Shown here piece by piece: positions 1-64,000 of a DNA stretch of 64,000 nucleotides. Within the stretch, counting starts at the first letter, position 1. The number at the start of each line of letters is the position of its first letter. The position numbers and the translations under genes were made by a program. Location of the stretch: IMG/VR virus record IMGVR_UViG_3300048998_000202; one strand, 5' to 3'. Source of the DNA: a virus (lineage: Duplodnaviria; Caudoviricetes). A model generated the notes under the pieces. The model was given only the letters and a program-made list of their open reading frames with translations. It searched no databases and had not been told where the DNA came from.

Positions 1-13
1 CCCGAGGGGGCGG

Positions 14-613
14 TCAGAAGGCCAGTTCGTCCCGGATGAAGTCCTTCAGCTCGGCGCCGACCTCCGAGAAGCGGAACCACTCGCCCCGGCCGTACCCCTT
101 GGTCTTGTACTCGCCGTTGGAGTAGAAGACCTCGACGCGGCGCGGGACCACCGCGCAGTGGGGGAACGAGAGGACGAAGATCGAATGGTCCCCGGCCCGG
201 CGGGTGGCGTGGGCCAGGTCCCACTCCACACCCTCCCGCAGGATCATGAGGGCCTCGCAGATCTGCTCCGAGGACTCCTCCTCCACAGGGGTGAGGTCCT
301 CCGTCAAGTCCCCGTTGTGCTCGGGGTTGGTGTCGTCCCGCCTGACCACCACCACGACCAAGCCCTCTCCGCCCAGCAGGGAAGCGCCGATCTTGGCGAA
401 GTACTTGCGGTCCGCACGCCCGTTGATCGTCTCCACGATCGCCGCGAGGTTCCGCTCCACGTGATCGGGCTCCGTGCTCTGGTAGGTGACCTCCACCCGG
501 ACGTCGTAGCCGGTGACGTAGAAGCCGGTGCTCCAGCCCGTGCGGTGCGCCTTCTTGATGTTGGTGCCGGAGATGATCCGGGAGATGGCGGAGGCGGAGA
601 TCTTGACGGTCAT
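14..613 (-). CDS. hypothetical phage protein
   Basis: ORF with GGAGG RBS directly downstream of a repeated promoter motif (654-683). Confidence 0.8.
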   Translation of the reverse strand: MTVKISASAISRIISGTNIKKAHRTGWSTGFYVTGYDVRVEVTYQSTEPDHVERNLAAIVETINGRADRKYFAKIGASLLGGEGLVVVVVRRDDTNPEHNGDLTEDLTPVEEESSEQICEALMILREGVEWDLAHATRRAGDHSIFVLSFPHCAVVPRRVEVFYSNGEYKTKGYGRGEWFRFSEVGAELKDFIRDELAF

Positions 614-653
614 ATGACCCTCCAGAGGAGTCGATGTCGTGCTGACAGAGTCA

Positions 654-683
654 ACACTACACCAGGGATCCTTGGAGAGGAAG
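654..683 (-). promoter_or_regulatory. repeated promoter/operator copy (-10 TAGTGT, 18-bp palindromic spacer, weak -35)
   Basis: minus strand CTTCCT-CTCCAAGGATCCCTGGTG-TAGTGT. Confidence 0.65.
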
Positions 684-718
684 GCGAAGGCCCGGAAGGA
701 AATTAAAATCCTCTTCGA

Positions 719-1312
719 TCACAGATCCAGCTCCGCAGCGCCCTCGAAGACCTCCCGGGCCGGGGCTCCCTTGCGCTGAGCGACGTCCACCCCGCCCACC
801 CTCGGGTACGTCGAAGTGTCCCGGGAAACCAGGAGCGGATGACGCAGCTCCTCAAGCATCGCAGGATCCAGCTCCATGGGGATGGCGTTGAGATTGCTGA
901 ACGTCATCTTCGCGATGCTCGAATCCCAGGGATCTATCGTCTCCAGGTCTCCCTTCCTGATGATCAGACGGGAGATCACCTGACTCCGCAAGTAATCCTC
1001 GATGGCCTTCTCGGAAGATCCCTCGGACACCCGGATATTAATCCGTCCCAAGTTATTTCTGTGAAGCAGAACCTGAGCTTCACAGTTCATCACCTGAAGA
1101 TCCCATGGAGAGATATGCAATTTGACCGGATCCACCGCCATACGAATCTTGAATCCGATCTGGTCCATCACCTCGACCCTTATGGCCCGGTCCAGTTCGG
1201 CCGAGTCTCTGGCAGATCCCTCCGGGACACGCACGACGAGATCCGTCCAGCGATCCGTCATCCCTTGCAGGACTATCCATACGCGGCCTTTCAGGTACTG
1301 ACCCTCGATCAT
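719..1312 (-). CDS. hypothetical protein
   Basis: ORF coupled by ATGA overlap to the upstream gene; somewhat lower GC. Confidence 0.7.
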   Translation of the reverse strand: MIEGQYLKGRVWIVLQGMTDRWTDLVVRVPEGSARDSAELDRAIRVEVMDQIGFKIRMAVDPVKLHISPWDLQVMNCEAQVLLHRNNLGRINIRVSEGSSEKAIEDYLRSQVISRLIIRKGDLETIDPWDSSIAKMTFSNLNAIPMELDPAMLEELRHPLLVSRDTSTYPRVGGVDVAQRKGAPAREVFEGAAELDL

Positions 1313-1851
1313 TTCGTCTTCCCGTTCATGGCGTTCATGTAAGCGGCGGGAAGCACATCGCTCTCTGCGGCACGGATCCTCTCGACCACCGCCAGCTCCT
1401 CCGGGCGCAGTTCGTAGGAGTGCAGGCCCACCTGATGGAGGATCGCGCCAAAGGTCTTGGTGGGCTCGCGGTAGGCGGCCACCTCGTAACGCTCAGCGGC
1501 GTCCCACAAGGCCGCACGGGTGCCGAGCGCCCACCCCTGGACCTTCTCCGCCAGTGAGTACTGGGCGTCGCGGTAGAAGCCGTCCAGGCCCATGTTCTGG
1601 AGGAGCTGCTCCGGCAGGATATCCAGCCGGTCACCGTTCATGATGCTCAGCCAACGATGGGCGGCGTAGATCATGACCACGGCCTCTGCGGGCTCGACCT
1701 CCACCTCCTTGAGACTCTCACTGAGCAGCGAGTACCAGCGCTCCACGTCTCTCTTGGCTATGGCGCCAGGATTGGCCACCCCCTTGATGTCGCGGGACTG
1801 GATCTTCTTCATCAGCGATTCAGGAGTGCGAAAGCTGAGATTAGTGGACAC
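1309..1851 (-). CDS. hypothetical protein, possible N-terminal ribbon-helix-helix DNA-binding domain
   Basis: likely GTG start 1851 (STNLSFRTPESLMKKI...AIAKRDVERWY); promoter-like TTGCGG-N18-TAGTCC at 1920-1949. Confidence 0.55.
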   Translation of the reverse strand: MSTNLSFRTPESLMKKIQSRDIKGVANPGAIAKRDVERWYSLLSESLKEVEVEPAEAVVMIYAAHRWLSIMNGDRLDILPEQLLQNMGLDGFYRDAQYSLAEKVQGWALGTRAALWDAAERYEVAAYREPTKTFGAILHQVGLHSYELRPEELAVVERIRAAESDVLPAAYMNAMNGKTK

Positions 1852-1940
1852 GGATCTCCCTGATTGCTCGTCATCAGAACGCCCAGCACCCCTCAGCAAG
1901 TGGAGAAGCTGAAGGGTGTGGACTATCCCAATCGGTTTTC

Positions 1941-2231
1941 TCACCGCAAGATGCACTTCTTATGCGGGTTGCTGTGGGAGGAGATGTCGGGGTAATACGG
2001 AGAGGTGACGCAGTGGTCATGGGTCTCCATCTCCGTCTCCACCTCCTCCTGAGCCCATTCCCGATGCCGCAGAAGTACCCACTTGTGCAGCGCGTGGACC
2101 AGGTTCCAGTCCTGGGTGTGCTCGTCGGCGATCGAGAGGACCTTCACCACCTGTTCCGGCATCATGTCGCTCAGCGCCTCCCCGATGGCGCTTCCCGAGA
2201 CTTCCAGCTCCAGGTAGAAACTTCCGCTCAC
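1941..2231 (-). CDS. hypothetical protein
   Basis: GTGA overlap with upstream gene. Confidence 0.65.
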   Translation of the reverse strand: MSGSFYLELEVSGSAIGEALSDMMPEQVVKVLSIADEHTQDWNLVHALHKWVLLRHREWAQEEVETEMETHDHCVTSPYYPDISSHSNPHKKCILR

Positions 2232-2776
2232 TGCTTCCACTCCTTGTCCAGCACCGCCCGGTCGTTGCCGTGGTGGTCGTAGATCGACTTGGCCACCGTG
2301 ATGATGGCCTTCTCATACGTGTCGCCGCCGGTATCCCGCAGGTAGTCGTGCAGGCTGACGTTGTGCTCGGGCTTGATCGAGCGGGGGAAGACCTCCACCC
2401 AGAACTCCAGTTTGGTGTTCTTGGTGTCGTCCTCCGAGATGCGCGCCGTCTTCGGATTGACCTTGACCGGCTTGACTTCGACACAACTGTCCAAGATCCC
2501 CCGGTCATCCGTCAGGGATCTCTCGTGGAGTTCTCTGTGGCATCGGTAGAAGATCGGGTGCTCGTTGAGCCAGCGCCAGGCGCAGTAAAAGTCGGTGAGA
2601 TCCTCCTCATAGGCCAGGACCAGACGGCGCCAGCGATCCTCCCGGTTGGACTGGAGCGTCCGGTACAGGTTCTCCCCCGTCAAGACGCCCTCCATCCCCT
2701 CGGGCACATGGGCGTCACCCTCACAGGGGATCTCCACCCAGGCAATGGGCTTCTTCGGGCTGGGCGGTTCACCCAT
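2228..2776 (-). CDS. hypothetical protein
   Basis: ORF with GGAG RBS, phage-like codon use. Confidence 0.75.
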   Translation of the reverse strand: MGEPPSPKKPIAWVEIPCEGDAHVPEGMEGVLTGENLYRTLQSNREDRWRRLVLAYEEDLTDFYCAWRWLNEHPIFYRCHRELHERSLTDDRGILDSCVEVKPVKVNPKTARISEDDTKNTKLEFWVEVFPRSIKPEHNVSLHDYLRDTGGDTYEKAIITVAKSIYDHHGNDRAVLDKEWKQ

Positions 2777-3098
2777 GGTCCTGCTCCTTCATCTCATCGG
2801 CTGAGGTCCAGCCGTTGGGCATCGCGGTGAAACTGCCCTCGATGTATCGGGCGAGACTGCGAATCTTGTCCGGCGTGCATCCTGGGTCGGAGTACCGGCG
2901 GGAATCCTTCAGCTCCCTGCGGCGGCCGGAGGCCGAGCCGGTGGTGAGGGCCTCTACCGCGATGCGGGCCATGGACTGGAGGTACTCGTCGTCCATGGGC
3001 GCGCCGAGGTACCGCTGGTGGTGATGGAGCCGCATAGCCCGTAAGACCAGGGTCTCCAGGTCGGTCAGTCTCTTCGGTCGGGACCGTCCTTCGGGCAT
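2769..3098 (-). CDS. hypothetical protein
   Basis: ORF preceded by CCCGCCAGAGATCC leader motif and GGAG. Confidence 0.65.
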   Translation of the reverse strand: MPEGRSRPKRLTDLETLVLRAMRLHHHQRYLGAPMDDEYLQSMARIAVEALTTGSASGRRRELKDSRRYSDPGCTPDKIRSLARYIEGSFTAMPNGWTSADEMKEQDHG

Positions 3099-3313
3099 AT
3101 CGGGGGCTCCAATGCTATGGATCTCTGGCGGGAGATGATCTCAATGGTGGCGCAGAACGCGTACCCGCACTCCGGGCACGGGATCGCACCCTCGTCGTAA
3201 TCCTGGGGATCACCGACTGGGGTGTGCACTCGGGAGACCTCGTCCAGTGCCGTCCACAGTGCGTCCAACTGCTCGTCGTTGATGGTGCTGGCCGTCGGAC
3301 GCTTTTCGGGCAT
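3065..3313 (-). CDS. small hypothetical protein with CxxC
   Basis: TASTINDEQLDAL N-terminus and CPECG; abuts upstream stop. Confidence 0.65.
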   Translation of the reverse strand: MPEKRPTASTINDEQLDALWTALDEVSRVHTPVGDPQDYDEGAIPCPECGYAFCATIEIISRQRSIALEPPICPKDGPDRRD

Positions 3314-4018
3314 TCAGACCTCCCAGTGGGCCTTGCGGAGCTGGACCAGCCAGTCGTTCACGATCCCGAAATCCGGCTGGTCGGGCAAGGCCGTCTTGGC
3401 GTCGTCGAACCGCTTGCGGGCGTCGTCCATGAACTGCGTGGCCGTACGCACAGTGTCCTCGGCCGGAGTATCGGACAGGGCGGCCTCGGCGGCCACCTGA
3501 CGGCCGAACTCGTGGATGGCCTCGGGATCCTCCACCCGGATCTGGAGAGTGCCGGAGGAGTACAGGTCGAGCCCCTGCTCCACCAGACGCCGCAGATGCC
3601 GGGCATGCTTCTCCGTACGGTTGCGTAGGTCGGGTCCGAACGTCCCTCCCCGGCGCTCCAGTTCCCGGAACTGCTGGGTCGCATAACCCAGGTAGGCGTC
3701 CCGGACGCGATGGGCAGACAGGAACGCGGTACGCATGGCGATCAGGCTGCTGCCCCACTTGAAGTCCATGACCTCGTAGGAATCCAGCCACAGCATCTCG
3801 TTGACCGAGGGGTTCCCGTTGAGGACCAGCCGGACGAACTTGGCGATCTCGTGCTTGGTAACGTCCGGATCGTTGGTGACGATCGAGTCCTTCGGCGGGC
3901 GCAGGCTGACGATCTTCTCCGTGGGCGCGGCGAAGATGGCCATACGGTCCACGTCGGAATCCGGCGTGTGCAGGCCGTAGGCGGTCGATCCGACGATCCC
4001 CTGCAACAGAGTCTTCAC
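3314..4018 (-). CDS. Pol-beta superfamily nucleotidyltransferase (RlaP/YcgL-like)
   Basis: GIVGSTAYGLHTPDSDVD motif, NGNP, KHARHLRRL. Confidence 0.85.
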   Translation of the reverse strand: MKTLLQGIVGSTAYGLHTPDSDVDRMAIFAAPTEKIVSLRPPKDSIVTNDPDVTKHEIAKFVRLVLNGNPSVNEMLWLDSYEVMDFKWGSSLIAMRTAFLSAHRVRDAYLGYATQQFRELERRGGTFGPDLRNRTEKHARHLRRLVEQGLDLYSSGTLQIRVEDPEAIHEFGRQVAAEAALSDTPAEDTVRTATQFMDDARKRFDDAKTALPDQPDFGIVNDWLVQLRKAHWEV

Positions 4019-4389
4019 ATGCCCTCCTGGGCGGTCTTGGCGGCCTCTTCGGCAGCGCGGGCTTCCTGGCGGGCGATCATGCGGATCAGGCGCTTCTGCC
4101 AGTGTTTGGCCTTGCTCTTGGCCAATCGGTCGGCCAGCGGCAGGGCTATCTCCAGCGGCATCCTGCTGGCCTTCAGGAACTTGTCCGTACGGCTGGAATT
4201 GCTGCGCTCATAGGCCCAGCGACGGCCCTTGGGCTGGTAGCAGTACCCCATGTCCGAGATGGCCCAGGAATCCTGCCCGAGCCGTCCCCTGGACACCACC
4301 CGGATGTCCCGGTACTCGTGCTCAGTGTCGATCCACGGGAAGGAGTACTCGGTCACATTGGCCTGGTACTTCTCGGTGGTCTCACTCAC
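4015..4389 (-). CDS. hypothetical protein
   Basis: likely GTG start 4389 by GTGA overlap; WAYERSNSSRTDKF motif. Confidence 0.7.
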   Translation of the reverse strand: MSETTEKYQANVTEYSFPWIDTEHEYRDIRVVSRGRLGQDSWAISDMGYCYQPKGRRWAYERSNSSRTDKFLKASRMPLEIALPLADRLAKSKAKHWQKRLIRMIARQEARAAEEAAKTAQEGM

Positions 4390-5321
4390 GGGATCCGCAG
4401 GCCCTTCTCGATACGCTCGACGTCCTGATTCATCAGGTCGAGCAGAGAGATCTCGTGGCCGAAACGCCAGGGCCGCAGGGTCTTGGGGTCGATCGGCTTG
4501 TTCCACGTCTGGGCCTTCAGTCCCTTGACCGACAGGGACCACTGCTTCTCGAAGGACTGGTAGTCCCAATCCTCCGAGCGGCTCGCGCGTTCCTTCTGCT
4601 GAGCTTCGGTCAGCTCATCCCAGCGCCGAGGAACACCGTCGGGCCACGGCGGCATCCAAGATCCGATGGTGCTGTTCGGGAAGGAGTCACTGCCGGAGAA
4701 GGACATCACCACGGGCCCCTGGTTCTCCTCACGGAGCCGTGCGGCCAGTTCGACCCAGCCCTGGGAGACGAAGACTTCCTGAGCCGCTTCCGGGACGACT
4801 TGGCCGCTCATCCGGGCGAGGTCGTGCAGGGGGTTCCTGTTCCGGAAGTAGCCCTTGCGGAACAGTCCTTCCTCCAGTCCCTCGTCGATCAGATCGGCGA
4901 ACCACCTGCGGTGAAAGCCCATGAAGTAGCCGTAGTGCTCACAGGTGCAATGGATCTTCACACCGAGTCGCAGGGGATCGGATCCGGCGGCCAGCACGGT
5001 GTTCCAGATCAGCGAGGACATCTGGATCTCCTGGCCCTTCCAGGCGAAGACGGCCTGACCGGTACGGAAGCTCATGGCCGTCACGCCGTACGCCAGGGCT
5101 TCATCCCAGCCCTTGGTGCCCGAAGGAATGCCCGCCAAGGGCCCCTCGGGATTGACGAACGGCCCGAGACGATCCCCCAGATTGGAGGCGATGATCCCCG
5201 GCATCACGCCGATCAGTCCCTTGGCGAAGTCCTCGGCGAGGATCCCGAAGTGGGCCCGCTCCGATCCGGAGACCTGGAGGGTGTACCCGTCAGGAGGGAA
5301 GTGGAACTGGATCGAGCTCAT
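4386..5321 (-). CDS. hypothetical protein
   Basis: 311-aa ORF, GAGGAG RBS with leader motif. Confidence 0.8.
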   Translation of the reverse strand: MSSIQFHFPPDGYTLQVSGSERAHFGILAEDFAKGLIGVMPGIIASNLGDRLGPFVNPEGPLAGIPSGTKGWDEALAYGVTAMSFRTGQAVFAWKGQEIQMSSLIWNTVLAAGSDPLRLGVKIHCTCEHYGYFMGFHRRWFADLIDEGLEEGLFRKGYFRNRNPLHDLARMSGQVVPEAAQEVFVSQGWVELAARLREENQGPVVMSFSGSDSFPNSTIGSWMPPWPDGVPRRWDELTEAQQKERASRSEDWDYQSFEKQWSLSVKGLKAQTWNKPIDPKTLRPWRFGHEISLLDLMNQDVERIEKGLRIP

Positions 5322-5391
5322 CGGACGAGGACTCCTCGGGATCTCTGGCGGGACGGGCGATGCTATCAGTGGTGTAGTACAGCGTCGACAA

Positions 5392-5685
5392 CTACCCCTC
5401 CGCAGCGGGCGGCAGGGACATGGAGTGGGTCTCCTCGGGGTCGTACGCGAGGAACTCCTTGGTGGCCACGTACGGCCTCACCGGACGCTCAGGGCGGTCC
5501 TGGATGGGCGGGACCGGGTACATGGCCCTGACGGGGTACGAGGGATTCTCCGGGGGCATCGGGAGGTACAGCGATGCGCCGGGGTCCTCGGGAGTTATAC
5601 CGGGCCACCGGCCATTTCTCTCCTCCAGCAGCGCCTGAAAGATCGGGGTGTCGCTGTACTGCCTGGGATCAACTCGGGTCGTCAT
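5392..5685 (-). CDS. proline-rich hypothetical protein
   Basis: ATG 5685 with AAGGA RBS. Confidence 0.55.
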   Translation of the reverse strand: MTTRVDPRQYSDTPIFQALLEERNGRWPGITPEDPGASLYLPMPPENPSYPVRAMYPVPPIQDRPERPVRPYVATKEFLAYDPEETHSMSLPPAAEG

Positions 5686-6190
5686 CGGGTTCCTTCCAGA
5701 GAGTGAAATTGGGCTCGGTCTCATCAAAGCTGCCGTCGTAGTACACGCTCACCAGGAGCGGGCTGACAATCAGGGTGCCATCGGGAATGCCGTGCAAGAT
5801 GGTCTCGGGTTCGACGTCGCCCTCCGTCAGGACGTGGGTGAACCAGCACTCCTCGGCGCGGTGGCCGTAGCCGTCGCCGTAGTAGATGTGCTCGTCCTTC
5901 CACTCCTCGACGTCTTCCTCCCAGGCGAGGAACGCCTGGCGATAGTCCTCGGGCAGCTCGTTGTCAAACTTGTAGCCCTCGGGGAGTTTCGGCTCGACGG
6001 GATACGGACGACAGCCCCACTTGGCCACATCCTTCTCGGTGCCGGAGCACTCCTCGATCACCCCGCAATCGCGGGCCTCACCGGGGTAGGGACACTTCAC
6101 CGACCACTGGACGCTGTTGTAGCGGCCATACGCCTGCACCGAGGCGATGAGCTGGTGGGGCTTCTCGTTGCGGTCCGACTCGGTGCTCAT
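5669..6190 (-). CDS. hypothetical protein
   Basis: ATGA overlap start at 6190. Confidence 0.7.
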   Translation of the reverse strand: MSTESDRNEKPHQLIASVQAYGRYNSVQWSVKCPYPGEARDCGVIEECSGTEKDVAKWGCRPYPVEPKLPEGYKFDNELPEDYRQAFLAWEEDVEEWKDEHIYYGDGYGHRAEECWFTHVLTEGDVEPETILHGIPDGTLIVSPLLVSVYYDGSFDETEPNFTLWKEPDDDPS

Positions 6191-6870
6191 CCGTGGATAC
6201 CTTCCGGGGCCCACACCACGTGATAGGTGCGGCGGTCCAACTCGTAATTGATCATGAGGTCCGAGGCGGTGACTCCTCGGGTGCTACTGACCCAGTAGTC
6301 CTCATCCGTCCGGATCCACACCGTAGGTTCAGCGGCGTTCAGGTTCCGGCACGCCACCACGCTGCCGAGGGGCAACTTCTTGCTACGGCGGACCCCTCCG
6401 TGGAGGGCGCTACGGATGAACTGGGCCCGTCTCTCCTGGACGTGCAGACACACCTCGACGTCACAGAAGGGCGTCCACGGGGCGCCGGTACGCATCCATC
6501 CGAAGTGGTGCCGGATGGCGGCCACGGCGCCGCCAGAGGCGTTTCCGGGGTACAGGATGATGTCGCCGAGCTCCATCTTCACCTCGGAGGGCAGCTCCAG
6601 CGTGGTGACCCAGGCGCCCGGGTCGTAGGGGATGCTGTGCACGGAGGAGCTCTCCAGTTTCCGCAGTAAGATCCGGCGGCCGTTACGGCGGGCGTCGTAC
6701 TGGGCGCGCAGGAGCACGCAGGCCCCGGCGGGCAGCATCAGGACGCTGCCCTCGACCAGGGCGTCCATCTTGACGTTGACCGTGGCCCCGATGCTGCGCA
6801 GGACTTTGGCCCTCTGGGACGGAAGTATCCCGCTCGTGGTGACCGAGGGTTTTCCGATGACAGCGTTCAC
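6187..6870 (-). CDS. hypothetical protein
   Basis: ORF; start uncertain (GTG 6870 or later ATG). Confidence 0.6.
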   Translation of the reverse strand: MNAVIGKPSVTTSGILPSQRAKVLRSIGATVNVKMDALVEGSVLMLPAGACVLLRAQYDARRNGRRILLRKLESSSVHSIPYDPGAWVTTLELPSEVKMELGDIILYPGNASGGAVAAIRHHFGWMRTGAPWTPFCDVEVCLHVQERRAQFIRSALHGGVRRSKKLPLGSVVACRNLNAAEPTVWIRTDEDYWVSSTRGVTASDLMINYELDRRTYHVVWAPEGIHG

Positions 6871-7008
6871 TTCAGGGATCCCCTGTTCAGTCGAAGATTT
6901 TAAAAAGAGCTTCGAGCAGACCGCCGACCAGGTCCCCCACCACGTCGCTCCAGTCACCATCGCCCCGGCGGTGGGCACGCTTCTTACGCCAGGCCAGGTA
7001 CCGCGCCT

Positions 7009-7329
7009 TCACACCGAGGCCAGGAGGGGACGGGCGATGTCCTGGAGGACGGAGATGATCTCGTCGGCGTACAAGGCGAACTCCACATCACTGGGGAAAT
7101 CCGAGGGGTTGGAGTAGACGTGCTGCGCCGTCTCCATCATGACCAGGAGCAGCGACGCAGCGTGTTCCGGCTTGAGCAGGTCCGCGTGCTCTCCACGGGA
7201 GACACGCTCAGCCCAGTCCCAGACGAGCAGGGACAGCGGGGGTTGCACGAGCACGTGGACCGCGATCTCCTGGACCGCGTGAGCGATCGGGTCGAGCAGT
7301 CGGTCCGGCAATCCGTACGCAGGGCACAT
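7009..7329 (-). CDS. hypothetical protein
   Basis: GGAGG RBS, downstream of promoter 7367-7396. Confidence 0.7.
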   Translation of the reverse strand: MCPAYGLPDRLLDPIAHAVQEIAVHVLVQPPLSLLVWDWAERVSRGEHADLLKPEHAASLLLVMMETAQHVYSNPSDFPSDVEFALYADEIISVLQDIARPLLASV

Positions 7330-7366
7330 GGGCACCTCCGGGAGAGTCTCTGGCGGGACTCTCCCG

Positions 7367-7396
7367 AAGCTACTCCAAGAATTGTTGGAGTGTCAA
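7367..7396 (-). promoter_or_regulatory. promoter/operator copy
   Basis: TTGACA-CTCCAACAATTCTTGGAG-TAGCTT. Confidence 0.8.
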
Positions 7397-7740
7397 GAGG
7401 CGATCGGCGTGGAGGCGGGCAGATCCTCCGCCTTGCGCTGCTCGTACGCTACGAATTCGGCGATGCACACCTGAGCCAGGGCATTCAGGCGCTGCGCCCA
7501 GGCGCGGCCCTCCTCGCTCACTTCCTTGTCCTCCCTGACCATCGCGGTGATCCGGAGCAGGATGTCGGTCTCCTCCTCGCCGAGGGCGATGGCCAGCCAC
7601 CGCTGGGACTCGCCCGCGTCGCTGGAACCGAACTTCGGGCTGTCGGGGGTGATCTCGGGGACGAAGCCGTTCATGGCCTCGTCCCGGTCTCCCCGCAGAG
7701 GAACGATGAACATGTGAGGATATGTGGGCTCGGTCATCAA
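7393..7740 (-). CDS. hypothetical protein
   Basis: ORF in operon context. Confidence 0.7.
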   Translation of the reverse strand: MMTEPTYPHMFIVPLRGDRDEAMNGFVPEITPDSPKFGSSDAGESQRWLAIALGEEETDILLRITAMVREDKEVSEEGRAWAQRLNALAQVCIAEFVAYEQRKAEDLPASTPIAS

Positions 7741-7745
7741 GAGTC

Positions 7746-8117
7746 CTATCGGGTCTGGTAGTTGACGAAACCGTGGTCGCCGTCGTGGTTGAGCGGCAGG
7801 TTGCAGTATTCCGTTCGGCAGCGCGTCCCGGCACCGGTCGAGCCCAGGCCCTGGAGGAGCCGGATCGCCACGTCCACGGTGCTCTCCTTGTCCACCGTGT
7901 TGGTGCGGCTCATCTCGCCGGGGAACGCGGTCATCAGGAAGCTGTGCAGCCGATTGACCTCCGCAGCATGCGGGTTCCGCAGCGCCTCTCCCGGGTCGGT
8001 GATCGGAGCGCCGTGGGTCATGACACCGGGGACGAGTGCCGAAGACTCGGTGCTGGTGTCGGCGGTGACTCCACTGACGGCCTGTATGGGCACCTGATGG
8101 CCCAAGGGGGTGGTCAT
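7746..8117 (-). CDS. hypothetical protein with C-terminal Cys/His motif
   Basis: ATGA-coupled start 8117; CxxxxCxLPxNHDGDH. Confidence 0.7.
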   Translation of the reverse strand: MTTPLGHQVPIQAVSGVTADTSTESSALVPGVMTHGAPITDPGEALRNPHAAEVNRLHSFLMTAFPGEMSRTNTVDKESTVDVAIRLLQGLGSTGAGTRCRTEYCNLPLNHDGDHGFVNYQTR

Positions 8118-8329
8118 GCGCTCTGGTCCTTCCGTTGGTCGTTCTCGGCTGTCTCCTGGGCCTTCTGGGCCTCTTCCCACGCTTCTCTGCGCTGGAGGGA
8201 GGCGGCCACGGAGTTGGATGCGCAAGGGCCCCGGTGGATATCGGACAACTCGCATCCGTAGGCCATGTAGACGCTCCAGACCGGCTCTCGACAGGTCCTC
8301 TCCGGCCACTGCACGCGCTCGATCATCAT
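8114..8329 (-). CDS. small hypothetical protein (Cys/His motif)
   Basis: AGGAG RBS; CELSDIHRGPC. Confidence 0.65.
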   Translation of the reverse strand: MMIERVQWPERTCREPVWSVYMAYGCELSDIHRGPCASNSVAASLQRREAWEEAQKAQETAENDQRKDQSA

Positions 8330-8372
8330 CGCTTCTGCTCCTACGTACGCACTCGCCCTCGACTCAACGAGT

Positions 8373-8402
8373 CAGGGCCCGTACCAAAAGGTACGGGCCC
8401 TG
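8373..8402. terminator. GC-rich hairpin, probable intrinsic terminator
   Basis: CAGGGCCCGTACC-AAAA-GGTACGGGCCCTG perfect inverted repeat. Confidence 0.7.
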
Positions 8403-8427
8403 ACAGCGTCGGGGAAGTGAGAGGTGG

Positions 8428-8661
8428 TCAGGCGGCATCGGCACCGATGTACTTCCGGACTCCCCATCCGCAAGAGGGGCACTCGGCAACGGCGGTCTCG
8501 GAGTCGACCTCGGAGAAGTACATGTCGCCGACGTAGTCGCAGGTGCGGCACTCGCCCTCGGCCTCGAAGAGATCCGCACCGAAAGAGCCGACGGCCGTGC
8601 GGGACGCCACGGTCGCCGCGAGGGCGATGGTCTGCGGGTTCTTGCTGATGTAGATCGCCAT
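8428..8661 (-). CDS. small zinc-ribbon protein
   Basis: CRTC...CPSC; GGAGG RBS; own promoter. Confidence 0.75.
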   Translation of the reverse strand: MAIYISKNPQTIALAATVASRTAVGSFGADLFEAEGECRTCDYVGDMYFSEVDSETAVAECPSCGWGVRKYIGADAA

Positions 8662-8701
8662 GATGGCCTCCAGAGGAGTCGGTGTTGCCCTGACAGAGTC
8701 A

Positions 8702-8731
8702 AGACTACTCCAACAATCCTTGGAGGGTCAA
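8702..8731 (-). promoter_or_regulatory. promoter/operator copy
   Basis: TTGACC-CTCCAAGGATTGTTGGAG-TAGTCT. Confidence 0.8.
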
Positions 8732-8738
8732 TGGTCAA

Positions 8739-8933
8739 TCAGTTCTTCCTGCGGGCCTTCTTGACGGCCTTGTCGGTGGCACGGCCCCCGACCTCGCCCT
8801 CGGCGCGATCGATGCCCCGGCAACGCCATCCCTCGTGCGTGGAGTCCGGAAGATTCCAGTCGTGGGCGGCGTGCTCTCCAGTGCTGGCGCAGTAGGCCAC
8901 GACGCGGGGCCGCTTCTCGTTCTTCTCCAGCAC
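8739..8933 (-). CDS. small hypothetical protein
   Basis: GAGGAG RBS; C..H..H..W...C motif. Confidence 0.6.
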   Translation of the reverse strand: MLEKNEKRPRVVAYCASTGEHAAHDWNLPDSTHEGWRCRGIDRAEGEVGGRATDKAVKKARRKN

Positions 8934-8943
8934 CGGGTTCTCC

Positions 8944-9234
8944 TCAGACGTGCTTCGGGTGGCGGAACAGGACGAGCTGCCCCCGGCCCTCCGCCAGGGC
9001 CATCAGGTCCAGTTTGTTGCGGCACGGCTGGCAGTCCACATAGGTGAACTCGATCTGACGCGAGCACCACTGGTACTCGTGCCCGGCCGGGATGGCCGCA
9101 TCGCACAGGGGCTGGAGGTCGATCTCTCGGCCCACGAGGACCGGTTTGATCGCGTGGACCTCCGGGAAGGTCGCGTTGGGCTTGTCCGGGTGAGCGAAGT
9201 AACCGGTCTGCAAGTCGGCGAGGTTGAGGGACAT
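8944..9234 (-). CDS. hypothetical protein
   Basis: ATG 9234 with GGAGG and leader motif. Confidence 0.7.
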   Translation of the reverse strand: MSLNLADLQTGYFAHPDKPNATFPEVHAIKPVLVGREIDLQPLCDAAIPAGHEYQWCSRQIEFTYVDCQPCRNKLDLMALAEGRGQLVLFRHPKHV

Positions 9235-9276
9235 GACGGCCTCCGGGCGGGATCTCTGGCGGATGTTCAAACGTCC

Positions 9277-9301
9277 CGGGGAGGGCCCGAAAGCCCTCCC
9301 C
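9277..9301. terminator. hairpin terminator
   Basis: GGGGAGGGC-CCGAAA-GCCCTCCCC just past the 9308 stop. Confidence 0.55.
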
Positions 9302-9307
9302 GTCGGG

Positions 9308-10219
9308 CTACTTGCTGCGGTTAGAGTTGCGGGGGTTCTTGGCCCACTCGCGGTCCTGCTTGCGGATCTTGGCCTGAGCCTTCTTCTCGTGGACCTGGAA
9401 GGTCTCCTCGAAGGTCTGGCCCTTCTTGGCGGCGATCGAGCGGATCAGGCACCAGGCGTGTCGGGCGATCTCCATCGTGCGCTTCTCGACGGTCCGGCCG
9501 TTTCGGAAGAGCCACTCGAACTCGGGGTTGACGGCCTGACGCTGGACGTCGATCAGGTCCACCAGGGCGTCGGTGGCGGCGATCTCAGCGGTGCGCAGGC
9601 TCCCGCAGAGGTACCAGGATTCGTTGTCCTTACCCAGGTAGAGCTGGTCGCCCTCCGGAGTGGTGATGCCCTTCTCAGCGGCGATGCGGGCCTTCTCGGC
9701 CTTCTCGGCGGCCTTGGTGTCGGCCTTGATCTTGCGGGTCGCGGCGTCGAACTCGGCGCGGATGGTCTCAGCCCACGGGAAACAGACGGTGCAGGCGTTG
9801 GGGCCGACCTCATCGGTCAGTTCCTGCTCGTCCTTGCCGGAGAACTCGATCAGCCAGCCGAAGCGGGTGACACGACCCTCACGGTTGCAGGTCTGGCAGT
9901 TCATCGAGCGGTGGATGTGACCGTCGGTGTCCTGGACCAGGAAATAGCGGCTCCAGCCACCCCGGCGGGTGTACTCCGCCTCGTAAGGCTCGGCCTGGAT
10001 GTCCAACGCGCTGAGCTTCCCCATCGCCTCGGCCAGACTCCGGTGGAGCAGAATTCCGTCAGCGGCAGTCTTGTAGCGACTCAGACGAGCACCCTCCAGG
10101 ACCTGGTCCACGGTCTCTCGAAGCTGCTCGATCTTCACCTGCGCCGCAGACTGCTCGGTCCACAGACCGGAGAGGATCGTGTCGATCTCGACCGGGGTCA
10201 TGTCCTGGATCTTCGCCAT
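9308..10219 (-). CDS. conserved actinophage-type hypothetical protein
   Basis: GWSRYFLV..GHIH..MNCQTC and CTVCFP motifs; GGAGG RBS. Confidence 0.8.
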   Translation of the reverse strand: MAKIQDMTPVEIDTILSGLWTEQSAAQVKIEQLRETVDQVLEGARLSRYKTAADGILLHRSLAEAMGKLSALDIQAEPYEAEYTRRGGWSRYFLVQDTDGHIHRSMNCQTCNREGRVTRFGWLIEFSGKDEQELTDEVGPNACTVCFPWAETIRAEFDAATRKIKADTKAAEKAEKARIAAEKGITTPEGDQLYLGKDNESWYLCGSLRTAEIAATDALVDLIDVQRQAVNPEFEWLFRNGRTVEKRTMEIARHAWCLIRSIAAKKGQTFEETFQVHEKKAQAKIRKQDREWAKNPRNSNRSK

Positions 10220-10256
10220 GGTGGCCTCCTGCGGAGTCGTCGTGCTGACAGGGTCA

Positions 10257-10286
10257 ACACTACTCCAGGAATCCTTGGAGTGTCAA
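10257..10286 (-). promoter_or_regulatory. promoter/operator copy (best consensus)
   Basis: TTGACA-CTCCAAGGATTCCTGGAG-TAGTGT. Confidence 0.85.
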
Positions 10287-10807
10287 TCCTCTATGGAGAG
10301 CACCCGGCGGACCGCCCGGACGGTCGCAGTCTTCACGAAACTCTCCGGAGTGAGATCTGCCTTCTCTGCGGCCAGGAGCAACGTGTCCCGCTCATCCGAT
10401 CGAAAGGACACCATCAACGAGAAACCCGTCCGCATGCCCTCCTGCTCGGCCACCACATACGCCAGGATCTTGGCCGGGTCCAGAGTCCAGCCCAGGGGCT
10501 GGCCTGCTCCGCAGTGACCATCGCACTCCCCTGCCGGGTGGCTCAGACATCCCACGCAGATGCATCCCCGGGAGATCGCCTCCCGGGCCTGCTCGGCCAG
10601 CGCTTGGACGGTGACCTCCTGCCCGCAGTCCTTGCACCCCACAGTGAACTTCCCCGGGTCCCAGGCGATGGAATGGGCCGGATGCTCACACGGAGGAGAC
10701 AGCGCCTTGTCGCACTGGCCCCATACCCTCGTGTGCCCAAGCTGGTTGAAGCACGTGCGGGAACAGCCCCAGTACTCCTCGGGTACAGGACCAGGACGTC
10801 GTTTCAC
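10283..10807 (-). CDS. Cys-rich hypothetical protein
   Basis: likely GTG start 10807 overlapping the TAG of the upstream ORF. Confidence 0.55.
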   Translation of the reverse strand: MKRRPGPVPEEYWGCSRTCFNQLGHTRVWGQCDKALSPPCEHPAHSIAWDPGKFTVGCKDCGQEVTVQALAEQAREAISRGCICVGCLSHPAGECDGHCGAGQPLGWTLDPAKILAYVVAEQEGMRTGFSLMVSFRSDERDTLLLAAEKADLTPESFVKTATVRAVRRVLSIED

Positions 10808-11019
10808 TAGAGCTCGTTCTCCTTGACCGCAACCTCGAACCAGATGTGGATCTCTTCGTCCCAGGATTCCACCATGGGGACGTTGTCTCAGGACTCCCCG
10901 GTGAGTTTCTTGTACTCCTCCCGGATGGCCCGGACCTCCTTTTCCACCACATCCCACGGGGACGGAGACGGAACGGAGTAGATCACCCGACGGGTGAGTT
11001 TTTCGATGCGCCTGGCCAC
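10807..11019 (-). pseudogene. small gene with in-frame TGA (10888-10890)
   Basis: GGAGG-GTG start, 43 codons, TGA, then 26 more open codons to a TAG coupled to the next gene. Confidence 0.55.
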
Positions 11020-11037
11020 TTCGTCCTCCAGATGTGC

Positions 11038-11071
11038 CGCAGGGCCGGTCCCCGAAGAGACCGGCCCTGCG
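11038..11071 (-). terminator. hairpin with cUUCGg tetraloop
   Basis: minus strand CGCAGGGCCGGTCTC-TTCG-GGGACCGGCCCTGCG. Confidence 0.75.
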
Positions 11072-11079
11072 AAGATAGA

Positions 11080-11787
11080 TCAGGCGCTGAGGGTGTCGGC
11101 CAGCTCACTGGCGGGGGACGGGAGCGTCGCGGCGACGTCGCCGGTCTCGGTGAGACGGCTGATCGTGTACACGTTGTCCTCGCTGATGACGAACTCGGTG
11201 CGGGTCTCGTGCCCACGCAGCGTCGTCACCAGGGAGTACTGGCCACCACCCTTCTCGGAGCCCAGGGTGTACATGACCCGGTCGGCCACGATGTCCTGGG
11301 TCTTGCCCTCGGTGCCCACGAAGGTGACTCGGTAGGTGTTGGCCCCCGTACGCACCTCCTCGGAAGTCGGGATGACGCCGTACTCGGCGATGGTCTCCGA
11401 AAGGAGGGAGGCGACGACATCGGCGGTGCCACTGAAGTTGGAGTGGCCATCGACGGCACCCACGAACTTCAGGCGGTCGTTCTGCTCGATGACCTCGTTC
11501 GCCTCGATGACGCGCTCGCTGCCGTCGGTGAAGACGACCTTGAACGTCTTGCTGTTGGTGCTGGGCACTTGGGGATTCTCCTCGGGTGGAGTCGGGGGCT
11601 GGGCAGCCCAATGGCGGTCAATGTGTTTGGCCCCGAGACCGGTACCGCTGACGAGCACGTAACCCTTCTCGCCAGCAGGCGGCTCGGGGAGGGTGATGGT
11701 GGTGTTGCCGAAACGAAGACCGACGCCGTGGGTCAAGGACCGCGTGGCGGCTTCTTCCAGATCCAGCGAACTCCAGAGGTCTGACAA
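11080..11787 (-). CDS. hypothetical protein with two similar beta-rich repeats
   Basis: TFKVVF..IEANEV and TYRVTF..IVADRV repeats; GGAGG RBS. Confidence 0.75.
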   Translation of the reverse strand: MSDLWSSLDLEEAATRSLTHGVGLRFGNTTITLPEPPAGEKGYVLVSGTGLGAKHIDRHWAAQPPTPPEENPQVPSTNSKTFKVVFTDGSERVIEANEVIEQNDRLKFVGAVDGHSNFSGTADVVASLLSETIAEYGVIPTSEEVRTGANTYRVTFVGTEGKTQDIVADRVMYTLGSEKGGGQYSLVTTLRGHETRTEFVISEDNVYTISRLTETGDVAATLPSPASELADTLSA

Positions 11788-11826
11788 CTCGGGCCTCCGG
11801 CCTGCCTGTAGGACTATGAGATCAGC

Positions 11827-11856
11827 AGCCTACTCGCAGAATTCTTGGTTGCTCAA
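11827..11856 (-). promoter_or_regulatory. degenerate promoter/operator copy
   Basis: TTGAGC-AACCAAGAATTCTGCGAG-TAGGCT. Confidence 0.6.
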
Positions 11857-11858
11857 GG

Positions 11859-12365
11859 TCAGAGGAAATCGACGAGCTGCTCGTCGTCATCCGGGCTCTC
11901 CCACCGGATGAAGCTGGAGCCGGTCACCTCACGGAGGATGCGGTCTTTTTCCTGGAGCATCACTTTGGGGAGGTCCACGACGAGCTTCTTGGCCGTCATC
12001 CGGTCCTCATGAACCGCCACGATCTGACCCCGCCAGGCGTGACCGGGAGCAGCCGCGACGATCGCCTCCATGAGGGCTCCCATGGCGTAGCCGAGGTAGC
12101 CCTCGCTGGTGCGGCAGGGTCGGATCCAGTACGCACGCTTCACGGTGAGGACACCATCGTCGGTCTCCTTCTCCTCACCTTCGATCACGAGGGTGAAGGG
12201 CATGTAGTTCTGGAAGATGTCCTCGGGGGAGGACATCTTCTCGGCGGCCTTGACCTGGTGGGGGTGGAGCTTGGCCACCACGGCCGCCTGCACCGCCTTG
12301 ATCTCGGCGTAGTTCAGCGGGGGCGAGATCTCGATCGCACCGTCGAAGGAGTAATAGGTGCCCAT
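11859..12365 (-). CDS. hypothetical protein (paralog of 13332-13883)
   Basis: YSFDGAIEISPPLNYAEI N-terminus. Confidence 0.75.
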   Translation of the reverse strand: MGTYYSFDGAIEISPPLNYAEIKAVQAAVVAKLHPHQVKAAEKMSSPEDIFQNYMPFTLVIEGEEKETDDGVLTVKRAYWIRPCRTSEGYLGYAMGALMEAIVAAAPGHAWRGQIVAVHEDRMTAKKLVVDLPKVMLQEKDRILREVTGSSFIRWESPDDDEQLVDFL

Positions 12366-12402
12366 GGTGGCCTCCCAGGGAGTCGTGGTCTTGACAAGGT
12401 CA

Positions 12403-12432
12403 ACGCTACTACAAGCATTCCTAGAGCGTCAA
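12403..12432 (-). promoter_or_regulatory. promoter/operator copy
   Basis: TTGACG-CTCTAGGAATGCTTGTAG-TAGCGT. Confidence 0.75.
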
Positions 12433-12794
12433 CCCGTCTTCGACGGAGACTCCCCCATGAACTGCGCGCGGGCCTCGTCCACGATCCTCGTGGGCAGCCA
12501 GCAGTTGGAGAAGGGGGAACGACTCCACTGCACCAGTCCCAGGTCTTTCGCGGCCTCGTTCTGGGCCGCCTCGACGGTCTTCTTCCGCGAGGCCGTAAGC
12601 GTCATGTTGGGGAAGCGCGGCCAGTGCGTGGAAACCGTCCTGCCGCCCTCTCCGTCCCAGTGCCACAGTTCGGCATAGGGACGGGGACCCCCGGCGAAGA
12701 AGAAGATGGCCGCAGGGGCGCTCAACCGCTCAGCGAGCTGACTTCCGCTGGTGATACCCCGGCGGATCAGCTCTTCCTGGAATACGTTGCTCAC
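12429..12794 (-). CDS. hypothetical protein
   Basis: GTG start 12794 with AGGAGG RBS. Confidence 0.7.
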   Translation of the reverse strand: MSNVFQEELIRRGITSGSQLAERLSAPAAIFFFAGGPRPYAELWHWDGEGGRTVSTHWPRFPNMTLTASRKKTVEAAQNEAAKDLGLVQWSRSPFSNCWLPTRIVDEARAQFMGESPSKTG

Positions 12795-13267
12795 AACTCC
12801 TCCTGAGAGCTCATGGCCGCCGCGATCTGGTGAGCGGCCTCCGCAGCGAACATGACCACCAGCCGAGACCGCTCGATCGCGGTAGACGTCCATACCCCGA
12901 GAGGGGTCACGCGAGTCAGATCGATCTTCTTGTCCGGCATGGCCACCGACAAGGTCATGGTCACCCCGGGCGGGGCCGAGGGCACCGGCGGCGACAGTTC
13001 GGGGCCCATGCTCACCGGGAAGATGAGCGGACCGATCTCCTCGAAGCTGACCTCGGAGTCCTCGTCGGCGGCTTCAGCGGCCACCTGCTCCGAGTGCGTT
13101 CCTCCGTACAGGTACAGCCGGGCCGTGTAGGGGCGCTTGTCCTCCCACCAGACGTCCGAGACATCCTGGCGGCTCCGGAGGTTCTCCTCCAGCGCGGCCT
13201 GCGCGAGGCGCAGGTTCATACGCGCCTGAGGGATCTCGTCGATGACGAACAGGTAGATCAGCATCAT
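12791..13267 (-). CDS. hypothetical protein
   Basis: ATG 13267 after GGAGG and promoter copy 13299-13328. Confidence 0.7.
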   Translation of the reverse strand: MMLIYLFVIDEIPQARMNLRLAQAALEENLRSRQDVSDVWWEDKRPYTARLYLYGGTHSEQVAAEAADEDSEVSFEEIGPLIFPVSMGPELSPPVPSAPPGVTMTLSVAMPDKKIDLTRVTPLGVWTSTAIERSRLVVMFAAEAAHQIAAAMSSQEEL

Positions 13268-13298
13268 GCCCTCCGGTGGAGTCGAGTTGACCCTGTCA

Positions 13299-13328
13299 AG
13301 GATACCCCAGGAATCCTTGGAGGGGTAG
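13299..13328 (-). promoter_or_regulatory. promoter/operator copy (weak -35)
   Basis: CTACCC-CTCCAAGGATTCCTGGGG-TATCCT. Confidence 0.6.
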
Positions 13329-13331
13329 ACG

Positions 13332-13883
13332 CTACTCGTCCTCGTCGTCCTCATCCACCTCGGTCGTGGCATCCAGGGGTTTGAAGACCGGCTCCCGGAC
13401 CACCGACACCTCGTTGTCGATGACGAAGATCTTCCAGGTGTCCCCCACCATGGCCTCACTGCTCAGGATGCCGTTGACGAAGTGGTCGAAGGAGAAGTAG
13501 CGCAGCAGGTCCTCGTCGGACATCTCGTCCAGGTCGAAGTTCCGCTCGCGGATGTCGAACTCGGCATCGGGCTTCAGCAGATGATCGACGATGTACACGA
13601 TCCACTTGTCCAGATCCGGGCCGCTGTCGCCGTTACCGTTCCACTCCAGGTTCTTGCCGTCTTCGGAGATCTTCAGATCGCAGTGCAGGTTCGGCTGGCC
13701 CTCAGGCGGATCGGTGTAGGAAATGACGTCCTCGTGGCCTGCTCCGAGAGTCCGGGAATCCAGCGGACCGCCCCGGGTCTGTATTCGACGGCTGCCGAAG
13801 AAGGCCGTGAGGGCCCGTATCTCTCGCTTGTTCAGCGGGGGCTCGATCATGAGCTGGCCCTCGTATCGGGTGGTACACGTCAT
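13332..13883 (-). CDS. hypothetical protein (paralog of 11859-12365)
   Basis: YEGQLMIEPPLNKREI; PPEGQP...W motifs. Confidence 0.8.
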   Translation of the reverse strand: MTCTTRYEGQLMIEPPLNKREIRALTAFFGSRRIQTRGGPLDSRTLGAGHEDVISYTDPPEGQPNLHCDLKISEDGKNLEWNGNGDSGPDLDKWIVYIVDHLLKPDAEFDIRERNFDLDEMSDEDLLRYFSFDHFVNGILSSEAMVGDTWKIFVIDNEVSVVREPVFKPLDATTEVDEDDEDE

Positions 13884-13903
13884 TCGGTTCTCCCATACTC
13901 AAA

Positions 13904-13928
13904 GGCGGGGGCCGTAGTGGCCCCCGCC
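13904..13928. terminator. hairpin terminator
   Basis: GGCGGGGGCC-GTAGT-GGCCCCCGCC. Confidence 0.65.
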
Positions 13929-13942
13929 AAGTCGTGTAAGTA

Positions 13943-14533
13943 CTACATCCCGACGACGGACCGCAGCAACGCGCGGAAGTCGCCCTGGGTGAACTTCTTG
14001 TGCTCGTTGACGACCGCCAGGGTCCAGAACTGCGGACCGCGTACGGCCTTGGCGACGACGATCAGGTTGCCGGTGCCCAGCAGCGACGGCCGGATGGTGG
14101 CCACTACCTGCGAGGCGCCGCCCGTGCTGTCGTAGACGGAGACCATGACGTTCTTGGCCTTGGAGAAGTCGGTCTTCTTCTTGAAGGCCGCGACGGTGAA
14201 CAGGATCGAGTCGATCTCCGGCGGCACCTTCGCGAAGTCCACGGTGATCGTCTCGTCGTCGCCCGCCGACTTGCCAGTGTGCTCGTCGCCCGTGGAGACG
14301 ACGGCGCCACCCACCGGGTCCTCGTTGTCCAGGCCGACGTAGATCACCGGCTCGGGACCCTGCATGAGGATCGCGATGTTGTCCAGGTCGGTGCCCATAC
14401 GCTGCTTGAGGCCGCCCAGGACACGGCCGGAGCCGCCCGTACTGGTGTCCCAGGCCGCACCGATGGCGAGGTGGGTGACACCGGCCAGGTCGGCGGCGCC
14501 CATGTCCTTGGTGAGCATGATCGGGGTACTCAA
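13943..14533 (-). CDS. terD: TerD-family stress protein
   Basis: IGAAWD, DLD, STGDEHTGKSAGDDETITVDFAKVP..IDSILFTV motifs. Confidence 0.85.
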   Translation of the reverse strand: MSTPIMLTKDMGAADLAGVTHLAIGAAWDTSTGGSGRVLGGLKQRMGTDLDNIAILMQGPEPVIYVGLDNEDPVGGAVVSTGDEHTGKSAGDDETITVDFAKVPPEIDSILFTVAAFKKKTDFSKAKNVMVSVYDSTGGASQVVATIRPSLLGTGNLIVVAKAVRGPQFWTLAVVNEHKKFTQGDFRALLRSVVGM

Positions 14534-14576
14534 TGTGACCTCCAGGGGTCGGTTGTGAGCAGGGATTCTGGCGGGA

Positions 14577-14604
14577 TCGGGCGGGGCCCGGAAGCCCCGC
14601 CCGA
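14577..14604. terminator. hairpin terminator
   Basis: TCGGGCGGGG-N8-CCCCGCCCGA. Confidence 0.6.
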
Positions 14605-14608
14605 TAGG

Positions 14609-15316
14609 TCAGTACGGCCAGCCGTTGTTGTCCGCACACGTCGGCCCATAACCCAGGTCCTTGGAGTGGTCCTTGGTCAGGTGCCTGCCACAGCTACAGC
14701 AGCACTTGTAGAGGTCGCCAAACTGCTTGGCGTCCTCCGCCGTCATCCGGCAGTCCTGAGTCAGGCGCCCGAAGGGCCGCTGGCCCGCGTAGAAAAACTT
14801 GTGGGTCTCGGGGTTGAACTGCTTGGCGTAGCGGCGGTCGGTCTCTTTGGCGGTGACGACCAGGAAGATGTCGTCGCCGACCTTGTAGGGGCCTTCCTCG
14901 GGAATGTAGGAGGGCTCCGGACGGCTCCGGGCCGAGGGGGTCTGGTCGGCCAGCGAGATCATCGCCTCCAGCAGATCACCGGCATTGTGTCGCGTGATCT
15001 CGTCGCCGTTGCAGACCTGATCCACCAGCAGGCGATGCTGCGGGGAGAGCAACTCCAGACTGATCTTCCGGCGCAGATTCCTGATGTAGCGAGCCTGGGC
15101 CGGGGAGATCGGAAGGACCGCGATCGGAGCAGGGCCCGGAGTCGACCTGGGCGCCGGGACTTTCGCGGCGGGTATGGCAGTCCTCTGCATGCCCAGGCGG
15201 TCGGCATACTCGTGGGCCACCTGGCAGCAGTGCCGGTCGTGTTCGGTAGCGGTGGAGTGGGCCTGGACGGTCCGCTCCATCATCCGGCGGGTGAAGCTCT
15301 GCAACTGCTGCGCCAT
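14609..15316 (-). CDS. DUF6011-like zinc-finger protein
   Basis: C-terminal CCSCGRHLT..S...GYGPTC; ATG 15316 after GGAGG. Confidence 0.75.
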   Translation of the reverse strand: MAQQLQSFTRRMMERTVQAHSTATEHDRHCCQVAHEYADRLGMQRTAIPAAKVPAPRSTPGPAPIAVLPISPAQARYIRNLRRKISLELLSPQHRLLVDQVCNGDEITRHNAGDLLEAMISLADQTPSARSRPEPSYIPEEGPYKVGDDIFLVVTAKETDRRYAKQFNPETHKFFYAGQRPFGRLTQDCRMTAEDAKQFGDLYKCCCSCGRHLTKDHSKDLGYGPTCADNNGWPY

Positions 15317-15354
15317 GATGGCCTCCAGTGGAGTCGGTTGTGGTGACATGGGAG

Positions 15355-15384
15355 ACGTTACTCCAAGGATTCTTGGAGCGCTAC
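15355..15384 (-). promoter_or_regulatory. promoter/operator copy
   Basis: GTAGCG-CTCCAAGAATCCTTGGAG-TAACGT. Confidence 0.65.
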
Positions 15385-15412
15385 CCCTCTCTGGCAGGAT
15401 TTTAAAAAGTGC

Positions 15413-15766
15413 TCAGTAGCCGTACCAGTCGGACGGCGGGTAGTCCCGGTTCCCTTCCAACCAGCCCATACGGGCCTGCTCACGCAGGTGCTGCTGGTGC
15501 TGCTGGTTCAACCACTGCTGCTGGACCTGCTGGTTGTACTGCCACTGCTGGGGGTTCCACGGCGGTTGGTCGTCCTGGAAGAACGAGAACGTCATGTCGC
15601 GCGGCGAGTGATGCGGCGTCCACACCCACATGCCGATGATGAAGAACAGGAACCCTCCCGCCAGCAGTCCGAAGATCACGCGGTTCCCCGGCGTGGAGCC
15701 GGTGAACAGGCCGTGTCCGAAGAGCCAGCCGATGGGGACACCCGCGAACGGGATGAAGTGCTTCAT
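15413..15766 (-). CDS. membrane protein with Gln-rich tail
   Basis: two hydrophobic segments followed by a Q/W-rich region. Confidence 0.75.
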   Translation of the reverse strand: MKHFIPFAGVPIGWLFGHGLFTGSTPGNRVIFGLLAGGFLFFIIGMWVWTPHHSPRDMTFSFFQDDQPPWNPQQWQYNQQVQQQWLNQQHQQHLREQARMGWLEGNRDYPPSDWYGY

Positions 15767-15783
15767 GACGATCTTCTCCAGGT

Positions 15784-16266
15784 CTAGGTCGAACCCCCGA
15801 AGGCCGTGTCCAGCAACGCGGACAGGTCCTCCACGGGGAGTGTGACGGCGAGTCCGTCCTGTGAGACCTGGTAGGCCGTCATCGGTCCGGGCTTGTAGGT
15901 GGGGTATCCCCTTAGATTGCGACGCACGAGCGCCATGAGCCTGTTGGCATACACCCGCCGGGCTTCGTTGTCGGTCAGGACGCGTTCACGTTCCGCCCAG
16001 GGCCCGGTGAGTTTGCGGGGATCCACCACCGCCCTCTCCCGGTTTTCCTCCGGCGTGCCGTCGGTGAGGACGTACGCCTTCAGTGCCAGGTTCGCGCGGT
16101 AGGAGACGTCCCCACGCCCCGGCATGTGCCGGGTACCCGTGGTTCCGTCCTCGGCCCACTGGCCGAGATGGTCGATCCGCCATCCAGGCGACAGGTCTAC
16201 GATCTCGAAGCACCTGTCACCAGGACCCGCGTACCGCTCTCCTACGATCAGGTCACTACGCTTCAT
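15784..16266 (-). CDS. hypothetical protein
   Basis: MKRSDLIVGERYA start, GGAG RBS. Confidence 0.75.
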   Translation of the reverse strand: MKRSDLIVGERYAGPGDRCFEIVDLSPGWRIDHLGQWAEDGTTGTRHMPGRGDVSYRANLALKAYVLTDGTPEENRERAVVDPRKLTGPWAERERVLTDNEARRVYANRLMALVRRNLRGYPTYKPGPMTAYQVSQDGLAVTLPVEDLSALLDTAFGGST

Positions 16267-16297
16267 GCTCTCTCCCAAGGGGCTTGACCTGGGCAAA

Positions 16298-16327
16298 AGG
16301 TTACCCCAAGAATCCTTGGTACTACAA
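16298..16327 (-). promoter_or_regulatory. promoter/operator copy
   Basis: TTGTAG-TACCAAGGATTCTTGGGG-TAACCT. Confidence 0.65.
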
Positions 16328-16370
16328 GTGGTGCAAGCCCCGACAGCGGGCCGGGGCCTGCACCCGCAGG

Positions 16371-17411
16371 TCAGCTCAGGAAGCTTCGGACCGTCTCATC
16401 GATCTTGCCAACGGCCTGAACCGGAGTCGAACCTTCCAGGATCTTCTGGATCTCGACCAGGAGCACCATGAACTGCTGAGTCAGCATCTCGACCTCAGCA
16501 CGGTTCTTGTCGGCGCTCTCGTCTTGAGCGTCCTTCACGCGTTTGTCGGCGGAGTCCTGGGCTTCAAGGAACCGCTTGTCGGCGGCGCTACGGTCCTGCT
16601 CGGACTGCTTGGCCGCCTTCTTCAGCAAGTCTTCGGTCTCGGCCAGCTTGGTCCGCAGGGCCTCCACCTCGGCCTCCTTGGCGACCAGCTCCGTAGAGCC
16701 CCCTCCGCCGAGGGCGTCGCTCACAGCGACCCGCAGCATGTCCATGGCGGTGTCAACGTCAGCGGGCAGTTGCACGCGGTTGGTCTCCTGGAAGGGGTTG
16801 TTTCCCGGGTACATCTGGTGACGCATCCCCCGGTGGGCGGCCAGCCCCTGAGGGGCCTTGAAGGTGTTGCGCTCTTCGTGCTGCCAGCACTCGATGCAGT
16901 AGTACATTCCGTCACCAAGGAGGAACTTGGTGTTGTCCCGGGTGCCGAGCAGCGTCGGGTCGAAGGGGGGAATGTAGACCGGGATAGCAACAGTCGTCTT
17001 GGGCATGGTGGGGTTCTCCTCGGGCTTCGTCATCCCCTGCTGGATCGCAGCGGCGGCCTTCTGGCGGGCGGCCTCTATCTGCCGCTGCTTGGCCTGCTGC
17101 TCCTTCTCGTACGCCTTGCGCTGAGAGTTGAGCCGATCAGCCTCTTGCTGGCTCTGCTCGGCGACCTCTTGATGGAGGCGATCGGTCTGGTCCGGCGTAC
17201 GGGCAGGGCCCTGACCGACGAGGTTGTACCGGCGGCAGTTGCTCCGGAAAACCTTCATCGACTCATCGTTCGGGCCGTGTCCGATGGTGAGATTCACACC
17301 GTCAGGAGGGGTGATGACCACCTTTTTGTTGCGATTGGAGACCTTCCAACCGGCGGCCCCGGCCAGTTCCATGGCCGTGGTCACCTCTTCGGGGATCGAT
17401 TTATTGCCCAT
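16371..17411 (-). CDS. HicA-like N-domain + C2H2 zinc finger + coiled-coil protein
   Basis: AGWKVS..KKVVITPPDG..LTIGHGP; CIEC...F...QGLAAHRGMRH; long heptad region. Confidence 0.65.
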   Translation of the reverse strand: MGNKSIPEEVTTAMELAGAAGWKVSNRNKKVVITPPDGVNLTIGHGPNDESMKVFRSNCRRYNLVGQGPARTPDQTDRLHQEVAEQSQQEADRLNSQRKAYEKEQQAKQRQIEAARQKAAAAIQQGMTKPEENPTMPKTTVAIPVYIPPFDPTLLGTRDNTKFLLGDGMYYCIECWQHEERNTFKAPQGLAAHRGMRHQMYPGNNPFQETNRVQLPADVDTAMDMLRVAVSDALGGGGSTELVAKEAEVEALRTKLAETEDLLKKAAKQSEQDRSAADKRFLEAQDSADKRVKDAQDESADKNRAEVEMLTQQFMVLLVEIQKILEGSTPVQAVGKIDETVRSFLS

Positions 17412-17451
17412 CCGTGAACTCCTCGGATCAGGTTTCTCTCTGGCATGAGAA

Positions 17452-17480
17452 AAACTACTACCAAGGATTCCTGGAGTCAA
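17452..17480 (-). promoter_or_regulatory. promoter/operator copy
   Basis: TTGACT-CCAGGAATCCTTGGTAG-TAGTTT. Confidence 0.75.
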
Positions 17481-17490
17481 CCCCGAACGA

Positions 17491-20400
17491 TCAACCGAGC
17501 GTCACGGCCTCCCAGTGTCCTCCGACACAGACGTGGATCTCCGTGATGTCCCAGCTCGCAGGCTCGACCTTGGGCAGGAACCGTACGTGATGGTCTCGGT
17601 AGTCCAGCGTGATGTGCGGGGTCCACCCGTGGTCGTTGCGAACGTCGTAGCCGTGGGTCTCCAGGACATCCACCAGAGACTGGCGGAACGCCCCTCCGTG
17701 GGGGATGTCGACGGCAGCCCACAGCACATGCTGGCCAGGGTTCACGAATGTCCCGGCACCGCCTATACGAGCCGTCAGAGCCTTCTGAGTCCTGGCCCAG
17801 CCCTCGACCAGACCGTGCAGATCCCGGCGCTGCTTGGCGGTGTACTCCTTGGCGCTGCCCATGTAGGCCAGCGTGACGTGCATGGCCTCCACCGGCTCGC
17901 CGTCTTCCACGGCGATGTCCTGGCGGATCTTCTTCGGCGGGACGATGGCGATCATCATGCCGCCCGTGTCGGCGCCCTCGGCGGCCGTCTTGAAGTCCAA
18001 GCCGGAGAGCTTGGAGTCGAAGAGAGTGGTCAACGTGGTCCTCCTGGCGGTCGTTGGGACCCAAGACGTGGGGCCCGACGGGGACTCGTTCTTCCACTGG
18101 ACGAGCTGGGCCCACGGCTTGTCGGGGTGCTGGTCCAGGTACTTCTCGATGATGTTGGACAGATCAAACAGACCGTGACCACCGTCACCGAAAGCATCGG
18201 AGCGATGGGTGTGCAACTCCTCCCAGAGGTTCGCCGCCATACGGTGGCGCTCCTCGGCCGGGAGCTGGCCGATGGCCTGGATCTCGTGCAGAAGCGCCTC
18301 AGCATAGCCCCAGTACGACTCGGGCAGGTGGGTGGCGTTCCAGTCCTTCGGGACCTGGAGGGGGTGTACGGCCCAGTCGTCGCTGGTGACGTTGTACGCG
18401 GCATAGGGGCGCAGGTTCTTGATGTCCCAAGCACGGGGGTTTACGAAGAATGTTCTGTCGAAAGGCCCCACGCTCCGGCCGTCGGCCAAGGTGAAGAAGT
18501 AGTCCTTCACGTTCGCCATGGCCCACAGTTCGTCGGTGAGGGCAGTGGCGATCTCGGCGTCCTCCATCTCCTCGCATTGTGGGTCGTGGTCCCGGAACTC
18601 CTCGAAGTCGATGCCGATCAGGATGTCGAAGTCGCCGTTGCCCTGACCGTTCTGGTCCAACCACTGGGCGGCCTGGGACCCGGCGAAATACACCCGAGTC
18701 CACTTCTGCCAATCCCCGTACTTCCCCAGGACACCCCCCACGCGGTCCAGGATGTCCTGGCGGACCTCCGGGCGCAGGTGGTCGCCGTTGAAGAGTCGCT
18801 GGTCGTTCTGAGCGCTGTTGGGCCCCCAGTACTTTCCCTCCGGGAGCCAGGTGTGGGTCTGGGTGTACACCGGCCGATCTCCGACACTTCCTGCATGAGG
18901 ATCATCCTCGCCGTGAGAACCGTCCAGGTGAGCCCAGCCGTCCTGTGGGGTCATCTCCACCTCATGACCCCAGGAGTCCTTGCCCTGCGTGCCGTCCGGA
19001 ACAGGACCACCATCCGCGCTGGCCGTACGGCGAGCGCCCATCTCGGTGCGCTTGCGGTACCACTCCTTGCCCGAGGGGTGATCCATGGCCTGGTTGTAAT
19101 GATCGGGGTTGTTGTAGTCGCCCAGAGGAGCCGCCATACCCAGTTCGTGGGCGATAGCGAGACGATGGTGGCCGTCCATCACGTTCTTGCCGTCTAGAAG
19201 GACTGGAGCCTGAATTCCATGCTCGGCGATATGACTCTTCAGCGCGTCATAGTAAGCAGGCGCACTCTGGCGTAGCCGTTTCGCCACCTGGTCGAGGTTC
19301 AATCCCGGGTGATCAGGAAAGTGCAGGGATCCATATTCCTCGGGCTGCATGGTCCGACTGGGCCCAGGGTCATCTGCGACACTGGCCCGCTTGGTGACCG
19401 TGCTGACCTTGTACCGGCTCGGGTCGTCCTTCATCAGCCGCAGGTGCTTGCGGTAGTTACGGGTGAAAGTGCTTGCTGCGTCCTCGCCGAACATGTGGTG
19501 CAGCGCGTCGTGGTAGCCCTGCCGGAAACCGTCGCCGTGCACGACGTCGTCCGGCTGCCCGGCCTGGCTCATGTCCCGGCCGTTGCGGTGGATGTCCAGC
19601 AGGTGCCCGGCCTCGTGCGCCAGAGTGCCGTAGTCGTAGCGCCTCTTGTGCAGAGACACCCCGACGTCGCCCGTGTCAGCGTCGTAGGCCACCGAGGAAG
19701 AAGAGCGTGCCGGGTCCTCGTGGCGCTCCACGAAGGCGCTGGCGGCCCCGGGGTGCCCGTGGGCCTCCAGGACGTCCTGGAGGCGCTGGGACGCCTTCTG
19801 CTCGCTGTAGGGCAGCGGGTTGCCGACCTCCGGGTGCTGCTCGCGCAGGACCTTCTGGGCCATGGCGGTGGCGGCCTGGTGCGGCCGGGCGGCCGGATCC
19901 AGGACAGCACGCTTGCGCATGGGCCGCAGGAAGTCGTACCGACTGTAGGGCTCGGCCTTCTCGGCAGAGACGTCCCGGTGCGTACCGGACTCGCTGTCGT
20001 GGCCCTGCTTCCAGGAAACGCCGTGGACCATCAGCTTGGCGTCAGGACGTACCGGCAGGCGCCAGGAAACCTCAGGGTCGTACTTCTCCCCGTCCCGGAA
20101 GTTCTCGGTCCAGTGGTGCTTCTCCAGCGGGGTTCCGGCGTGCAGCACGACGTGGGTGGACGGGCAGCCGCCGTAGCCGGTCTCCGAATCGCCGCAGTCG
20201 TGCCCGCGCTCGTGATCGTGGTACGCCTTCCAGCCGCCCTGGTCTCCGTACTCGGCGGCCTTCTCCTTGCTCGGGCTCCAGTAGTTGCCCAGACCCCCGG
20301 TGGTTCCCTTGGCCTCCTCGGAGGTGATCTCCGGCCGCTCCTTACGGACGTGGGCCAGGAGCATGTGGGCGCGGGCTCCGGCGGGCTGGCTCTCGTCGTG

Positions 20401-21603
20401 GACGAACTTGTGGATGTGCTCGGGCAGCACGACGGACAGACCCCGGTGGATCAGGCCCGGGTCGTCAGGGTCCTCGGCGGCGTGCTTGCGCACCGAGATC
20501 TCCTTGTCATCGTCGTCGTACTCCGGGTCCTCCAGCGCTCCGGGGTCGGGGTGGTGTTTCACCCAGGCGTCCAGCATGTGCGGCGGCACCAGACGCGGGT
20601 GCATGCCCTTCTCCAGGTCCTCGTCGGCCATGTGGGCGTCGCTGCGCTCGTAGTCCTCGTCGCTGTCGTAGTCCAGCTCGGGGTAGTCGTGCATGGACTT
20701 GCGGTAGGTGTGCGGCTCGGAGCGGTATTGCACCGCGTTCTGAGCCTTGCGCAGCGTCTCGGGATTGTGCTCCCACATCGGCTTGTGCGCCGGGACCGGC
20801 GGCTGAGCCTTCTCGCGCTCGTTCATCTCCGGGTTGGCGCCGCTGTAGCGGGCCTGCCCGCCCATCCTCATGAGCTGGTCGGTCTGCTGGAACCTGTCCC
20901 GGAACGCCTCGCGGGCCACATAGCTGTTCGGGTGATGGTCCACCAGGGCGTGCTCGAAGTGGTCCCTGAAGTTGTCACCGTGCGGCTCCTCGTCGTCCTG
21001 GGTGCCCTTCTCCCGGTCGATGTGGTGGGCCAGCTCGTGCAGGAGGGTGCCGTGGTTCATGCCGCCCTTGCCGAGCACGATCCGAGGCGTGCCGTGCTCA
21101 GGGTGGATCTGGGCGAAGGAGTAGTCACGTTCCGGAGTGTGTTGAACGACGACCGGCCGTACCCCGGCCTTCTTGGTGACCTTGTCGGCGATTTGCTGGG
21201 CGTGCTCCACCGAGCTGACCGGGTGCTCAGGAAGATGCAGGGCCATCCGGTCCTCGGCTCCGTACTGACGTGCCTGTGTCCACGTCATCGGAGTCTTGCG
21301 GTCCTCGAACCGCATCTCGGGCTCGTGGTACTCTCCCGCCGTCCGGCGCCCTGTGGGGTGCGGATAGGCGCACATGATGCCCTCGGGCCCGAAGGCTCCG
21401 AAGCTGTGGCTGGGACCACCGTCGTTGTACCGGCCATCGCAAGGGGCATCGTCGGCGGTGTCAGCCGGTACGGTCCCTGCGGCGTCGCACAGGTAGCACT
21501 CGAAGCCGCTCCCGTGCTCCCCATGGCCACCGCAGCACGGGCAGGTCTTCTCCGGGCCGCTGGCGCCCTTCCCGAACAAGGTGGTCAGAGTCCTGAGCTT
21601 CAC
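17491..21603 (-). CDS. polyvalent multidomain protein: Zn finger, two HExxH zincin-like domains, ART-like domain, ParB-like domain, Pol-beta nucleotidyltransferase, 2H phosphoesterase
   Basis: GGAGG-GTG start 21603; CPCCGG..CYLC; HELAH; IHRG..GLGNYWS; HEAGH; PVLL...DGHHRL; FAGS..DFDIL; HVT/HIT. Confidence 0.8.
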   Translation of the reverse strand: MKLRTLTTLFGKGASGPEKTCPCCGGHGEHGSGFECYLCDAAGTVPADTADDAPCDGRYNDGGPSHSFGAFGPEGIMCAYPHPTGRRTAGEYHEPEMRFEDRKTPMTWTQARQYGAEDRMALHLPEHPVSSVEHAQQIADKVTKKAGVRPVVVQHTPERDYSFAQIHPEHGTPRIVLGKGGMNHGTLLHELAHHIDREKGTQDDEEPHGDNFRDHFEHALVDHHPNSYVAREAFRDRFQQTDQLMRMGGQARYSGANPEMNEREKAQPPVPAHKPMWEHNPETLRKAQNAVQYRSEPHTYRKSMHDYPELDYDSDEDYERSDAHMADEDLEKGMHPRLVPPHMLDAWVKHHPDPGALEDPEYDDDDKEISVRKHAAEDPDDPGLIHRGLSVVLPEHIHKFVHDESQPAGARAHMLLAHVRKERPEITSEEAKGTTGGLGNYWSPSKEKAAEYGDQGGWKAYHDHERGHDCGDSETGYGGCPSTHVVLHAGTPLEKHHWTENFRDGEKYDPEVSWRLPVRPDAKLMVHGVSWKQGHDSESGTHRDVSAEKAEPYSRYDFLRPMRKRAVLDPAARPHQAATAMAQKVLREQHPEVGNPLPYSEQKASQRLQDVLEAHGHPGAASAFVERHEDPARSSSSVAYDADTGDVGVSLHKRRYDYGTLAHEAGHLLDIHRNGRDMSQAGQPDDVVHGDGFRQGYHDALHHMFGEDAASTFTRNYRKHLRLMKDDPSRYKVSTVTKRASVADDPGPSRTMQPEEYGSLHFPDHPGLNLDQVAKRLRQSAPAYYDALKSHIAEHGIQAPVLLDGKNVMDGHHRLAIAHELGMAAPLGDYNNPDHYNQAMDHPSGKEWYRKRTEMGARRTASADGGPVPDGTQGKDSWGHEVEMTPQDGWAHLDGSHGEDDPHAGSVGDRPVYTQTHTWLPEGKYWGPNSAQNDQRLFNGDHLRPEVRQDILDRVGGVLGKYGDWQKWTRVYFAGSQAAQWLDQNGQGNGDFDILIGIDFEEFRDHDPQCEEMEDAEIATALTDELWAMANVKDYFFTLADGRSVGPFDRTFFVNPRAWDIKNLRPYAAYNVTSDDWAVHPLQVPKDWNATHLPESYWGYAEALLHEIQAIGQLPAEERHRMAANLWEELHTHRSDAFGDGGHGLFDLSNIIEKYLDQHPDKPWAQLVQWKNESPSGPTSWVPTTARRTTLTTLFDSKLSGLDFKTAAEGADTGGMMIAIVPPKKIRQDIAVEDGEPVEAMHVTLAYMGSAKEYTAKQRRDLHGLVEGWARTQKALTARIGGAGTFVNPGQHVLWAAVDIPHGGAFRQSLVDVLETHGYDVRNDHGWTPHITLDYRDHHVRFLPKVEPASWDITEIHVCVGGHWEAVTLG

Positions 21604-21612
21604 GTGCACCTC

Positions 21613-21645
21613 CACCCCTTCAGGGGGTCGCCGGGGGCCGGGACA
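21613..21645 (-). promoter_or_regulatory. putative late (phage-sigma) promoter
   Basis: TGTC-N19-TGAAGGGGTG, same spacing as the copy at ~59472-59504. Confidence 0.45.
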
Positions 21646-21648
21646 GCA

Positions 21649-21745
21649 GAAGGCCCCGCACCACAAGGGTGAGGGGCCTTCGAGCAAGGGGCCGGGGAAA
21701 CCGGCCGATCCCGCCAGAGATCCGAACTGGAGGCCCGAGGGCACA
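21649..21745 (-). ncRNA. candidate multi-target antisense small RNA
   Basis: intergenic; contains CCUCC + GGAUCUCUGGCGGGAUC complementary to a leader motif of many genes; ends in hairpin 21649-21681. Confidence 0.55.
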
Positions 21746-21807
21746 GATCTACCTTTGCTCCGGCCCCATGGAAGCACGAATCCCGAGGTCAACGCAAGGT
21801 TGTCTCA

Positions 21808-24660
21808 TCAGTAACGGGGGCGGCGTGTCCGTGATCCACCTCTCATTGAATCGGGTCTCATCCCTCGGGACTTCCCGAATCCTCCGAGCTGCTGGAAGAT
21901 CTGCTGCGGCGTTCTGGGGCTGTTGCTCATATCGTCGTTCCGGCTCATTCCGGGGAATGGCTCCATACCGCCCAGCAGCGCCCCCTGAGGGCGCATCGAG
22001 CCCAGTTCAGAGCGCATGGAGACGATCTGGTCTCCGATCAGCGCCATGACGCACTCCATCATCGCGTCGGCGACGTCCTTGGTCTGGACGGGCCCGCTGT
22101 CGGGGTGGTCCACCGCCCCGCTCTTCTCCTGGAGGAAGCGCAGCTCCAGCTCGGCCTGCTCGTAGTACGGCGCATGGACCCAGCCCATATAGACGGCGGT
22201 CTTGAATATCTCGGCCCGCTGCCAGTTGTGCTGTCTAGTCGCGGTCTTCTCATAGACCTGGGTGGTCTTGGGCAGCGTCGCCATTCGGGACCTGCGGGCC
22301 AGTCGCTGGATGACCTGGGCCGAGTTGAACTGGTCGAAAGTCATTTCTGTTGGCATGAACGGGGCGAGCATATTGCTCCAGATCCACTCCTCGACTTCGT
22401 CGTAATCGACGATGTGATCGGTGAAGTCCCCCGGAATGAAGTGATGGATCTTGTCGAAGACGACATGGAGCCGGTTGTCCGGGCCGGGCTCGGCGTGGGC
22501 CATGGCCAAGCCGAAGTTCGCGTTGGACTTGCTGGGGTCACCATGGGCCTTGTAGTCCAGGTCCAGACGGCCGCTCTCCTGCATGACCAGCAGGGGGCCG
22601 CCGAAGTGCGGTATCCGGCCCTCCCAGGGCTGGAAGATCTGCCGGACCTTCTCCTCTTTCAGGTAGGCGTCCAGTGCCACGGCGAAGTGGGACCGGCGCT
22701 CCACCTTGAAGGTCTCGGGGTTGGACTGCTCCAGCCGGGCCATCTGGTCGTCGTACGCCTGGATGGCACCGCGCAGGGGCTGGAAGTACAGCGGCGGCTG
22801 GTCCGCGTACTCCCCCAGGTCTCCGGTGTACCCCTCGGGGAAGATCGGGATCTCGTGGGCGATCTCCCAGTCCTTGTAGATGTCCCAGCTCGTGAGCTGG
22901 ACCATCAGCATCTCGGCGTAGACCGGCTCGCCCTCATCGTCTTCCAGGAGCGAGTTGCAGTAGTTGACGTAGAACTGCCCGAGCATCTGCCACGGCGAGC
23001 TGGGCTCGATGATGAAGGCGTCGGCCCCGAACTGGTCCAGGGAGGGCGTGGCGGCGCTGTTGTGCGAGACCAGTCCTTCAGCGATGAACGTGCCCGTGGA
23101 CGTCTCGATGTCCACCAGGCGCTGAGTCGGAAGCTCCTCGATCGAGACCACGCGCTTGAAGCTGCGATCTCCACGTACTGCTCGTCCCTGCCAGAGGTTC
23201 TGGACATTCTGGTTCAGCCGCAGCGGGCGGTACTGACCGAGGAACCGGAAGCAGTCCCGGAGTCCGACGATCTGGAACGACTGGCAGGTGCCCTTGCGCA
23301 CGTCGTGCCGTACGTCGAACTGCGCGTCCTCTAGGAGGTTCAAGACGCGATCTCGGACGAGACCCGGATTCTGGGCGAATCCGATCTTCATCGAGCCGCG
23401 CTCATCGAATCGGACGTGTCCCTCCCCGTCGTAGACCCCGGACAGATAACCGCCCTCGCGGGTGTTGTCCTCCTCCCAGGGGTCCACCAGGTGCTGGATG
23501 TGGTCTCCCACCCGAAGCTGAGACCAGTTCCCCCCGGCGCCATTGCGCAAGACGGACGGCTTGGTGATGGTCGCCCACCTGGTGTTGCCGCCCTTGAGGA
23601 CACGTGACCTCAACCACCGGTGATTCCCGGAACACACAACGGTCGAGCTGTCCTCCAGCGTGATGCGATAGGCGATCCCTTCCGTGTCCCACTTGTGCAC
23701 AACGGTGGCTTCGCGCAACTTGCGCGGGGTTCCGGATGCCCCAGAAGGTTCCTCGTCCATGGCCACCAGCGCATCGCCAGCCACCAAATCATCGATCTTG
23801 ACCCACGTCAGATCGGCCTTGAGAACCCGCGTCTCCGGATCCAGGCAGTAGACCTCCTCCGCAGCCCGGTTGGCCCCGGAGGCCACGACGTGCGCCATCT
23901 CGTCGTACGCCTGGCAGAACGAGGTGGGACCGCGTCCGGCCATGAGCGTGCTCTCCTTCGGCACGATCTCGAAGGTGGCCATGTTGATGTCGTCGGGGTT
24001 CATGCCCTGCTGGGCCCGCTTGCGCATGCGGACGAAGTCGTGCGGGGCGTAGACACTGAGTTTCTCGGCCTGGAGAGGCGCCCGGATGTACGGGGCGAAG
24101 CAGGCTGAGCCGACGATATAGTTGACCGCGTCCTGCCAAACGGTGGCCTTGGCCTGGTCCCGCTTCCCTGCGAAGACCATGGCCACGAGCTTCTTATCGC
24201 GGTCCACCCCGTAGTACCGCTGGGGGTCTCCCTTGGCCATGTAGTTCCACAGCACGTAGGCCATGGACAGCCCGGATATGTGCCCCTTACCGGCGCGGCG
24301 GCCCATCACGAGCAAGGTCTCGCGGAACCACTTCCGGCCCTCCTTGCGGAGCTTGGCCATGCGACGCCGGACACCCGGCACCACACCGTTGTTCCCCGTG
24401 GTCCGGAAGGACTCCTCCCACTCGTCGATGACCATGTGGTCGTAGTCGGTGAGCAGGTCCAGACGCAGGAAGATGATCTTCAGCAACGTGGCCTGGCGCG
24501 GGTAGATGTTCGCGCGGTCCAGATAGTCCTCGTCGATCACGAATGTGATCGGGTCGGGTATCTGGAGGCCGGTGAAGAGCTGAAAGATCTGGCCTGGTCC
24601 CATGCCGATGGGTATGCCGGAGGACCGGGCCTTCGTCTTGACCGGGGAGGGGGCTGGCAC
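21808..24660 (-). CDS. terminase large subunit (intein-containing)
   Basis: Walker A MGRRAGKG, Walker B QAYDEMAH, RNase H-like C-domain (HGDPS, TFDQFNS, KDVAD). Confidence 0.9.
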   Translation of the reverse strand: MPAPSPVKTKARSSGIPIGMGPGQIFQLFTGLQIPDPITFVIDEDYLDRANIYPRQATLLKIIFLRLDLLTDYDHMVIDEWEESFRTTGNNGVVPGVRRRMAKLRKEGRKWFRETLLVMGRRAGKGHISGLSMAYVLWNYMAKGDPQRYYGVDRDKKLVAMVFAGKRDQAKATVWQDAVNYIVGSACFAPYIRAPLQAEKLSVYAPHDFVRMRKRAQQGMNPDDINMATFEIVPKESTLMAGRGPTSFCQAYDEMAHVVASGANRAAEEVYCLDPETRVLKADLTWVKIDDLVAGDALVAMDEEPSGASGTPRKLREATVVHKWDTEGIAYRITLEDSSTVVCSGNHRWLRSRVLKGGNTRWATITKPSVLRNGAGGNWSQLRVGDHIQHLVDPWEEDNTREGGYLSGVYDGEGHVRFDERGSMKIGFAQNPGLVRDRVLNLLEDAQFDVRHDVRKGTCQSFQIVGLRDCFRFLGQYRPLRLNQNVQNLWQGRAVRGDRSFKRVVSIEELPTQRLVDIETSTGTFIAEGLVSHNSAATPSLDQFGADAFIIEPSSPWQMLGQFYVNYCNSLLEDDEGEPVYAEMLMVQLTSWDIYKDWEIAHEIPIFPEGYTGDLGEYADQPPLYFQPLRGAIQAYDDQMARLEQSNPETFKVERRSHFAVALDAYLKEEKVRQIFQPWEGRIPHFGGPLLVMQESGRLDLDYKAHGDPSKSNANFGLAMAHAEPGPDNRLHVVFDKIHHFIPGDFTDHIVDYDEVEEWIWSNMLAPFMPTEMTFDQFNSAQVIQRLARRSRMATLPKTTQVYEKTATRQHNWQRAEIFKTAVYMGWVHAPYYEQAELELRFLQEKSGAVDHPDSGPVQTKDVADAMMECVMALIGDQIVSMRSELGSMRPQGALLGGMEPFPGMSRNDDMSNSPRTPQQIFQQLGGFGKSRGMRPDSMRGGSRTRRPRY
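23059..23847 (-). mobile_element. intein (263 aa) with a single LAGLIDADG motif
   Basis: Y|CLDPET start, SGNH block B, YLSGVYDGEG, VSHN|S end. Confidence 0.9.
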
Positions 24661-24664
24661 GGGG

Positions 24665-24847
24665 TCAGTCCCCGTGTCCCCAGGCGCAGTGCACGAGGCC
24701 CTTCTCACGGTCTACGACGGTCCAGCCGTGCATCTGGGCGATGTCCACGGTCTGGAGTGCTCCATCGGCCTCCTGTGGCCTCCAGAAGATCGACTTGCAG
24801 CCGTCGTGTGAACACTTCACGTGCTCGGTGACGTTCTCTTCGGGCAT
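24665..24847 (-). CDS. small Cys/His protein
   Basis: KCSHDGC...GW...HC; TGATG coupling. Confidence 0.6.
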   Translation of the reverse strand: MPEENVTEHVKCSHDGCKSIFWRPQEADGALQTVDIAQMHGWTVVDREKGLVHCAWGHGD

Positions 24848-25275
24848 CAGTGACCGCACCCCTTTCCGTGCTTGTGGTCCCGAGCGGACTGGAGGGCCTT
24901 CCTGGCGTCCTCGGCGGTCACCTTGAGCTTCCCGCCCGTGCCAAGTTGAAGCAGGTCGTTCTGGACCTCGTGGCCCATCTGCGCGTGGTCGAAGGTCGAT
25001 CTGCTGGTGCGGCCCTTGACGACGATCTCCGGGATCAGAAGGTCGTCGACCTTCTCCATCGTGCCGTTGTCCTTCTCCACCCCTGCGGAGTACCAGCGCA
25101 CCGAGACCACCAGGCCGATGGCGGCGAAGCGCTCCCGGACCTCGTTTCCGTACTTCTCGTAGGAGATGCGCTGGCCGCGCCGCTTGTTGAGGATCTCCAG
25201 GATCCCCTCGATCTTGATGATCTCGGAGTCGTAGAGCTGTATCTGGCTGTCGACTCCGCCTGTCTCGGTGGTCAC
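24847..25275 (-). CDS. hypothetical protein
   Basis: GAGGAG RBS, GTGA overlap. Confidence 0.75.
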   Translation of the reverse strand: MTTETGGVDSQIQLYDSEIIKIEGILEILNKRRGQRISYEKYGNEVRERFAAIGLVVSVRWYSAGVEKDNGTMEKVDDLLIPEIVVKGRTSRSTFDHAQMGHEVQNDLLQLGTGGKLKVTAEDARKALQSARDHKHGKGCGH

Positions 25276-25727
25276 TCGGTCTCCTCAGGGGTGCTGGCCG
25301 GGCTCAGCGCGTTGGGGGTGTCCGGATCGCCGTCGGCGCCCGGCGGGTTGGGATCCCCCACCCACGGTGGTGGATCCACGGGTAGCGGCGGCCGTTCGGC
25401 TTCCGGGGGATAGACGGTGCCGCCGGAGGTGTCCTGGATGAAGCCGGTGAAGTAGTCGTCGGATACGTGGGACCAGGTCGCCGGGTAGTTGAAGATCAGC
25501 CAGTGTCCGGCGGGCACCTGGATCTGCTGCGAGTCGGCTTCGTTCCACACCGTGGCATCGACCGTGTTCAAGACCGCGTACATCGGCACGATGTCCCGGG
25601 GGAAGAACGCGCCGTCGGGGTCCGGGAACACGACCGGCAGCGTCCACCGGTCCAAACGCGGAACCGCTACGCCCTCCGGGACCTCCATGGCCCAGGTGAC
25701 GTAGCGGTCGTAGGTGTTGTTGGGCAA
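25272..25727 (-). CDS. hypothetical protein with Pro-rich tail
   Basis: ORF in operon, TTG start. Confidence 0.65.
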   Translation of the reverse strand: MPNNTYDRYVTWAMEVPEGVAVPRLDRWTLPVVFPDPDGAFFPRDIVPMYAVLNTVDATVWNEADSQQIQVPAGHWLIFNYPATWSHVSDDYFTGFIQDTSGGTVYPPEAERPPLPVDPPPWVGDPNPPGADGDPDTPNALSPASTPEETE

Positions 25728-25733
25728 ACGCCC

Positions 25734-26774
25734 CTACCTCCCGAGCTTGGAGTGGCACGTACCGCACCGCTCCGCGTGGTCGTTGACCAGGTTGCCGCCC
25801 CCGCGCTGGAGGTTGCGCCGCGTGGTGCTGCGCGCCCCGATCTCCGGGTCGTTGGCCTGGTTGGTCATCAGGTTCACCACGTCGAACATGGTGATTTCGC
25901 GGCCTTCGGTGTCGCTGGCCAGAGCCGGGACGAGGTCCTCCAGGCGGCCGATCGTCCGCAGCGGCAGGTTCTGCTCAGCGGCGGCCCGGCGCAGGGCTCC
26001 CGTCGGGTCGTTGCCCAGCGGGGTGTTGCGCAGGTCGTAGAAGGCGTGGATGTCGGCCTCCAGCCGGTCCACCGCACGGGCGATCTCGGCCTCGAACAGC
26101 GTCTCGATCTCCCGCTCGGAGGCTCCACGGGCGTCGACCCTCAGACCCTGGTCGGGGAGTTCCATGCCGTTGGTGCACACCAGCCGGTACAGGTACGGCT
26201 GGATCCAGGGGGCGCTGTTGATCTTGCGGTCCTGGCCGATGCGGACACCGCCCCGAGTGATGTCACCGACGCCGGGAACGCCAAGGGCCTGGGGGTCGCC
26301 GCCAGTGCCGCGCTCGAAGCCCTCGGGGAAGATGACGTCCACGCGCAGCTCGTTCTGGTCCAGCCAGTGGTCCACGATCGGGGACTCGGCGGGGAACGTG
26401 GCCAGAGCCGCCTGGATAAGCCGGTTGGGTCGGACCCGGACCTCCCCGGCCTTGCGGATGTCGTAGACACCGTCCTCGTTGTACTGGACGGTCACCTCGT
26501 TGTCGGCCCGGTTGATCTGGGTGGCCAGGAGGAACTGCTGCTGGTCGGTGTCCAGGCGGCCGAAGAACTTCGGCGGGATGTCGAAGAAGGTGGCGAAGGA
26601 GGCCAGACCCTCCTTGGTGGCCCGGACTTCATGCTCGCCCAGGCGCAGGTGGGGCTGGTCGTCCTCCAGCATCACGCGGATGTGCTGGGAGACACCGCCC
26701 CAGGTGGTCAGGCGCTGGTCGTACTCGTTGGAAAGGTCTTCCAGGGTGGTGCCGGGCAAGCTGGTGAGGTACAC
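25734..26774 (-). CDS. DUF932-like protein
   Basis: PYLYRLVCTNGM motif; TMFDVVNLMT. Confidence 0.75.
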   Translation of the reverse strand: MYLTSLPGTTLEDLSNEYDQRLTTWGGVSQHIRVMLEDDQPHLRLGEHEVRATKEGLASFATFFDIPPKFFGRLDTDQQQFLLATQINRADNEVTVQYNEDGVYDIRKAGEVRVRPNRLIQAALATFPAESPIVDHWLDQNELRVDVIFPEGFERGTGGDPQALGVPGVGDITRGGVRIGQDRKINSAPWIQPYLYRLVCTNGMELPDQGLRVDARGASEREIETLFEAEIARAVDRLEADIHAFYDLRNTPLGNDPTGALRRAAAEQNLPLRTIGRLEDLVPALASDTEGREITMFDVVNLMTNQANDPEIGARSTTRRNLQRGGGNLVNDHAERCGTCHSKLGR

Positions 26775-26813
26775 GGGTTCTCCTCTGATCGGTGGCGGGA
26801 AGATTTTAAAATC

Positions 26814-27503
26814 TTACCCCTCAGAGTGAGCCGTTTCAAGCGCCTTGGGCCTCGGCGACTGCCGATTCCCCGTCATCATGGCCTTGAGCACAGGGTTTTG
26901 GGTCAGAGCCTGCCCATATGCCTGGAGACTCTCCGGCGGGATGAACCGTGCCGCGACCTCCATGTACGCCACGAGCGCTTCCTGCCACGCTGCCGCATCC
27001 AGACCCTCCTCGGAGGTGGACTCGATCGCGTGCTGCATGCGGATCGCGATCAGCAACTCCGACATGGACGGGTGGAGTTCCCCCCGGGCCAGCCGGTCCA
27101 TGCCTCGCTGAATGATGACCTCGTTGACCGTGGCGTAGTTCGCCAGCCCGGCCGTGTGATTCTCGATGTCCCGGCCGATGGCCTTGGCCCGCTCTTCGAC
27201 CAGCGCCCGCTCGGCCGTGGGCCCCAACGGCATGTGGTTCTTCAGAACATGGTCACGGATGGACTGATGCCCCGGATTGGGCAGCCGTCCCGGTTCCCGG
27301 TCTAGCAGAGCGTTGGCGATGCTCATGTAACTGTGCTGTTCCAGGATCGCCTGCTCGATCTCCAGTCGGTACGGAGACATGCAGGTGCGGCACTGGGTCA
27401 CCGTACGCATCGGATACTGACGGCCACCGATGTCGACCATCACCACGGAACCCGGGCGTCGGTGGGCGCCCGGGGCTGCCGGGTTGGTGTCCTCAATATC
27501 CAT
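26814..27503 (-). CDS. Zn-binding/HTH protein, possible terminase small subunit
   Basis: CRTC..R..IE..I...SY..IA...SIRDH...H then helical region; near terL. Confidence 0.5.
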   Translation of the reverse strand: MDIEDTNPAAPGAHRRPGSVVMVDIGGRQYPMRTVTQCRTCMSPYRLEIEQAILEQHSYMSIANALLDREPGRLPNPGHQSIRDHVLKNHMPLGPTAERALVEERAKAIGRDIENHTAGLANYATVNEVIIQRGMDRLARGELHPSMSELLIAIRMQHAIESTSEEGLDAAAWQEALVAYMEVAARFIPPESLQAYGQALTQNPVLKAMMTGNRQSPRPKALETAHSEG

Positions 27504-27990
27504 CGCGAATCCTTATGACTTGGTAGTGCCCGCTCTCAGGCGTCTGGCTGAAGACCGACCCGCAACGACAGGTCACTTCCAGTTCAGTGGACCTCAGATA
27601 CTTCGCGCAGATAGGGCACTTGATGCGGGCCTGCTGGCCCCAGTACACGCGCAGGTCGTAGGTGGCGCCGACCTCAACCTCGGATGCGCTGTGATGGAAG
27701 TGCGGATCGGCTCCAGTGCGGAGGTCGGCGGGCAGAGGGACCTTGCCCTCGACGCTGTTCAAATGCGGGTGGGTCGAATTCCACGCCCGGTGGTACATGC
27801 CACGTCGCGATGCCGCGTCCGGCGCCCCAGCCTCCGTATAGACCTCCCGGCGACGCCGGTCCATCTCCTTCCAGGGGGTCAGGATGTCCGACTTCTCGGT
27901 CATCGAGGTCACCCCCTCCAGAGACTCGCGGATCAGTTCCGTCGCCGCGTCGTCCAGGGTCGGATGCACGCCTGAGTGGAGTTGCCCCAT
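27493..27990 (-). CDS. hypothetical protein with C-terminal zinc ribbon
   Basis: CPIC...CRCG. Confidence 0.65.
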   Translation of the reverse strand: MGQLHSGVHPTLDDAATELIRESLEGVTSMTEKSDILTPWKEMDRRRREVYTEAGAPDAASRRGMYHRAWNSTHPHLNSVEGKVPLPADLRTGADPHFHHSASEVEVGATYDLRVYWGQQARIKCPICAKYLRSTELEVTCRCGSVFSQTPESGHYQVIRIRDGY

Positions 27991-28342
27991 GGCCGTCCTC
28001 TGCTGTGTCTGTCCGGAAGCGGGGGAGCTTCCCTTCCGCGATCATCTCCAAGATGCGCTTGAGTCCGTGCGCGGCATAAGAGGCAACTGGGTTGGATTCA
28101 GACACGCCCATGAGCCGGGCGACGTCCTTCTCCTTGATGTTCTGCACCAAGAACAGCTCTATGGACTGCCGTTGACGAGGACTCAGGTGTATTCGGGCGG
28201 CATACAGGTACTCGATGTCATGCAGCGAGTAGGCGACGCCATCGGGGCCGTGAACGGTGTCTACGTGCTCGCTCTCGTAGAGCGACCGGAAAGCTTCGAG
28301 GTTCTTGAAGAGAGACCTCAGCACACCAACCGTCAACGTCAA
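27674..28342 (-). CDS. sigma-70 region-4-like HTH protein (possible phage sigma factor/activator)
   Basis: LSPRQRQSIEL......EKDVARLMGVS; last ~105 codons overlap the next gene. Confidence 0.7.
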   Translation of the reverse strand: MTLTVGVLRSLFKNLEAFRSLYESEHVDTVHGPDGVAYSLHDIEYLYAARIHLSPRQRQSIELFLVQNIKEKDVARLMGVSESNPVASYAAHGLKRILEMIAEGKLPRFRTDTAEDGHGATPLRRASDPGRRGDGTDPRVSGGGDLDDREVGHPDPLEGDGPASPGGLYGGWGAGRGIATWHVPPGVEFDPPAFEQRRGQGPSARRPPHWSRSALPSQRIRG

Positions 28343-28516
28343 GTACCCACGGGTGCCCTTCTCCGACTGCTCCGAAGCTGCCCCTGTAGTCGGGGCGATG
28401 GGATAACCATCAAATATGAGCCTAGAGGATCAACGTTCAACTGCCAACAAACCCTGGGGTAGAACCCCAGGGTTGTGGCTGACCTGCAATATTTAGTTGC
28501 CCAACGTGACTGCGGG

Positions 28517-29197
28517 TCACGCAGACAGGACATCCTTCAAGCGCTGGGACAGCAAGCTCATACTGCGCGTCACCGCATCGGCCTTCCGCGACAGCAACGC
28601 CTGGAATACGGCGAACAGCCGCTCGTCCCGGGAGGCCAGTCGTCCGGCCTGGGTCCGGTCCTCCACGGTCTTACCGCCGACCGTTCGGGAGTCCTGATAG
28701 CCCCGAGCCAACGCCTGCTCCCAGACGGCCTTGGCGAACATCGCGTCCCCCCACAGCCGGGAGGACTGCTGCTCCCACTCGAAGAGCTGGGTCGTGATCT
28801 TGAAGAGGAAGTGCTCGACCTCCTTGGTGCCCAGTTTGGTGTAGTCCTCCACGAACGAACCGGTCTCGGTCCGGGCCCAGATGGTGAAGCCGTGGACGTC
28901 AGTGGCGATCTCCCCTCCGGGCAGCATGTGCGGCTCCCGGACGATGTCGAAGATCTCGTTCATGACCTGGTAGGCCCCGGCGAACCGGTGGAGCATCTCC
29001 CGCTCCACCACGGCGTGGATGCCCTCCATGGCCTCGGCGTCCTCCGGCAGCCACGTCATGCGCATCCGGGACAGGCCGGTCCGGGAGAACTCCTGGGTAC
29101 GGTCATCGTGGGGATCCACCTCCGCAAGGCGATCGGCCTCCACGGACTCCTCGCGTATGACGCGGTCTTCGGACCGGTCCTCCGGTTCCTCGCTCAC
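28517..29197 (-). CDS. conserved hypothetical protein
   Basis: GGAGGAG RBS, GTG 29197. Confidence 0.8.
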   Translation of the reverse strand: MSEEPEDRSEDRVIREESVEADRLAEVDPHDDRTQEFSRTGLSRMRMTWLPEDAEAMEGIHAVVEREMLHRFAGAYQVMNEIFDIVREPHMLPGGEIATDVHGFTIWARTETGSFVEDYTKLGTKEVEHFLFKITTQLFEWEQQSSRLWGDAMFAKAVWEQALARGYQDSRTVGGKTVEDRTQAGRLASRDERLFAVFQALLSRKADAVTRSMSLLSQRLKDVLSA

Positions 29198-29817
29198 TTC
29201 TCCTCCAAACGCAGGTGCCTGAGGCCGACGAAGACGGCGTCCCGGACGTGTTCCGTCCACACACCGGCACCGGTCGGATGCTCACAGATGAGGTCCTCCA
29301 CCAGTGCGGAGGAGACGGCTTTGGGAGCATGCCGATCTCCGCACAACAGGGCACCGGCGGCCTGTCGGGAAACGAAGTCCGGCTGCTCTCGGCCCATGCG
29401 GTCCAGCTCCACACAGATGGTCACGGCGGCCACGAGCGAGGACTCCGTCCGATAGCCGACGACAGAGGGAAGTTCCAGAACCACTTCGTCGAACATGCTG
29501 TACTGCTTGCTGAGTACGACACCGATCTGCCGGGACAAGAACACGGCCTTGGCGAAGGTGGCCTCGAAGCCCTTCGCCCCACTGGCCGTAGGCGGCCGGA
29601 TAGTGCCCGACGCCGAAACCGTCAGATCCCCGGAATAGGTGTCCAGCATCGCCCAACCGCAGTTGCTCAGCGTCTGGTCGAAACACAGCACCGTCCGATT
29701 GGGCCGGAAGTCCCCCACCTGCGACGGCCGGAAGGCCGGAGGGGTCTTCTTGGATTTTCCCTCGGCGACTTTCTCGCGTATACGGCGGAGGATCTCCTCC
29801 GCCAATTCCTGACTCAT
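29194..29817 (-). CDS. ruvC: RuvC-like Holliday junction resolvase
   Basis: VLCFDQTLSNCGW, VVLE, HVRDA motifs. Confidence 0.75.
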   Translation of the reverse strand: MSQELAEEILRRIREKVAEGKSKKTPPAFRPSQVGDFRPNRTVLCFDQTLSNCGWAMLDTYSGDLTVSASGTIRPPTASGAKGFEATFAKAVFLSRQIGVVLSKQYSMFDEVVLELPSVVGYRTESSLVAAVTICVELDRMGREQPDFVSRQAAGALLCGDRHAPKAVSSALVEDLICEHPTGAGVWTEHVRDAVFVGLRHLRLEEK

Positions 29818-29836
29818 GATCATCCCCCTGGCAGGA

Positions 29837-30679
29837 TCAAAAACTGCGGATCGCGCACCCGGTAGCGGGACACGACTTGGACTCTTTGCTCCCAATGGCA
29901 CAGCACTGCTCCGGAGGCATTCCGGCGGCTTCAGCCGCCCGGACGAGCCGGTACTTCGCCTCCAGGGCCACAACGTACGTGGGGTTGTACTCGACGTGGA
30001 TCTCCCGCATGACCCAGGGGAAGCCCATGCCGATGAACAGCATGATCATCATCCGCAGGCCGGACAGCGCCATGTACTCCTGCATCTGCCCGTAGTAATA
30101 CGGGTGCTTGGCCCGTAGCCACGCCAGGGTCTCCGCCTTGTCCGGACCCTCAGGGATTTTCGCGGCGGAGAAGTGGTTGATCGTCTTCAGATCGAAGCCG
30201 GTCATTCCCAGGGCGGGGGTCATGACGATGCCGTCCATATGGCCTCTCCGTCTGAGGACGGGGTCGGCCACCCCCGGTTCCCCGCATTCGTCGTCTCCCG
30301 GCCCGTACGGGCGCCCGCAGCACGGGCAGGTCCCCGTGGGAGGGATCAGCGCTCCGATGTCAGCCAGGGCCATCTGGACGATGGCGTGCTCCAACGTGCC
30401 GACGGTGACCGACATCCGGCCCTCGTATCCCCACGGTTCGGCCACCCAGCGCTGTGGCTGTGCAAGGTAGTAGTACAACTTCCGCGCGTCCATGGTCGGG
30501 TGCGTGGACGGGTGGAACCAGCCGTCGGGGTCCCGGTCGAGATTTCCTCCCGGCAAGGTGATCCGGGTGTTGCGGGGGAAGCGCCCCTCGGCCACGTACA
30601 GGCGGACGAGGGGCGCGAGCACGGCTCCCTGAGAGGCCATGTCGCCCTCGCGGGCGAACAGGTCGTCCAGGCCGGTCAC
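29837..30679 (-). CDS. Cas4/RecB-like PD-(D/E)xK exonuclease
   Basis: FHPS, GT..H, GHMDG, FDLKT, QMQEY, C-terminal Cys cluster. Confidence 0.8.
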   Translation of the reverse strand: MTGLDDLFAREGDMASQGAVLAPLVRLYVAEGRFPRNTRITLPGGNLDRDPDGWFHPSTHPTMDARKLYYYLAQPQRWVAEPWGYEGRMSVTVGTLEHAIVQMALADIGALIPPTGTCPCCGRPYGPGDDECGEPGVADPVLRRRGHMDGIVMTPALGMTGFDLKTINHFSAAKIPEGPDKAETLAWLRAKHPYYYGQMQEYMALSGLRMMIMLFIGMGFPWVMREIHVEYNPTYVVALEAKYRLVRAAEAAGMPPEQCCAIGSKESKSCPATGCAIRSF

Positions 30680-31134
30680 CGGCAGCAGCTACAGCCGCTG
30701 GAGGGCTCCTGGACGACCTCTGCGAGGTGCTGGCCGTCGACCACGGTCAGGATGTTCTGCTGAACCTCCTGGAAGAGCTCCCAGTTGCGGGCGGCGTCCA
30801 GGATCTCCACGAACTCCCGGCGCCCGATGACCACCAGGTCCAGTTCGACTTCCCGCAGGTTCTCGTCTCGGTACCACCGCAACCAGACCGTGGGGATCTT
30901 GCCGAAGGTCTGCTCGACGGCCTTCTTCCACATCTCCAGGGTGACCGATATCGACCCCTTCATCGTGGACTTGCCGTCAGCGGCCAAGGGGAACGGCGTT
31001 GACTTCTCCCCGTTGACCGCGTCCATCTGGGACTGCCACTGAGAGCCGGACGCCTTCTGCTGGACTCCCCCGATCCACTCGGCGATGTCCGCCTCGTGCC
31101 GGTCGCCCATCTGCTGGCGTTTGGTCCTGGTCAC
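30676..31134 (-). CDS. PD-(D/E)xK Holliday-junction-resolvase-like nuclease
   Basis: HE..IA...G....ASG...D....DGKST. Confidence 0.7.
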   Translation of the reverse strand: MTRTKRQQMGDRHEADIAEWIGGVQQKASGSQWQSQMDAVNGEKSTPFPLAADGKSTMKGSISVTLEMWKKAVEQTFGKIPTVWLRWYRDENLREVELDLVVIGRREFVEILDAARNWELFQEVQQNILTVVDGQHLAEVVQEPSSGCSCCR

Positions 31135-31490
31135 AGGTGCTCCTTGACGGTCTCGCAGTAAACGGCGACGTGCAGTATTCCCATGGGCCCGGTCTCGGGC
31201 CACAGAAGCACCCGTTCGCCAAGATGGACCTGACGCCTGTGGCAGATGCATCGCCTGCCCACCCCGGCCAAATCCGGGTCGTACGCCTCCCACTGCGGCG
31301 TCAGGGATTCCACGACGTGCTGAGGGCGGTCCTGACGCCACTCCCGGCGCAGGATCCAGCGGCGGTACTGGCGGTAGGTGCTGGGCCCTATCAGGAGGGT
31401 GCCCAGCGCCCCCAGGAAGGCCCCTACGAAGAAGAGAGAGAAGTTGAGGAACCAGGTCATAAAGGTCAGGAAGAAAATGATGTTGTCCAT
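31131..31490 (-). CDS. membrane-anchored hypothetical protein
   Basis: N-terminal hydrophobic stretch. Confidence 0.65.
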   Translation of the reverse strand: MDNIIFFLTFMTWFLNFSLFFVGAFLGALGTLLIGPSTYRQYRRWILRREWRQDRPQHVVESLTPQWEAYDPDLAGVGRRCICHRRQVHLGERVLLWPETGPMGILHVAVYCETVKEHL

Positions 31491-31527
31491 GCGAGCCCCC
31501 GGTTATCCGTCTCGCCTCTGGATACCA

Positions 31528-32613
31528 CTAGCCCTCACGCTCGAACTCCACATCCAGCTCAGGAGTCAGCTCGTTGGCGATGTTCTCCAGGGACTTCTTC
31601 CGTACCTGCTCCAGGAGGGTGGAGTTCTCCCGCAGGTGCCGGATGGACGCGGGCTTGCCGTTGATCTTGGTCTTGTCCGGGAACACCCACCAGGAGCCGC
31701 TGCCGGGCACGATGGCCCCGGCCTTCACCCCGATGTCGTACGCCTCGGCGGCCATGTCGATGCCGACCTCGCCGCCGTCATGGGCGACCTTGTTGTACCA
31801 GAACTCGGCCTTGGCGCCCTGGGTACGGATCTTGCTGCGCTCCACCTTGGCGGCCACCCGGTGGGCGACTTCGATCTCGTCGGCACCGTCCTTGATCACC
31901 GTGGTGTTCTCGGCTCCGAACATCCGGCGCATCACCACAGAGTCGGTGGTCATGTAGCCCATGATCATCGGACCGGCTGCCTGGTCCATGCCGCCCTCGA
32001 AGTTCTTCCGGTACTGGTTGACGATGAAGGCGGCCGTGTTGGTCTGCCGGGCGATGGTCGCGATCTGCTTGGACATGCGGGTCAGAAGCTGCGCCGCCTT
32101 GCCCATGGTGGACTCGGACGCAGTCTTGTCGTACAGGGCGTCCTCACGCTCCATGGCGCCCACCGAGTCGATGGCGGCCATGGAGAACAGGCCGGTCCGG
32201 AGATCGTCCCGGAGCATGTCCGCGACCTCTTCAGCACTGTCCGGCTGCCTCCACAAGACCCGGGGGTCGTCGGGGTCCACCCCGTGGGCCAGGAAGCGCT
32301 CCTCGGTGACGGTCTTCTCCACGTCCAGGTACACCACGCCCTGCTCCGGGTAGAGCTCCAAGGCGTTGTGCATGGCGATCAGCATCATCGAGGTCTTGCA
32401 CGTGTTCGGCTGGCCGATGATCTGGTGGTAGCGGCCCCGGGCCCAGCCGCCTCCCAGGGCGAGATCCAGGCCCGTCACGCCGGAGGGGATGAAGTCGATC
32501 GGGTGCCGGGTCTCCTTGCGGACGATGCGCTCGCCGTACTTCTTCTCCTGCGCCTTGCGGTACGTCGCCAAAGAGGCGGGGGGGGTGTAGGTCTTCTTGA
32601 CCTTGGGGGGCAC
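31528..32613 (-). CDS. recA: RecA-like recombinase
   Basis: SG..GLDLALGGGWARGR, YLDVE, IDSVGA, FIVNQYR. Confidence 0.9.
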   Translation of the reverse strand: MPPKVKKTYTPPASLATYRKAQEKKYGERIVRKETRHPIDFIPSGVTGLDLALGGGWARGRYHQIIGQPNTCKTSMMLIAMHNALELYPEQGVVYLDVEKTVTEERFLAHGVDPDDPRVLWRQPDSAEEVADMLRDDLRTGLFSMAAIDSVGAMEREDALYDKTASESTMGKAAQLLTRMSKQIATIARQTNTAAFIVNQYRKNFEGGMDQAAGPMIMGYMTTDSVVMRRMFGAENTTVIKDGADEIEVAHRVAAKVERSKIRTQGAKAEFWYNKVAHDGGEVGIDMAAEAYDIGVKAGAIVPGSGSWWVFPDKTKINGKPASIRHLRENSTLLEQVRKKSLENIANELTPELDVEFEREG

Positions 32614-32622
32614 AGGATCTCC

Positions 32623-33351
32623 TCAGATTCGCATGACGGAGGTGTTGCGGACCTCGACGGAGTTGAGGCGCTTGGGGTCGGCGCTGTGGTTGATCTGCCG
32701 GGGGAGATCGGTCTCCGGCATCTCGTGGCCCATAAGATCCAACAGCGCAAGCACATCGCCGCCGACCTCGATCAGCTTCTGGCTGACGTCGTAACCCTCC
32801 TCGGATACGGCCAGGACGTAGCCCGTCTCCCAAACGACGTCCCACTCTCCGTGACGCAGGCCGTAGTGCAGGTAGATCGTCAGGATCTTCAGGTCGAGCT
32901 GGATGACGTAGGTCTCGCCATCTCTACGGAGCGAGACCGTGTATTCCCCGTCGGCGCCACGCCGACGGGCTTCCCCCTTCTGGTGGGCCAGAGCCGTCCG
33001 TACGGCCGCAGGAGCACTCTCCGGATCCGTCTCGGGGAAGTCGGGCAACTCGATCTTCTCCGCCCCGTCGGTGAGCTTCTGGCGCCGTCCGAGTTTGAAG
33101 ACCTGGATGTAGTCGGCGTAGTCGTGGGCGAGCAGCTTCTGCTTGACCCCGTCGATGGTCAGGGTGGAGCCGCAGTGCTGCCACCGTCGGCCCTGAAGCC
33201 TGTAGTGGATCGTCATACGCACGTGTTCGTTCTCGTGGTCCAGCAGCAAGCCGTTGACGTACTTGTGCACGATCGGCTGTATTCCGGTGTCCTCGATCAG
33301 GCGATCGACCATCTTCTGGATGATCGGGGGGATGAAGATCTCATCATCCAT
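32623..33351 (-). CDS. hypothetical protein
   Basis: AGGAG RBS; lies between dnaE and recA. Confidence 0.7.
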   Translation of the reverse strand: MDDEIFIPPIIQKMVDRLIEDTGIQPIVHKYVNGLLLDHENEHVRMTIHYRLQGRRWQHCGSTLTIDGVKQKLLAHDYADYIQVFKLGRRQKLTDGAEKIELPDFPETDPESAPAAVRTALAHQKGEARRRGADGEYTVSLRRDGETYVIQLDLKILTIYLHYGLRHGEWDVVWETGYVLAVSEEGYDVSQKLIEVGGDVLALLDLMGHEMPETDLPRQINHSADPKRLNSVEVRNTSVMRI

Positions 33352-36300
33352 GGATTCTCCTTGTGATCACTGGCAGGTATTCGCGAACGACCAGGCCCCG
33401 GTCGCCGTCCTGCTTTTCCAGGACGGCGAGGCAGAGCTGACCGGCGTGCAGGCCGGTCTGGATGTCGGTCCAGGTCTTGGGGAAGGCCACGGCCTCCACG
33501 GTGGAAACCTCGGTGTCGAACGACAGGAAGGCCATGTCCTCCTGAGAGGCCCGCGTCTTGGTCTTGCGTACGCCCATGAGGATCGCGGCCACGGTGTAGA
33601 ACCCCGGGCCTCCGGCCACGAGCCGTTCCGCGTCGGCGTAGTACTCCTTGCGGTCCTCCGCCGGGATCTTGTCGAAGGGGGTGCTGGACAAGAACACTCC
33701 GAGCAGCTCGTGCTCTATGGCACGCACGTCCTCGTCGGCGTACGGCTCACTGGCCGCGAGGTGGTCGACCGGGGCGGGTGCGGTGTGCTGGCGGCACGCC
33801 CTGGTGCACTTCTTCGGCAGGGCCTTCAACGGCAGCAGTTTGCCCGTTCGGGGGTTGACCGGCGGCTGCTCGGTGGTCCAGTCGAAGGTGCAGGAGTCGG
33901 GTGGAAGCTTCGCCCGCTCGGCCGCGTACTGCTTGTCGAAGGACTCCTCGTACGCCTTCCACTGCTCTTCGGACTCACCTTCCGTCCGGGGTCGGAAGAC
34001 GATCTCCTTAGGCGTGAAAGTGACCGAGTCGTCCTTGAAGACGCATCGGGTGTCCTCGCCGCTCTTGCGGCCCTCCAGGAGGGCCACCAGGCCCGCCCTG
34101 CGGGGCTCCAGGGAGTCCAGAGCTCCTATCCGCGCCAGAAGCATCTGTACGCCGGAGTTGGCCTTCGTGCCCTTCTGCGTGACGTACTCGTCGAACTGCC
34201 GGAAGTCGGCGTACATCTGGCCCGCGATCAGGTAGTCCACGGCGGTCTCGCCGATGCCCTTGATCGCGTCCAGCCCGTACCGGACCGCGAGCGGCTCAGC
34301 CTTGAATCCCTTGCCGGAGGCGTTGATGTCCGGGGGCAGGATCGTGTAGCCCGAGCGCCGGACCTCCTTGATGAACTCGGGAATGCGGTCCTTGTCGATC
34401 GTGGACAGAGCGGCCACGAAGAACTCGATCGGGTAGTGGATCTTCAGCCAGGCCGTCCAGTAGCTGATCATGCTGTAGCTGTAGGCGTGGGCCTTGTTGA
34501 AGCCGTACTTGGCGAACTCCGCGAGCTGATCCCACAGGTGCTGGGCGACCTCCCGGTCCATGCCGCCCCACTCGCGGGCTCGGTGCACGAACTCCTGGCC
34601 TGCCGGACCGATCTTCTCGATCTTCTTCTTGCCGAGGATCTTGCGGACCTCGTCGGCCTCGTCCGAGGTGTATCCGGCGAGCTGCATCAGCAGTTCCAGG
34701 ACGTGGTCCTGATAGATGGGGGCGCCCTGGGAGTCGCCCAGGATGGTCTCCATCCGGGGGTCGGCGTAGGTCACGGTCTCCAGCCCGGCCCGGCGCTGGA
34801 GGTAGGTCTCCGTCAGCCCCGACCGCATCGGGCCGGGCCGGACGATGGTGTTCATGTCGGCCAGTTCGGACATCGACTGGGGCTTCATCCGCAGAGCCAG
34901 CCGGGTCCCGGCCTTGGTCTCGATCTGGAACATGCCCAGGGTGTTGCCGTGGGAGATCTCTTCCCAGACGGTCGGGTCGGTGTACTCCTCGTCCCACCTG
35001 TAGATCTCGATGTCCACCTGACGGTTGTCCCGGATCAGGTCCACAGCCATCTGGACGGTGTCCAGGGTTCTGATCGTCAGGATGTCGAACTTGACCAGGC
35101 CCATAGCCTCTAGGGCGACCATGTCGAACTGGGAGACCATCTGGCCGCCCTCGCCGCCCATGAGCGGGAGCCATCCGGTCAGCGGCCGGTCGGTGGAGAT
35201 CACGACGCCTGCGGCGTGCTTGCCGTACGACTTCAGTCGGCCGACCAGTTTGTCCGCCATGGCGAAGAGCTCGGGGTATTTCTGGCGGTAGGGGTTGAGA
35301 TCCTCGCCGAACTGCACCCACAGGTCGTCCCAGGCCATGCCGAGTCCGGCCGTTCCTGCTTCCGCCCCTTCGATGATCTTCGAGACGGCGGCCAGGTCCT
35401 TGTGGATCTCCGCCTTACGGGCGGTCAGTCGCTCTTGCGCCGCATGGCTCCAGGACTCGGTCCCGAAAGAGAATCCGCCTTCGGCCGGTCCGTTCTGGAG
35501 AGCGTCCTGTTCGGGCTTGGTCAGTTCGCCCATCATGGCCCGGCCGAGGTTCTGCACGATGCCCTTGGACTTCAGTCGCAGATGGGTGCCGATCTGGATG
35601 ACGTAGTCGGCGCCGTACTTCTCGACGAGATAGCCGATCATCACGTCCTTCTTCGACGCGGGGAAGTCCACGTCGAAGTCGGGCAGGGAGGTGCGGCCCT
35701 CGGTCATGAAGCGTTCGAAAGGCAGCCGCGCCTCGATCGGGTCCACTTCGGTGATGTCGGAGAGGTAGGCCACCAGGGATCCGGCACCGGATCCCCGGCC
35801 GGGGCCGACGAGGATGCCGCCGTCCTTGGCGAAGCGGCAGTAGTCGGCCACCATCAGGAAGTAGCCCGTGAAGCCCTTGGTCTTGAGCAGCGCGAACTCC
35901 CGCTCGAAGCGGGCCATGTAGGAGTCCTGGTCCGGCTTGGAACTGATCTTGTCCCAGTTTTCGATGCACAGGTCCAGCAACCGTTCGACGTCCTTGTCCG
36001 CGCCGCCCTTCTTGGAGTAGACCGGCGCGGTGGGCTTGCCCCCGATCCGGGCGTCCGTCCGGGAGATCAGGTCCAGCGTGCTCTTGACGGCTTCGTCGGC
36101 GGCGTCGGCACCGAGGTAGGCCAGGCCCCGTCGGACGTCGGCCTCGGACTGCATGTACAGGTCCAGGTTGACCGAGAAGAGATCCCCCTCGTCCTCCTGG
36201 TCGTCGTCCTTGTTGATCTGGACGGCGATCCACGCCTGGTGGGCCGCGTGGTCGTCCTTGGTCGGGTAGTGGGAGTCCACGGTGGCCATGAGCGGCACGC

Positions 36301-37312
36301 CGAACTCCTTGCCCATGGTGACCAGGGCCCGGTTGACCTTTTCCTGCTCCGCCAGCGCGTTGGGCTGGATCTCCAGGTAGAACCGGTCGCCGAAGATGTC
36401 GAGCATCTTGCCGAGGTTGGCCCTGGCGCCCTCTTCGTCGTCCTTCAGGATCGGGACGCTCAGCGGGCCCCGCAGGCAGCCGGAGGCGGCCATGATGCCG
36501 TTGGAGTGCCGTCGCAGGGTGTCCCAGTCCATCCGGGGCTTGCCGTAGAAGCCGTCGCGAAAGGACTCCGTGGACATGGCCCAGAGGTTGTGCAGGCCCT
36601 CTTCATCCATGGCCCAGAGGATCAGGTGGTAGTAGTCGTTGAGGACCTTCTGGGCGGCCGTCAACGGCTTGCCCTTTTTGGTCGTCTCCCCCACCGGGGC
36701 TTCGATGTCGGACCCCCGCAGGCGCCGGTCGTTGACGAAGTACGCCTCGATACCGAAGACCGGCTTGATCCCGGCTTTGTCGCACTCGGTCTGGAGCTGG
36801 GGGTGCCCAGAGCAACGGCCGTGGTCGGTCAGGGCAAGTCCCTGCTGGCCGTCCTTGACGGCCTCGGCGACCAGTTCGGAGATCGTGGACAAGCCGTCCA
36901 GCGGGGAGTACTCGGCATGGGTGTGGCCGTGCACGAAGCCGGTCTGCACCGTGGTCTGCACCGTGATCAGCTTGCCAGGGGTGGCCTGATAGACCTCGGT
37001 GTAGGACGGGACGTGGTCGAAAAGCGCCCAAGTCCTTTCCGGCACCACGTAGTTGGGGCTTCGCTCCTCGCGCTGCTCAGCGAAGCGCTCGGAGGTGATG
37101 GCCCGGATTTTAAAATCTCCCGGGACGATGATGCCCGCTGCCCCGGCCGCCGTCGCGCGGGCCCACAGGGGCGCGTAGATCTCACGGTGGTGCTGTACCA
37201 GCAGCCAACGAATACCGTCTTCGTCGTCTTCGATCAAGCATGGAACAGGGTGTGTCCGCCCGTTCAACACGATCGTGACTCCGTCGCTGGCGTACGACTC
37301 GATAGTGCGCAT
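33344..37312 (-). CDS. dnaE: DNA polymerase III alpha subunit
   Basis: PHP HTHAEYSPLDG/TDHG, GPGRGSGAGSL, PDFDVDF, HAAGVVI, KFDIL, YGFNKAHA, OB fold. Confidence 0.95.
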   Translation of the reverse strand: MRTIESYASDGVTIVLNGRTHPVPCLIEDDEDGIRWLLVQHHREIYAPLWARATAAGAAGIIVPGDFKIRAITSERFAEQREERSPNYVVPERTWALFDHVPSYTEVYQATPGKLITVQTTVQTGFVHGHTHAEYSPLDGLSTISELVAEAVKDGQQGLALTDHGRCSGHPQLQTECDKAGIKPVFGIEAYFVNDRRLRGSDIEAPVGETTKKGKPLTAAQKVLNDYYHLILWAMDEEGLHNLWAMSTESFRDGFYGKPRMDWDTLRRHSNGIMAASGCLRGPLSVPILKDDEEGARANLGKMLDIFGDRFYLEIQPNALAEQEKVNRALVTMGKEFGVPLMATVDSHYPTKDDHAAHQAWIAVQINKDDDQEDEGDLFSVNLDLYMQSEADVRRGLAYLGADAADEAVKSTLDLISRTDARIGGKPTAPVYSKKGGADKDVERLLDLCIENWDKISSKPDQDSYMARFEREFALLKTKGFTGYFLMVADYCRFAKDGGILVGPGRGSGAGSLVAYLSDITEVDPIEARLPFERFMTEGRTSLPDFDVDFPASKKDVMIGYLVEKYGADYVIQIGTHLRLKSKGIVQNLGRAMMGELTKPEQDALQNGPAEGGFSFGTESWSHAAQERLTARKAEIHKDLAAVSKIIEGAEAGTAGLGMAWDDLWVQFGEDLNPYRQKYPELFAMADKLVGRLKSYGKHAAGVVISTDRPLTGWLPLMGGEGGQMVSQFDMVALEAMGLVKFDILTIRTLDTVQMAVDLIRDNRQVDIEIYRWDEEYTDPTVWEEISHGNTLGMFQIETKAGTRLALRMKPQSMSELADMNTIVRPGPMRSGLTETYLQRRAGLETVTYADPRMETILGDSQGAPIYQDHVLELLMQLAGYTSDEADEVRKILGKKKIEKIGPAGQEFVHRAREWGGMDREVAQHLWDQLAEFAKYGFNKAHAYSYSMISYWTAWLKIHYPIEFFVAALSTIDKDRIPEFIKEVRRSGYTILPPDINASGKGFKAEPLAVRYGLDAIKGIGETAVDYLIAGQMYADFRQFDEYVTQKGTKANSGVQMLLARIGALDSLEPRRAGLVALLEGRKSGEDTRCVFKDDSVTFTPKEIVFRPRTEGESEEQWKAYEESFDKQYAAERAKLPPDSCTFDWTTEQPPVNPRTGKLLPLKALPKKCTRACRQHTAPAPVDHLAASEPYADEDVRAIEHELLGVFLSSTPFDKIPAEDRKEYYADAERLVAGGPGFYTVAAILMGVRKTKTRASQEDMAFLSFDTEVSTVEAVAFPKTWTDIQTGLHAGQLCLAVLEKQDGDRGLVVREYLPVITRRIHG

Positions 37313-37333
37313 GGGTCCCCCCTAGCACGATCA

Positions 37334-37371
37334 GGACGGCCGTCCATCCCACGATCGGGTGGACGGCCGTC
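37334..37371. terminator. hairpin
   Basis: GACGGCCGTCCATCC...GGGTGGACGGCCGTC. Confidence 0.65.
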
Positions 37372-37386
37372 ACGGAGGTCGGGGGA

Positions 37387-38319
37387 TCAGTTCCCGGTGA
37401 TGCGGGCCTTCATGGCGGCCAGCCTCTCCGCGTCAGGCTTCTCGGCCTCCTGAGCAGCGCTGGAGGTGGCCGCCCGGTCCACCGGAGCGCCCCGCTTGAT
37501 CATGTGTTCGGCGTGGGTACGGCCGTCCTCCATCAGGAAGAAGCGATTCCAGTAGTCGTCGCTCGCGCGGTGGAGAATCTCCCGGTTGAGCACCAGACCG
37601 CCCGGCTTCCACGCCCGCATGGCCGTCAGGTACATCTCCCAGTGCTCGGATCCCGGCTGGATAGTCGGGTCCGGCTCCAGCGCGATCGGCTGGAAGATCA
37701 GGCCGTTCTTGCCGTTCGGGTTCTTGATCAGCTTCAGCCGGATGTCCCGGCCGCGCAGACTGCCGAGCGCCTCGCCGGTCGCCTTGACGGCGCTCATCAT
37801 CTTGAACATGGTCTCGCCGACCAGGACGATCGAGGGGAGCGTGACCGTCTCGCCCTCGATCACGTTGCCCTCGGCGTCGTAGAGGGGGGCCTGGATCTCC
37901 CGGTCGCGGTACCGCTTGCGACCGTTCTCGTTCAGGTACTCCTCACGCTCCACCGCGATGGTGTAGCGCACGTCCTCGGACTTGGAGCCCTTGCCGAACT
38001 TGCCCTCGAAGCCCGAGGTGTCGATGGCGCAGCCCTGCGGGAAGCGCTTGGCGAGTCCTCCGGCCCGGCAGGTAGCGGGCATCATGTCCGGCCACTTGCC
38101 CTCGTGGCCCTCCGGCTCCGGCTTCGTGGGGAAGAACCGGTGCGTGGGGACCTTGCGCCAGTCGGGAGACTCCTCCAGGAAACGGAGGAAAGAGACCGAG
38201 CCCTCGTCCTTCTGGTACCACCAGGGTTCCCGGCGGTACGCGGCGCCGCGCTCCTCTTCCTCATCACCACGCTCGATCAGGTCGTCGAGTTCGGCATCGT
38301 TGATCTGGTCTATCGTCAC
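37387..38319 (-). CDS. single-stranded DNA-binding protein (gp32-like), putative
   Basis: FLRFL motif; position next to dnaE; size. Confidence 0.6.
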   Translation of the reverse strand: MTIDQINDAELDDLIERGDEEEERGAAYRREPWWYQKDEGSVSFLRFLEESPDWRKVPTHRFFPTKPEPEGHEGKWPDMMPATCRAGGLAKRFPQGCAIDTSGFEGKFGKGSKSEDVRYTIAVEREEYLNENGRKRYRDREIQAPLYDAEGNVIEGETVTLPSIVLVGETMFKMMSAVKATGEALGSLRGRDIRLKLIKNPNGKNGLIFQPIALEPDPTIQPGSEHWEMYLTAMRAWKPGGLVLNREILHRASDDYWNRFFLMEDGRTHAEHMIKRGAPVDRAATSSAAQEAEKPDAERLAAMKARITGN

Positions 38320-39191
38320 TGGATTCTGCTCTCTTCGGGGGATTTCGGGTGATGTGGGGAGAATATGAGGGAATGCTCAATTGCTTTTTCGGCAATCGAG
38401 AGATCTGGAGCGGTCGTCTCGGAGAAGAAGACCACCGGTTTGCCGTTTACGTCTTCCAGCATGAAGGGCCGGTCTGACAATGCGGTCATACCAATGGAGA
38501 GCCGAGGGGTCACCCCGCGCAGGGACGCTGCCGTGGAGAGGAGCTCCTGCCACTGCCGAAGACGGTTCTCACTGGGCGAGTAGCCCGTGGTCTTCCAGGC
38601 GTAGTAGGAGTACTTCCACGGTTCGTTCCCGAACTGCTCCTGATCCTTCCGGATGGGGCTGACGCTGTCAACCTCGTCTTCGTCGAAGACGACGTATCCC
38701 CACTCGTCCATGACCTCTTCAGCCGTCGCCCGCAGGCCGGACACCGCCCGGCGGCCCACCTCCTGATGGGCTCGGCGCTTCAAGTCCGCCTGGGTGTAGT
38801 CGTCCAAGAAGATCTCTCCGGCGGCCGTCTTGTCGTACGCCTCACGGGTCAGAGGGTTCAGGAGCTGCTTGAAGATGTACGTCAACCGAGGTGAGGACTG
38901 GCCGTCCTTGGACGTGTACGCCTCGGCCAGTTCCTTGCGAGTGGCCCGCCAATGCGCCCCCAGCTCACGGTAGTAGCCGTTGACGTCATGGCAGGCCAGC
39001 AAGGCCACGACCAACGCGGTGGAGGTGGACCAGACATCGGGCCCGATCCCCAGCCGGACCGGCGCCTTGGAGAAGCAGTATCGGGTGTCCGCATCACCGG
39101 GCAGCACAGGCGCCTCCTCGTGGACCATCGGCCGGAAGAGGTCGTACTGCCGGGTGATGTCGGACAAGTCCAGCGGGGGACGGGCGGCCAC
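38316..39191 (-). CDS. DnaJ J-domain-like protein lacking HPD
   Basis: YYRELG..WRATRKEL..AY......LLNP..REAYD. Confidence 0.7.
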   Translation of the reverse strand: MAARPPLDLSDITRQYDLFRPMVHEEAPVLPGDADTRYCFSKAPVRLGIGPDVWSTSTALVVALLACHDVNGYYRELGAHWRATRKELAEAYTSKDGQSSPRLTYIFKQLLNPLTREAYDKTAAGEIFLDDYTQADLKRRAHQEVGRRAVSGLRATAEEVMDEWGYVVFDEDEVDSVSPIRKDQEQFGNEPWKYSYYAWKTTGYSPSENRLRQWQELLSTAASLRGVTPRLSIGMTALSDRPFMLEDVNGKPVVFFSETTAPDLSIAEKAIEHSLIFSPHHPKSPEESRIQ

Positions 39192-39346
39192 TACTCCTCC
39201 GGGTCCAGGACGGGCGGGCCGTCCTCGCGCTCGATCTCCAGGACGTCGTAGTCGTCCAGCGGGCGGGAGGCGATGGTCCGGATGGTCTCCGGGTCCCCCT
39301 CCGTGTCGACGACTATCCGGCCCTCGTTACTGCCGTACTTGCGCAT
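39191..39346 (-). CDS. small hypothetical protein
   Basis: AGGAGG RBS, ATG 39346. Confidence 0.55.
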   Translation of the reverse strand: MRKYGSNEGRIVVDTEGDPETIRTIASRPLDDYDVLEIEREDGPPVLDPEE

Positions 39347-39354
39347 GGGTCCTC

Positions 39355-40494
39355 CTAGAGGTTGCACGGGCCGCTGTGAGCCGTCTTCTCGCATTTGAAG
39401 CAGTAGAGCACCTTCGGGGGGTGCCAGGTGCTCCAGGGGACTGCTGCGGCCACCAACTCCGTTGCCACGTCAGTCGGAAGATCCCCGGCGTCCTGCTGCC
39501 ACGAGGAATCCACGATCTTCACCGGGACGTACTGGGCGATGACCTCGGCCATACCAAGTACTGCCTCTTCCCCCTGCGGTTTCTCCTTGGTCGGCTTCCT
39601 CTCCGGACGTCCCAGGACAGCGGTCCAACCGGCCCGATCGTTGTCCATCCAAAGAGTGACCTGCCCGTGTTTGACCAGACGTCGGAGCTGGAGGTCGGTG
39701 ACCTGCGCTCCGAAGGTGGCCTCCCAGTGCAACGGCGTCTGCTCGTGCCGCAGCACGGACATCATCGACTCGACCACGACCACATGCTCCTGCGGTGCGT
39801 AGTTGAAGATCGTGGAGTCCTTGGGGAAGTCCGGACTGGAGTGGTACTTCGGGGAGTTGGCGATCCCCGAGTGGATCAGCGGAGAGTCGTCCTGCACCTC
39901 CATCGAGCGCCACTCGAAGGGGAGTTTCCTCGTCTGCCAGCCGACCAACTTGCCCTGCCAGAAGTGCGGGAGGACCACCCGGTCGGTCTTGGGATCCCAA
40001 CCAAGCCTGAACTGCTGGTAGGTGTCCTCGCTGATGTGCCGATCTTCCAGCAGATACGGGTGGTTGAACCCCCACCCCTTCAGCATCTTCTCGGAGTACG
40101 TGGGGATGGGAGTGACCGTCGGCCGGGCGTAGATGGCGTCCAGGAACTTCAGCATCTCGGCGAGTTCCAGGACCTGACCGCCGAGCCCGGCGATCTGCTC
40201 CAGCCAGCGCCGGGCCTCCAGAGAGGTCTCTCCCCGGCAGGTGGCGATGAACCACAGGAGCCCACCGCTAGACCCACAACCCAGACAGTTGTAGGTGAGC
40301 TTGTTGTAGTTCAGTGATGCGGTGGGGTTCTGCTTCTGGTCGGTGTGCAGGTCAGGGGATACGAGACAGCCGTGCGTCATCTCGCCGGTCTTGTCGTTGA
40401 TCCTGTGGATCTGGGCCCCGAACTCCGCCAGCAGCTCCTGGCACATGGCCCGCTTACTGGCCCCGGGCAGGAGGGACGCCTCGAAGTAGCTCAC
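39355..40494 (-). CDS. dnaG: DNA primase (Zn finger + TOPRIM)
   Basis: C...H....PTAS...YNCLGC, PKY, VVVES, WMDND. Confidence 0.85.
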   Translation of the reverse strand: MSYFEASLLPGASKRAMCQELLAEFGAQIHRINDKTGEMTHGCLVSPDLHTDQKQNPTASLNYNKLTYNCLGCGSSGGLLWFIATCRGETSLEARRWLEQIAGLGGQVLELAEMLKFLDAIYARPTVTPIPTYSEKMLKGWGFNHPYLLEDRHISEDTYQQFRLGWDPKTDRVVLPHFWQGKLVGWQTRKLPFEWRSMEVQDDSPLIHSGIANSPKYHSSPDFPKDSTIFNYAPQEHVVVVESMMSVLRHEQTPLHWEATFGAQVTDLQLRRLVKHGQVTLWMDNDRAGWTAVLGRPERKPTKEKPQGEEAVLGMAEVIAQYVPVKIVDSSWQQDAGDLPTDVATELVAAAVPWSTWHPPKVLYCFKCEKTAHSGPCNL

Positions 40495-40889
40495 TCCAGT
40501 CCCTCCACCGGAGGAGTGTCGGCGGTCTCGGTCGGCCAGCCGTAGCCGCACCGCAGGCACCGCAGGCACAGGTGCGCCGTGACGTCGTCGGTAAGGGTCC
40601 CTGCGAGCAACCACTCTCCGCAGGGGTACTGCCCCGCGCCGACGGTCACCAGGATGACGGGGTGGTAGACGGCGCGAATCCCGGTGGAGGAGCACTTCGG
40701 GCACAGGGTCTCGTGCTGGAAGGGCCGCAGGCCGAGTTCGACGCTGAGCAGGCTGTCCGGGGACTCCGGCTCGGAGGTCTCCTCGGTGACTCCTTCTCCG
40801 ACGAGGTGACACAGGCATCCGCAAGGGACGCAACCGCTGCACCTCTCGCAACGCTCGTGGTCGGGGTCCTCGCAATTCGTGGCGCTCAT
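40491..40889 (-). CDS. Cys-rich zinc-binding protein
   Basis: CPKC...HL...CLRCGYGW. Confidence 0.7.
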   Translation of the reverse strand: MSATNCEDPDHERCERCSGCVPCGCLCHLVGEGVTEETSEPESPDSLLSVELGLRPFQHETLCPKCSSTGIRAVYHPVILVTVGAGQYPCGEWLLAGTLTDDVTAHLCLRCLRCGYGWPTETADTPPVEGLE

Positions 40890-42193
40890 ACTGCCGCTCC
40901 GATCTCGTCCAGGACGGCCACCTGGTTGATCCAGGGGCGCCACGCCACACGGTAGGAGCGGTTGCTCGATCCCCGACGGGTGGCCAGGGTCTGCCACTTG
41001 ATCATCTGAGCCCGGCGCTCGTCCTCGGAGGCGTAGAGGCTGAAGACCCAGTCTGCGGTGCGCTCAACCTCGGACCCTTCCGCGAGCATCCACATCTCCA
41101 GCAGGCCGTTCTTCTTGGCCTCCCGCATGCCCTCACGGTTGATCTGGTGGGCCAGCAGGCAGGACATCGGAGACCGGCCGCCGACGGCGTCCTTCAGGTC
41201 GTGCATGACGTCGGTGATCTTGTCAGGACCCCGCAGGGACCGGTGCGACGCCTCCATGAAGGTGAGCTGGTCGATCAGCAGGCTCTGCGTACCAACGCTG
41301 CGGGCATGCCGGGAGATCCACTGCACCGTACGGTTGCCGCGCTGGGGCTGCACGATCCGGATGAAGTTCTTCAGCTCCTCCCCTCGTTCGGCGATGAACG
41401 TCTGGACGCGGTCCACCTCCTCCAGGGTGCATTCACCGCGCCGGTAGAGGTCGTGGTCAACGGCCAGGTGAATGCACACCAACCGGTCGTAGGACATCCG
41501 GACGGAGTTCTCCAGCGTGTAGTAGGTCGCGACGCGCTCCCTTTTCCACTCCTGGAGCAGCACGTACGCCAGGGCTACCGACTTGCCGGTCTTGGGTCCG
41601 GCGGCCAATACGGCGAGCTCGGCTTCGTGGATGCCGTAGGTGTACTCGTCCACCTCGTCGATCCCGAAGGCCATTCCCCGGTGGGTCTGGGAGGTCTCGG
41701 CCCGGCGGTGGTACTCCGCCAGCGAACGCTGGAATCCGTCAACGCCCTCCACCTCCTGGGTCTTGTCCCGCAGGGAGAGCACCAGCTCATTGAGCTCGTG
41801 GACCTGCGCCTCCAGGATGTTGAGCCGGTTGGTGGTGGACGACTCATGCATGGCCGCAGCGGCGTCCTTCTCCCACTTCTGGAACTCGTACAGGGCGAAG
41901 TGGGCATGCAGGGCATCCACGGCCCACTCGACTTCGTCCAACTCGATGTCCGTCTCGGCGATCTCCACCTCGGAGTCCTCGATCACCTGACCCCAGGTCT
42001 CCAGGAGCGCTTCCCGGGAGGGAGCCTTGGACTGACCGGATTTGTCGAAGTAGTCGAGCGACCACTGGACCACGTCACGCATCAGGGGCGTGGGAATCGC
42101 CTTGAGGTTCAGGCCGATCTGGAAGACGCGCTCAAGGGCGTCCACGTCGGTCAGGGAGCTGTACAGGGTGTCTTCGGACCGGGAAGTGGTCAC
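40886..42193 (-). CDS. dnaB: DnaB-like replicative helicase
   Basis: AAGPKTGKS, YTLE, LIDQL, HQINR. Confidence 0.9.
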   Translation of the reverse strand: MTTSRSEDTLYSSLTDVDALERVFQIGLNLKAIPTPLMRDVVQWSLDYFDKSGQSKAPSREALLETWGQVIEDSEVEIAETDIELDEVEWAVDALHAHFALYEFQKWEKDAAAAMHESSTTNRLNILEAQVHELNELVLSLRDKTQEVEGVDGFQRSLAEYHRRAETSQTHRGMAFGIDEVDEYTYGIHEAELAVLAAGPKTGKSVALAYVLLQEWKRERVATYYTLENSVRMSYDRLVCIHLAVDHDLYRRGECTLEEVDRVQTFIAERGEELKNFIRIVQPQRGNRTVQWISRHARSVGTQSLLIDQLTFMEASHRSLRGPDKITDVMHDLKDAVGGRSPMSCLLAHQINREGMREAKKNGLLEMWMLAEGSEVERTADWVFSLYASEDERRAQMIKWQTLATRRGSSNRSYRVAWRPWINQVAVLDEIGAAV

Positions 42194-43038
42194 TTCATCA
42201 CCAACGGCCGGACCAAGCCCCGCAGGAGCTCGTCCTGGGTGCGTTCACGGGCCTTGGGACGCCAGTCCAGGCCAGAGGTCTCCACGAAGACACACGTCTC
42301 CGTCAGGAGGCTGGCCACGTACTGGTTGTAACCCGTGTCGAGCTGCTCGGGAGTGAGGTTGGTGGTCACGAGAGTGGGGGTGCTGGCGGCCGTACGGTGA
42401 CGGATGACGCGGTCCAGCAACCGGTCGATGAAGTCCACTCCCTTCTCGCCGGTCTCCTTGCCGAGGTCGTCGATGCACAGCACGCCGCAGTTCATGATCC
42501 GGCGTTCGAAGTGGTCCTTGTCGGCCTTGTCGCGCCAGCCGGAGGTGTACATCTCCACGATCGAATTCATCTGGGCGACGAAGACATCGTGGTGACGCTG
42601 CATCAGGCCCTTGGCGATCAGCATGAGCATCATGGTCTTGCCGGTGCCGGGATCGGGCGAGTGGAGGATCAGGTTCATGCCGCGCTCGGCGTAGGCGCCG
42701 GAGTGGTCCAGGTAGGTCATCGCCTCAAGCTGGGTCGCGTCCGGGACGTCCGTGGCGTCGATCCAGCCCAGGCGCTGGTAGCTCTTGCCGATGCCGTTGT
42801 TCAGCAGATAGCGGTGAATGATCCACTGGGCGGTGCAGTTGCACTCCCACTGCACGATGTCCGAACGCGAACTGTTCCACCACGGGAACATTCGGGCCCG
42901 GTCGGCCTTCGCCTCGAAGTGGCAGGTAATGCAGGACTGCTGAGGATCCGCCCACAGATCGGGGTGCTGCGCTTTCAGTCGCGCGGAATCGGGATCCTCC
43001 AGCAGCCATCGGGAGCTGGCGTCGGGCAGGCGATACAT
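42190..43038 (-). CDS. dnaC: DnaC/IstB-like helicase loader ATPase
   Basis: PGTGKT, LCIDDLGKE, PTLVTTN. Confidence 0.85.
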   Translation of the reverse strand: MYRLPDASSRWLLEDPDSARLKAQHPDLWADPQQSCITCHFEAKADRARMFPWWNSSRSDIVQWECNCTAQWIIHRYLLNNGIGKSYQRLGWIDATDVPDATQLEAMTYLDHSGAYAERGMNLILHSPDPGTGKTMMLMLIAKGLMQRHHDVFVAQMNSIVEMYTSGWRDKADKDHFERRIMNCGVLCIDDLGKETGEKGVDFIDRLLDRVIRHRTAASTPTLVTTNLTPEQLDTGYNQYVASLLTETCVFVETSGLDWRPKARERTQDELLRGLVRPLVMK

Positions 43039-43084
43039 GGGACTCCTAGATCTCTTTAGGTCCGTGGCGGGTCGGACCGTAGAA

Positions 43085-43483
43085 CTACAGGCGGTTGGCG
43101 ATGACGTCCCCGAAGTACGGGTCACTCCCCTTGGCGAACCGAGACACCGAGATCGGGGTACGGCGCCACATGCCGCGCTGGTTCTCGAAGGCGAAGCGGG
43201 CGATGCCGACGGCCTTGTCTCCGTAGCGGGTCATGAAGCTCTTGAAGGTCGCTGACTCCTTGACCGCGTTGCGTACCTGGGGGCCGTGGTACATCACGAT
43301 CTGGCCCATCGCGTAGTCGCGCAGGTCCTCCCACGTCCAGTCCACGTCGGCCTTCATCAGATACGCGGCCCCGGCCACGGGGGTGATCCGGACGCTCTCC
43401 TGCACGACAGGGGTAGCCGGGGCCGTCTTGGCCACCGGCTTTTCTCCAGCAGCGGCCCTGCGGATGGCGTCGAAATCAATCAC
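43085..43483 (-). CDS. conserved hypothetical protein
   Basis: GTG 43483 with AGGAG RBS. Confidence 0.7.
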   Translation of the reverse strand: MIDFDAIRRAAAGEKPVAKTAPATPVVQESVRITPVAGAAYLMKADVDWTWEDLRDYAMGQIVMYHGPQVRNAVKESATFKSFMTRYGDKAVGIARFAFENQRGMWRRTPISVSRFAKGSDPYFGDVIANRL

Positions 43484-43896
43484 TGTTTCTGCTCCTGATC
43501 TGTCGGAACGGAACGGGCCAGACCGCACGTGACGCACCAGTTCCAGAACGCGCTGCCGATCTTCTGGATCTTCGCCCGGTCCACCTCATCTTCGTCCACC
43601 AGATAGTGGTCGGTGAAGGTGATCAGGGGACAGGTCTTGTGCACCAAGGTCATCTGGACGGGCTCATGGCCGTCGCTGGGTGTGGCTATCAGCCAGTGGA
43701 AGTCGTCCATGCCGACGACGTAGCCGTCCATGGGCACGAGAACCCCGGTACGGAACAGCAGCATTCGGCCGTCTACGGCCGCGCGGGCCATCTGTTTGTC
43801 CGACATCGCCGAACCGGACTTGCGACGCGCTCCCGGAAGATCGCGGAAGGTCGCGGGGTCATCGTTCAGGATGTGGCCTGTCGAGCTGACTTTCAC
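43480..43896 (-). CDS. hypothetical protein (3' part of track ORF 43480-44778)
   Basis: protein-like only from ~43896; the upstream part overlaps the exonuclease gene. Confidence 0.65.
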   Translation of the reverse strand: MKVSSTGHILNDDPATFRDLPGARRKSGSAMSDKQMARAAVDGRMLLFRTGVLVPMDGYVVGMDDFHWLIATPSDGHEPVQMTLVHKTCPLITFTDHYLVDEDEVDRAKIQKIGSAFWNWCVTCGLARSVPTDQEQKQ

Positions 43897-44060
43897 TGAA
43901 ACCCCCTCAGATTTTAAAATCCCGCCCCATCCTGATGTCGGCTCAGGAGGGGCGGGCAGCGCATCGTCTGCCTCTCCGTCTGGCGGACCGGGAGGGGGTC
44001 GAGACTCGTGGATCGTATCAAGCGACCGGCTTCGGCAACATGCCCTGACCACCTGAAACG

Positions 44061-44939
44061 CTATCCATCGACACTGCGTGAGTCGTCGTCCCAGAGCGTG
44101 GCCGTCCTGAGCCGCGCAGTCAATCCTTTCAACCGGTATCGGTCCAGAAAAGCAGACAACTCCGGGTAGAGGGCGGAGTTCAGGCGAGTTGGTGCGAAGT
44201 ACGGCGGAGCGGACAACTCCAGCCCCGGCAGTGGCAGTCGGAGGTTGACCAGGACCCGGTTGGTGAGGACCTGGGGGAGCATCTCCCGGACCCTGGGGTC
44301 CTCGATGGCCCGCAGGTCCCCATCGGCCTCCACGACGAGCTGTGCGGCCCGCACAGGCCCTATGCCAGGTACTCCGATGACGTTGTCCGAGACGTCTCCG
44401 GTAAGCGCCATGACAGACGGGAGGTCCCGAGGCCACACCCCAGTCTTGGCGTGGACCTTGGCCTTGTTCCACCGCTCCCCCGTGCTTCGCACGATCTCGC
44501 AGCGGTGTCCCTTGGCGGTGAACCCCGCGAGCTGGAGGAAGTCCTTGTCCTCGCTGACGATCACGGTGTCCTCGTCGGTGTCCTGCCAGTACTTGGCGAT
44601 CAGGTCGTCCGCCTCCACACCGGGCCGCTCGATGTGGAAGATGTTGGACACGGAGAGGAACTCCTTGACCAACCGGCGCTCCTGGGAGGCGCGGGAGTCC
44701 TCGACCTTCTCCCGGCGGTTGGCCTTGTACGACGGCGAGAACCGCAGCCGGTAGTCCGATCCCCCGCCGTCCCAGCACACCACCACCCGTTCCGGCCGCT
44801 CTTCCCGCAGATGCCGGGTCAGGGTGTTGGTAAAGACCACCAGGGCCGCTGTCGACTCTCCGTCAACCGTCATGGCCTCGTGCTGGGTGGCGAACCAACT
44901 GCGCATGAACAGGTTGTTGGCGTCGATCAGGAGGAGCAT
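44061..44939 (-). CDS. 5'-3' exonuclease / flap endonuclease (PolA N-terminal-like)
   Basis: LLIDANN, YKANR, EADD, SEDKDF, GDVSDNVIGVPGIG. Confidence 0.9.
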   Translation of the reverse strand: MLLLIDANNLFMRSWFATQHEAMTVDGESTAALVVFTNTLTRHLREERPERVVVCWDGGGSDYRLRFSPSYKANRREKVEDSRASQERRLVKEFLSVSNIFHIERPGVEADDLIAKYWQDTDEDTVIVSEDKDFLQLAGFTAKGHRCEIVRSTGERWNKAKVHAKTGVWPRDLPSVMALTGDVSDNVIGVPGIGPVRAAQLVVEADGDLRAIEDPRVREMLPQVLTNRVLVNLRLPLPGLELSAPPYFAPTRLNSALYPELSAFLDRYRLKGLTARLRTATLWDDDSRSVDG

Positions 44940-45967
44940 CAGGACCTCCCCGACTCCATCTCGTGGAACGGGTGGGCGCCTCCCAGGGGAAAGTTGTCGG
45001 CGATCATCTCGCCCTGGGAACTCATCCGGTGCAGTTGGATACCGCGCTCGACCGCGTTGAGCTTCGCGTCCAGGTCGAGAAGGACGTACGACTTGCTGGA
45101 CTTACCAGAACCCCCCGAGGACCTGGAAGCCGACGGGTCGCAGTCCAGGCCGTACACGATGGTCCCCGTGGGCGGCAGGTAGTCACGGTAGGAGTAGTGC
45201 AGGTGCCCGTGGACGTAGACGTCCGGGATGACAGCGTCCACGACGGACTGGAGCCTCTCCTGGTTGGGCCAGCACTCCTCCAGGTCCTTGCGGTTCCAGT
45301 CGGGCCGGGCGTCCCGGGGCTTGTCGTGGGCCAGCATGACGTTCACCGGACCGCCCACCATGGCGTCCCGCATCTCCTGCTCTGAGATCTCCTCCTGGTG
45401 CCACCAGCTCCACTGGCGCTTCTCGACGAGATAGAGCTCTTTCGGAGTCAGCCGCATCTCCAGCCGCAGGCGCCTCTGGGCTCGCTCCAGGTTCGCCTCG
45501 TCATCCCAGACGCGGCCGTCCTTGTCGATCGAGTAGGCGCCTCCCAAGGACAGGAACTTCACACCGCTCCACGTCCAGCGGTGACCTCGGGGCGAGTAGA
45601 ACAAGCCCGGCTGGATCTCCAGGAAACCGTCAGCCGTCATCGGCTTGGTGGCCTCCCACTCGAACAGCAGGTCGTAGTTGTCGTGGTTGCCCGCCAGGAA
45701 CACCACCGGGCACTTGTACCGGTTGGCGAACTGGGAGACATGATCGGTGAACTTGCCGCCATCGAGGTGGTTCCAGATGCCGAAGTCGCCCAGGACGAAG
45801 ACGGCATCGGCGTCCCTGTCGCACGCCTCTGCCACCAGCGTCTTGACGTGGTTGGCGTCGCCGTGGGTGTCTCCGGCCAGCAGGATCTTGCGGGGTTGCT
45901 CTACGGCGTTGCTCTCGTACGTCACCGCGTCCGGCAAGCGCTCGGGCTTGGTGTATCTGTCGACCAT
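44939..45967 (-). CDS. calcineurin-like metallophosphoesterase
   Basis: GDTHG, LGDFG, GNHD, GGAYSIDK, HGHLH; ATG 45967 coupled by TAATG. Confidence 0.9.
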   Translation of the reverse strand: MVDRYTKPERLPDAVTYESNAVEQPRKILLAGDTHGDANHVKTLVAEACDRDADAVFVLGDFGIWNHLDGGKFTDHVSQFANRYKCPVVFLAGNHDNYDLLFEWEATKPMTADGFLEIQPGLFYSPRGHRWTWSGVKFLSLGGAYSIDKDGRVWDDEANLERAQRRLRLEMRLTPKELYLVEKRQWSWWHQEEISEQEMRDAMVGGPVNVMLAHDKPRDARPDWNRKDLEECWPNQERLQSVVDAVIPDVYVHGHLHYSYRDYLPPTGTIVYGLDCDPSASRSSGGSGKSSKSYVLLDLDAKLNAVERGIQLHRMSSQGEMIADNFPLGGAHPFHEMESGRS

Positions 45968-46428
45968 TACTCGTCCATTCCGGGTTCGCCGATGACGCGG
46001 TACAGCCGGGCTTCCAAGAGCACGAGCTGGATGACCACCGAGAGCTGCTCGCCGTCGATCGCGTTGTTCTGGACCAGCGCGTAGGCCATGCGCTCGATGT
46101 CGGCGAGGGTGTAGAAGCGGTTGCCCTTCTCCGTGCGCTTGGGCTCCAGCAGGAGTCCGTTGAGCACGAAGTAGCCCTGCGGGTAGTGGGGCTCGGCGGC
46201 CCGGTACCTCCAGCGCAGCCAGTCGCTGCCCTTGCCGAAGAACAGCTTGGCCGTCTCTTGCACGGTGTAGCTCGGCCGAGGCATCCCCGTACCGGACTTC
46301 GGGAACATCGTGTCCCACAGGTAGAAGGACAGGCCGATCTTCGGGTCCTCCTGCGGGGCGAGACCGAAGGACTCGATGTCGTCCAGGGTGAAGACCACCT
46401 GGTCTTGGCTTTCGGGGACGTTCTTCAT
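45967..46428 (-). CDS. MerR/Xis/BldC-like HTH DNA-binding protein
   Basis: YTVQETAKLF....WLRW......RTEKGNRFYTLADIE. Confidence 0.75.
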   Translation of the reverse strand: MKNVPESQDQVVFTLDDIESFGLAPQEDPKIGLSFYLWDTMFPKSGTGMPRPSYTVQETAKLFFGKGSDWLRWRYRAAEPHYPQGYFVLNGLLLEPKRTEKGNRFYTLADIERMAYALVQNNAIDGEQLSVVIQLVLLEARLYRVIGEPGMDE

Positions 46429-46444
46429 GGTTCCTCCTACGCAA

Positions 46445-46478
46445 GGGGCCGGGGTGGCCCAATGGGCTCCCCGGCCCC
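46445..46478. terminator. hairpin
   Basis: GGGGCCGGGG...CCCCGGCCCC. Confidence 0.55.
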
Positions 46479-46493
46479 AGTGGGGTGCGACTA

Positions 46494-47231
46494 CTACTTC
46501 TTCTTGATGGCGCGCAGGTACAGCGCGCAGCCGTTCCGCCCCCGCTTGACGATCCTCGCCAACATGCTGGCGTCACCGGTCCGCAGGACGTACGCGCGGA
46601 TCTTCTCCGCGTCCGGGACCCGCCGGACCACCGTGACGGCCTTGTAGGTCTTCTCGTCGATCTCCCCGGCCTCGTACGCCCGGTCGATGGCGCCCAGGTC
46701 CCGGGACAACCGGCCCGAGGAGAACTGGTTGGAGAACTGCTTGGTGCTGCCCGGGATCACCGTGACCTGGGGCTCACCCTTGGCCGCCAGGATGTAGTGG
46801 CCCTTGGCGTCCCGCTCGGTCGCGGTGGCCACGAGGTTGCCGTTGAGGAAGACGTCCTTGGCGAACGCCAGACCCTTCTCCTCGGCGTCCACGTCCTGGT
46901 GGGTCCGGACGATCTCCTTGACCTGCTCCTCGCGCTTGCCGATGAGCTTGACGACCTCCTGGAGCGCCTCGTACTCGGCACCGATCGCGGCGACCTCGTC
47001 CTCGGTCAGGGCTCGCCGATCGACAACGATGGTCTTGTTGAACGTGGCCGACAGGGTCCGCAGCGCGTCGCGGATCTCCTTGGTCGCGGTCAGCGCCTCG
47101 GGCACCTCGGGGAATTCCTCGGGCGCGTTGTCCTGGGGTATGGCACCCAGGAGCTTCTCGGCGAGGTCCTCGATCGTGGCGTCCTTCAGCACGATGCGCT
47201 GGGTACGGGTGACGGGGACGAGCTGGGTCAC
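46494..47231 (-). CDS. hypothetical protein (strong codon bias)
   Basis: GGAGG-GTG start, leader motif and operator upstream. Confidence 0.8.
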   Translation of the reverse strand: MTQLVPVTRTQRIVLKDATIEDLAEKLLGAIPQDNAPEEFPEVPEALTATKEIRDALRTLSATFNKTIVVDRRALTEDEVAAIGAEYEALQEVVKLIGKREEQVKEIVRTHQDVDAEEKGLAFAKDVFLNGNLVATATERDAKGHYILAAKGEPQVTVIPGSTKQFSNQFSSGRLSRDLGAIDRAYEAGEIDEKTYKAVTVVRRVPDAEKIRAYVLRTGDASMLARIVKRGRNGCALYLRAIKKK

Positions 47232-47270
47232 AGTGACCTCCGGGTCGAGACGATCTCTGGCGTTACCGCC

Positions 47271-47291
47271 ACTCTACAAGAATCCTTGGAG
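47271..47291 (-). promoter_or_regulatory. operator copy abutting -10 TAGAGT
   Basis: CTCCAAGGATTCTTG-TAGAGT. Confidence 0.6.
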
Positions 47292-47317
47292 TATCGCTAC
47301 TCCCCCTGCATACAAGA

Positions 47318-47348
47318 AAGGATCCCCTCCCACAAGGAGAGGGGATCC
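47318..47348 (-). terminator. intrinsic terminator
   Basis: GGATCCCCCTCTCC-TTGTG-GGAGGGGATCC-TTTCTT on minus strand. Confidence 0.7.
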
Positions 47349-47370
47349 ATCCGGGTCTTCTAGAGACCCT

Positions 47371-47436
47371 CCCTGCCATGCCATGACCTGCCACACCCTG
47401 CCAAGCCCTACCGGGCCGAGCCCTGCCACACCTTGC
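47371..47436 (-). repeat. degenerate pentanucleotide (GGYNN)n tract
   Basis: GG dinucleotide every 5 nt, about 12 units. Confidence 0.8.
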
Positions 47437-47449
47437 GACCCTGACTCTA

Positions 47450-47713
47450 TCAAGACTTAGGCGGATCATCCGTCTCGGGATAGATCTGGTTGTGGACTTC
47501 CACATAGTGGGCCCCTTCCAGCAGCGAGGCGTTGCCCGGCTTCCACGACCAGAAGAAGCTGTCGTCCACCACGACCTTCACTCGCTGCCCCAGACCCCTC
47601 AGGTCTTCCAATCGCCAGACGTACTTCACCGAGGGGTCCCTGGGGTTGATCTCCCTCTCCCTGCACCAGTCCTCGAACTGGTGCAGGGAGTTGGTGAGAA
47701 CCAGGGTGATCAT
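47450..47713 (-). CDS. small hypothetical protein
   Basis: TGATG-coupled start 47713. Confidence 0.65.
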   Translation of the reverse strand: MITLVLTNSLHQFEDWCREREINPRDPSVKYVWRLEDLRGLGQRVKVVVDDSFFWSWKPGNASLLEGAHYVEVHNQIYPETDDPPKS

Positions 47714-49728
47714 CAGGCGGCCTGTCCGAAGGGGCGGCCCTCGAAGAACGCCTGCACGTCGGCGAGCTCGGTGGAGACCGGGAAGTCCGGCAGCGCGGTG
47801 ACGATGCCCCGGCCGTACGGGGTGCTGGTCAGACGAGAGTCCAGAACGGCCACCACACCCCGGTCGGTGGTGGTACGGATCAGGCGGCCGATGGCCTGCT
47901 CCAGAGACAGGGTCATCATCGGGATGGCCAGCGAGCTGAAGGGACGGCGTCCAGCCCGCTCCTCGGCCAGCGAGCGGGCCCGGTAGATCGGGTCGGACGG
48001 AACCGGGAACGGGAGCTTGTCGATGATCACCAGGCGACACGCATTGCCCGGGATGTCCACCCCGACGAAGAAGCTCTTCAAGGCGAACAACACGCTGTGC
48101 TCGTCCTCCCTGAAGATCCGGGCGAGCTGCTTGTTGCTCCGACCATCACCTTGCATCATCGTGGTCAGCCCCCGGTCGGCCAGGCGGTCCGCCAGGTCTT
48201 CGTACGCAGCCTCCATGGCCTTCCTGGAGGTGTAGAGCAGCAAGGCGCCACCCTGGGCCGCGTCGACCAGGGAGAGAGTCGTCTGAACCGCGTAGCCGCT
48301 CCAGGAGGCGTACTCCTTGGGCGAGGGCACCGCCGGTCCAGGGACGAACATGCCGCCCTGCTTCCGGAGATCGAAGGGGGTGCCGACGTCGACCGTCCCG
48401 GCGTCCCACAGGCCCAGGGTGCGCTTGATGTAGGTGAAGTCGCCGTTGCCCTGGCGGTCCTTGCCCGCCGAAAGAGTCGCGGACATCACGATCGAGGGGG
48501 TCTCGTCCCAGAGCATCTTCTTCAGGAAGGGGGCGACGTCCACGGGGGCGATCTTCAGGCGCCAGTAGTCGTTGTCCCGGACCTTGTAGCCCTCGACCCA
48601 GCGGACACGCTCGTGGTCCTCGGAGAGCAGCAGCTCCTCCAGGGTCTCCAAGGCGTTGCGGATCCGGGCCTGGAGCAGCTTGAGCTTGGCCTGCTGCCGG
48701 TCGTGGTCGACTTCGATCTTGATCCCGGTGAGGTCCAGGTAGACCGACTTCAGCAGGTCGCCCAGGTCCGCGAAGGGCTCGAAGTTCTCGGTGAACCAGC
48801 TCTGGGTCAGCGCGTTGCCGACCAGCTCGGACATCAGTCCGTCCATCCGGTTCATGATCAGCACGCAGGAGTCGACACGGTCGGTCAGGTCACCACCGTG
48901 TACGGCCGTGAAGGTCATCGCGTCCCGGATCAGCAGGGAGACGCCGCGCGGGGTGAAGTCCCGGCCGAGCGCGTTGGCCGCGTACTCCGGCAGCTCGTGG
49001 CCCTCGTCGAAGAGCACCACCCCACGGTCGCCGAGCATGGTGAGCGGCGGGGTGTTCTCTCCCCGGGTCTTCTCCTGTATCACCAGGTCGGTCATCAGCA
49101 TGGCCTGGTTGGTGACCACCAGGTCGGATTCCAGGCCCTTGCGCTTGGCCTTCTCTGCGTAGCAGATCTCCCCGAAGGGGCACTCGGACTTCCCCGGGCA
49201 CTCGGCGGAGGAGCTGGCCAGCTTGGACCAGGTGAAGTTGTCGATCTCGACGTCAAAGTGCTCGCGGTCGCCGGAGTGCTCCTCGTCGACCTTCAGCTCG
49301 GCCCGGACGGCCTCGGCGGTCTCGTCACGCTCCATGTCGTCGCTGTTCAGCTTGACCTGGCAGGCGTAGTTGGAGCGGCCCTTGACCAGGGCCCAGGTGA
49401 AGGGGATGCCGGACTTCTCGGCCAGGAAGGGCAGGTCCTTGGTGGCGTACTGCTCCTGAAGGGCCTTGGTGGCCGTGGCGACAATGATGCGCTGGCCCTT
49501 GTGCAGCGCCTGGATCAGCGCCGGGGTGACCCCACCCAGGGACTTGCCGGTACCGCAGCCCGCCTGGACGTACAGGGACTCGCCCTTGGCCAGGGCCTGC
49601 TCGATCGCGGAGGCCATCTTCTGCTGCGGCTCGCGGGGCTCGTAGCCCGGCAGGTGCTTCGCGAAGTTCACCTCGACGGCGGAGAAGCTGGCGGGTATGT
49701 CGCGGGTCTCGGTCGGGGTGACGGTCAC
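47713..49728 (-). CDS. dinG: DinG/YoaA-family Fe-S helicase
   Basis: R..Q, AGCGTGKS, KGRSNYAC, C...CPF..CY, FDEGH, MSATL, QAIGRLIR. Confidence 0.9.
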   Translation of the reverse strand: MTVTPTETRDIPASFSAVEVNFAKHLPGYEPREPQQKMASAIEQALAKGESLYVQAGCGTGKSLGGVTPALIQALHKGQRIIVATATKALQEQYATKDLPFLAEKSGIPFTWALVKGRSNYACQVKLNSDDMERDETAEAVRAELKVDEEHSGDREHFDVEIDNFTWSKLASSSAECPGKSECPFGEICYAEKAKRKGLESDLVVTNQAMLMTDLVIQEKTRGENTPPLTMLGDRGVVLFDEGHELPEYAANALGRDFTPRGVSLLIRDAMTFTAVHGGDLTDRVDSCVLIMNRMDGLMSELVGNALTQSWFTENFEPFADLGDLLKSVYLDLTGIKIEVDHDRQQAKLKLLQARIRNALETLEELLLSEDHERVRWVEGYKVRDNDYWRLKIAPVDVAPFLKKMLWDETPSIVMSATLSAGKDRQGNGDFTYIKRTLGLWDAGTVDVGTPFDLRKQGGMFVPGPAVPSPKEYASWSGYAVQTTLSLVDAAQGGALLLYTSRKAMEAAYEDLADRLADRGLTTMMQGDGRSNKQLARIFREDEHSVLFALKSFFVGVDIPGNACRLVIIDKLPFPVPSDPIYRARSLAEERAGRRPFSSLAIPMMTLSLEQAIGRLIRTTTDRGVVAVLDSRLTSTPYGRGIVTALPDFPVSTELADVQAFFEGRPFGQAA

Positions 49729-49762
49729 TTGTGCCCTCCTCGGATCTTCTCTGGCAGACGCC

Positions 49763-49792
49763 AGACTACACCAACAATCCTTGGAGTGGGAA
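49763..49792 (-). promoter_or_regulatory. promoter/operator copy
   Basis: TTCCCA-CTCCAAGGATTGTTGGTG-TAGTCT. Confidence 0.7.
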
Positions 49793-49811
49793 GAGAGATT
49801 TTAAAAAGCCT

Positions 49812-49842
49812 GAACCCCCCGGACCAGAGGTTCGGGGGGTTC
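49812..49842. other. hairpin in the divergent intergenic region
   Basis: GAACCCCCCGGA-CCAGAGG-TTCGGGGGGTTC. Confidence 0.55.
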
Positions 49843-49857
49843 TAGTTCAGGGGCCAC

Positions 49858-50997
49858 TTGCGTGTACGATCCCCCACAGGCCGAGGTGCTGGGACGGGAA
49901 TCCCAACCACCTCACAGGCCAGCCCCACATCGACGAAAGACGGGCCTGCGTTGAAGTTGTCTTCACACCGTAGCGGAAGCATCCCGACGAGTCACGTCGA
50001 TCAAGGTGTTGACGACGTCAATGCCGACCATCCGGTCTACGACATCACCCGCGCACTCGCCGACGCGGTGGTCTCCCCCGCCGAAGCCCGGGTCGCCCTG
50101 GCGCTGGTCCTCCACAGCCCTCAGGGGCTACGACAGATCGAGCTGACGTCCGGGGTCTGCGACGACTCGATCCTGAAGATCCTCCCCGAGGCCGGGGCCG
50201 GGACGACGCTGCTCTCCTGTTCCAACCGAGGGCAGTTCTCGTATGACGAGACCGAACGCCGGGCCATGTCCCTGCACGTCAGGCGTTACCGGACATCGGT
50301 CGAGCACCTCTGGTTCTTCTCTTCTACTACTGCTAAAGAAGTCCAGGAGATTAAGGATTCTAAAGATCCTAAGAATGTAGAACCCAGAGGTGCTCGACCG
50401 ATGTCCGGTGTGGAACTGAAGGCCCTGGACCCAGCCCTGGACCTCTGGAACAACCCCTCGGAGTACCACCGAGGAGCTGAGCGCTTCGGGGATGCTGGAT
50501 GGGTCCTGGCCATGGTGACGAGGATGAAAGCAACCCCGTTCACTCTGGACGAGCTGAGCAGAATCCTCCGTGTGGGTGAACGGCAGGTCCGCCGGATCAT
50601 CGACCGCCTGGCCGCCTCGGGCTACGCCTCCCGGGTCCGGGAGGGCCGCAGGGTCCAGGTCCTCGTGGACTTCTCGTACCTGACGACCGAGGAAGGCCAG
50701 AACGACTACCTGAAGACCAACCGTCGGGCGGCGAAGACCCGGATCCAGCAGCACGAGGGGAACGCGGTCAAACGCCTGGGAACCAAGATCGGCAGGGACG
50801 TCCGAGAGATGTGGGAGCGCCGCAAGACGGAGCTTCAGATGTTCCGAGACTGGGCCGAGATGAGTGGCAGCCGCTGCTGGGCGCCCCTGATCAAGATCTT
50901 GGAGCACAAGTCCCGGAAGGAAGATCGGAAAAACGGCCTGACCCGCTGGGAGGCCGAGGACCGGATCTACAACTACTTGAAGCCCCTGACGGAGTAA
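49858..50997 (+). CDS. winged-HTH protein, putative replication initiator (true start probably downstream of 49858)
   Basis: TLDELSRILRVGERQVRRIIDRLAASGY wHTH; internal AT-rich segment. Confidence 0.6.
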   Translation: MRVRSPTGRGAGTGIPTTSQASPTSTKDGPALKLSSHRSGSIPTSHVDQGVDDVNADHPVYDITRALADAVVSPAEARVALALVLHSPQGLRQIELTSGVCDDSILKILPEAGAGTTLLSCSNRGQFSYDETERRAMSLHVRRYRTSVEHLWFFSSTTAKEVQEIKDSKDPKNVEPRGARPMSGVELKALDPALDLWNNPSEYHRGAERFGDAGWVLAMVTRMKATPFTLDELSRILRVGERQVRRIIDRLAASGYASRVREGRRVQVLVDFSYLTTEEGQNDYLKTNRRAAKTRIQQHEGNAVKRLGTKIGRDVREMWERRKTELQMFRDWAEMSGSRCWAPLIKILEHKSRKEDRKNGLTRWEAEDRIYNYLKPLTE

Positions 50998-51066
50998 GGT
51001 CCTGGACAAACAGAACGACCGCCCCACCTGTATGGGACGGTCGTACCGTGACACAAGGAGCATACC

Positions 51067-51963
51067 GTGACGATCGAGCGCAGGGCCTCGCCCTTCGACT
51101 CCATCCGGTACGTGGATCCGGACTTCGGCGAGTGCTGGTACGCCCGGGAACTGATGCCGCTGATGGGGTACTCCCTGTGGCGCCACTTCAACTCCGTCAT
51201 CGGCCGGGCCCGGACCTCCATGAGCAACGACGGCCACGACGTCCGGGAGCACTTCTGGCTGATCAAACGGCCTGCCGAGGTTAATGTCGACCGGTCGACA
51301 AAAACCTCTGACCAGGGAGGACGTCCCTCTGTCGACTTTCGACTGAGCCGCCACGCCTGCTACTTCATCGCCATGAACGGCGACCCGAAGAAAGAGCAGG
51401 TAGCGCTCGCGCAGGGCTACTTCGTCGGCCAGACGGTGAAGATGGAGCAGATCGAGAGGGCTATCCAGGCGCCCCCATCTCCTCCCGTGGCGCTTCCGCC
51501 GATGCCCAGTCACATCGAAGCCCTGCGGGGCTGGGCGGACGCCCTGGAGGGCCAGCAGAGGGCCGAGCAGGTCGCTCTGGAGGCCCAGCGCCTCGCGGAG
51601 GAACTGCGCCCCCCTGCGGAGGCGTGGAACGCCCTGGCGGCAGCCGGAGGGGACTGCTCGGTGGCCGAGGCCGCCGCGATCCTCAACCGGGATCCCGGCA
51701 TCGTCACCGGTCCGGCCCGGCTGTTCCGGTGGCTGCGTGAGATAGGCATCGTCTACCGGCGGCCCAACGATCAACTCGTGCCGTACTCCCAGCACCTGAC
51801 GCACGTACGGCTCCGGCCGACCAACGGGGGCGCCACCGAGGTCCGGATCACGCCGGACGGGCTGGTGTGGATTCAGCAGCGGATGCGTCAGGAGCAGCAG
51901 CGTCCGGCACTGACGATCGTGCCGGACCAGAAAGCCGATGTGGTTCCGATACGTAGGACCTGA
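51067..51963 (+). CDS. phage antirepressor (DinD/Bro-N + KilAC/ANT)
   Basis: WYARELMPLMGY..W..F, LSRHACYFIAMNGDPKK, EALRGWAD, SVAEAAAIL..RLFRWL..ITPDG. Confidence 0.9.
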   Translation: MTIERRASPFDSIRYVDPDFGECWYARELMPLMGYSLWRHFNSVIGRARTSMSNDGHDVREHFWLIKRPAEVNVDRSTKTSDQGGRPSVDFRLSRHACYFIAMNGDPKKEQVALAQGYFVGQTVKMEQIERAIQAPPSPPVALPPMPSHIEALRGWADALEGQQRAEQVALEAQRLAEELRPPAEAWNALAAAGGDCSVAEAAAILNRDPGIVTGPARLFRWLREIGIVYRRPNDQLVPYSQHLTHVRLRPTNGGATEVRITPDGLVWIQQRMRQEQQRPALTIVPDQKADVVPIRRT

Positions 51964-51979
51964 TAGAGTCAAGTCTTGC

Positions 51980-52033
51980 AGGGCACGGTAGGGCTAGGCT
52001 AGGCAAGGCCCGGCGCGGCAGGGCACGGCATGG
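51980..52033 (+). repeat. degenerate pentanucleotide (GGYNN)n tract
   Basis: GGCAC GGTAG GGCTA GGCTA GGCAA GGCCC GGCGC GGCAG GGCAC GGCAT GG. Confidence 0.85.
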
Positions 52034-52034
52034 A

Positions 52035-52062
52035 AGGGCGTCATCCTTCGGGGTGGCGCCCT
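52035..52062 (+). terminator. terminator with cUUCGg loop
   Basis: AGGGCGTCATCC-TTCG-GGGTGGCGCCCT. Confidence 0.75.
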
Positions 52063-52084
52063 CAGTCGTTTGACCACAGACATG

Positions 52085-52785
52085 GCGAAGGCCCCCAGCT
52101 CCACGAGTTGCTGGGGGCCCTGCTGTGCCCGGATCGGGGCCGCCCAGGCGGACGGGCTATGCTCCGCGTTCGCTGCCTCTGCGCTTGACGACGCAGTACC
52201 GGCGTAACGAGGACTTCCCCTACGCCCTTGTTTTCCGGGCTGGCAAGAGGACGTAGCTCGCCATGGTCGGCTCGGATGTGCGTCCGAGGTGCCCGGTCAC
52301 GCCGTCGAGTTCTCCCAAGACGGCGCGGATCTATGGTGCCCCGTTCCGGCCACAGGAGGGGCGGGCCTGCCGTTCGGACGGTCTAACGAGACCGCACGGC
52401 CTGAGACACGCGAGACCGTGCTTCCCCTCAGGGGCCGACTTCCCGGAACTCGAAGGGGAACCCAGGTCATCGGCTGATCTCACGTGCGTCTTGGGTGCCC
52501 CCATATGGCCACAGGAGGGGACGAACCTGATGTGCGGGAAACGGAAGCAACCCTGGCCGTGTGTCCGACAACTGCGAAGAAGCGGACACCGTACGGGGAA
52601 GGCGATTTGCACGCCGACACGAACTCCCTAGGTGGGACATCGGGAGGTGACGCGGGCTCCGCCCCGAACTCCCACCGGGGTTTCACCCTCCCCGCTCGGG
52701 CGACCAGAGACTTCTTCAGCTCCTGGTCGCCGTCGCGCCGTGCATCCTACCGAGCTGATCCACGAACATCGGCTCGGGCTGACGA
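52085..52785 (-). ncRNA. candidate large structured non-coding RNA (~700 nt)
   Basis: no credible ORF, ~10 hairpins, promoter at 52791-52820, terminal hairpin 52090-52119; strand inferred from promoter. Confidence 0.55.
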
Positions 52786-52790
52786 GAAAG

Positions 52791-52820
52791 ACGCTACTCC
52801 AACGAATGCCGGAGTAGCAA
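52791..52820 (-). promoter_or_regulatory. promoter/operator copy firing into a gene-free region
   Basis: TTGCTA-CTCCGGCATTCGTTGGAG-TAGCGT. Confidence 0.7.
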
Positions 52821-52825
52821 GTCGA

Positions 52826-54385
52826 TCACGTCATCCCCTGAGTCAAGATCTCCCGCCGCATGGACGCCGTCAGGAACTCCTCGCCGGTTACCCCGTGGCC
52901 CAGCAGGGCGTCCGAGTGGCCGTTGCCCCGCAACATGCTGTACATCAGCGAGACCTCGACGGACTTCTGGACCAGCATGCTACGGATCGTCAACGACGGG
53001 CCCCCGGAGCCGATCCTGGAGGCCCGGTTGATCCGTTGGGTCCGCAGGCCGAATGTCGTGGCGAGATCGTATTCGACCACGTAGGACGCCTCGGGCAGGT
53101 TGATCCCCCGGGCAACCGCGTCTGAGGCGAGCAGGATCGCACCCCCCTGATGCTTTTTAAAATGATCGATGCCGTCCTCCTCGTCATGGGTGAAGACGGG
53201 GAGGTGTCGAGCCGTCAGAGCCGCACGCAGGTGTGGGATCACCGAGGGGCCGAAGAAGCTGAAGACCAGCACCTTGGCGTCCTGGCTCTTGACGATCGGC
53301 TCTACGTATTCCACGAGGCGATCGGTCTTCGCCGACGGCAACGCCCGGATGTAGTCCTCGCCGTACTCCTCCACGAGGGCTCTGGCGAGCTTGGACTTGC
53401 CCACGGTGGCTGAGTGGATGAGGGCCGCAGGGTGGGCACAGATCTGCCTCAGAGCGGTCATCTGGCCCGGGGCGTCCAGTTCCTCGACGAAGTCATAGAG
53501 CTTGCGCTGATCCCCCTCCAGATCGATCCACAAGGACTCCTCAGTCGTGGCCGGGAACTGGTCGATGACGTCAGCGTCGGTCTTGGACTTCGCCAGCACC
53601 ATCGGAGAGCACAGGTCGGCGAACTCCCCCATCCGGAAGTCGTGGTACCGGGCCCGGCCGTATACGTCCCTCCCCCGTACGAAGTACTTCTCGAACTCAC
53701 CTATGCGCGGCATCAATGCCGGTCGCAAGAGCCGCAGTTGGTTGAATGAGTCCTCCCAGTTCTTGCGGACCGGTGTCGCGGTCAGCATGACCACGGGGAT
53801 TTTAAAAACCTTCCGGAGAGTCTTGAGGACGTGTTCGTACGATCGATAGTTCATGGCCGATCGGTTGCTCAGCCGGTCGGCCTCGTCAAAGATGATCATG
53901 GGGTGTCGCGCATGATCGAAGATCCTGGTGAGCAGGTCACCAGAGGAGAGCTTCCGGCCTTTGCGGCCCGTCTTCTCGGCCTGAACCAGATCCGCTTTTC
54001 CGGTCTCGAACGTGGTGATGAGCACCTGCGGCAGACCGTCCCGGGCCAGCTTCCCCTTGCGGGATGGTCCGTGGTGGATCCGAACGTCCAGCTTGGTGAA
54101 CTCCTCGAAGTCTGCCTTCCACTCCTTGAGCTTCCCTCGCTCACAGACGAGCAGGACGAAGTCCATGACATCGTCCTCGAAGCCGAGTGTGGCCAGCCGC
54201 ATGGCAGCGTGGGACTTCCCCAAGCCGGTGTCCCAGACGAACATCCATCCCGGAATTCCGGACTGGATTCCTAGGTACGCCTGTGCGATGTCCTCGGCCT
54301 GGAACGGATACAGGCCGCGAGGACTGTAGTAGAGAGCCCCCTCCGGCCAGGAGCTGGAGGGGGCCTCAGTGACCGTGGCCGTCAC
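52826..54385 (-). CDS. SNF2-like SF2 helicase
   Basis: LYPFQ, WDTGLGKS, FDEAD, LTATP, RGINL, QRINRASRIG. Confidence 0.85.
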   Translation of the reverse strand: MTATVTEAPSSSWPEGALYYSPRGLYPFQAEDIAQAYLGIQSGIPGWMFVWDTGLGKSHAAMRLATLGFEDDVMDFVLLVCERGKLKEWKADFEEFTKLDVRIHHGPSRKGKLARDGLPQVLITTFETGKADLVQAEKTGRKGRKLSSGDLLTRIFDHARHPMIIFDEADRLSNRSAMNYRSYEHVLKTLRKVFKIPVVMLTATPVRKNWEDSFNQLRLLRPALMPRIGEFEKYFVRGRDVYGRARYHDFRMGEFADLCSPMVLAKSKTDADVIDQFPATTEESLWIDLEGDQRKLYDFVEELDAPGQMTALRQICAHPAALIHSATVGKSKLARALVEEYGEDYIRALPSAKTDRLVEYVEPIVKSQDAKVLVFSFFGPSVIPHLRAALTARHLPVFTHDEEDGIDHFKKHQGGAILLASDAVARGINLPEASYVVEYDLATTFGLRTQRINRASRIGSGGPSLTIRSMLVQKSVEVSLMYSMLRGNGHSDALLGHGVTGEEFLTASMRREILTQGMT

Positions 54386-54672
54386 GCGGCCACCTGCTCG
54401 GGATCTATCACCAGGAACTCCCAGGAGACCTGGGCCAGACCGCTGGGCTCCATGAGTTTGAACGCCACCAGCTCATTGCCGCTGTACAGCTCCAAGGCGG
54501 GATGGGCCACATCCACAACCCCGTAGAACGTCACGTGGTCCTCGCCGATCACCCTTCGCGCGGGGGCCTCCCGGCCGCCGCACTTGATCGTCCAGGGACC
54601 GGAATCGTGCAGGGCGCGCTCGATCTGGCGAGCGCGCATCACGATCTGCGCGGTCATCATGTCGAGTGTCAC
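54382..54672 (-). CDS. hypothetical protein
   Basis: GGAGG RBS, GTGA overlap. Confidence 0.7.
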   Translation of the reverse strand: MTLDMMTAQIVMRARQIERALHDSGPWTIKCGGREAPARRVIGEDHVTFYGVVDVAHPALELYSGNELVAFKLMEPSGLAQVSWEFLVIDPEQVAA

Positions 54673-54743
54673 GGGATCCTCCAGGAATTGTTCCTAGCAG
54701 GATATTAGCTACCCGGAGAAACCTCGTCTACGTGATCATCTGA

Positions 54744-56645
54744 TCAGAATCCGAACGGACTGACCTGGAAGGCCCAGGCGGATGTTCCGGACATGAGCCG
54801 GTAGCCATGCTTCACGCGAGCGTTGAAGGTGCTGTCAGTGAATGTGGCGACCGACGATCCGTTCACTCGGATCGTCACGCTGGTCCCGGAGCAATCCGCC
54901 TGCAACAGGTCTCCGGCGGCCGGTTTGGTGCTCAAGGTGGCCAGCGTCGATCCGATGGTGTTTCCGGCGACGGAGTACACCGCCGAGCGGCCCACCAGGA
55001 TGCCCGTGGGGACCGCTACAGGCTGCCCACTCACGATGGACTGGGCGAGATAGGACCGGACCATCAGGCCCGTGTACAGGTCGCTGTCGGGGTAGCTGGA
55101 GGTCGCCGCGCTGTATCCGAAGCGTCCCTGGACCGTGACGTCGGCTCGTCCGCACGAGTACAGGGCCGGAAGACCGTGGGTGGGGAAGGGGGCGAGGGCC
55201 GCGTTGAGCACCACCGTGTTGGAGGCCACGGTGAAGGCGTTGGCGGCCCGGTAGTCCGTGGAGGTGGGCGGGAGCTTCCACTGGAGGGCCTGACCGGTCT
55301 CGGCGAACTCCAGGGCGGTGCCGTTCGGGTGAGTGCCGGATTCGGTGAGTACCGGAGTGGCCACCGTGTAGATCAGACCGATCTTCGACAGGTAGGCCAG
55401 CAGGGACGTCAGCATGGTGTTGGAGACGTCGCCGGGATCAATGGCCACCTGAGGTCGGGTGGTCCCGGTGGCCCCGAAGAACCCCAGGGTGGTGGAGGTT
55501 CCGGAGTGGGTCCGGTGGCCGTTGACAATGACGTCGCCGACGACCTTCAAGGCGACCTGGGTGGCCAAAGTGCCGCCGATGTTGAGCAGCGAAGGGCTGA
55601 AGGCCGTGCTGTTGGTCCCGGCGGCCAGGGGGCCCACTCCCCCGAACCAGTCGGTGGCCGACACCACATCGCTGGGGTCTCCGGCCAGGGTCTTGTTGGC
55701 CCCAAGAGCGATGGGGATCTGGCTTCCGGCCCAGGGCAGCCCGTTCTGCTGGGCGATGTTGGCCACGCCGATGGTGGTGTGGTTGCTCCCGGCGGACGAG
55801 GTGGGGTGGTTGGCGCCGATCTTCAGTGCCCCGGAAGCTCCGATGACGTTGCCGGGCCCGACCACTGTGGATCCGTTCGGGACCGACATGGAGCCGGAGG
55901 GTCCGTTGAGAGAACCCACGACGGTCATGTCCCGGCCCTGCTTGGTCAGGTTGGCCGCGCCGAGCGTGGTGGAGTTGCCGGTGGCGTCACCGCTCTCCGA
56001 GGACAGCACCGTGGCGAAGTCGCCCGGTGTGCCGGTGGAGAGCTGGGCTGCGATCTGGCCCACGCCCAGGATGGTCGCTGAGGCGCCGTAGACGTCAGCC
56101 TGCTCGCCCAGGGCGGAAGATCCGGCGGAGTTCGCCGCCGCGTTCTCTCCCGCGTGGTAGCCCACCCAGGACTGGTAGGGGTTGAAGTCGGTGGGCGCCT
56201 CTCCGGTGAGGACGACCGAGCCCGCCGAATCGCCCACGTGCTGGTGGGTACCGACGGGATCGGTTACCCGGAAGACGGCCTCGCCGGGGAGCGATGACAT
56301 CAGAACGCCCTGGTAGACCGTGGTGTCAGCGTCCGTGATCATGATGGGGGCGTGGGTCTGGGCGATCTGGTCCGGGGGCGGCATGAGGTCCACGCCGTCC
56401 AGCACGATCCGAACGTTGTCGGAGACTTCCGCGATGATCTGCACCCGGGAGGGGACGTCCATCCAGACGTCGATCACGGCGGGGTCGACGAACAGCGGGA
56501 AGGCGATCGGGTTGCCGCCGGAGGACTGGACGAAGACGTCGACATCCAACGGGATGCCGGAGGCGTCGTTCAGCGTCACCAGGGCGTATGGGAAGACCGT
56601 CCCGGAGCTGTTGATCAGGGGCAGGTGCAGATGAGCACGGGTCAC
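54744..56645 (-). CDS. tail fibre / minor tail protein
   Basis: GTG 56645 (TRAHLHLP); Gly/Ser/Thr-rich repeats; LGFFGATGT; C-terminal lectin-like beta domain. Confidence 0.7.
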   Translation of the reverse strand: MTRAHLHLPLINSSGTVFPYALVTLNDASGIPLDVDVFVQSSGGNPIAFPLFVDPAVIDVWMDVPSRVQIIAEVSDNVRIVLDGVDLMPPPDQIAQTHAPIMITDADTTVYQGVLMSSLPGEAVFRVTDPVGTHQHVGDSAGSVVLTGEAPTDFNPYQSWVGYHAGENAAANSAGSSALGEQADVYGASATILGVGQIAAQLSTGTPGDFATVLSSESGDATGNSTTLGAANLTKQGRDMTVVGSLNGPSGSMSVPNGSTVVGPGNVIGASGALKIGANHPTSSAGSNHTTIGVANIAQQNGLPWAGSQIPIALGANKTLAGDPSDVVSATDWFGGVGPLAAGTNSTAFSPSLLNIGGTLATQVALKVVGDVIVNGHRTHSGTSTTLGFFGATGTTRPQVAIDPGDVSNTMLTSLLAYLSKIGLIYTVATPVLTESGTHPNGTALEFAETGQALQWKLPPTSTDYRAANAFTVASNTVVLNAALAPFPTHGLPALYSCGRADVTVQGRFGYSAATSSYPDSDLYTGLMVRSYLAQSIVSGQPVAVPTGILVGRSAVYSVAGNTIGSTLATLSTKPAAGDLLQADCSGTSVTIRVNGSSVATFTDSTFNARVKHGYRLMSGTSAWAFQVSPFGF

Positions 56646-59452
56646 TTGTACGTCACCGCCTGGCTGTACTGGTCGTAGACCCACAGGTAGTTGAAGTTGG
56701 CCGTACCGGTACCGCGTATTCCGAGACCGAATCGGTTGCTGGCCAGCAGGGCCGCCGTGGTGTCTGTCGCAGAGCCGGTCAGGTTGTTGTTGCGGTAGAC
56801 CTGGATCAGCCCGGTGGTGCCGTTGAGGGCCACCTGCATCCGGTCTCCCGCTGCGAAGTTCGAGCTGAGGGTGGCCAGGGTGGTCTGGGTACCTGCCAGG
56901 ACCCGGGTGATCTGCGAATTGTTGATGAAGTAGTAGTTGTTGGGGTCCACATACCGGCAGACGAGGCCCATGGATGTGGTGGGGGTGGTGCCCGTGGCCC
57001 ACTTCAGGTTCGCCACTTTGCCCAAGGTGTTGGTTCCGGACAGGACGTACGCGAGGGCGTAACCGCTGGCGGCCCCGGTGAGCTGGAGGTTGCCCGCCAC
57101 CGTTACGGTGGCTGCCGCTCCGACGCCGGAGAGTACGGGCCACCATGCCTCACTGGAAGGCGCATTGACGAGGGCCCCGGTGGTCTGGAAGGCGTCCCAC
57201 GTCTGCTGCGGAATGAAGTTGATGTTGTTGAACTTCGTCGTGGTCTGGCCGAGGTCGACCCCGACGTAAGTGCCGGAGGAATTCAGACTTCCGGTGGACC
57301 AGACGATCGGCATTCCCGAGAGGCCGTCGCTCCACATGACGTTGTTTCCGGAGCAGGACACGATGTGGAAATGGGTCGCACCGTCGAAGATGGTGGACCC
57401 GATCGTGGTGAGGTTCACCGGGGAACCGATAACGGTATAGGTGTCGGAATGCGCCGCAGCGGCCTTGACCGCGAAAGAAATCGTATTCGCGGCCTGGTCC
57501 AGGAGCAGGTATCCGGCCGCTGCCGCGTCTCCGGCATCTCCGGTGTGCCGTAGGGCGAGGCATGCCCTGTTACCGGTGCTGGTAAAGGTCAAGCCGATCT
57601 GATAACTCTGCTTGGTGGTCAGCATGTTCTTCAGCACGCCGATACCGGAGGCGAATCCCTTGTAGGCGTTGTGGTCGCTGCCGACGAACCACTGCGGGCC
57701 CGAGGGGTACGGAGTGTTGCTGGAGTAGGCCAGGGGGAGATAGCTGTAGGGCTGGTAGTCGAAGTCGGCTACGCCCAGCGATCCGTCACCCGGGTCTTGG
57801 TGGTAGAAAAAGTCGATCGGTCCGACCGGGCTCCGGAAGGGACTCGGCTGCTGGGTCGAGTTGTTGATGATCAGGCCCATGTTGGCCAGAGACTGGACGA
57901 GGGTGCGCAAAGTGACGTTGCCGTCGTCGGAACCGCTGACCGTCTGGATCGTATTTCCGGCAGAGCCGTAGAAACCGACTCTGGACGTCGGGGTGCCCAA
58001 AGAGGCGATGCCGTAGTTCTGGATGCCGCCGAGGACCGTGGCCAGGGCGCCGTCGTTGCCCAGCATGATCTGGTTCGCACTGGTGGTCGCCGAGTTCGCA
58101 CCGAGCGCGATCGAGTTGTTGTGGGAGGCACCCACTGAGGCGTTCAACCCCAGCGCGAGGGAGTTCGGGCCCAGCGCAGAGGCGTTCTGGCCGATGGCCA
58201 CCGCTGATCCGGCTGCCGCCCCGACCGTGGCACTCGATCCGACGGCCACCCCGTAGTCGGAGGACACGGTGGCGCTCTTGCCGACGGCCACAGCCTCCAG
58301 GCCGCCCGCGTTGGTGTTGTATCCGACGGCCGTCCACGCGGTGGCGGTACCGCTGCCGGTGGCGCCCGAACCGACCGCGAGGGAGTAGTCCGTGGGAGCG
58401 CTGGCGTTGTAGCCCGCCGCGAGGGCGCTGACGCCCACTGCGCTGGCGTTGTAGCCGAAGGCGGTGGCGTTGGTCCCTGACGCTGTGGCGGGCGCTCCTA
58501 CGGCCGTGGAGCCGGTCGCACCGGCCGTTGACCCGGTACCCAGGGCCACCGAATTGCTTCCCGTACCGCTGTGGCTGTGCGGAGGCACGTTGCCGCCGTA
58601 CAGGGCTACGTAGCCGGTCACCCAAATCTCGTGTGGGGTGGTGCCGTCGTACGAGGACTGGCCGGTGTAGGTCAGCAGTGAGTGCCAGGTCCCGGCGGCC
58701 AGGTCGAAGGAGTAGAAGCCCCAGTCCCGGTCCTGGGAGACGGTGGCCTGGGTGGTCTGCACCGAGGCGCCGTCCACGATCTTGACGGTGAAGGTCTCCG
58801 TCGGTGCGATGTCGCTCTTGATCCACATGGAGACGCGTCCGGCCTCCAGCAGGGTGAAGGTGGGGCCCGTGAGGGTCTCCAGTCCCCCGTTGGCCGACTG
58901 GGTCATCTTCAGGGAGTGGAGATAATTCGTCCCGGGTGGGATGGTCCCGGCGTCATAGGAGTGGGTCGCGCCCCCGCTCTGGACGAAGGTCCAGCCCACG
59001 GGGTCGGATCCGGTGGCGAAATTCTGAGAGGCGACGACGACGACCGGGGACAGGCCGGTACCCGACGGAGGATTGCCCCACTGGACCTGTCCAGCGGTGC
59101 TCGTGCTGAGCAGCACCTGGCCGGACACCGACGGGGAATTCACGATCTCCAGCGGGGAGTCCGTGGTGACGATCTGCTCCGGCGGGGGCTGGGCATCGAG
59201 GTAGACCAGGATGTTGTCCATCCCCTCGGCCTCGACCAGGATGGACACCCGCTGGGGAGTGTCCAGCCAGAAGTCGATCACGCCGTTGTCGGCAGTGAAG
59301 GGGTTCGCCAGTTCGTCGGTCCCGCTCGAACCGGCGTACAGCGATTGGCCGATCGGGATGGCGTAGTTCACCTCGCGTACCGTCACCGTCGCGCTGTAGA
59401 GCAGATCACCGCTGCGATTGGTGATGGGGCGGAACAGGTGTGCTCGGGCCAC
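56642..59452 (-). CDS. tail fibre protein with YadA-head-like repeats
   Basis: 14-aa periodic xALG/AVG..A.A repeats; VGFYGS; beta-sandwich C-domains. Confidence 0.75.
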   Translation of the reverse strand: MARAHLFRPITNRSGDLLYSATVTVREVNYAIPIGQSLYAGSSGTDELANPFTADNGVIDFWLDTPQRVSILVEAEGMDNILVYLDAQPPPEQIVTTDSPLEIVNSPSVSGQVLLSTSTAGQVQWGNPPSGTGLSPVVVVASQNFATGSDPVGWTFVQSGGATHSYDAGTIPPGTNYLHSLKMTQSANGGLETLTGPTFTLLEAGRVSMWIKSDIAPTETFTVKIVDGASVQTTQATVSQDRDWGFYSFDLAAGTWHSLLTYTGQSSYDGTTPHEIWVTGYVALYGGNVPPHSHSGTGSNSVALGTGSTAGATGSTAVGAPATASGTNATAFGYNASAVGVSALAAGYNASAPTDYSLAVGSGATGSGTATAWTAVGYNTNAGGLEAVAVGKSATVSSDYGVAVGSSATVGAAAGSAVAIGQNASALGPNSLALGLNASVGASHNNSIALGANSATTSANQIMLGNDGALATVLGGIQNYGIASLGTPTSRVGFYGSAGNTIQTVSGSDDGNVTLRTLVQSLANMGLIINNSTQQPSPFRSPVGPIDFFYHQDPGDGSLGVADFDYQPYSYLPLAYSSNTPYPSGPQWFVGSDHNAYKGFASGIGVLKNMLTTKQSYQIGLTFTSTGNRACLALRHTGDAGDAAAAGYLLLDQAANTISFAVKAAAAHSDTYTVIGSPVNLTTIGSTIFDGATHFHIVSCSGNNVMWSDGLSGMPIVWSTGSLNSSGTYVGVDLGQTTTKFNNINFIPQQTWDAFQTTGALVNAPSSEAWWPVLSGVGAAATVTVAGNLQLTGAASGYALAYVLSGTNTLGKVANLKWATGTTPTTSMGLVCRYVDPNNYYFINNSQITRVLAGTQTTLATLSSNFAAGDRMQVALNGTTGLIQVYRNNNLTGSATDTTAALLASNRFGLGIRGTGTANFNYLWVYDQYSQAVTYK

Positions 59453-59471
59453 GTCTTTCCTCCTCGGTCTT

Positions 59472-59504
59472 CACCCCTTCAGCGGACTGACCCGAGCAGC
59501 GACA
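59472..59504 (-). promoter_or_regulatory. putative late promoter
   Basis: TGTC-N19-TGAAGGGGTG. Confidence 0.45.
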
Positions 59505-60281
59505 TCACGCCAGCTCTGTGTCCAGGCTCCCATCGGTATTGATCTTGAGCGTCCAGCGGATCCCGTCGGTGTCGCTGAGGACGATCCGGGAGCCCGCAGG
59601 GATCTCCACGATGTCCGTGGCGCTGCCCAGCATGATCTGGTTCGCGCTGGTGGTCGCCGCTCCGGGACCGATGGCGGTGGCGTGGGCGTACGTGGACACC
59701 GCGCCGTCGCCGAGGGCCACAGCGCTCAGGGCGGCCGTCTGAGCACCGTTCCCCACAGCGGTGGTCGCATCACCTACGGACTGTGCGTTGCGGCCTACCG
59801 AGACGCCCCCGACGCCCGAGGAGGACGCCCCCGAACCGAAGGCGACGGAGTAGTCCCCCAGGCTGTTGGTCGTAGGGCCCACAGCAGAGGAGCTGACCCC
59901 GCCGGAACTGGCCGACGAGCCGAGCGCCACCGAGGCGTCCCCCACCGATGTGGCCGAGACGCCGATCACCAGCGAGTTCAGCCCGGTACCGGTGTGCGGG
60001 GAATCCGACCCTGCGGCCAGGACGTCCATGTCCTCGTAGTACTGCATCGGCAGACCGCCCTGGACGATGCCGATCCGTACCCGCATCGGGTCGTCCAGAT
60101 AGAAGTCGATCTGGCCGGTGGCGGAGACGTACGGGTTGGTCAGGACGTTGTTGCCCACATCGGTGGAGTACACGACCGGGGTGATGGGCGTGGTCGTGGC
60201 CGCGTTGAAGAGCGTGATCTGGGCGTTGGGCAGGAGATTCCCCTGCTCGTCCGTGACGGGACGGGTGAAGTGGGCGCGCAC
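59505..60281 (-). CDS. short tail fibre-like protein with YadA-head-like repeats
   Basis: RAHFTRP N-terminus; ALG/AVG/AIG repeats; ANQIMLG. Confidence 0.75.
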   Translation of the reverse strand: MRAHFTRPVTDEQGNLLPNAQITLFNAATTTPITPVVYSTDVGNNVLTNPYVSATGQIDFYLDDPMRVRIGIVQGGLPMQYYEDMDVLAAGSDSPHTGTGLNSLVIGVSATSVGDASVALGSSASSGGVSSSAVGPTTNSLGDYSVAFGSGASSSGVGGVSVGRNAQSVGDATTAVGNGAQTAALSAVALGDGAVSTYAHATAIGPGAATTSANQIMLGSATDIVEIPAGSRIVLSDTDGIRWTLKINTDGSLDTELA

Positions 60282-60290
60282 GGGACCTCC

Positions 60291-63200
60291 TTAGTTACCG
60301 GTGTAGATGACGGACTGCGGCATGACGGACGCGTGGGTGGCCGCCGGGGACCCTTCGTCCACGCCGACGGGAACGGTGTCGGGAAGGAACGACCGCTGGG
60401 TGACGGGGGTCGGCTGGATGTTCTGCCGGATGGCCTGGCGGTAGATGTACCACCAGTCCTGAGGGATGACGTTGTGCCAAGCCTGGAACATCGGGTCGTC
60501 GGTGATGACCGGCGTCTGGTCCAGGGGGGTCAGTGAAGGACCGCCCCGCTGGACGGTGTACTTGCCGGGATTGCCGGGGGTGACGGAGTCGAACCAGGGT
60601 CGGACCTCGACCGCGCTGACGCTCAGGTCGGCCGCCGCTCCGGTCACCCGCCACACGATCGCGGCGCCCCCTCCCGCGATGGCCTCGTCTTCGGCCGGGA
60701 AGACGAAGACGCCGTTGGGGTCATTGCGGATGTCCCAGACGGGCCAGAAGGTCTGGCCTTCGTCCCGGCTGAACTCCCACATGATCGCGTCGTTGAAGAT
60801 GCTCAGGTTGTCGACGTACCAGACGTCGTGGGTGACCTCGTTCTGGAAGAGCTGCACAGTGACGTCGTGGACGTCCACGGTGACGTCGCCTTGGGCGATG
60901 TCGTTCCAGGTGCCGATGACCTCCAGGTCGTCCCACGTACCCAGTGCCTCGATGTCGGTCCAGAGCAGCGTTCCATCGGGGACTCCGCCGGATCCGATGT
61001 TGTACTCCACGAACCATTCAGTGATCTGACCGGCAGAGACCATGGCGGGTTCTTCAGCCAGGATCGAGCCGTCCCAGTTGACGAGCTGGAGGAACAGCGG
61101 AGACGACAGCGTCTGTGCGGCAAGCACCCGTACCGCCGCGTACAGCTTGCCGATCGGGGAGACCTCGACGGTCTGGAAGGACTGGATGCCGCCCAGGGCT
61201 GTCGCTGTGACGGTGCCCTCCAGGGTGTCCCAGGTCGGTACGTACGGATTGGGATCGGAGTCCTCGATCCCGTTCCAGGAGGCGAAGTCCTCCATCGACG
61301 ACCACGTCACGGGGGCCCCGGCGCGGTCGACTCGAACCAGCGATCCGACCTCGGTATCGAAGAACGGGTCGGGGGTGATCGTGGCGTCTCCCACCGGCCG
61401 CCAGAACTGGAGGGAGGTGTCGTCGAAATCCGAGTCCAGAAGGAGCTGCTTGGGGGGTGACTGGGTGGTGGCGAACTGAAGGGCCCGCACGGTCCGGAAC
61501 GACTTGTAGGGCTGAGAGGTCAGGGACAGCGGGATGTTGAGGGTCTGCGGGGTGAGGATCGTGTCCTCCCCCAGGGTCCAGTTGGGGATGGCCAGGTCGT
61601 AGACCAGGTTGCTGGCGTCGTGAAAGAGCTCCAGGTAGACGTCGGTGTCGTCGGCGATCTGGAGGTCGGACCGGTACATCTGGATCTGAGACAGGCCCAC
61701 GAAGTACGCCACACGGCTGGTCGCCGCCACGGTGACGTACTCGTAGTAGTGCTGACCGGTGGCCGACTGCCGGGGCATCGTCGGGCTGGGACTCTGCTGG
61801 GCGAAGTTCCAGTACGGCGCGGACAGGGCCATTCGTGCCGCGCCCTGGGGGTCGGTGACGAACTGGGCCTCGGTCGGCAGGTAGGTCGTGGTGGATCCCG
61901 CGTTGGTGTCCACTGAGGCGCTGCCCGAGGCTGTCAGTCGGTTCTGGTCGTCGTACCGGTTGACCGACGCCAGTCGGATATTCGATTGGACGCCTGAGCC
62001 ACCGGAGTTCGAGGACTGCGCCGTGGCCTTGGCGGCTGTCGGAACAGTGTCGGGGTTCTGCGCGAAAATCTTCGCGGTGGAGACCATGGGCGAGTCGGTC
62101 TCATACGGTTCGGCGATCAGGTTCGTAAATTCGAACTTGAAGAACCGGGCCTTGGTCGGATTGAAGTCGTAGAAGCCCTTTTTGAGCTGGTAGTCGCGAC
62201 CGATAGGAGTCCAGAGCAGGTCCTCGTAAACGACGCCGGGACCACCCAGGAATCCGTAAGGATTCAGGGACTGCGTATCTGCGGTCTGCTGCTGGGGGTC
62301 GTAGCGCAGCAGCATGTTGTCCGTGGTCTGGGGTCCCTGGGGGTACTCAGGGGTGACGACGAAATCGGAGTAGTCCGCCCAGTACTGGGTCATCGTGTCC
62401 AGGTCGTCCGGCGTGCCCTGTTTGATGTACAGCGACACCAGTCGGGCGTTGGCCGGTGTGGCGTCCTCGGCCTCTGCGGTCAAGGACCCACCGATGCGCA
62501 GCACTGCCGGAGGATTGGTCCCAGGAACGATCTCTCCGGATACGGCCGTGATGATCTGGTACGGCGGAGGAGGAGTTTCTTCCTCGGAGTTGTCTCCTGT
62601 GGTCTCCAGCGGGGTGTACATCATCAGGTTGGTGCCGTCGTAGGACAGAACGAACCGCAGCCGGGCGTTGTAGTCGAAAGGCAGGCCCGACCAGGTCAGC
62701 AGCATGGTGCCCAAAGACACCTGGAAGACCCCGGTGCTTACCGTGCCGGTGGGGTCTGCACCGAAGAAGACCTTCAGAACGCCGTCATCGTAAATCGCCA
62801 CCTCATCGGTGGAGGTGTACGGGAACTGCGGCTGTACGACCATGCCGATCTGGAACGGCTGTGTGGAGTCGAACTGGACCACCGTGTTGTCGATGTCCAG
62901 GAACGAGGCGCTGTTCGGGAAGAGGATCCCGTCAGGCGCGGGAACAGGCAGCACTGCGCCGTACGGCCGGGTGGCGGGGAAGGACAGCGGGGTCTGGGAT
63001 GCGGTGAAGACCGCTGGATTCGGGATTTGCAGGGAGTAGTAGATGTTCACCGTAGAGCCGGTGTACAGGGGCTCCAGGTAGAACTTCTCGATGACCTGGG
63101 GATTGCCGGACGAGTCCCGGACGTCGGCGTACAGGCACACCACAGCGGAGGCGAAAGGCTGAGGAGCGCACTTCCAGACGGCCCCGGTTCCGGCCAGCAG

Positions 63201-63995
63201 ATCCGTGGCCCGGTTTTCCCGGACGGTGTACTCGACGGAGGAACCGAGCAGATCTGCGGCGGAGGCAATCGTGGTCGACTCGGTGACCACGTCGTCGGAT
63301 CGGTTGACCACGGGGACATCGGTCCGGCTGGCCACCTGATAGCCGAGATTGAAGTCCTTGACGCCCAGGGAGTAGTCGACCGGCTGGTTCAGGGACGAGA
63401 CCGGGACGTTCTCCGAGGGCAGGCGCGCCATGACGATCCGGAACCGGGATGCGGTAACCGGAGAGATTTTAAAAAGATACTGAGTCCAGTGACCGGACCC
63501 GAAGTGCTGTGGATGCAGGTGGGTGTTGTCCGATACCCCCGAGGAAATCACCTGCGGTATGCAGTCCTGGATCGAGATGACCGCCGCCAGATTGTTCTGC
63601 TGGGCACAGGTCTGCCAGATCCCTCCGGCATCCATGTACTGCACCCATGCCCGCTGCGGGAAATGCGCCAGGGAGAAACCGATCTGGTTCACCCGCTGCA
63701 CGGTAGACAGCGACACCGCGAAGACTTCTCGGGTGGTGTCTCCGTTGGGTCGGGCGGGCGTGGAAAAGAACTGCTGGTTCGCGGACTCCTGCTGACTGGC
63801 GATCAGAGAGGTGTTGGCCGCCAGGGAGGTGTTCAGGGCGTCCAGAGGTGAGCCGTTGACGTACAGCTTGGCCAGCGTCGGCAGCCCGGTGTCGCCGGGC
63901 ATGCCGGACTGTCCCGAGTTCGCCGTGGGCGCCGTGGCCGCACCTCCACTACCGCTCGGAGGGGGCGCCACGATCGTGGACATGCCCTGGGCCAC
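60291..63995 (-). CDS. large structural protein (baseplate/tail, carbohydrate-binding-like domains); may extend past the window edge
   Basis: 1200+ aa, beta-rich, repeated TWxxxE..xW motifs; upstream of tail fibre genes. Confidence 0.65.
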   Translation of the reverse strand: MAQGMSTIVAPPPSGSGGAATAPTANSGQSGMPGDTGLPTLAKLYVNGSPLDALNTSLAANTSLIASQQESANQQFFSTPARPNGDTTREVFAVSLSTVQRVNQIGFSLAHFPQRAWVQYMDAGGIWQTCAQQNNLAAVISIQDCIPQVISSGVSDNTHLHPQHFGSGHWTQYLFKISPVTASRFRIVMARLPSENVPVSSLNQPVDYSLGVKDFNLGYQVASRTDVPVVNRSDDVVTESTTIASAADLLGSSVEYTVRENRATDLLAGTGAVWKCAPQPFASAVVCLYADVRDSSGNPQVIEKFYLEPLYTGSTVNIYYSLQIPNPAVFTASQTPLSFPATRPYGAVLPVPAPDGILFPNSASFLDIDNTVVQFDSTQPFQIGMVVQPQFPYTSTDEVAIYDDGVLKVFFGADPTGTVSTGVFQVSLGTMLLTWSGLPFDYNARLRFVLSYDGTNLMMYTPLETTGDNSEEETPPPPYQIITAVSGEIVPGTNPPAVLRIGGSLTAEAEDATPANARLVSLYIKQGTPDDLDTMTQYWADYSDFVVTPEYPQGPQTTDNMLLRYDPQQQTADTQSLNPYGFLGGPGVVYEDLLWTPIGRDYQLKKGFYDFNPTKARFFKFEFTNLIAEPYETDSPMVSTAKIFAQNPDTVPTAAKATAQSSNSGGSGVQSNIRLASVNRYDDQNRLTASGSASVDTNAGSTTTYLPTEAQFVTDPQGAARMALSAPYWNFAQQSPSPTMPRQSATGQHYYEYVTVAATSRVAYFVGLSQIQMYRSDLQIADDTDVYLELFHDASNLVYDLAIPNWTLGEDTILTPQTLNIPLSLTSQPYKSFRTVRALQFATTQSPPKQLLLDSDFDDTSLQFWRPVGDATITPDPFFDTEVGSLVRVDRAGAPVTWSSMEDFASWNGIEDSDPNPYVPTWDTLEGTVTATALGGIQSFQTVEVSPIGKLYAAVRVLAAQTLSSPLFLQLVNWDGSILAEEPAMVSAGQITEWFVEYNIGSGGVPDGTLLWTDIEALGTWDDLEVIGTWNDIAQGDVTVDVHDVTVQLFQNEVTHDVWYVDNLSIFNDAIMWEFSRDEGQTFWPVWDIRNDPNGVFVFPAEDEAIAGGGAAIVWRVTGAAADLSVSAVEVRPWFDSVTPGNPGKYTVQRGGPSLTPLDQTPVITDDPMFQAWHNVIPQDWWYIYRQAIRQNIQPTPVTQRSFLPDTVPVGVDEGSPAATHASVMPQSVIYTGN

Positions 63996-64000
63996 GGCGT

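Follow-up and report, generated by a model that had tools for sequence, protein, structure and literature searches.

Phage-type polyvalent proteins carry 2-15 distinct conflict-type domains per polypeptide and are found in terminase-portal phages (Iyer et al., 2017; PMC5512222). The 1370-aa protein described here, encoded beside the large terminase gene in a 64,000-nt stretch of phage DNA (the window), is a protein of this type, with seven modules and a terminase-portal phage as its source. It resembles the proteins of Iyer et al. in that a terminase-portal phage joins many conflict-type enzyme domains in a single chain, in the extensive shuffling of these domains and in the predicted delivery with the capsid; the published repertoire of zincin peptidase, ART, GNAT, NUDIX, ParB-like and 2H domains also fits. 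In contrast, the published account envisages processing through a metallopeptidase within the protein itself and mentions neither a junction motif nor a leader (the word "linker" occurs 0 times; PMC5512222). Assemblin-like peptidases are placed there at C-termini only, whereas here the protease domain is N-terminal in a second polyprotein, and Pol-beta nucleotidyltransferases (NTases) are reported only from proteins of conjugative elements, whereas here a pair of NTase and 2H modules forms the constant core.

Capsid delivery of cargo can be compared with T4, where a 10-residue capsid-targeting sequence is cleaved by gp21 (PMC9026906). As in the case of Alt and the internal proteins of T4, unrelated cargoes share a short N-terminal peptide that ends in a protease site, the cargo is diverse and fast-evolving, and the protease would also cut itself. 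In T4 the cut motif reads L/I-x-E and each gene carries one cargo, whereas the present, predicted system has basic-x-Ala and many cargoes per gene, some of them embedded in the protease gene; it appears T4-like in its working but not T4-type by motif, with Ala rather than Glu at P1. In phiKZ and SPN3US, numerous head and ejection proteins are cut by the proteases at a single motif (PMC10052503), and the combination of one protease, one short motif, multiple sites per substrate and ejected proteins is shared with phiKZ, 201phi2-1 and SPN3US (gp175, gp245; PMC10052503, PMC7411985). The protease domain of the present phage group is homologous to these jumbo-phage head maturation proteases, which differ in cutting after Glu (A/S-x-E) and in mostly trimming N-terminal propeptides, and which are not known to split a string of enzymes. 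Enzyme domains also ride on head-assembly proteins where effectors are fused to MuF, portal or protease, in actinophages and other phages; in cultured Arthrobacter and Microbacterium phages, homologues of the 2H module lie in the gene right after portal and MuF, the annotation of which reads capsid maturation protease or RNA ligase. These effectors differ in being single fusions, and neither repeated cut-site linkers nor a shared leader is described for them in the literature searched.

The gene and its seven modules

The open reading frame at 17491..21792 (minus strand) is real, and its probable start is the GTG at 21603 with GGAGG 5 nt ahead, which yields 1370 aa (17494-21603, minus strand); the database holds an identical protein with the same start. 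The position beside the terminase, claimed in the initial annotation, was confirmed by the neighboring TerL, which is 33% identical over 90% coverage to annotated terminases of Bxz1-like mycobacteriophages and contains an intein at about aa 288-551 (Pfam Intein_splicing), an insert missing from relatives. Relatives have TerL, the polyvalent gene, g16374 and g15787 in the same order, the flanking genes are 60-87% identical, and a structured spacer of ~200 nt precedes the polyvalent gene. These relatives are complete phage genomes of 154-160 kb that encode a protease and a major capsid protein. The source is an uncultured Bxz1-like myovirus of ~155 kb, probably infecting Streptomyces. The polyvalent gene lies ~80 kb away from the head module; because no head genes were found within the 64-kb window, the link between polyvalent protein and protease rests on the relatives.

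The protein consists of a leader, a freely shuffled enzyme cassette, a constant NTase and 2H pair, and disordered linkers that bear a motif (Table 1). The cassette here comprises M1 (zinc ribbon), the two zincins M2 (SprT-like) and M4, the ART-like M3 and the ParB-like M5. Module borders were set by BLAST breakpoints together with linkers of low pLDDT, and every module motif and boundary motif listed in the initial annotation was located where it had been placed, the latter beginning at aa 86 (RRTAG), 372 (RKHAA), 563 (RKRAV), 738 (KRAS), 858 (RRTAS) and 1204 (FKTAA).

Table 1. Features of the polyvalent gene and its terminase neighbor (window coordinates; the arrow marks the predicted cleavage point)
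Feature	Residues	Position	Strand	Remarks
Large terminase (TerL)		21811..24708	-	upstream neighbor of the polyvalent gene
N-terminal leader (MKLRTLTTLFGKGAS)	1-15	21559..21603	-	L-T-x-L-F plus K-x-A-S/A
M1, CxxCxGxG-type zinc ribbon	16-70	21394..21558	-	four Cys, CPCCGGHG…CYLCD
Cys-containing peptide (GIMCAYPHPTG)	71-89	21337..21393	-	ends in site RRTA↓G
M2, HELAH…HGDNF zincin	90-371	20491..21336	-	SprT/Spartan-like metallopeptidase fold
Site RKHA↓A	372-375	20479..20490	-	low-pLDDT segment exactly 372-376
M3, HRG…GGLGNYWS	376-566	19906..20478	-	ART-like fold (weak assignment)
M3-terminal site RKRA↓V		19906-19917	-	
M4, second zincin HEAGH…HGDGF	567-741	19381..19905	-	motifs parallel M2
M4-terminal site KRA↓S		19381-19392	-	
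M5, ParB/Srx-like, DGHHR 810	742-861	19021..19380	-	PHROG and BFVD matches
M5-terminal site RRTA↓S		19021-19032	-	inside low-pLDDT 852-866
M6, Pol-beta-type nucleotidyltransferase and helical domain	862-1186	18046..19020	-	constant module
Linker (RRTTLTTLFDSKLSGLDFKTA)	1187-1207	17983..18045	-	second leader copy, site FKTA↓A
M7, 2H phosphoesterase	1208-1370	17494..17982	-	LigT/CPDase-like

The zinc ribbon of M1 (CPCC…CYLC, aa 21-39) is judged from its motif to be DnaJ-like, the Pfam search being without a hit for this module, and it is shuffled among relatives, for example to an internal position in P0012. The Cys-containing peptide that follows accompanies M2 in relatives; P0011 and P0012 both show the leader followed by DDGIMCVYPH..RRTAG. 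M2 (HELAH at aa 189) was modeled by AlphaFold with pLDDT above 90, and its top fold match is SPRTN (6mdx, Z 5.9) with other zincins next, the Pfam SprT-like score of 16.4 bits lying under the cut-off of 25.6. M3, with HRG at aa 386 and GGLGNYWS at 436-443, is present in nearly all relatives, and K564 and A566 at its end are nearly invariant. The ART identity proposed for it is a weak assignment: the fold has weak matches to the S1 subunit of pertussis toxin (E 0.018 by Foldseek; Z 5.1), the Atlas leads are Arr-ms and PARP at 0.88, and the Pfam search gave no ART hit, PF18760 falling on another module in relatives. For M4 (HEAGH at aa 663) the model is poor because the alignment is shallow; its residues 631-725 are 30% identical to the M2 region of P0003. 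Residues 775-824 of M5 match phrog_498 (E 4e-6) and the ParB-like phrog_620 (E 0.008), and its BFVD matches are named "ParB-like nuclease domain protein" and come from Cluster C mycobacteriophages; the Pfam search gave no hit for M5 and the AlphaFold model is poor there.

In the constant pair, the NTase signature of M6 (GS at 975-976, DFD at 991-993) is invariant, and viral "Nucleotidyltransferase family protein" clusters were retrieved by the Atlas at 0.95 with 197 shared features; structural matches to minimal NTase folds are weak (Z ~5) and the Pfam search returned no hit for this module. M7 is a 2H phosphoesterase with a 2H fold and LigT-like character, its motifs HVT 1242 and HIT 1330 are both invariant, and its Pfam score (PF13563, 44.8 bits) exceeds the cut-off of 27. 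The initial annotation had named the anti-CBASS protein Acb1 among 2H phosphoesterases; the fold matches place M7 nearer to drCPDase (Z 17.9) and LigT-type enzymes (Z 15.9) than to Acb1 (7t27, Z 9.5), although the fold does not specify a substrate.

Linker motif and leader peptide

Free shuffling of modules among 54 relatives was evident from BLAST, with breakpoints at aa 59-70, 372-378, 562-568, 736-742, 857-868 and about 1204, the second of these peaking at aa 378 beside RKHA↓A. The strict motif [RK][RK]xA occurs four times in the protein, with 1.4 matches expected from composition, and all four are boundary sites. Three of them (372, 563 and 858) sit 5-6 aa ahead of an independently determined breakpoint, and RRTA 86 follows the M1/M2 breakpoint by about 16-27 aa, in a low-pLDDT loop 16-20 aa within the M2 unit as delimited by BLAST. 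Of 177 strict motifs in the whole family, 57 are close to a breakpoint (10.8 expected), as are 91 of 319 relaxed motifs (19.4 expected). Enrichment p-values are inflated by relatedness, and the safer figure is the non-redundant count, in which 53 of 133 junction windows (~40%) carry the relaxed motif vs 4.6% of random windows, with many computed breakpoints among the junction windows counted not being true module borders. The relaxed motif is short and not confined to linkers: of its 9 hits in this protein, 2 lie within folded parts, one of these being the HEAGH zinc motif. Across 67 non-redundant sites, positions outside the selection are biased too, P9 being F in 24 of 67 against a background of 2.7%, P6 being P in 22 and P5 being V or I in 31; the linker pattern is (F-x-x-P-V/I)-[RT]-[KR]-[TR]-A↓[A/S/G], followed by D/P/G-rich sequence.

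All six sites lie in or next to segments of low pLDDT (84-93, 372-376, 568-577, 723-770, 852-866 and 1177-1210), with pLDDT below 50 throughout aa 1177-1210. Five of the six sites fall inside low-confidence segments in two AlphaFold models, and the sixth (RKRA↓V) closes the last strand of M3 directly ahead of such a segment. The proposal of a polyvalent protein cut at [RK]-x-A by the prohead protease agrees with both observations that could have spoken against it, since the sites occupy low-pLDDT loops between confident domains and the motif is conserved at module borders in relatives.

A leader of roughly 12-15 residues (L-T-x-L-F…K-T-A-A or a similar ending; pLDDT below 50) opens 41 of the 46 family members, standing before unrelated modules, and is conserved as a peptide while its codons vary. 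Elsewhere it is almost absent, except before the 2H module.

Head-protease polyproteins of relatives

A new observation here is that, in related complete genomes of 155 kb, the head-maturation protease also forms part of a polyprotein, which has the same basic-x-Ala sites and the same kinds of cargo. The sites follow the protease domain, surround inserted cargo modules and precede a constant C-terminal domain. In G001, for example, the protease domain corresponds to phrog_18299 (E 2.7e-23) and is followed by GLQTAA, KLLTDLFVTAAE and ALRRTAS, with the major capsid gene (phrog_2522, E 1.7e-103) downstream. The protease gene of G002 adds ParB-like (DGHHR) and GNAT-like modules between sites, both of which G003 lacks, and the GNAT-like module is 35% identical (E 2e-11) to polyvalent member P0004. 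We found 665 protease polyproteins of 540-1596 aa, and in the 120 taken into the breakpoint and junction analysis, strict motifs coincided with breakpoints 88 times vs 25 expected. At the junction before the constant C-terminal domain, Ala occupies P1 in 112 of 115 cases, with K or R at P3 in 69 cases and at P4 in 65, and the sequence upstream of this junction is diverse. ArcherS7, a Bxz1-like mycobacteriophage, has KTAG and RTAA sites at apparent junctions of gp97 (its protease polyprotein) and gp96. The initial annotation had pointed to capsid and scaffold proteins as places to look for the motif. It recurs in the protease polyproteins and in a third polyvalent protein in the G001 head module, a giant with modules (60% identity to P0047) and linkers in common with the family, but no comparable site was evident in the G001 major capsid and scaffold-like proteins.

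Cleavage, delivery and alternatives

Taken together, we consider it probable, though well short of certain, that this polyvalent protein is targeted to the capsid and that the prohead protease cuts it. Capsid loading, cutting and injection are probable because the motif also punctuates the head-protease gene of relatives. Cutting at [RK]-x-A, as originally proposed, is favored by linker placement, by conservation and, strongly though indirectly, by that protease gene. Against it stand the lack of a site in the capsid and scaffold-like proteins, the distance of the gene from the head module, the brevity of the relaxed motif, the position of RRTA 86 away from the M1/M2 border and the preference of the homologous jumbo-phage proteases for Glu. 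We infer that the leader would carry the polyvalent protein into the assembling prohead, where the phage head-maturation protease would cleave behind the Ala in each linker; the freed enzymes would remain with the DNA, be ejected into the next host and may there immediately target host defense or host nucleic acids and proteins.

A protein that is never cut, acting as a single tethered multi-enzyme in the cell or the virion, with motif and leader serving otherwise (in binding nucleic acids or partners, for example, or in marking folding boundaries), seems unlikely. Sog and TraC1 are polyvalent proteins that travel uncut (PMC5512222), and the location of the polyvalent gene outside the head module and the motif-free G001 capsid and scaffold-like proteins would suit such a protein. 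However, a fixed Ala, basic P3/P4 and small P1' edge unrelated modules at three polyprotein loci, among them the protease's own gene, which is hard to square with tethering; the restriction of the leader to N-termini and to the position before a separately startable 2H module points in the same direction. Cutting of the linkers by the protein's own zincins (HELAH of M2 and HEAGH of M4), before packaging or after injection and with no role for the prohead protease, is quite unlikely: P0035 and P0045 are without any HExxH and keep linkers and leader, zincins belong to the variable cassette, and the same sites occur in protease polyproteins without a zincin, where they directly flank a protease domain of the serine-protease-type prohead class. 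This must be set against the presence of two zincin-fold modules, the pro-peptide-like Cys peptide ending in RRTA↓G that precedes M2 in every M2-bearing relative, and the published polyvalent model, which gives processing to metallopeptidase domains with P1 DdrB as precedent (PMC5512222).

Cleavage by an enzyme of the host or by another phage enzyme, with the leader as an export or sorting signal, appears very improbable to us, as the leader has neither a hydrophobic core nor a twin-arginine pattern and, in hundreds of relatives, the motif goes together with the protease gene that the phage itself encodes. Such an assignment would be in keeping with the small P1 and P1' residues, which are also typical for signal-peptidase-type sites, and host Prp processes head proteins of the staphylococcal phage 80alpha.

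The 2H enzyme may also be produced alone, from an internal start and with its own leader copy. The linker before M7 holds an internal AGGAGG (18045-18040) and an in-frame TTG (18033). The window and three of four relatives retain AGG-AGG…TTG, the fourth having CGG AGG…TTG, and these codons are rare there (AGG, 6.8% of Arg codons; TTG, 7.7% of Leu codons). The leader shared across members and its second copy with a conserved ribosome-binding site and TTG are new observations here, and P0057 is a 180-aa protein called from the internal TTG.

Gene setting and modules of the polyvalent protein

The polyvalent gene is a minus-strand open reading frame whose likeliest start is a GTG with GGAGG 5 nt ahead (see table), giving a protein of 1370 aa with an identical counterpart in the database, and all of the motifs that the initial annotation had listed in it were recovered, each in its place. 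The window represents part of a phage genome transcribed nearly throughout from the minus strand, with the terminase and polyvalent genes coming after the replication block and no head genes in the 64 kb. The gene upstream encodes the large terminase, which shares 33% identity over 90% of its length with annotated terminases of Bxz1-like (Cluster C) mycobacteriophages. Gene order (TerL, polyvalent gene, g16374, g15787) was kept in the related IMG/VR loci (n=6, three of them from complete 154-160-kb genomes), and a long distance separates the polyvalent gene from the head genes. No near-identical cultured phage was found, matches to cultured phages were restricted to M6 or M7, and in Cluster C mycobacteriophages no polyvalent gene follows the terminase; by analogy, the placement of the Cluster C terminase after lysis genes only hints at late expression. 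The terminase contains an intein (Pfam Intein_splicing) without counterpart in the terminases of the six related loci. The spacer between terminase and polyvalent gene is kept among relatives, since it yields a similar peptide (…CGAFCCPG…PEGVEV) in the mis-called N-termini of several database proteins, and the gene downstream carries a C-terminal DUF6011 CxxC element (Pfam E 7e-12).

Coordinates of the features discussed (window positions unless residues or another locus are named; (-), minus strand)
Feature	Coordinates	Remark
Polyvalent gene	17491..21792(-)	Open reading frame; likeliest start GTG 21603
M1	residues 1-66	BLAST unit
M2	residues 70-376	BLAST unit
M3	residues 373-566	BLAST unit
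M4	residues 562-735	BLAST unit
M5	residues 736-862	BLAST unit
M6	residues 857-1170	BLAST unit
M7	residues about 1204-1370	BLAST unit
Cys-containing peptide	21337-21393(-)	aa 71-89
M6/M7 linker	17983-18045(-)	AGG AGG…TTG
Spacer	21604-21810(-)	~200 nt
Large terminase	21811-24708(-)	Intein at ~aa 288-551
Downstream gene	14612-15349(-)	DUF6011 element
Replication block	31-54 kb
Tail genes	56-64 kb
Third polyvalent protein, complete relative G001	L012:3842-7582(-) = G001:26342-30082 (also given as 26342-30142)	Head module
ValentiniPuff gene	L013:3830-5002	M7 homologue
Edmundo gene	L014:3893-5005	M7 homologue

BLAST of the protein against 54 relatives resulted in its division into seven modules, of which the C-terminal third (M6 and M7) is constant while the front is variable, with NUDIX, GNAT, ART-PolyVal and other modules exchanged in among relatives. 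Two AlphaFold models resolved M2, M3, M6 and M7 as separate confident domains; M4 and M5 were modeled poorly because the alignment is shallow there. Pfam recognised the C-terminal 2H phosphoesterase alone in the whole protein, a PHROGs search added the ParB-like stretch, the sole result of Pfam module by module was an SprT-like match for M2 below threshold, and PDB sequence searches with M2, M3 and M5-M6 gave no match.

Several module identities stand on weak fold scores, and ART, zincin and ParB are likely to be the folds of the respective modules, short of established membership. M2 is a zincin nearest to SPRTN and Wss1 (Z 5.9), and M4 has the same HExxH…HGxxF pattern. The ART-like reading of M3 kept its HRG…GLGNYWS motif, but the fold signals behind it were weak (pertussis S1, Foldseek E 0.018 and Z 5.1; Atlas 0.88 to Arr-ms and PARP). 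A weak ParB_N match in the relative P0022 was rejected as support for M5, as it falls in a module other than the M5 homologue. The G-S…D-x-D signature of M6 is invariant, and the module resembles viral 'nucleotidyltransferase' proteins, with weak matches to minimal NTases. That M7 is a 2H enzyme was borne out by Pfam, and its fold is closer to LigT/CPDase-type 2H enzymes (Z 17.9 and 15.9) than to Acb1 (Z 9.5), the 2H protein mentioned in the initial annotation. A Cys-containing peptide, GIMCxYPH…RRTA|G, stands ahead of M2 in every M2-bearing relative; one may speculate from its sequence that it resembles the cysteine-switch pro-peptide of a latent metalloprotease.

Linker motif, shared leader and probable internal start

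The strict motif [RK][RK]xA occurs 4 times in the polyvalent protein versus 1.4 expected, always at sites named in the initial annotation, and with KRAS 738 and FKTAA 1204 the sites total six. Five of the six lie at module borders as had been claimed, the exception being RRTA 86, which lies 16-20 aa inside the M2 unit and forms the end of the short Cys-containing peptide. Five of the six are also within low-pLDDT segments of the two AlphaFold models; RKRA 563-566 closes the last strand of M3 (554-565), directly followed by a low-pLDDT stretch (568-577). Family-wide, 57 of 177 strict motifs (10.8 expected) and 91 of 319 relaxed motifs (19.4 expected) were near independent BLAST breakpoints, and a relaxed motif was present in 53 of 133 non-redundant junction windows versus 4.6% of random windows, with p-values that overstate the significance of this enrichment because the sequences are related.

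Alignment of 67 non-redundant sites on the Ala gave F at P9, P at P6, V/I at P5, R/T at P4, K/R at P3, T/R at P2, A at P1 and A/S/G at P1', followed by a D/P/G-rich stretch. The bias at P9, P6 and P5 provides partly independent support, since these positions were not used in site picking, and comes in part from a C-terminal strand common to two frequent modules. Herpesvirus assemblin, which has the prohead-protease fold, cleaves after Ala before Ser. An explanation of the linker motifs as recombination joints was rejected, as the motif spans just 3-4 residues, encoded by varying codons.

Forty-one of 46 family members start with M-x-(x)-L-T-x-L-F-x-K-T-A-A or a close variant, whichever module is next (Zn ribbon, M2, M3, ParB-like or other). 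Nearly all remaining matches to L-T-x-L-F fall within the M6/M7 linker, ~175 residues before the C-terminus, and no leader was found in other open reading frames of the window. Because codons vary at synonymous positions, the constraint on the leader acts on the peptide, and an RNA target site or other nucleotide-level constraint was rejected on the same grounds. Directly ahead of the 2H module, the M6/M7 linker encodes in frame Arg-Arg as AGG AGG and then Leu as TTG, an arrangement that the window shares with three of four relatives, the fourth having CGG AGG…TTG. These codons are kept despite being rare (AGG, 6.8% of Arg codons; TTG, 7.7% of Leu codons), and P0057, a database protein of 180 aa with 86% identity, has exactly the linker TTG as its called start; separate translation of the 2H enzyme, with its own copy of the leader, is therefore probable as well.

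Head protease polyproteins of related phages

When the three complete relatives were searched with the leader DNA pattern, the strict form requiring Lys gave no match and a looser form matched a second gene of G001, whose product is 900 aa (916 if translated from an upstream TTG) and has an N-terminal domain matching 'head maturation protease' phrog_18299 in PHROGs (E 2.7e-23); downstream of it is the gene for the major capsid protein. The Pfam prohead-protease families S78 and S77 gave no match in the three complete relatives, the S77 control being silent everywhere and hence uninformative. Past the protease domain of the G001 protein follow GLQTAA, the leader copy KLLTDLFVTAAE, a DUF7178-type module, ALRRTAS and, at the end, a Zn-ribbon and Pro/Gly-rich C-terminal domain. 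In G002, where the open frame runs to 1274 aa and the gene to 1231 aa, additional ParB-like (DGHHR) and GNAT-like modules stand between the sites QKTAAQ and TKQAAQ; the GNAT-like module has a homologue among the terminase-adjacent polyvalent proteins (35% identity, E 2e-11). The version in G003, with an open frame of 709 aa and a gene of 575 aa, is without extra modules.

Database searches identified 665 such protease polyproteins (540-1596 aa), of which 120 were analysed in detail. In these 120, strict motifs at breakpoints numbered 88 versus 25 expected, and 92 had a match to x-[TKRQEH]-A-[AGST] within 35 residues past the protease domain. The junction preceding the constant C-terminal domain had Ala at P1 in 112 of 115, K/R at P3 in 69, R/K at P4 in 65 and Y/F at P1', with diverse sequence upstream (100 distinct heptamers). 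In the Bxz1-like mycobacteriophage ArcherS7, KTAG and RTAA are found at apparent junctions of both the 1370-aa protease polyprotein (gp97) and its giant neighbour (gp96). A third polyvalent protein (1247 aa), partly homologous to gp96, is encoded in the G001 head module; it comprises Arr-ms-type ART, SWIM zinc finger and M3-like modules, shares modules with the terminase-adjacent family (60% identity to the relative P0047), and has the linkers TTAA, HTAS and VTAA. The motif expected in head proteins was present in the protease polyproteins of relatives but not in the major capsid and scaffold-like proteins of G001, where no convincing basic-x-Ala site was found.

Proposed processing of the putative cargo and relation to known systems

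We consider it rather probable that, as the initial annotation had proposed, the polyvalent protein is capsid cargo cut by the prohead protease at basic-x-Ala, the assignment to this protease being the simplest account offered by the relatives' genomes. Basic-x-Ala would be the recognition site of the prohead protease of this phage group, which would release itself and its embedded cargo from the scaffold-like C-terminal domain; the terminase-adjacent protein would be an additional cargo carrier, taken to the prohead by its leader and cut at each linker. In the published model for polyvalent proteins (PMC5512222) the zincin modules of the protein itself would cut the linkers, which appears improbable here: members without any HExxH still have linkers and leader, which weakens self-processing, and the same sites are present in zincin-free protease polyproteins. 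Cutting by a host protease is unlikely, given that the motif goes along with the protease gene of the phage itself. That the protein is not cleaved at all is in keeping with the motif-free capsid and scaffold-like proteins of G001, and we give this a rather low probability.

Extending the reading of prohead-protease processing, we tentatively suggest a 'cargo code' in Bxz1-like actinophages, in which a ~12-residue L-T-x-L-F… tag and a basic-x-Ala site read by the head protease might allow modules to be plugged into any of three carriers (the terminase-adjacent, protease-scaffold and head-module giant polyproteins), loaded, freed and injected, the M2 zincin perhaps being latent until its Cys pro-peptide GIMCxYPH…RRTA↓G is removed by the same cut. 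Polyvalent proteins and protease-processed capsid cargo are already known. The proposed system would work like the T4 capsid-targeting sequence with gp21 (PMC9026906), and like the phiKZ and SPN3US proteases, for which a single motif serves as the cut site in numerous head and ejection proteins (PMC10052503); in each the motif differs, and here many enzymes are on one gene. In the literature searched, we found no description of the junction motif, the shared leader, the placement of common cargo modules in a protease-scaffold polyprotein, or the constant NTase and 2H core. If leader and sites work as proposed, they would be an actinobacteriophage counterpart of the T4 capsid-targeting sequence, giving a readable rule for which proteins are capsid-borne and a simple means of putting chosen proteins into phage heads. 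In the processing model for polyvalent proteins, the head protease would then take the place of the proteins' own metallopeptidase, and the free swapping of anti-defence enzymes would be explained by each module bringing its own cut sites. With 54 polyvalent relatives and 665 protease polyproteins the family is large, and the idea is directly testable because Bxz1-like mycobacteriophages, which are cultured, have similar sites.

Many of the protease polyproteins (P0123-P0179) come from NCBI Streptomyces/Kitasatospora assemblies, on 150-157-kb contigs of which one is labelled a plasmid; the host is probably Streptomyces, and phages of this group may be maintained extrachromosomally in cultures. 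Two cultured phages, Microbacterium ValentiniPuff and Arthrobacter Edmundo, have an M7 homologue as the front part of the gene that directly follows portal and MuF, and the annotations of this gene disagree (capsid maturation protease, RNA ligase or aldolase), which may hide a 2H cargo fusion.

Follow-up and report, generated by a model that had tools for sequence, protein, structure and literature searches.

A conserved structured element downstream of terL in large actinophages carries the reverse complement of a tag in the leaders of the phages' own genes

The window, i.e. the whole 64-kb stretch of DNA under analysis, belongs to a large uncultured actinophage. The identity of terL was confirmed; of the other gene names given in the preliminary description, the DinG-like helicase and the polyvalent protein (in which a 2H/LigT domain is present) were kept, while neither Pfam nor PHROG supported 'terD' or 'HicA-like'. 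The TerL protein is only 33% identical to the terminases of Cluster C mycobacteriophages and a megablast search of the locus against 50,697 GenBank phage records gave zero matches; thus, neither a cultured relative nor a published transcriptome is at hand. Comparisons were made with related IMG/VR phages, designated G001-G012, L028 and L324, with WIN standing for the window. The locus is the gap between terL (stop codon at 21808-21810) and the polyvalent-protein gene. On its terL-sense strand, the gap holds a structured element that is conserved and non-coding, the best-kept segment of which is the reverse complement of a tag found in leaders of the phage's own genes (Table 1).

Table 1. Features of the terL-downstream gap and copies of the tag in the window
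Feature	Coordinates	Strand	Remarks
Candidate small RNA, ~120 nt	21642..21761	-	From P1 5' strand through UGCUGUC tail
Weak promoter-like stretch	21765..21797	-	Just after terL stop codon
P1 closing helix, 5' strand GAGCAAAGG	21752..21760	-	Pairs with 21682-21689
P1 closing helix, 3' strand CCUUGCUC	21682..21689	-	Directly 5' of GC hairpin
C-rich H1 hairpin	21724-21751	-
CCUCC, anti-Shine-Dalgarno-like	21729..21733	-	Adjoins C-rich H1 hairpin
H2 hairpin GAUCUC-UGGC-GGGAUC with anti-tag	21707..21722	-	Core UCUCUGGCGGGA at 21709-21720
H3 hairpin GGCCGG-UUUCC-CCGGCC	21690..21706	-	Optional: WIN and G001 only
GC-rich terminator-like hairpin and conserved tail	21642..21681	-	Hairpin 21649-21681; tail UGCUGUC 21642-21648
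Leader tag uGCCAGAGA	49748..49755	-	19 nt before GTG of DinG-like helicase gene 47713-49728; downstream of promoter with palindrome 49771-49784
Leader tag	47254..47261	-	22 nt before GTG, gene 46494-47231
Leader tag uGCCAGAGA	17437..17444	-	25 nt before ATG, gene 16371-17411; within local hairpin UUUCUC/GAGAAA
Tag copy	15388..15395	-	Upstream of promoter of leaderless gene 14609-15349; breaks leader rule
Leader tag CCGCCAGAGAUCC	9250..9262	-	18 nt before ATG, gene 8944-9234; after terminator hairpin
Leader tag	7344..7356	-	17 nt before ATG, gene 7009-7329; in loop of 9-bp hairpin GGGAGAGUC/GACUCUCCC
Leader tag UCCCGCCAGAGAUCC	5339..5353	-	15-nt perfect RNA complement; 20 nt before ATG, gene 4386-5321
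Leader tag UCCCGCCAGAGAUCC	3119..3133	-	15-nt perfect RNA complement; 23 nt before ATG, gene 2769-3098
Tag copy	1206..1213	-	37 nt before likely ATG at 1168

Read on the minus strand, the gap has the string GGCCUCC-AGUUC-GGAUCUCUGGCGGGAUCGG and, after it, the small and the GC-rich hairpin, in agreement with the earlier description. In the plus-strand direction, the GGAGG of the gap has no ATG, GTG or TTG within range downstream, as had also been stated. A small plus-strand ORF in the gap was excluded (it has no start codon and suffers indels in relatives), and the H1 region is variable with indels, hence not coding.

The structured RNA occupies the same gap in at least 10 related IMG/VR phages of ~100-160 kb. 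Homologues folded singly share one architecture: the P1 closing helix, the C-rich H1, H2 with the anti-tag, and the GC hairpin. Compared with G001, P1 has one compensatory change (GAGCAA/UUGCUC to GACCAA/UUGGUC) and H3 has two compensatory pairs (GGCUAG/CUAGCC in G001); the H2 stem is compensatory in G003 (GUUCUC/GGGAAC) and G005 (UUUC/GAAA), with a different outer stem in G004, and the stem of the GC hairpin carries compensatory changes in G003 and G004. Among the 12 sequences of clade B, 13 of 25 pairs are compensatory and five of the nine pairs of the equivalent 9-bp P1 helix are doubly changed; in the window's clade alone, a permutation test of P1 helix potential was not significant (combined p = 0.55). 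Rfam 15 (with families including T-box, 6C, 6S and tmRNA) gave 0 hits for the window at gathering thresholds; relaxing E to 10 for the locus brought chance hits of 13-19 bits only, and the loci of five relatives had no match at the RNA. A pattern scan of metagenomes returned, among the matches listed, almost only chance matches and one true hit, identical to L028.

A consensus scan of the window locus called neither a promoter nor a terminator. The promoter-like stretch offers TTGCGT or TTGACC as -35 candidates and CATGGG or TTCCAT as -10 candidates; better boxes stand at the aligned position in G001 (TATAGT), L028 (CATGGT), G002 (CATGCT) and G004 (TTGCAC-18-CATACT), and in L324 the promoter scan calls TTGTCT-16-TATAAT. 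At the opposite end, the hairpin taken for terminator-like in the preliminary description does possess a strong, co-varying stem; however, its tail UCUGCUGUCC has no U-tract and the scan passed it over. The tail of the L324 RNA is GUUUUG. The module hairpin-YTGCTGTC-N25-GAAGGGGTGGAGG recurs ahead of other late genes.

Fold stability cannot assign the strand, since the body of the window RNA, in comparison with shuffles, has z = -1.49 in sense (not significant) and z = -2.43 in antisense; the 116-nt RNA of the AT-rich L324 has z = -2.71. One could argue from the slightly higher stability of the antisense fold, as well as from the order tag then GGAGG, like that of a true leader, in WIN, G001, G002 and L028, that it is the plus strand that is transcribed, making a leader-like decoy (tag and GGAGG without an ORF) that titrates a factor with affinity for tagged leaders, or an antisense transcript into the terL 3' end. 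We consider this very improbable: the plus strand has no evident promoter, GGAGG is missing in G003 and at the second loci, and a single tag would make a poor sponge. Moreover, the conserved U.G pair of H2 would turn into a C.A mismatch on the opposite strand, and it is along the terL strand that the promoter-like boxes, the L324 promoter call and the tail with its U residues run.

The exact tag, GCCAGAGA, is present in 11 copies in the window, against 3.73 +/- 1.74 expected from shuffles (0 of 100 shuffles reached 11). Nine of the 11 copies are on the minus strand. Eight of these nine (at 49748, 47254, 17437, 9253, 7347, 5342, 3122 and 1206) are leader copies, each upstream of a start codon from which a minus-strand ORF of 96 aa or more opens; the tag is separate from the Shine-Dalgarno sequence and its distance to the start codon is 11-38 nt, in most cases 17-25 nt, which agrees with the earlier observation that the tag precedes minus-strand genes. 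The copy at 1206, previously placed inside a CDS, is more likely a leader copy, as an in-frame ATG with a GAGG Shine-Dalgarno follows downstream. The ninth minus-strand copy (15388-15395) was absent from the earlier list; G001 has kept it, as has G002 with a single mismatch. In the gap, the copy at 21713-21720 had been called the sole one of opposite orientation; this is true for intergenic DNA, but a second exact plus-strand copy lies at 57885-57892, inside a CDS. The 'weaker' copies reported at about 14563, 26787 and 29828 need three mismatches, a level that yields 52 hits in the window with 46 expected, so that they are indistinguishable from chance. Altogether 7-8 genes are tagged in the window, the DinG-like helicase gene among them, and about 15-20 in complete relatives; in G001, G002 and G003 the leaders orthologous to that at 17437 keep both the tag and the local hairpin.

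The sense to antisense ratio of intergenic exact CGCCAGAGA copies is 4:1 in WIN, 13:1 in G001, 9:1 in G002, 3:1 in G003 and 5:1 in G004, with the antisense copy in each of these genomes being the terL-downstream locus. Outside that locus, the tag is sense-only in intergenic DNA. It is oriented with its gene whichever DNA strand the gene is on (a 572-aa gene on the opposite strand in G002; three genes per strand in G012). Antisense copies are always in hairpins and adjoin GC terminator-like hairpins, and sense copies are leader-proximal, the copy at 15388 breaking the rule.

What stands in front of the tag varies. In WIN and G001-G003 it is found downstream of TTGACA-palindrome-TAGNNT promoters, in G004 downstream of GTATTGTTCTAC or TTGACA-17-TAGACT promoters, and elsewhere downstream of terminator hairpins and tRNA genes; with four unrelated upstream contexts, the tag was excluded as a part of a sigma-70 promoter. 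Two other readings of the motif were weighed. A sigma-54-like interpretation of CTGGCG was dismissed by eye, as the GG-to-GC spacing is 8, not 10 (actinobacteria are not known to have sigma-54). For extended Shine-Dalgarno pairing, or pairing with nt 31-37 of 16S rRNA, the spacing is variable, and a 7-nt rRNA match is, by a rough estimate, expected by chance.

Short asymmetric sites oriented with transcription could also work as DNA. The stoperators of L5 and Cluster A are DNA sites for the lysogenic repressor gp71, and those of L5 are reportedly asymmetric 13-bp sites oriented with transcription. Like them, the tag is an asymmetric site that recurs many times in short intergenic stretches and points with transcription; the sequence is unrelated, however, and the reverse copies are in conserved RNA hairpins. 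In such a case the tag would be an orientation-specific operator, of the L5 stoperator type or positioned at +1, bound by a phage regulator that would stop or tune transcription of the units bearing it, and the terL-downstream copy would be an extra reverse-oriented site that falls within an RNA gene incidentally. For many promoters the start of the tag indeed coincides approximately with the predicted +1, another class of early leaders has a palindromic TGAC-N3-GTCA box at that same position, and the copy at 15388, for which a role at RNA level is hard to see, is near position -45 relative to a leaderless promoter. On the other hand, roughly one tag in three is not preceded by a promoter and comes after a terminator or tRNA instead; for a DNA site there would be no need of reverse copies in compensating hairpins inside a conserved RNA, before terminators; and no candidate binding protein was identified. 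We hold a DNA operator to be unlikely, though still a serious rival to the antisense RNA; the evidence from relatives is given below.

The seed of the RNA matches five window leaders perfectly over 11-15 nt (15 nt at 3122 and 5342, 13 nt at 9253, 12 nt at 7347 and 11 nt at 47254), and a core of at least 8 nt matches eight. RNAduplex energies of the RNA with all leaders were rejected as uninformative: with so GC-rich a genome, -20 kcal/mol or lower was reached with all leaders and by shuffled RNAs as well. Counts of contiguous matches were used in their place, and in an unbiased profile matches of at least 8 nt to the phage's own leaders concentrate on H2. A second peak of complementarity is the CCUCC, for which an anti-Shine-Dalgarno function had been claimed. 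Among relatives, CCUCC is present in G001, G002, L028 and G004 but absent in G003, is often half-buried in a stem, and is separated from the anti-tag by 5-23 nt.

Tag and anti-tag switch jointly between lineages (GAGA/UCUC, GAC/GUC, AGA/UCU, GGA/UCC). In WIN, G001-G004 and G012, CCCGCCAGAGA is paired with UCUCUGGCGGG; in G008, CCGCCAGGA goes with UCCUGGCGG. G006 has two pairs, CCGCCAGAC (four leaders) with GUCUGGCGG (two copies) and CCGCCAAGA (two leaders) with UCUUGGCGG (one copy), the latter pair being also that of G007, with six leaders, and G010, where ~4 of 8 sense copies look leader-like. The T-class leaders of G001 and G003 (UGCCAGAGA) have a perfect partner of their own, GGUGAUCUCUGGCAGGACACC, a 23-nt island of identity with diverged flanks located just before a terminator. 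In G009 and G011, both complete genomes, the RNA is retained while sense tags are few or absent; the G005 contig (55% complete) has no clear leader motif and two suggestive leaders (GUUCGCCAGAA/C). Leader variants favour G.U-compatible transitions ~15 to 1, a ratio confounded by base composition.

Altered specificity of a DNA-binding protein would also predict such co-variation, and concerted change of the copies within each genome fits a shift of this kind. Nonetheless, genomes with two tag classes hold one matching reverse copy per class and G009 and G011 retain the reverse copy without forward sites; both observations speak against the operator.

The retention of the RNA in the two genomes with few or no tags may point to some other job. 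The RNA could act mainly in cis, as a leader or attenuator of the polyvalent-protein gene, or it could contact something else through its UGGCGGG loop, be it a protein, a host RNA or an uncharged tRNA 3' end of the type ...CCCGCCA, in the manner of the T-box UGGN/NCCA contact; tagged leaders would then be secondary partners, competitors, or regulators instead of regulated. The order of terL, RNA, GC hairpin, UGCUGUC, strong Shine-Dalgarno and gene is kept family-wide with no space for a separate canonical promoter of the downstream gene, and UGGCGGG is the invariant part in all lineages. The anti-tag, furthermore, is not an open single strand; it forms part of a hairpin with a 6-bp stem, the 4-nt loop of which is poorly suited to a kissing interaction. 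Yet the Rfam searches, T-box included, gave no match, and second or third anti-tag hairpins are present at unrelated sites, e.g. 8 nt past a stop codon in G003. Finally, where the 3' part of a phage's leaders varies, the 5' part of its anti-tag varies accordingly, something expected only with the leaders as real partners. We regard another job as unlikely.

From these comparisons of sequences, we put at roughly 0.55 the probability that a trans-acting antisense RNA controls a set of early genes by base-pairing; the preliminary interpretation is, as a whole, partly supported. A structured RNA of ~120 nt would be made from the terL-sense (minus) strand of the gap, either from its own weak promoter or as the 3'-terminal part of the terL transcript. 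In the H2 hairpin it would display UCUCUGGCGGGA, the partner of which would be the tag (U)CC(C/U)GCCAGAGA at or near the 5' end of phage mRNAs. Pairing would probably start between the hairpin loop UGGC and an accessible 5'-proximal GCCA of the leader, then extend into the H2 stem to reach 11-15 bp; in some phages a C-rich/CCUCC loop meeting the Shine-Dalgarno may assist. The most likely result would be that, when late transcription has brought the RNA to high levels, early messages are repressed or destabilized in a coordinated way. What the sequences show is the complementarity with its orientation rule, conservation and co-variation, as well as the fold of the RNA; a discrete RNA species, pairing in vivo and repression are inferred, and so are the late-region origin and the shut-off of translation put forward earlier. 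With the tag ending 11-38 nt before the start, at the edge of the ribosome footprint, direct ribosome blocking is borderline.

Known temporal control in lytic phages is exercised by proteins: sigma and anti-sigma factors, repressors, RegA/RegB-type proteins and antiterminators. One could speculate, tentatively, that a broad family of actinophages of ~100-160 kb uses 'address tags' at RNA level, with one to three hairpin RNAs, the main one after terL, reading the tags at the 5' ends of selected early mRNAs, and with the Cluster K element SAS (see below) as an independent example; this wider proposal is plausible, though somewhat less likely than not. If it is true, a whole temporal gene class would come under one-step post-transcriptional control, tag and anti-tag would drift jointly between lineages, and sense-only repeats before genes in some actinophage genomes would be accounted for. 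The regulatory layout, a trans-acting phage RNA ruling a regulon of the phage's own genes via a portable leader tag, would be new. The structured RNA itself is an uncatalogued family with dozens of IMG/VR contigs, and the tag/anti-tag pairs, short and orthogonal between lineages, could serve as synthetic post-transcriptional switches in actinobacteria.

Several known RNAs resemble the proposed one in part. In IS10, the loop of the stable RNA-OUT hairpin meets the free 5' end of its target RNA-IN and the helix grows from there, the two forming a cis-encoded pair with one target and long complementarity. The sequences are unrelated to ours; still, the mechanism is similar to the proposed pairing, and pairing of a loop to a free 5' end could explain the location of the tag at the mRNA 5' end. 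The c4 RNA of P1/P7 acts on sites in its own operon. Lambda OOP and aQ and P22 sar each target a single overlapping or antisense gene (review PMC12197685). All four are small, phage-encoded and base-pair near ribosome-binding sites of the phage's own genes, like the proposed RNA; unlike them, the latter (or its 2-3 paralogous hairpins) would act in trans, through a shared tag, on 8-20 dispersed genes. The sRNAs with C-rich loops known from Gram-positive bacteria, actinobacteria included (6C/B11, RsaE), are similar in that these loops are able to meet G-rich Shine-Dalgarno sequences, and B11 is described as a multi-target regulator (PMC10470900); they are, however, host-encoded, whereas the present RNA has a separate anti-tag that gives specificity, and no Rfam match.

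The closest parallel in layout is the SAS element of Cluster K mycobacteriophages (Pope et al. 2011), the function of which was described as unknown, with an RNA or a protein partner left open (PMC3203893), and which was set apart from the L5 stoperators in the same paper. Both SAS and the present tag are short asymmetric repeats with 11-19 copies per genome, found just before starts of non-structural genes only, nearly always in one orientation, with a lone reverse copy. The sequences are unrelated (GGGATAGGAGCCC for SAS, CCCGCCAGAGA for the tag), and the tag does not follow the SAS consensus. Furthermore, the SAS consensus includes the Shine-Dalgarno and is located 3-7 bp from the start codon (PMC3203893), whereas the tag is separate from it, 5'-proximal and 11-38 nt off; the reverse copy of SAS is at the right genome end and the present one is after terL. 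Our literature search found no antisense-RNA role for SAS and, for ZoeJ and Cluster K, no usable RNA-seq over the anti-SAS locus. The reading proposed here yields a testable hypothesis for the puzzle that SAS has posed since 2011, in culturable phages with therapeutic use (ZoeJ and TM4 relatives). In Adephagia, the reverse SAS copy at 58682-58694 occupies the apical loop of a conserved hairpin in a 430-nt non-coding gap, where it reads CCUCCUAUCCC on the transcribed strand.

The gap between terL and the gene for the polyvalent protein holds a conserved, predicted folded RNA, a member of an undescribed RNA family that has a co-varying set of leader tags (short motifs in the leaders of many phage genes). 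Its elements are kept in the window, in five related IMG/VR contigs (G001–G005) and at locus L028: a promoter-like box pair right past the terL stop, a core (U)CU(C)UGGCG(G/A)(G/A) and a strong GC hairpin, followed in all but G005 by a UGCUGUC tail. Folded singly, the homologues share one layout (P1, H1, H2 and an optional H3; Table). Compensatory changes were seen in H2 (GUUCUC/GGGAAC in G003, UUUC/GAAA in G005, with a different outer stem in G004), in H3 (GGCCGG/CCGGCC versus GGCUAG/CUAGCC), in P1 (GAGCAA/UUGCUC versus GACCAA/UUGGUC) and likewise in the GC hairpin. A scan seeded with a terL alignment collected 52 loci, most of which carry the element, down to ∼50% terL identity. For a 12-sequence clade with longer RNAs (170–217 nt), RNAalifold gave a 9-bp P1 plus internal helices, with double changes in 13 of 25 pairs. 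At L324, from an AT-rich relative, the scan tool called a promoter (TTGTCT-16-TATAAT), and the 116-nt RNA has the shared fold (z = −2.71). The window's own support has weak points: promoter and terminator scans called none there, the RNA body has z = −1.49, and a permutation test for P1 was not significant. An Rfam search matched no family to the RNA.

The window (G+C 64.6%, nearly all genes on the minus strand) had no DNA-level match among GenBank phages; its relatives, G001–G012, are known solely as IMG/VR contigs, several of them complete (124–160 kb, with terminal repeats). The large terminase (21808–24708, 966 aa) is 33% identical to those of Cluster C mycobacteriophages, and the product of the next gene (17491–21606) is a multi-domain protein of 1371 aa whose C-terminus has a 2H/LigT-like domain. 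TerL is ∼280 residues longer than the matched TerL regions of relatives (∼680 aa) and its residues ∼303–550 weakly match an intein domain (22.8 bits, under the Pfam cutoff of 35.8), consistent with an intein insert.

The tag word GCCAGAGA occurs 11 times in the window (3.7 expected), eight minus-strand copies sitting 11–38 nt 5′ of start codons of minus-strand genes; the motif ahead of many minus-strand genes, noted in the preliminary description, was confirmed. The copies it had called weak need three mismatches, a level at which frequency equals chance. The ninth minus-strand copy (15388) lies 5′ of the promoter of a leaderless gene and argues against a simple sRNA regulon. As for the plus strand, the copy at 21713–21720 in the terL gap, earlier taken to be the only one in opposite orientation, is the sole intergenic one, but another lies within a CDS. 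That the plus strand serves as a decoy seems very improbable. An unbiased 7-mer enrichment of sequence 5′ of starts, run on the window, G001 and G004, ranked CCAGAGA, GCCAGAG and CGCCAGA among its leading words. Intergenic exact CGCCAGAGA had sense:antisense ratios of 4:1 in the window and 13:1, 9:1, 3:1 and 5:1 in four relatives. Among leader variants, G·U-compatible transitions outnumbered incompatible ones ∼15:1 with orthologues collapsed, a ratio confounded by base composition.

The tag is a sense-only, 5′-proximal leader element and no part of a promoter. In the window and G001–G003 it lies 3′ of early promoters (TTGACA, CCAAGGATTCTTGG palindrome, TAGNNT), usually starting 15–16 nt past the palindrome, at about the predicted +1; in G004 the promoters that precede it, GTATTGTTCTAC or TTGACA-17-TAGACT, are quite unlike these. 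About one third of the copies have a terminator hairpin or tRNA gene in front, without a promoter, and genes of both DNA strands carry the tag in sense orientation in G002 and G012.

Co-variation, a check suggested earlier, was found in related phages: variants of the tag and of its reverse complement (anti-tag) are paired by lineage (GAGA/UCUC, GAC/GUC, AGA/UCU, GGA/UCC). CCGCCA-AGA stands in six leaders of G007 and has eight sense copies in G010, ∼4 of them leader-like. Where second loci are orthologous (G006 145898 versus G007 40370), their differences match each genome's tag exactly. The T-class leaders of G001 and G003 (UGCCAGAGA) have a perfect partner, GGUGAUCUCUGGCAGGACACC, with 23 nt identical between the two genomes and diverged flanks; it directly precedes a terminator and in G003 begins 8 nt past a stop codon. 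Thus reverse copies are always in hairpins near a terminator-like GC hairpin and forward copies always leader-proximal. One could argue that the tags are stoperator-like DNA sites, as altered specificity of a DNA-binding protein would likewise change all copies in concert, and orientation-specific asymmetric sites have an actinophage precedent in the L5 stoperators; we consider this quite unlikely.

We favor a trans-acting antisense RNA (probability roughly 0.55), classed from sequence as a candidate for base-pairing sRNA control used by a phage on its own regulon. A terL-sense RNA, made from its own promoter or as the 3′ part of terL mRNA, would display the anti-tag on H2. Contact would begin between the loop UGGC and GCCA in the free 5′ region of a leader, and the helix would spread to 11–15 bp; in certain phages a C-rich loop could touch the Shine-Dalgarno sequence as well. 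Because the promoters of tagged genes are of host type and the RNA lies in the late region, late shut-off of early messages is the simplest logic; activation, processing or a reversed direction of control may apply instead. The sRNA regulon as first proposed gains from the conserved fold and the co-varying tag, but CCUCC, the anti-Shine-Dalgarno-like stretch near H1, is missing from some relatives' RNAs, the anti-tag is partly base-paired, and two complete genomes (G009, G011) keep the RNA with few or no sense tags. It follows that the RNA either predates the regulon or has a wider function; that it has another primary role, the leaders being secondary partners, draws on the same two genomes and is unlikely.

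The closest described system is the Start-Associated Sequences (SAS) of Cluster K mycobacteriophages, with which L5 stoperators have been contrasted (PMC3203893). We located a reverse SAS in Adephagia (JF704105) at 58682–58694, in the 430-nt non-coding and unannotated gap that separates gp92 from gp93. Conservation of the region extends to 166 Cluster K records, most of which leave it unannotated. On the transcribed strand the reverse SAS reads CCUCCUAUCCC, and it lies in the apical loop of a conserved ∼16-bp hairpin in five diverged members, with several G·U pairs and compensatory change in 2 of 18 predicted pairs (7 of 35 over the entire two-hairpin structure). The element may be an anti-SAS RNA, and the analogy suggests, but does not prove, that SAS and the actinophage tag share one principle. 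OOP, sar and aQ RNAs each target a single overlapping or antisense gene (PMC12197685).

Table. Tag variants, RNA helices and other elements
Feature	Where	Position or sequence	Remark
Tag / anti-tag	window, G001–G004, G012	CCCGCCA-GAGA / UCUC-UGGCGGG	
Tag / anti-tag	G006	CCGCCA-GAC / GUC-UGGCGG	4 leaders, directly 3′ of −10 boxes or tRNA; anti-tag downstream of terL and at second locus
Tag / anti-tag, second class	G006	CCGCCA-AGA / UCU-UGGCGG	2 leaders; 1 hairpin
Tag / anti-tag	G007, G010	CCGCCA-AGA / UCU-UGGCGG	3 hairpin copies in G007
Tag / anti-tag	G008	CCGCCA-GGA / UCC-UGGCGGG	2 leaders
P1	individual folds	5′ end + stretch directly before GC hairpin	helix
H1	individual folds		variable hairpin, C-rich loop
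H2	individual folds	GAUCUC-UGGC-GGGAUC	anti-tag hairpin
H3	individual folds		optional hairpin
Lone reverse SAS, two-hairpin element	Adephagia JF704105	58,560–58,740 (L311:8560–8740)	conserved; also L312–L315
CCAAGGATTCTTGG palindrome promoters	window	662, 7375, 8710, 10265, 11835, 13307, 15363, 16306, 17461, 47276, 49771	
TTGAC-N3-GTCA(R) + GACUCC-N3-GGAGG leaders	window, minus	619–654, 8667–8702, 10225–10257, 12371–12403	exact; 4 versus 0 expected
GATTTTAAAATC	window	26802–26813, 37106–37117, 43910–43921	exact
GATTTTAAAATC	window	699, 6896, 15398, 49797, 53798, 63465	1–2 mismatches
GC hairpin-YTGCTGTC module	window	21604–21648	
GC hairpin-YTGCTGTC module	G001	∼14412, 91377, 94123	
GC hairpin-YTGCTGTC module	G002	∼52864, 111472, 133704, 152153	
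GC hairpin-YTGCTGTC module	G003	∼26269, 102257, 107774, 110745	
GC hairpin-YTGCTGTC module	L289–L309		further IMG/VR contigs

The CCAAGGATTCTTGG palindrome (25 strand-hits in the window, 4.3 expected) forms the spacer between −35 TTGACA and −10 TAGNNT in ∼11 early promoters of the window and looks like a candidate operator at which a regulator of phage or host origin would act. Another early-leader class, larger than the tag class, joins a palindromic box, TTGAC-N3-GTCA(R), overlapping the −10/+1 region, to GACUCC-N3-GGAGG, a short predicted hairpin in which the Shine-Dalgarno sequence would be masked. The AT-rich palindrome GATTTTAAAATC has nine copies (0.18 expected) despite the 65% G+C genome, and TTTTAAAA has 19 in G001; certain copies overlap start codons (GGATTTTAAAATG), others adjoin the tag. 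Three or more ∼55-nt repeats, cttgTGCCAGAGAT(A/T)TTTATATGTCAAACTGGAG(T/A)CAGCCAGAGATCA, with two tag copies each, were seen in G012 (L406, L408, L417). A tagged 572-aa gene of G002 (oriented, ∼107,850–109,570, strand opposite terL, GC3 0.95) has an N-terminus that is Ro60/TROVE-like by eye and adjoins a tRNA-like sequence, a hint that the phage may have a Ro/Y-RNA pair. A module of GC hairpin, YTGCTGTC, ∼25 nt, GAAGGGGTGGAGG(TG) and start codon stands 5′ of late genes, with 2–4 occurrences in each genome; it may act as a late promoter or processing signal, or combine a terminator with a strong ribosome-binding site in one cassette.

Follow-up and report, generated by a model that had tools for sequence, protein, structure and literature searches.

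The gap between the antirepressor and SNF2 helicase genes of the window (the whole 64,000-nt stretch of caudoviricete phage DNA that was analyzed) very probably contains a structured RNA gene on its minus strand. Taken as a whole, the interpretation that this gene specifies a modular non-coding RNA of about 700 nt that founds a new family, with the promoter and mechanism proposed below, is given a probability of roughly 70% on comparative sequence grounds. The predicted RNA combines a 5′ hairpin region, a 12-bp hairpin, a tRNA-like module (TLM), domain M3 and pseudoknot modules, and its 3′ end is a pseudoknotted domain closing in a long helix whose 12-nt loop is nearly invariant (Table 1). A large structured phage RNA had been suggested at this place by an earlier sequence-only reading, and the comparison with relatives argues for it. 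To our knowledge, bacteria and phages have very few RNAs of more than 500 nt with dense covarying structure, and we know of no function assigned to GOLLD and ROOL despite recent cage structures; GOLLD forms a 14-mer cage. The new family would be an independent example of a giant RNA, from high-GC soil actinophages, and would offer a clean promoter-to-end unit.

Table 1. Features of the RNA element and its surroundings, in window coordinates.
Feature	Position	Strand	Remarks
Bro-N/ANT antirepressor gene	51067-51963	+	flanks the gap, stop facing the gap
Conserved 3′ block	52078-52280	-	covariance model R2, 208 positions
Predicted transcript, about 705 nt	52079-52784	-	conserved promoter-to-terminal-helix unit; fold z = -5.2; not coding
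Terminal long helix	52082-52125	-	12-nt loop CAACUCGUGGAG at 52099-52110
Pseudoknot PK-C	52235-52296	-	CCGGGC (52291-52296) pairs with GCCCGG (52235-52240)
Hairpin Hc (CGCGCCGUC/GACGGCGUG)	52298-52327	-	7/9 pairs changed on both sides
Pseudoknot module, copy B	52336-52370	-	CAGG-n3-GCCCC-U-CCUG-n10-GGGGC; H-type descriptor match
Hairpin S1	52378-52395	-	conserved loop UCGUUA; seen in alignments
Domain M3	52402-52486	-	9-10 bp outer stem round three inner helices; includes a CCCC-UGA-GGGG hairpin
Pseudoknot module, copy A	52494-52529	-	CAGG-n4-UCCCC-U-CCUG-n9-GGGGG; H-type descriptor match
Hairpin GUGUCCG...CGGACAC	52559-52588	-	minimum free energy (MFE) fold; no counterpart in aligned relatives
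tRNA-like module (TLM)	52592-52694	-	four-arm cloverleaf: acceptor-like stem, T arm, two kissing arms
Hairpin Ha, 12-bp stem	52699-52731	-	loop consensus CUGANRAAG; conserved RACGG just before
5′-proximal hairpin H1	52750-52777	-	MFE fold; similar only in L056
Promoter	52791-52820	-	-35 TTGCTA 52815-52820; -10 TAGCGT 52791-52796; spacer palindrome CTCC-N10-GGAG
SNF2 helicase gene	52826-54385	-	flanks the gap, stop facing the gap; convergent with the antirepressor gene
Eight other copies of the promoter family	7367, 8702, 10257, 12403, 13299, 15355, 16298, 49763	-	within the window

From one stop codon to the other, the gap measures 862 nt (51964-52825). The part described earlier as lacking a credible gene (52063-52825) is indeed gene-free; the low end (51961-52062, plus strand) is occupied by a separate GGY-NN guide-RNA-like cassette, which lies outside the element. 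A link of the element with the VIPR guide-RNA system was considered and rejected, the VIPR paper mentioning no large RNA partner. The transcript is predicted to begin about 7 nt past the -10 box and to end just past the terminal helix, at the limit of conservation.

Homologues were sought between antirepressor and SNF2 genes, and 15 distinct phage contigs from metagenomes, with SNF2 proteins 63-86% identical, proved to carry the promoter-to-helix unit (about 600-950 nt) in the same syntenic position. In these relatives the site extends from SNF2, or from genes inserted behind it, to the antirepressor gene or a small ORF preceding it, and the promoter and the terminal helix mark the boundaries of the element. 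The element is absent from the more distant SNF2 relatives, nhmmer and the two covariance models having found no further members in those of their loci that were scanned; in one of these relatives (L064, SNF2 59% identical), guide-RNA-like cassettes and protein genes replace it. DNA similarity was found neither in GenBank phages (the region searched in distant mode and 20 kb in near mode) nor in PLSDB plasmids. Searches of IMG/VR by SNF2 peptide patterns or by a conserved RNA motif returned no relatives, and the phage clade seems to be absent from that collection. Alignment of SNF2 against GTDB genomes gave only relatives of 35-38% identity (two loci), the larger locus matching neither RNA covariance model. 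The sequence comparisons support a family restricted to a single clade of uncultured soil phages with large, high-GC genomes of about 150 kb.

Covariation was assessed on MAFFT and model-based alignments, with shuffles and slid partner columns as controls. It is strong in five separately tested alignment blocks, in which 82-94% of cells are paired, against 66-80% after shuffling and 27-58% when the partner column is slid. Since the comparative set consists of 15 distinct, mutually related sequences from one clade, the shuffle tests overstate significance and the slid-partner controls are the fairer ones. Relatives retain four of the stems first proposed: those at 52271-52288, 52300-52326 and 52699-52731, and the closing hairpin. 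Three of the four were counted, and all three covary. Two others did not survive the comparison: the stem at 52561-52589 has no counterpart in the aligned relatives, and that at 52750-52777 is common to one relative only, the rest carrying different hairpins at this place.

The strand had been thought to rest on the promoter alone, and proved to be indicated by the RNA itself. The minus-strand fold (MFE -360.5 kcal/mol, z = -5.2) is better by 15.6 kcal/mol than that of the plus strand (-344.9 kcal/mol, z = -3.2). Paired columns read in the minus-strand sense contain 68 G.U against 27 A.C combinations, with G.U the commonest pair type at several positions. This asymmetry, an invariant U.G pair in M3 and the orientation of the T-loop of the TLM all point to the minus strand.

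The 3′ domain is the best conserved part of the element. In the conserved block, 87.8% of cells are paired, against 72.8% in shuffles (0 of 500 reaching the observed value), and 24 of 33 pairs show compensatory changes. Model R2 recovers all 15 elements with E-values from 1e-24 to 1e-51 and nothing credible elsewhere. Pseudoknot PK-C spans hairpin Hd (52271-52288) and helix He (52242-52262), and its two strands remain complementary in 12 of 12 relatives, among which at least five different sequences occur (for example CCGGAC/GUCCGG, CUGGAC/GUCCAG, CCGGGA/UCCCGG, GUGCCGG/UCGGCAC and GCAGCAG/UUGCUGC). Helix He is 96.7% paired, with A-U replaced by G-C in four sequences and G.U as the commonest type at one position. 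The stem earlier drawn at 52220-52256 (CCUCUUG/CAAGG) gives way to helix GGCGAG/CUUGCC and the pseudoknot, which fit better: where CUUG becomes CCCG, it is the upstream CGAG that changes to CGGG instead. The closing hairpin at 52090-52119 is real and forms the tip of the longer terminal helix, in which 9 of 11 stem pairs are compensatory. The loop sequence is identical in 11 of 15 copies, the other four differing by one or two bases. There is no U-tract behind this helix, so that a role as terminator is put forward by inference only.

The 5′ and middle parts of the RNA are modular. Hairpin Ha is 91.1% paired, against 79.6% in shuffles, with 7 of 12 pairs changed on both sides and G.U as the commonest type at one pair. 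A hammerhead reading of its CUGAUGA-like loop was rejected, the middle bases being variable and Rfam silent. Domain M3 reaches 94.4% paired cells against 79.5% in shuffles, with 12 of 22 pairs compensatory; in its outer stem pairing reaches 98.9% and 8 of 10 pairs are compensatory, and the invariant U.G pair is found in 9 of 9 sequences. Hairpin Hc has 76.6% of its cells paired. Hairpin S1 was left out of the formal covariation count because relatives use two register variants.

The H-type pseudoknot module occurs in two or three copies per element; in the window, copies A and B form a direct repeat with 81% identity. Stem 2 shows no compensatory change among orthologues; between copies and relatives both stems do (GAUCC/GGAUC, ACCCC/GGGGU, GACCC/GGGUC), the support for stem 2 being a copy-to-copy comparison made partly through a descriptor that itself requires pairing. 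A permissive descriptor, with 138 sense matches against about 88 in shuffles, was replaced by a stricter one, which gives 19 matches in 12.1 kb of element sense strand and 8 in 835 kb elsewhere, an enrichment of about 160-fold.

The TLM resembles a tRNA in shape. Its 7-bp acceptor-like stem is stacked on a T arm whose stem counts 4 bp in the window and 5 bp in most relatives; in four copies, including that of the window, the outermost pair is mismatched. The 7-nt T-loop reads UGCAAAU in the window, UGCGAAU in most relatives and UUCGAAU in two. A kissing interaction of 6-7 bp connects the loops of the two middle arms, both of which are long. In the MAFFT alignment (A5), 87.5% of cells are paired against 68.7% in shuffles, a level reached by none of 500, and 27 of 38 pairs are compensatory; the kissing helix is 92% paired with four compensatory pairs. 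The model-based alignment (A6) gives 88.1% against 65.6%. The acceptor stem is 100% paired, with four to six of its seven pairs compensatory, and MFE folding alone yields the four-arm cloverleaf in three relatives (L008, L057 and L018).

Thirteen of the 15 relatives contain the TLM and two do not; in two more it is reduced or different, so that it is not essential to the core. Its position shifts, before M3 in some relatives and after M3 in others. It lies within the RNA of about 700 nt as an open-ended unit followed by A-C-(G/U). Neither ARAGORN nor Rfam calls it a tRNA, and the anticodon arm with a 7-nt loop and the D arm of a tRNA are both absent from it. The best score for the Rfam tRNA clan is 14.6 bits (E = 9.8), well short of the gathering score, which is 47.

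The element quite probably has its own promoter. The earlier claim that a phage promoter points into the gap stands as regards the motif and its membership of a recurrent family (TTGNNN / CTCC-N10-GGAG / TANNNT); the literal sequence TTGCTA-N18-TAGCGT occurs only once in the window. An actinobacterial housekeeping-type promoter pattern is found in 15 of 15 relatives and in the eight paralogous copies. A generic sigma-70 consensus scan detected no promoter at 52791-52820, because it demands a TATAAT-like -10 and the box here is TANNNT. An unlikely alternative is that the element belongs to the SNF2 (or SNF2-ParA) transcript as a long, structured 3′ tail and is no independent gene; the motif would then be only an attenuating hairpin, and the structures would stabilize the upstream message or punctuate its processing, RNase P making its cut at the TLM. 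SNF2 and the element share a strand, and 5 nt separate the SNF2 stop codon from the start of the element, where a terminator scan scores the promoter palindrome as a terminator-like hairpin; the U-tract behind it is weak, which makes read-through from SNF2 plausible. Moreover, tRNA-like elements are known to serve as processing signals. Against this, -35 TTGNNN, -10 TANNNT and a spacing of 17-18 are retained in all 15 relatives with the inner bases of the -10 varying, and the motif still heads the element where ParA-like genes separate it from SNF2. At most of the eight other sites, the motif stands upstream of a ribosome site and start codon, located about 30-45 nt downstream and reached in six of the eight through a leader GACTCC-N3-GGAGG. 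The copy at 52791 has no such leader, ribosome site or ATG downstream. Finally, some 700 nt of covarying structure far exceed what a stabilizer would need.

The novelty expected from the sequence-only reading was borne out by cmscan: neither the window nor any of 12 relatives contains a match to an Rfam family at gathering score, and at E ≤ 10 the elements of the window, L060 and L057 give nothing credible, GOLLD and ROOL being absent. Rfam and ARAGORN being blank, the element is proposed to represent a new family comparable to GOLLD and ROOL. [quoted passage not shown] GOLLD, from phages and prophages, measures several hundred to more than 800 nt, contains many helices and pseudoknots, has no known function and is conserved in its 3′ region and less so in its 5′ region; ROOL (Rumen-Originating, Ornate, Large) is a phage-encoded RNA of about 600 nt with multiple pseudoknots, without known protein partner and often near RNA genes (10.1101/2024.12.08.627333). 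The element, likewise phage-encoded and about 600-950 nt long, resembles GOLLD in architecture, which is not evidence of membership. Its 3′ block is also the best conserved, a single model finding it in all 15, and its tRNA-shaped module sits at differing places, as do the tRNAs of the GOLLD linker. Unlike these, the insert is a tRNA mimic without anticodon arm and not a real tRNA; the hosts are high-GC soil phages, the Rfam model is not matched and no motif in common was seen. With ROOL it shares the phage origin, multiple pseudoknots and the proximity of RNA-type genes, yet these neighbors are guide-RNA-like cassettes and not tRNAs, and neither an Rfam match nor shared motifs were seen. That the element is a very divergent GOLLD or ROOL beyond the reach of covariance models is thus very unlikely, even if lifestyle, size class, better conservation at the 3′ end than in the 5′ and middle portions, and a tRNA-shaped insert of varying position are common features.

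Other RNAs with tRNA-like parts were also compared. The tRNA-like YrlA of the actinobacterium Mycobacterium smegmatis has an acceptor stem of 7 bp; RNase P cleaves this RNA, and CCA is added to it (PMC4201824). Like Y RNAs of the YrlA type, the element is a non-tRNA RNA with a domain mimicking the tRNA acceptor stem and T arm. Nevertheless, YrlA is about 100-200 nt long and adjoins the Ro60 gene, forms the Ro-binding stem from its own ends, and has a D arm and a loop-closed acceptor stem in its tRNA-like part, whereas the module of the element is open-ended within a 700-nt RNA, has middle arms that kiss and gives no Rfam match. No TROVE (Ro60) gene adjoins the element, the neighbors being SNF2, ANT and, in some relatives, ParA-like genes. 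With tmRNA and the tRNA-like structures of plant RNA viruses, the element shares a tRNA-like acceptor/T-arm unit and a series of H-type pseudoknots in one RNA. The acceptor stem of tmRNA joins both ends of the molecule, which includes a tag reading frame, and the plant viral structures form a genomic 3′ end finishing in CCA, with pseudoknot domains upstream; the module of the element is instead internal and continues in A-C-(G/U). Neither ARAGORN nor Rfam detects a tmRNA in the element, which has no conserved frame.

A role at the DNA level, as a replication origin, as the partition site of a ParA-like gene or as a packaging site, with the 35-bp modules as protein-binding sites, is highly improbable. 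A ParA-like (CbiA/MipZ) gene and a small ORF do lie directly upstream of the element in three relatives (L057, L058 and L061), and a module repeated two or three times would suit such a site. However, the window's own copy has no adjacent ParA gene, the compensatory changes keep pairing and not sequence, and G.U pairs are tolerated on one strand only. T-loop and acceptor geometry would be meaningless in duplex DNA. The structured origin that had been considered earlier is disfavored in the same way, there being no iteron arrays and no AT-rich dip in addition to these strand-specific constraints.

That the element encodes one or more small proteins overlooked by gene callers is scarcely credible: mechanical ORFs exist, such as 52263-52631 (plus strand, 122 aa) and 52331-52612 (minus strand, 93 aa), but from each relative to the next the longest ORFs change strand, frame and location, and none is conserved. 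GC content by codon phase is flat over 51960-52800, against 0.85-0.95 in the GC-richest phase of both flanking genes. Matches by tblastn between the element and its relatives are equally weak in all six frames; 25% of indels are multiples of three and 75% are not; and substitution rates are equal over the three codon phases (0.42-0.44). The absence of a credible gene noted at the outset is therefore upheld.

As to mechanism, the RNA would be transcribed from its own copy of the recurrent, operator-bearing phage promoter and, given that the promoter is shared, would be switched together with the protein genes bearing it. It may then act in trans as a folded RNA and not by base-pairing to a message. 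The acceptor/T-arm minihelix (7 bp + 5 bp) has the shape that RNase P, RNase Z, the CCA-adding enzyme and tRNA-directed toxins recognize. As the minihelix shape of the TLM matches that of a substrate of tRNA enzymes, the module would most likely either be excised by RNase P/Z or engage tRNA-binding factors, as a handle or as a decoy. By analogy with GOLLD and ROOL, the rest of the RNA, rich in pseudoknots and bearing near-invariant loops, might scaffold a protein partner or its own assembly. This mimic or scaffold mechanism is put forward tentatively. More speculative is the idea of a third, unrelated class of giant phage RNA that would form an RNA-only or RNA-protein particle, in which tRNA mimic and pseudoknots would capture or hide tRNA-directed host factors or act as decoys for them. 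The host factors in question are RNase P, the CCA-adding enzyme and the tRNA-cutting or -modifying toxins of abortive-infection systems.

The shape of the TLM points to the tRNA machinery and is directly testable. If the tRNA-mimic reading were true, giant phage RNAs would be tied to the conflict between phage and host over tRNAs; if the particle or decoy reading were true, it would give a first functional handle on the large-phage RNAs found beside tRNA-type genes. Natural variants in which the TLM is moved, swapped or missing represent ready deletion controls, and the repeated pseudoknot unit is well suited to structural work.

Sequence comparison supports the ~705-nt element (52079-52784, minus strand) as a conserved, non-coding, strand-specific and densely paired unit headed by a promoter-like motif. 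The 862-nt gap in which it lies, between convergent antirepressor and SNF2 genes, lacks the strong third-position G+C bias that both neighbours display when G+C is followed by codon phase. The longest ORFs of the element change strand, frame and position between relatives, tblastn returns equally weak matches in all six frames, just 25% of pairwise indels have lengths divisible by three, and substitution rates in the three codon phases are nearly equal (0.42, 0.44 and 0.43). The absent bias and the lack of a conserved ORF bear out the earlier impression, gained from the sequence-only reading, that 52063-52825 holds no credible gene. The window as a whole has 65% G+C; elsewhere in it, G+C falls to 0.57-0.59 at 50100-50550, within an ORF (49858-50997) with weak helix-turn-helix matches.

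DNA similarity searches found no close relatives of the window among GenBank phages. Metagenomes contain many relatives of the SNF2 protein, and the DNA around its homologues in Logan, JGI and NCBI assemblies provided the loci compared here (numbered L001-L065). The homologues that the sequence-only reading proposed to collect from related phages are found at the corresponding site in 15 distinct contigs with SNF2 proteins 63-86% identical. The order is recurrent: the promoter motif comes first, and after some 600-950 nt follows a long helix with CAACUCGUGGAG or a near variant at its tip. In every contig, SNF2, or genes inserted after it, lies on one side of the unit; the other side is taken by the antirepressor gene or by a small ORF immediately preceding that gene. 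No match to the element was obtained with a profile HMM or with covariance models at the loci of more distant SNF2 relatives that were scanned, and nothing similar was found in IMG/VR, GTDB genomes or PLSDB.

Neighbouring genes vary among these loci. At L057:4693-5606, L058:4833-5743 and L061:4669-5582, SNF2 and the RNA promoter are separated by a ParA-like (CbiA/MipZ) gene with a small ORF, insertions that hint at a plasmid-like prophage state in this phage clade. At L056:3001-5589, the SNF2 gene encodes 862 aa with a LAGLIDADG-type domain, probably an intein, and the SNF2 cluster members P0015, P0017, P0041 and P0047 are similarly long and carry such a domain. In some relatives only, small ORFs with a DnaJ-type CXXCXGXG zinc finger stand between the RNA 3′ end and the antirepressor gene (L056:6838-7223, L060:5131-5403 and an insertion in L002, alignment A1, columns 1110-1340); the window has none.

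Folding energies are −360.5 kcal/mol (z = −5.2) for the minus strand and −344.9 kcal/mol (z = −3.2) for the plus strand. Helices were tested for covariation block by block, on structure-blind MAFFT alignments and, for two blocks, on covariance-model alignments (see table). In all five blocks, none of 500 shuffles attains the observed percentage of paired cells or the covariation score; in hairpin Ha and the multi-helix domain M3, the two measures counting pairs or pair types are attained by a few shuffles. The shuffle test is generous because the element sequences are related; the slid-partner control, which preserves relatedness, gives an equally clear outcome. Covariation among homologues, the check attached to the original proposal, is strong in the five blocks tested. 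The outer 10-bp stem of M3 is 98.9% paired, with compensatory pairs at eight of ten positions, and hairpin Hc (52298-52327) has them at seven of nine. Of 12 relatives, all 12 preserve the pairing of CCGGGC (52291-52296) with GCCCGG (52235-52240), through at least five different sequences; since this pairing crosses helix He, it forms a pseudoknot.

Features of the window and covariation of the element's blocks (paired, shuffled and slid in %; compensatory pairs as fractions)
Feature	Position	Strand	Alignment	Paired	Shuffled	Slid	Compensatory	Remarks
Bro-N/ANT antirepressor gene	51067-51963	+						left flank of gap, convergent with SNF2
SNF2-family helicase gene	52826-54385	-						right flank of gap, convergent with antirepressor
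Guide-RNA-like cassette	51961-52062	+						leader TGATAGAGTCAAG, eleven GGY-NN pentamers, hairpin
Ha	52699-52731		MAFFT	91.1	79.6	33-58	7/12	
tRNA-like module	52592-52694		MAFFT	87.5	68.7	37-56	27/38	
tRNA-like module	52592-52694		model-aligned	88.1	65.6	38-54	25/30	
M3	52402-52486		MAFFT	94.4	79.5	27-46	12/22	
Hc and pseudoknot copy B	52298-52370		MAFFT	82.1	73.7	40-48	8/16	
3′ block	52078-52280		model-aligned	87.8	72.8	43-56	24/33	
Eight further promoter copies	7367-7397, 8702-8732, 10257-10287, 12403-12432, 13299-13329, 15355-15384, 16298-16327, 49763-49792	-						motif family

The strand can be read from the wobble pairs. Counted over the paired cells of the 3′ block and the tRNA-like module, G.U reaches 68 and A.C 27, one U.G pair of M3 is invariant in nine of nine sequences, and single positions in He, Ha and the acceptor stem have G.U as their most frequent pair; on the other strand, the G.U pairs of He, Ha, the acceptor stem and M3 would be A.C mismatches. 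This asymmetry, the invariant U.G, the promoter and the T-loop agree and fix the minus strand. The sequence-only reading had chosen the same strand, and its opinion that wobbles could not decide the matter does not stand.

The promoter motif belongs to a family built of TTGNNN, an 18-nt spacer with the palindrome CTCC-N10-GGAG, and TANNNT. That a copy of a recurrent phage promoter heads the element holds; the literal pattern first proposed, TTGCTA-N18-TAGCGT, occurs only once in the window. Most of the eight other copies are followed ~30-45 nt downstream by a ribosome site and start codon, six of the eight with a leader GACTCC-N3-GGAGG in between, while the copy at 52791-52820 is built alike but has neither leader nor start codon. 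Across the 15 related contigs, the -35 is TTGNNN, the spacer 17 or 18 nt and the -10 TANNNT with variable inner bases, the pattern expected for an actinobacterial promoter. In L057, L058 and L061 the motif travels with the element, not with SNF2, despite the genes inserted between them. A generic sigma-70 scan reported no promoter at 52791-52820, and the same scan flagged the palindrome as terminator-like, just past the SNF2 stop; the motif may serve as both promoter and terminator-like hairpin. The palindrome resembles an operator and suggests that a single repressor controls the whole set, large RNA included.

Two modules stand out within the element. The first is a small pseudoknot, present in two 81% identical copies in the window (52336-52370 and 52494-52529) and in one to three copies in relatives: stem 1 (NNGG), 3-4 nt, stem 2 (NNNCC), 1 nt, stem 1′ (CCNN), 9-12 nt often ending A-rich, and stem 2′ (GGNNN). 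Stem 2 is never compensatory among orthologues; between copies, both stem 1 (CAGG/CCUG, GAGG/CCUC, CUGG/CCAG, CGGG/CCCG) and stem 2 (GCCCC/GGGGC, GAUCC/GGAUC, ACCCC/GGGGU, GACCC/GGGUC) co-vary. A strict descriptor finds 19 matches in 12.1 kb of element sense strands versus 8 in the other 835 kb.

The second module is tRNA-like. Thirteen of the 15 relatives carry a 7-bp stem directly adjoining a second stem of 5 bp, which in four copies, including that of the window, has 4 bp and one mismatch. The second stem ends in a 7-nt loop that mostly reads UGCGAAU; the window has UGCAAAU, and two copies have UUCGAAU. Immediately after the 3′ strand of the 7-bp stem, 12 of 13 copies have an A, and the next base is C in all 13. 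Two further arms, enclosed between the strands of the 7-bp stem, complete a four-way cloverleaf, which thermodynamic folding alone yields in three relatives. The loops of these two arms pair mutually over 6-7 bp; the resulting helix is 92% paired and shows exchanges of A-U/G-C and C-G/U-A. A genuine tRNA is rejected: the module lacks an anticodon loop, ARAGORN does not call it, and its best score in the Rfam tRNA clan is no better than chance. The module precedes M3 in the window, L001, L003, L005 and L018, follows it in L057, L058, L060 and L061, and is absent from L002 and L056; with position, presence and sequence type so variable, it acts as a movable insert. A 69-nt shortened form (L006:6146-6219), a form of other sequence type whose loop is the canonical UUCGAAU and which contains a long insert (L060:4492-4612), and the changing position relative to M3 suggest repeated gain, loss or swapping.

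No Rfam family reaches threshold in the window or 12 relatives, and permissive searches with three elements gave chance-level matches only. The element's closest counterparts in build and lifestyle, by likeness of kind and not by membership, are GOLLD and ROOL, both large, pseudoknotted phage-encoded RNAs that have no known function and often lie close to tRNA islands (10.1101/2024.12.08.627333); in GOLLD the 3′ part is conserved and the linker contains tRNAs (10.1101/2024.12.08.627333), comparable to the movable module. The module also recalls YrlA-type Y RNAs, of which the M. smegmatis YrlA, whose acceptor stem has 7 bp, is cleaved by RNase P and receives CCA (PMC4201824), but the element is differently built, with no adjoining Ro60 gene. 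Membership in the GOLLD, ROOL and YrlA-type families failed in every test run. The hairpin-dense region originally observed is confirmed, its reading as a large structured phage RNA is supported as far as such comparisons reach, and the element is rated as a predicted new family among large ornate phage RNAs. The RNA would be transcribed together with the phage genes sharing its promoter and would function in folded form. Its acceptor/T-arm unit may be recognised by the tRNA machinery, so that the module would be excised or serve as handle or decoy, and the remainder, with near-invariant loops such as CAACUCGUGGAG, may bind a partner or itself.

This terminal loop (52099-52110, minus strand) could fold internally as CUC-GUG-GAG, resembles a shortened early-gene leader hairpin (ACUCC-N3-GGAG) and may compete with that leader for its binding partner; it shares CUCGU with the UCGUUA loop of hairpin S1. 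The guide-RNA-like cassette, which occupies the gap's first 100 nt, is separate from and outside the large RNA, whose 3′ end it abuts convergently; it overlaps the antirepressor stop codon, and its hairpin is GGGCGUCAUCC-UUCG-GGGUGGCGCCC. Such cassettes and protein genes occupy the element's site in L064 (SNF2 59% identical), where three or four pentamer cassettes and the protein genes replace the large RNA (L064:5073-5450). An extra pentamer cassette lies between SNF2 and the RNA promoter at L001:5570-5660 and L003:5564-5680, and the space between SNF2 and the antirepressor gene appears to be a general insertion site for small RNA genes.
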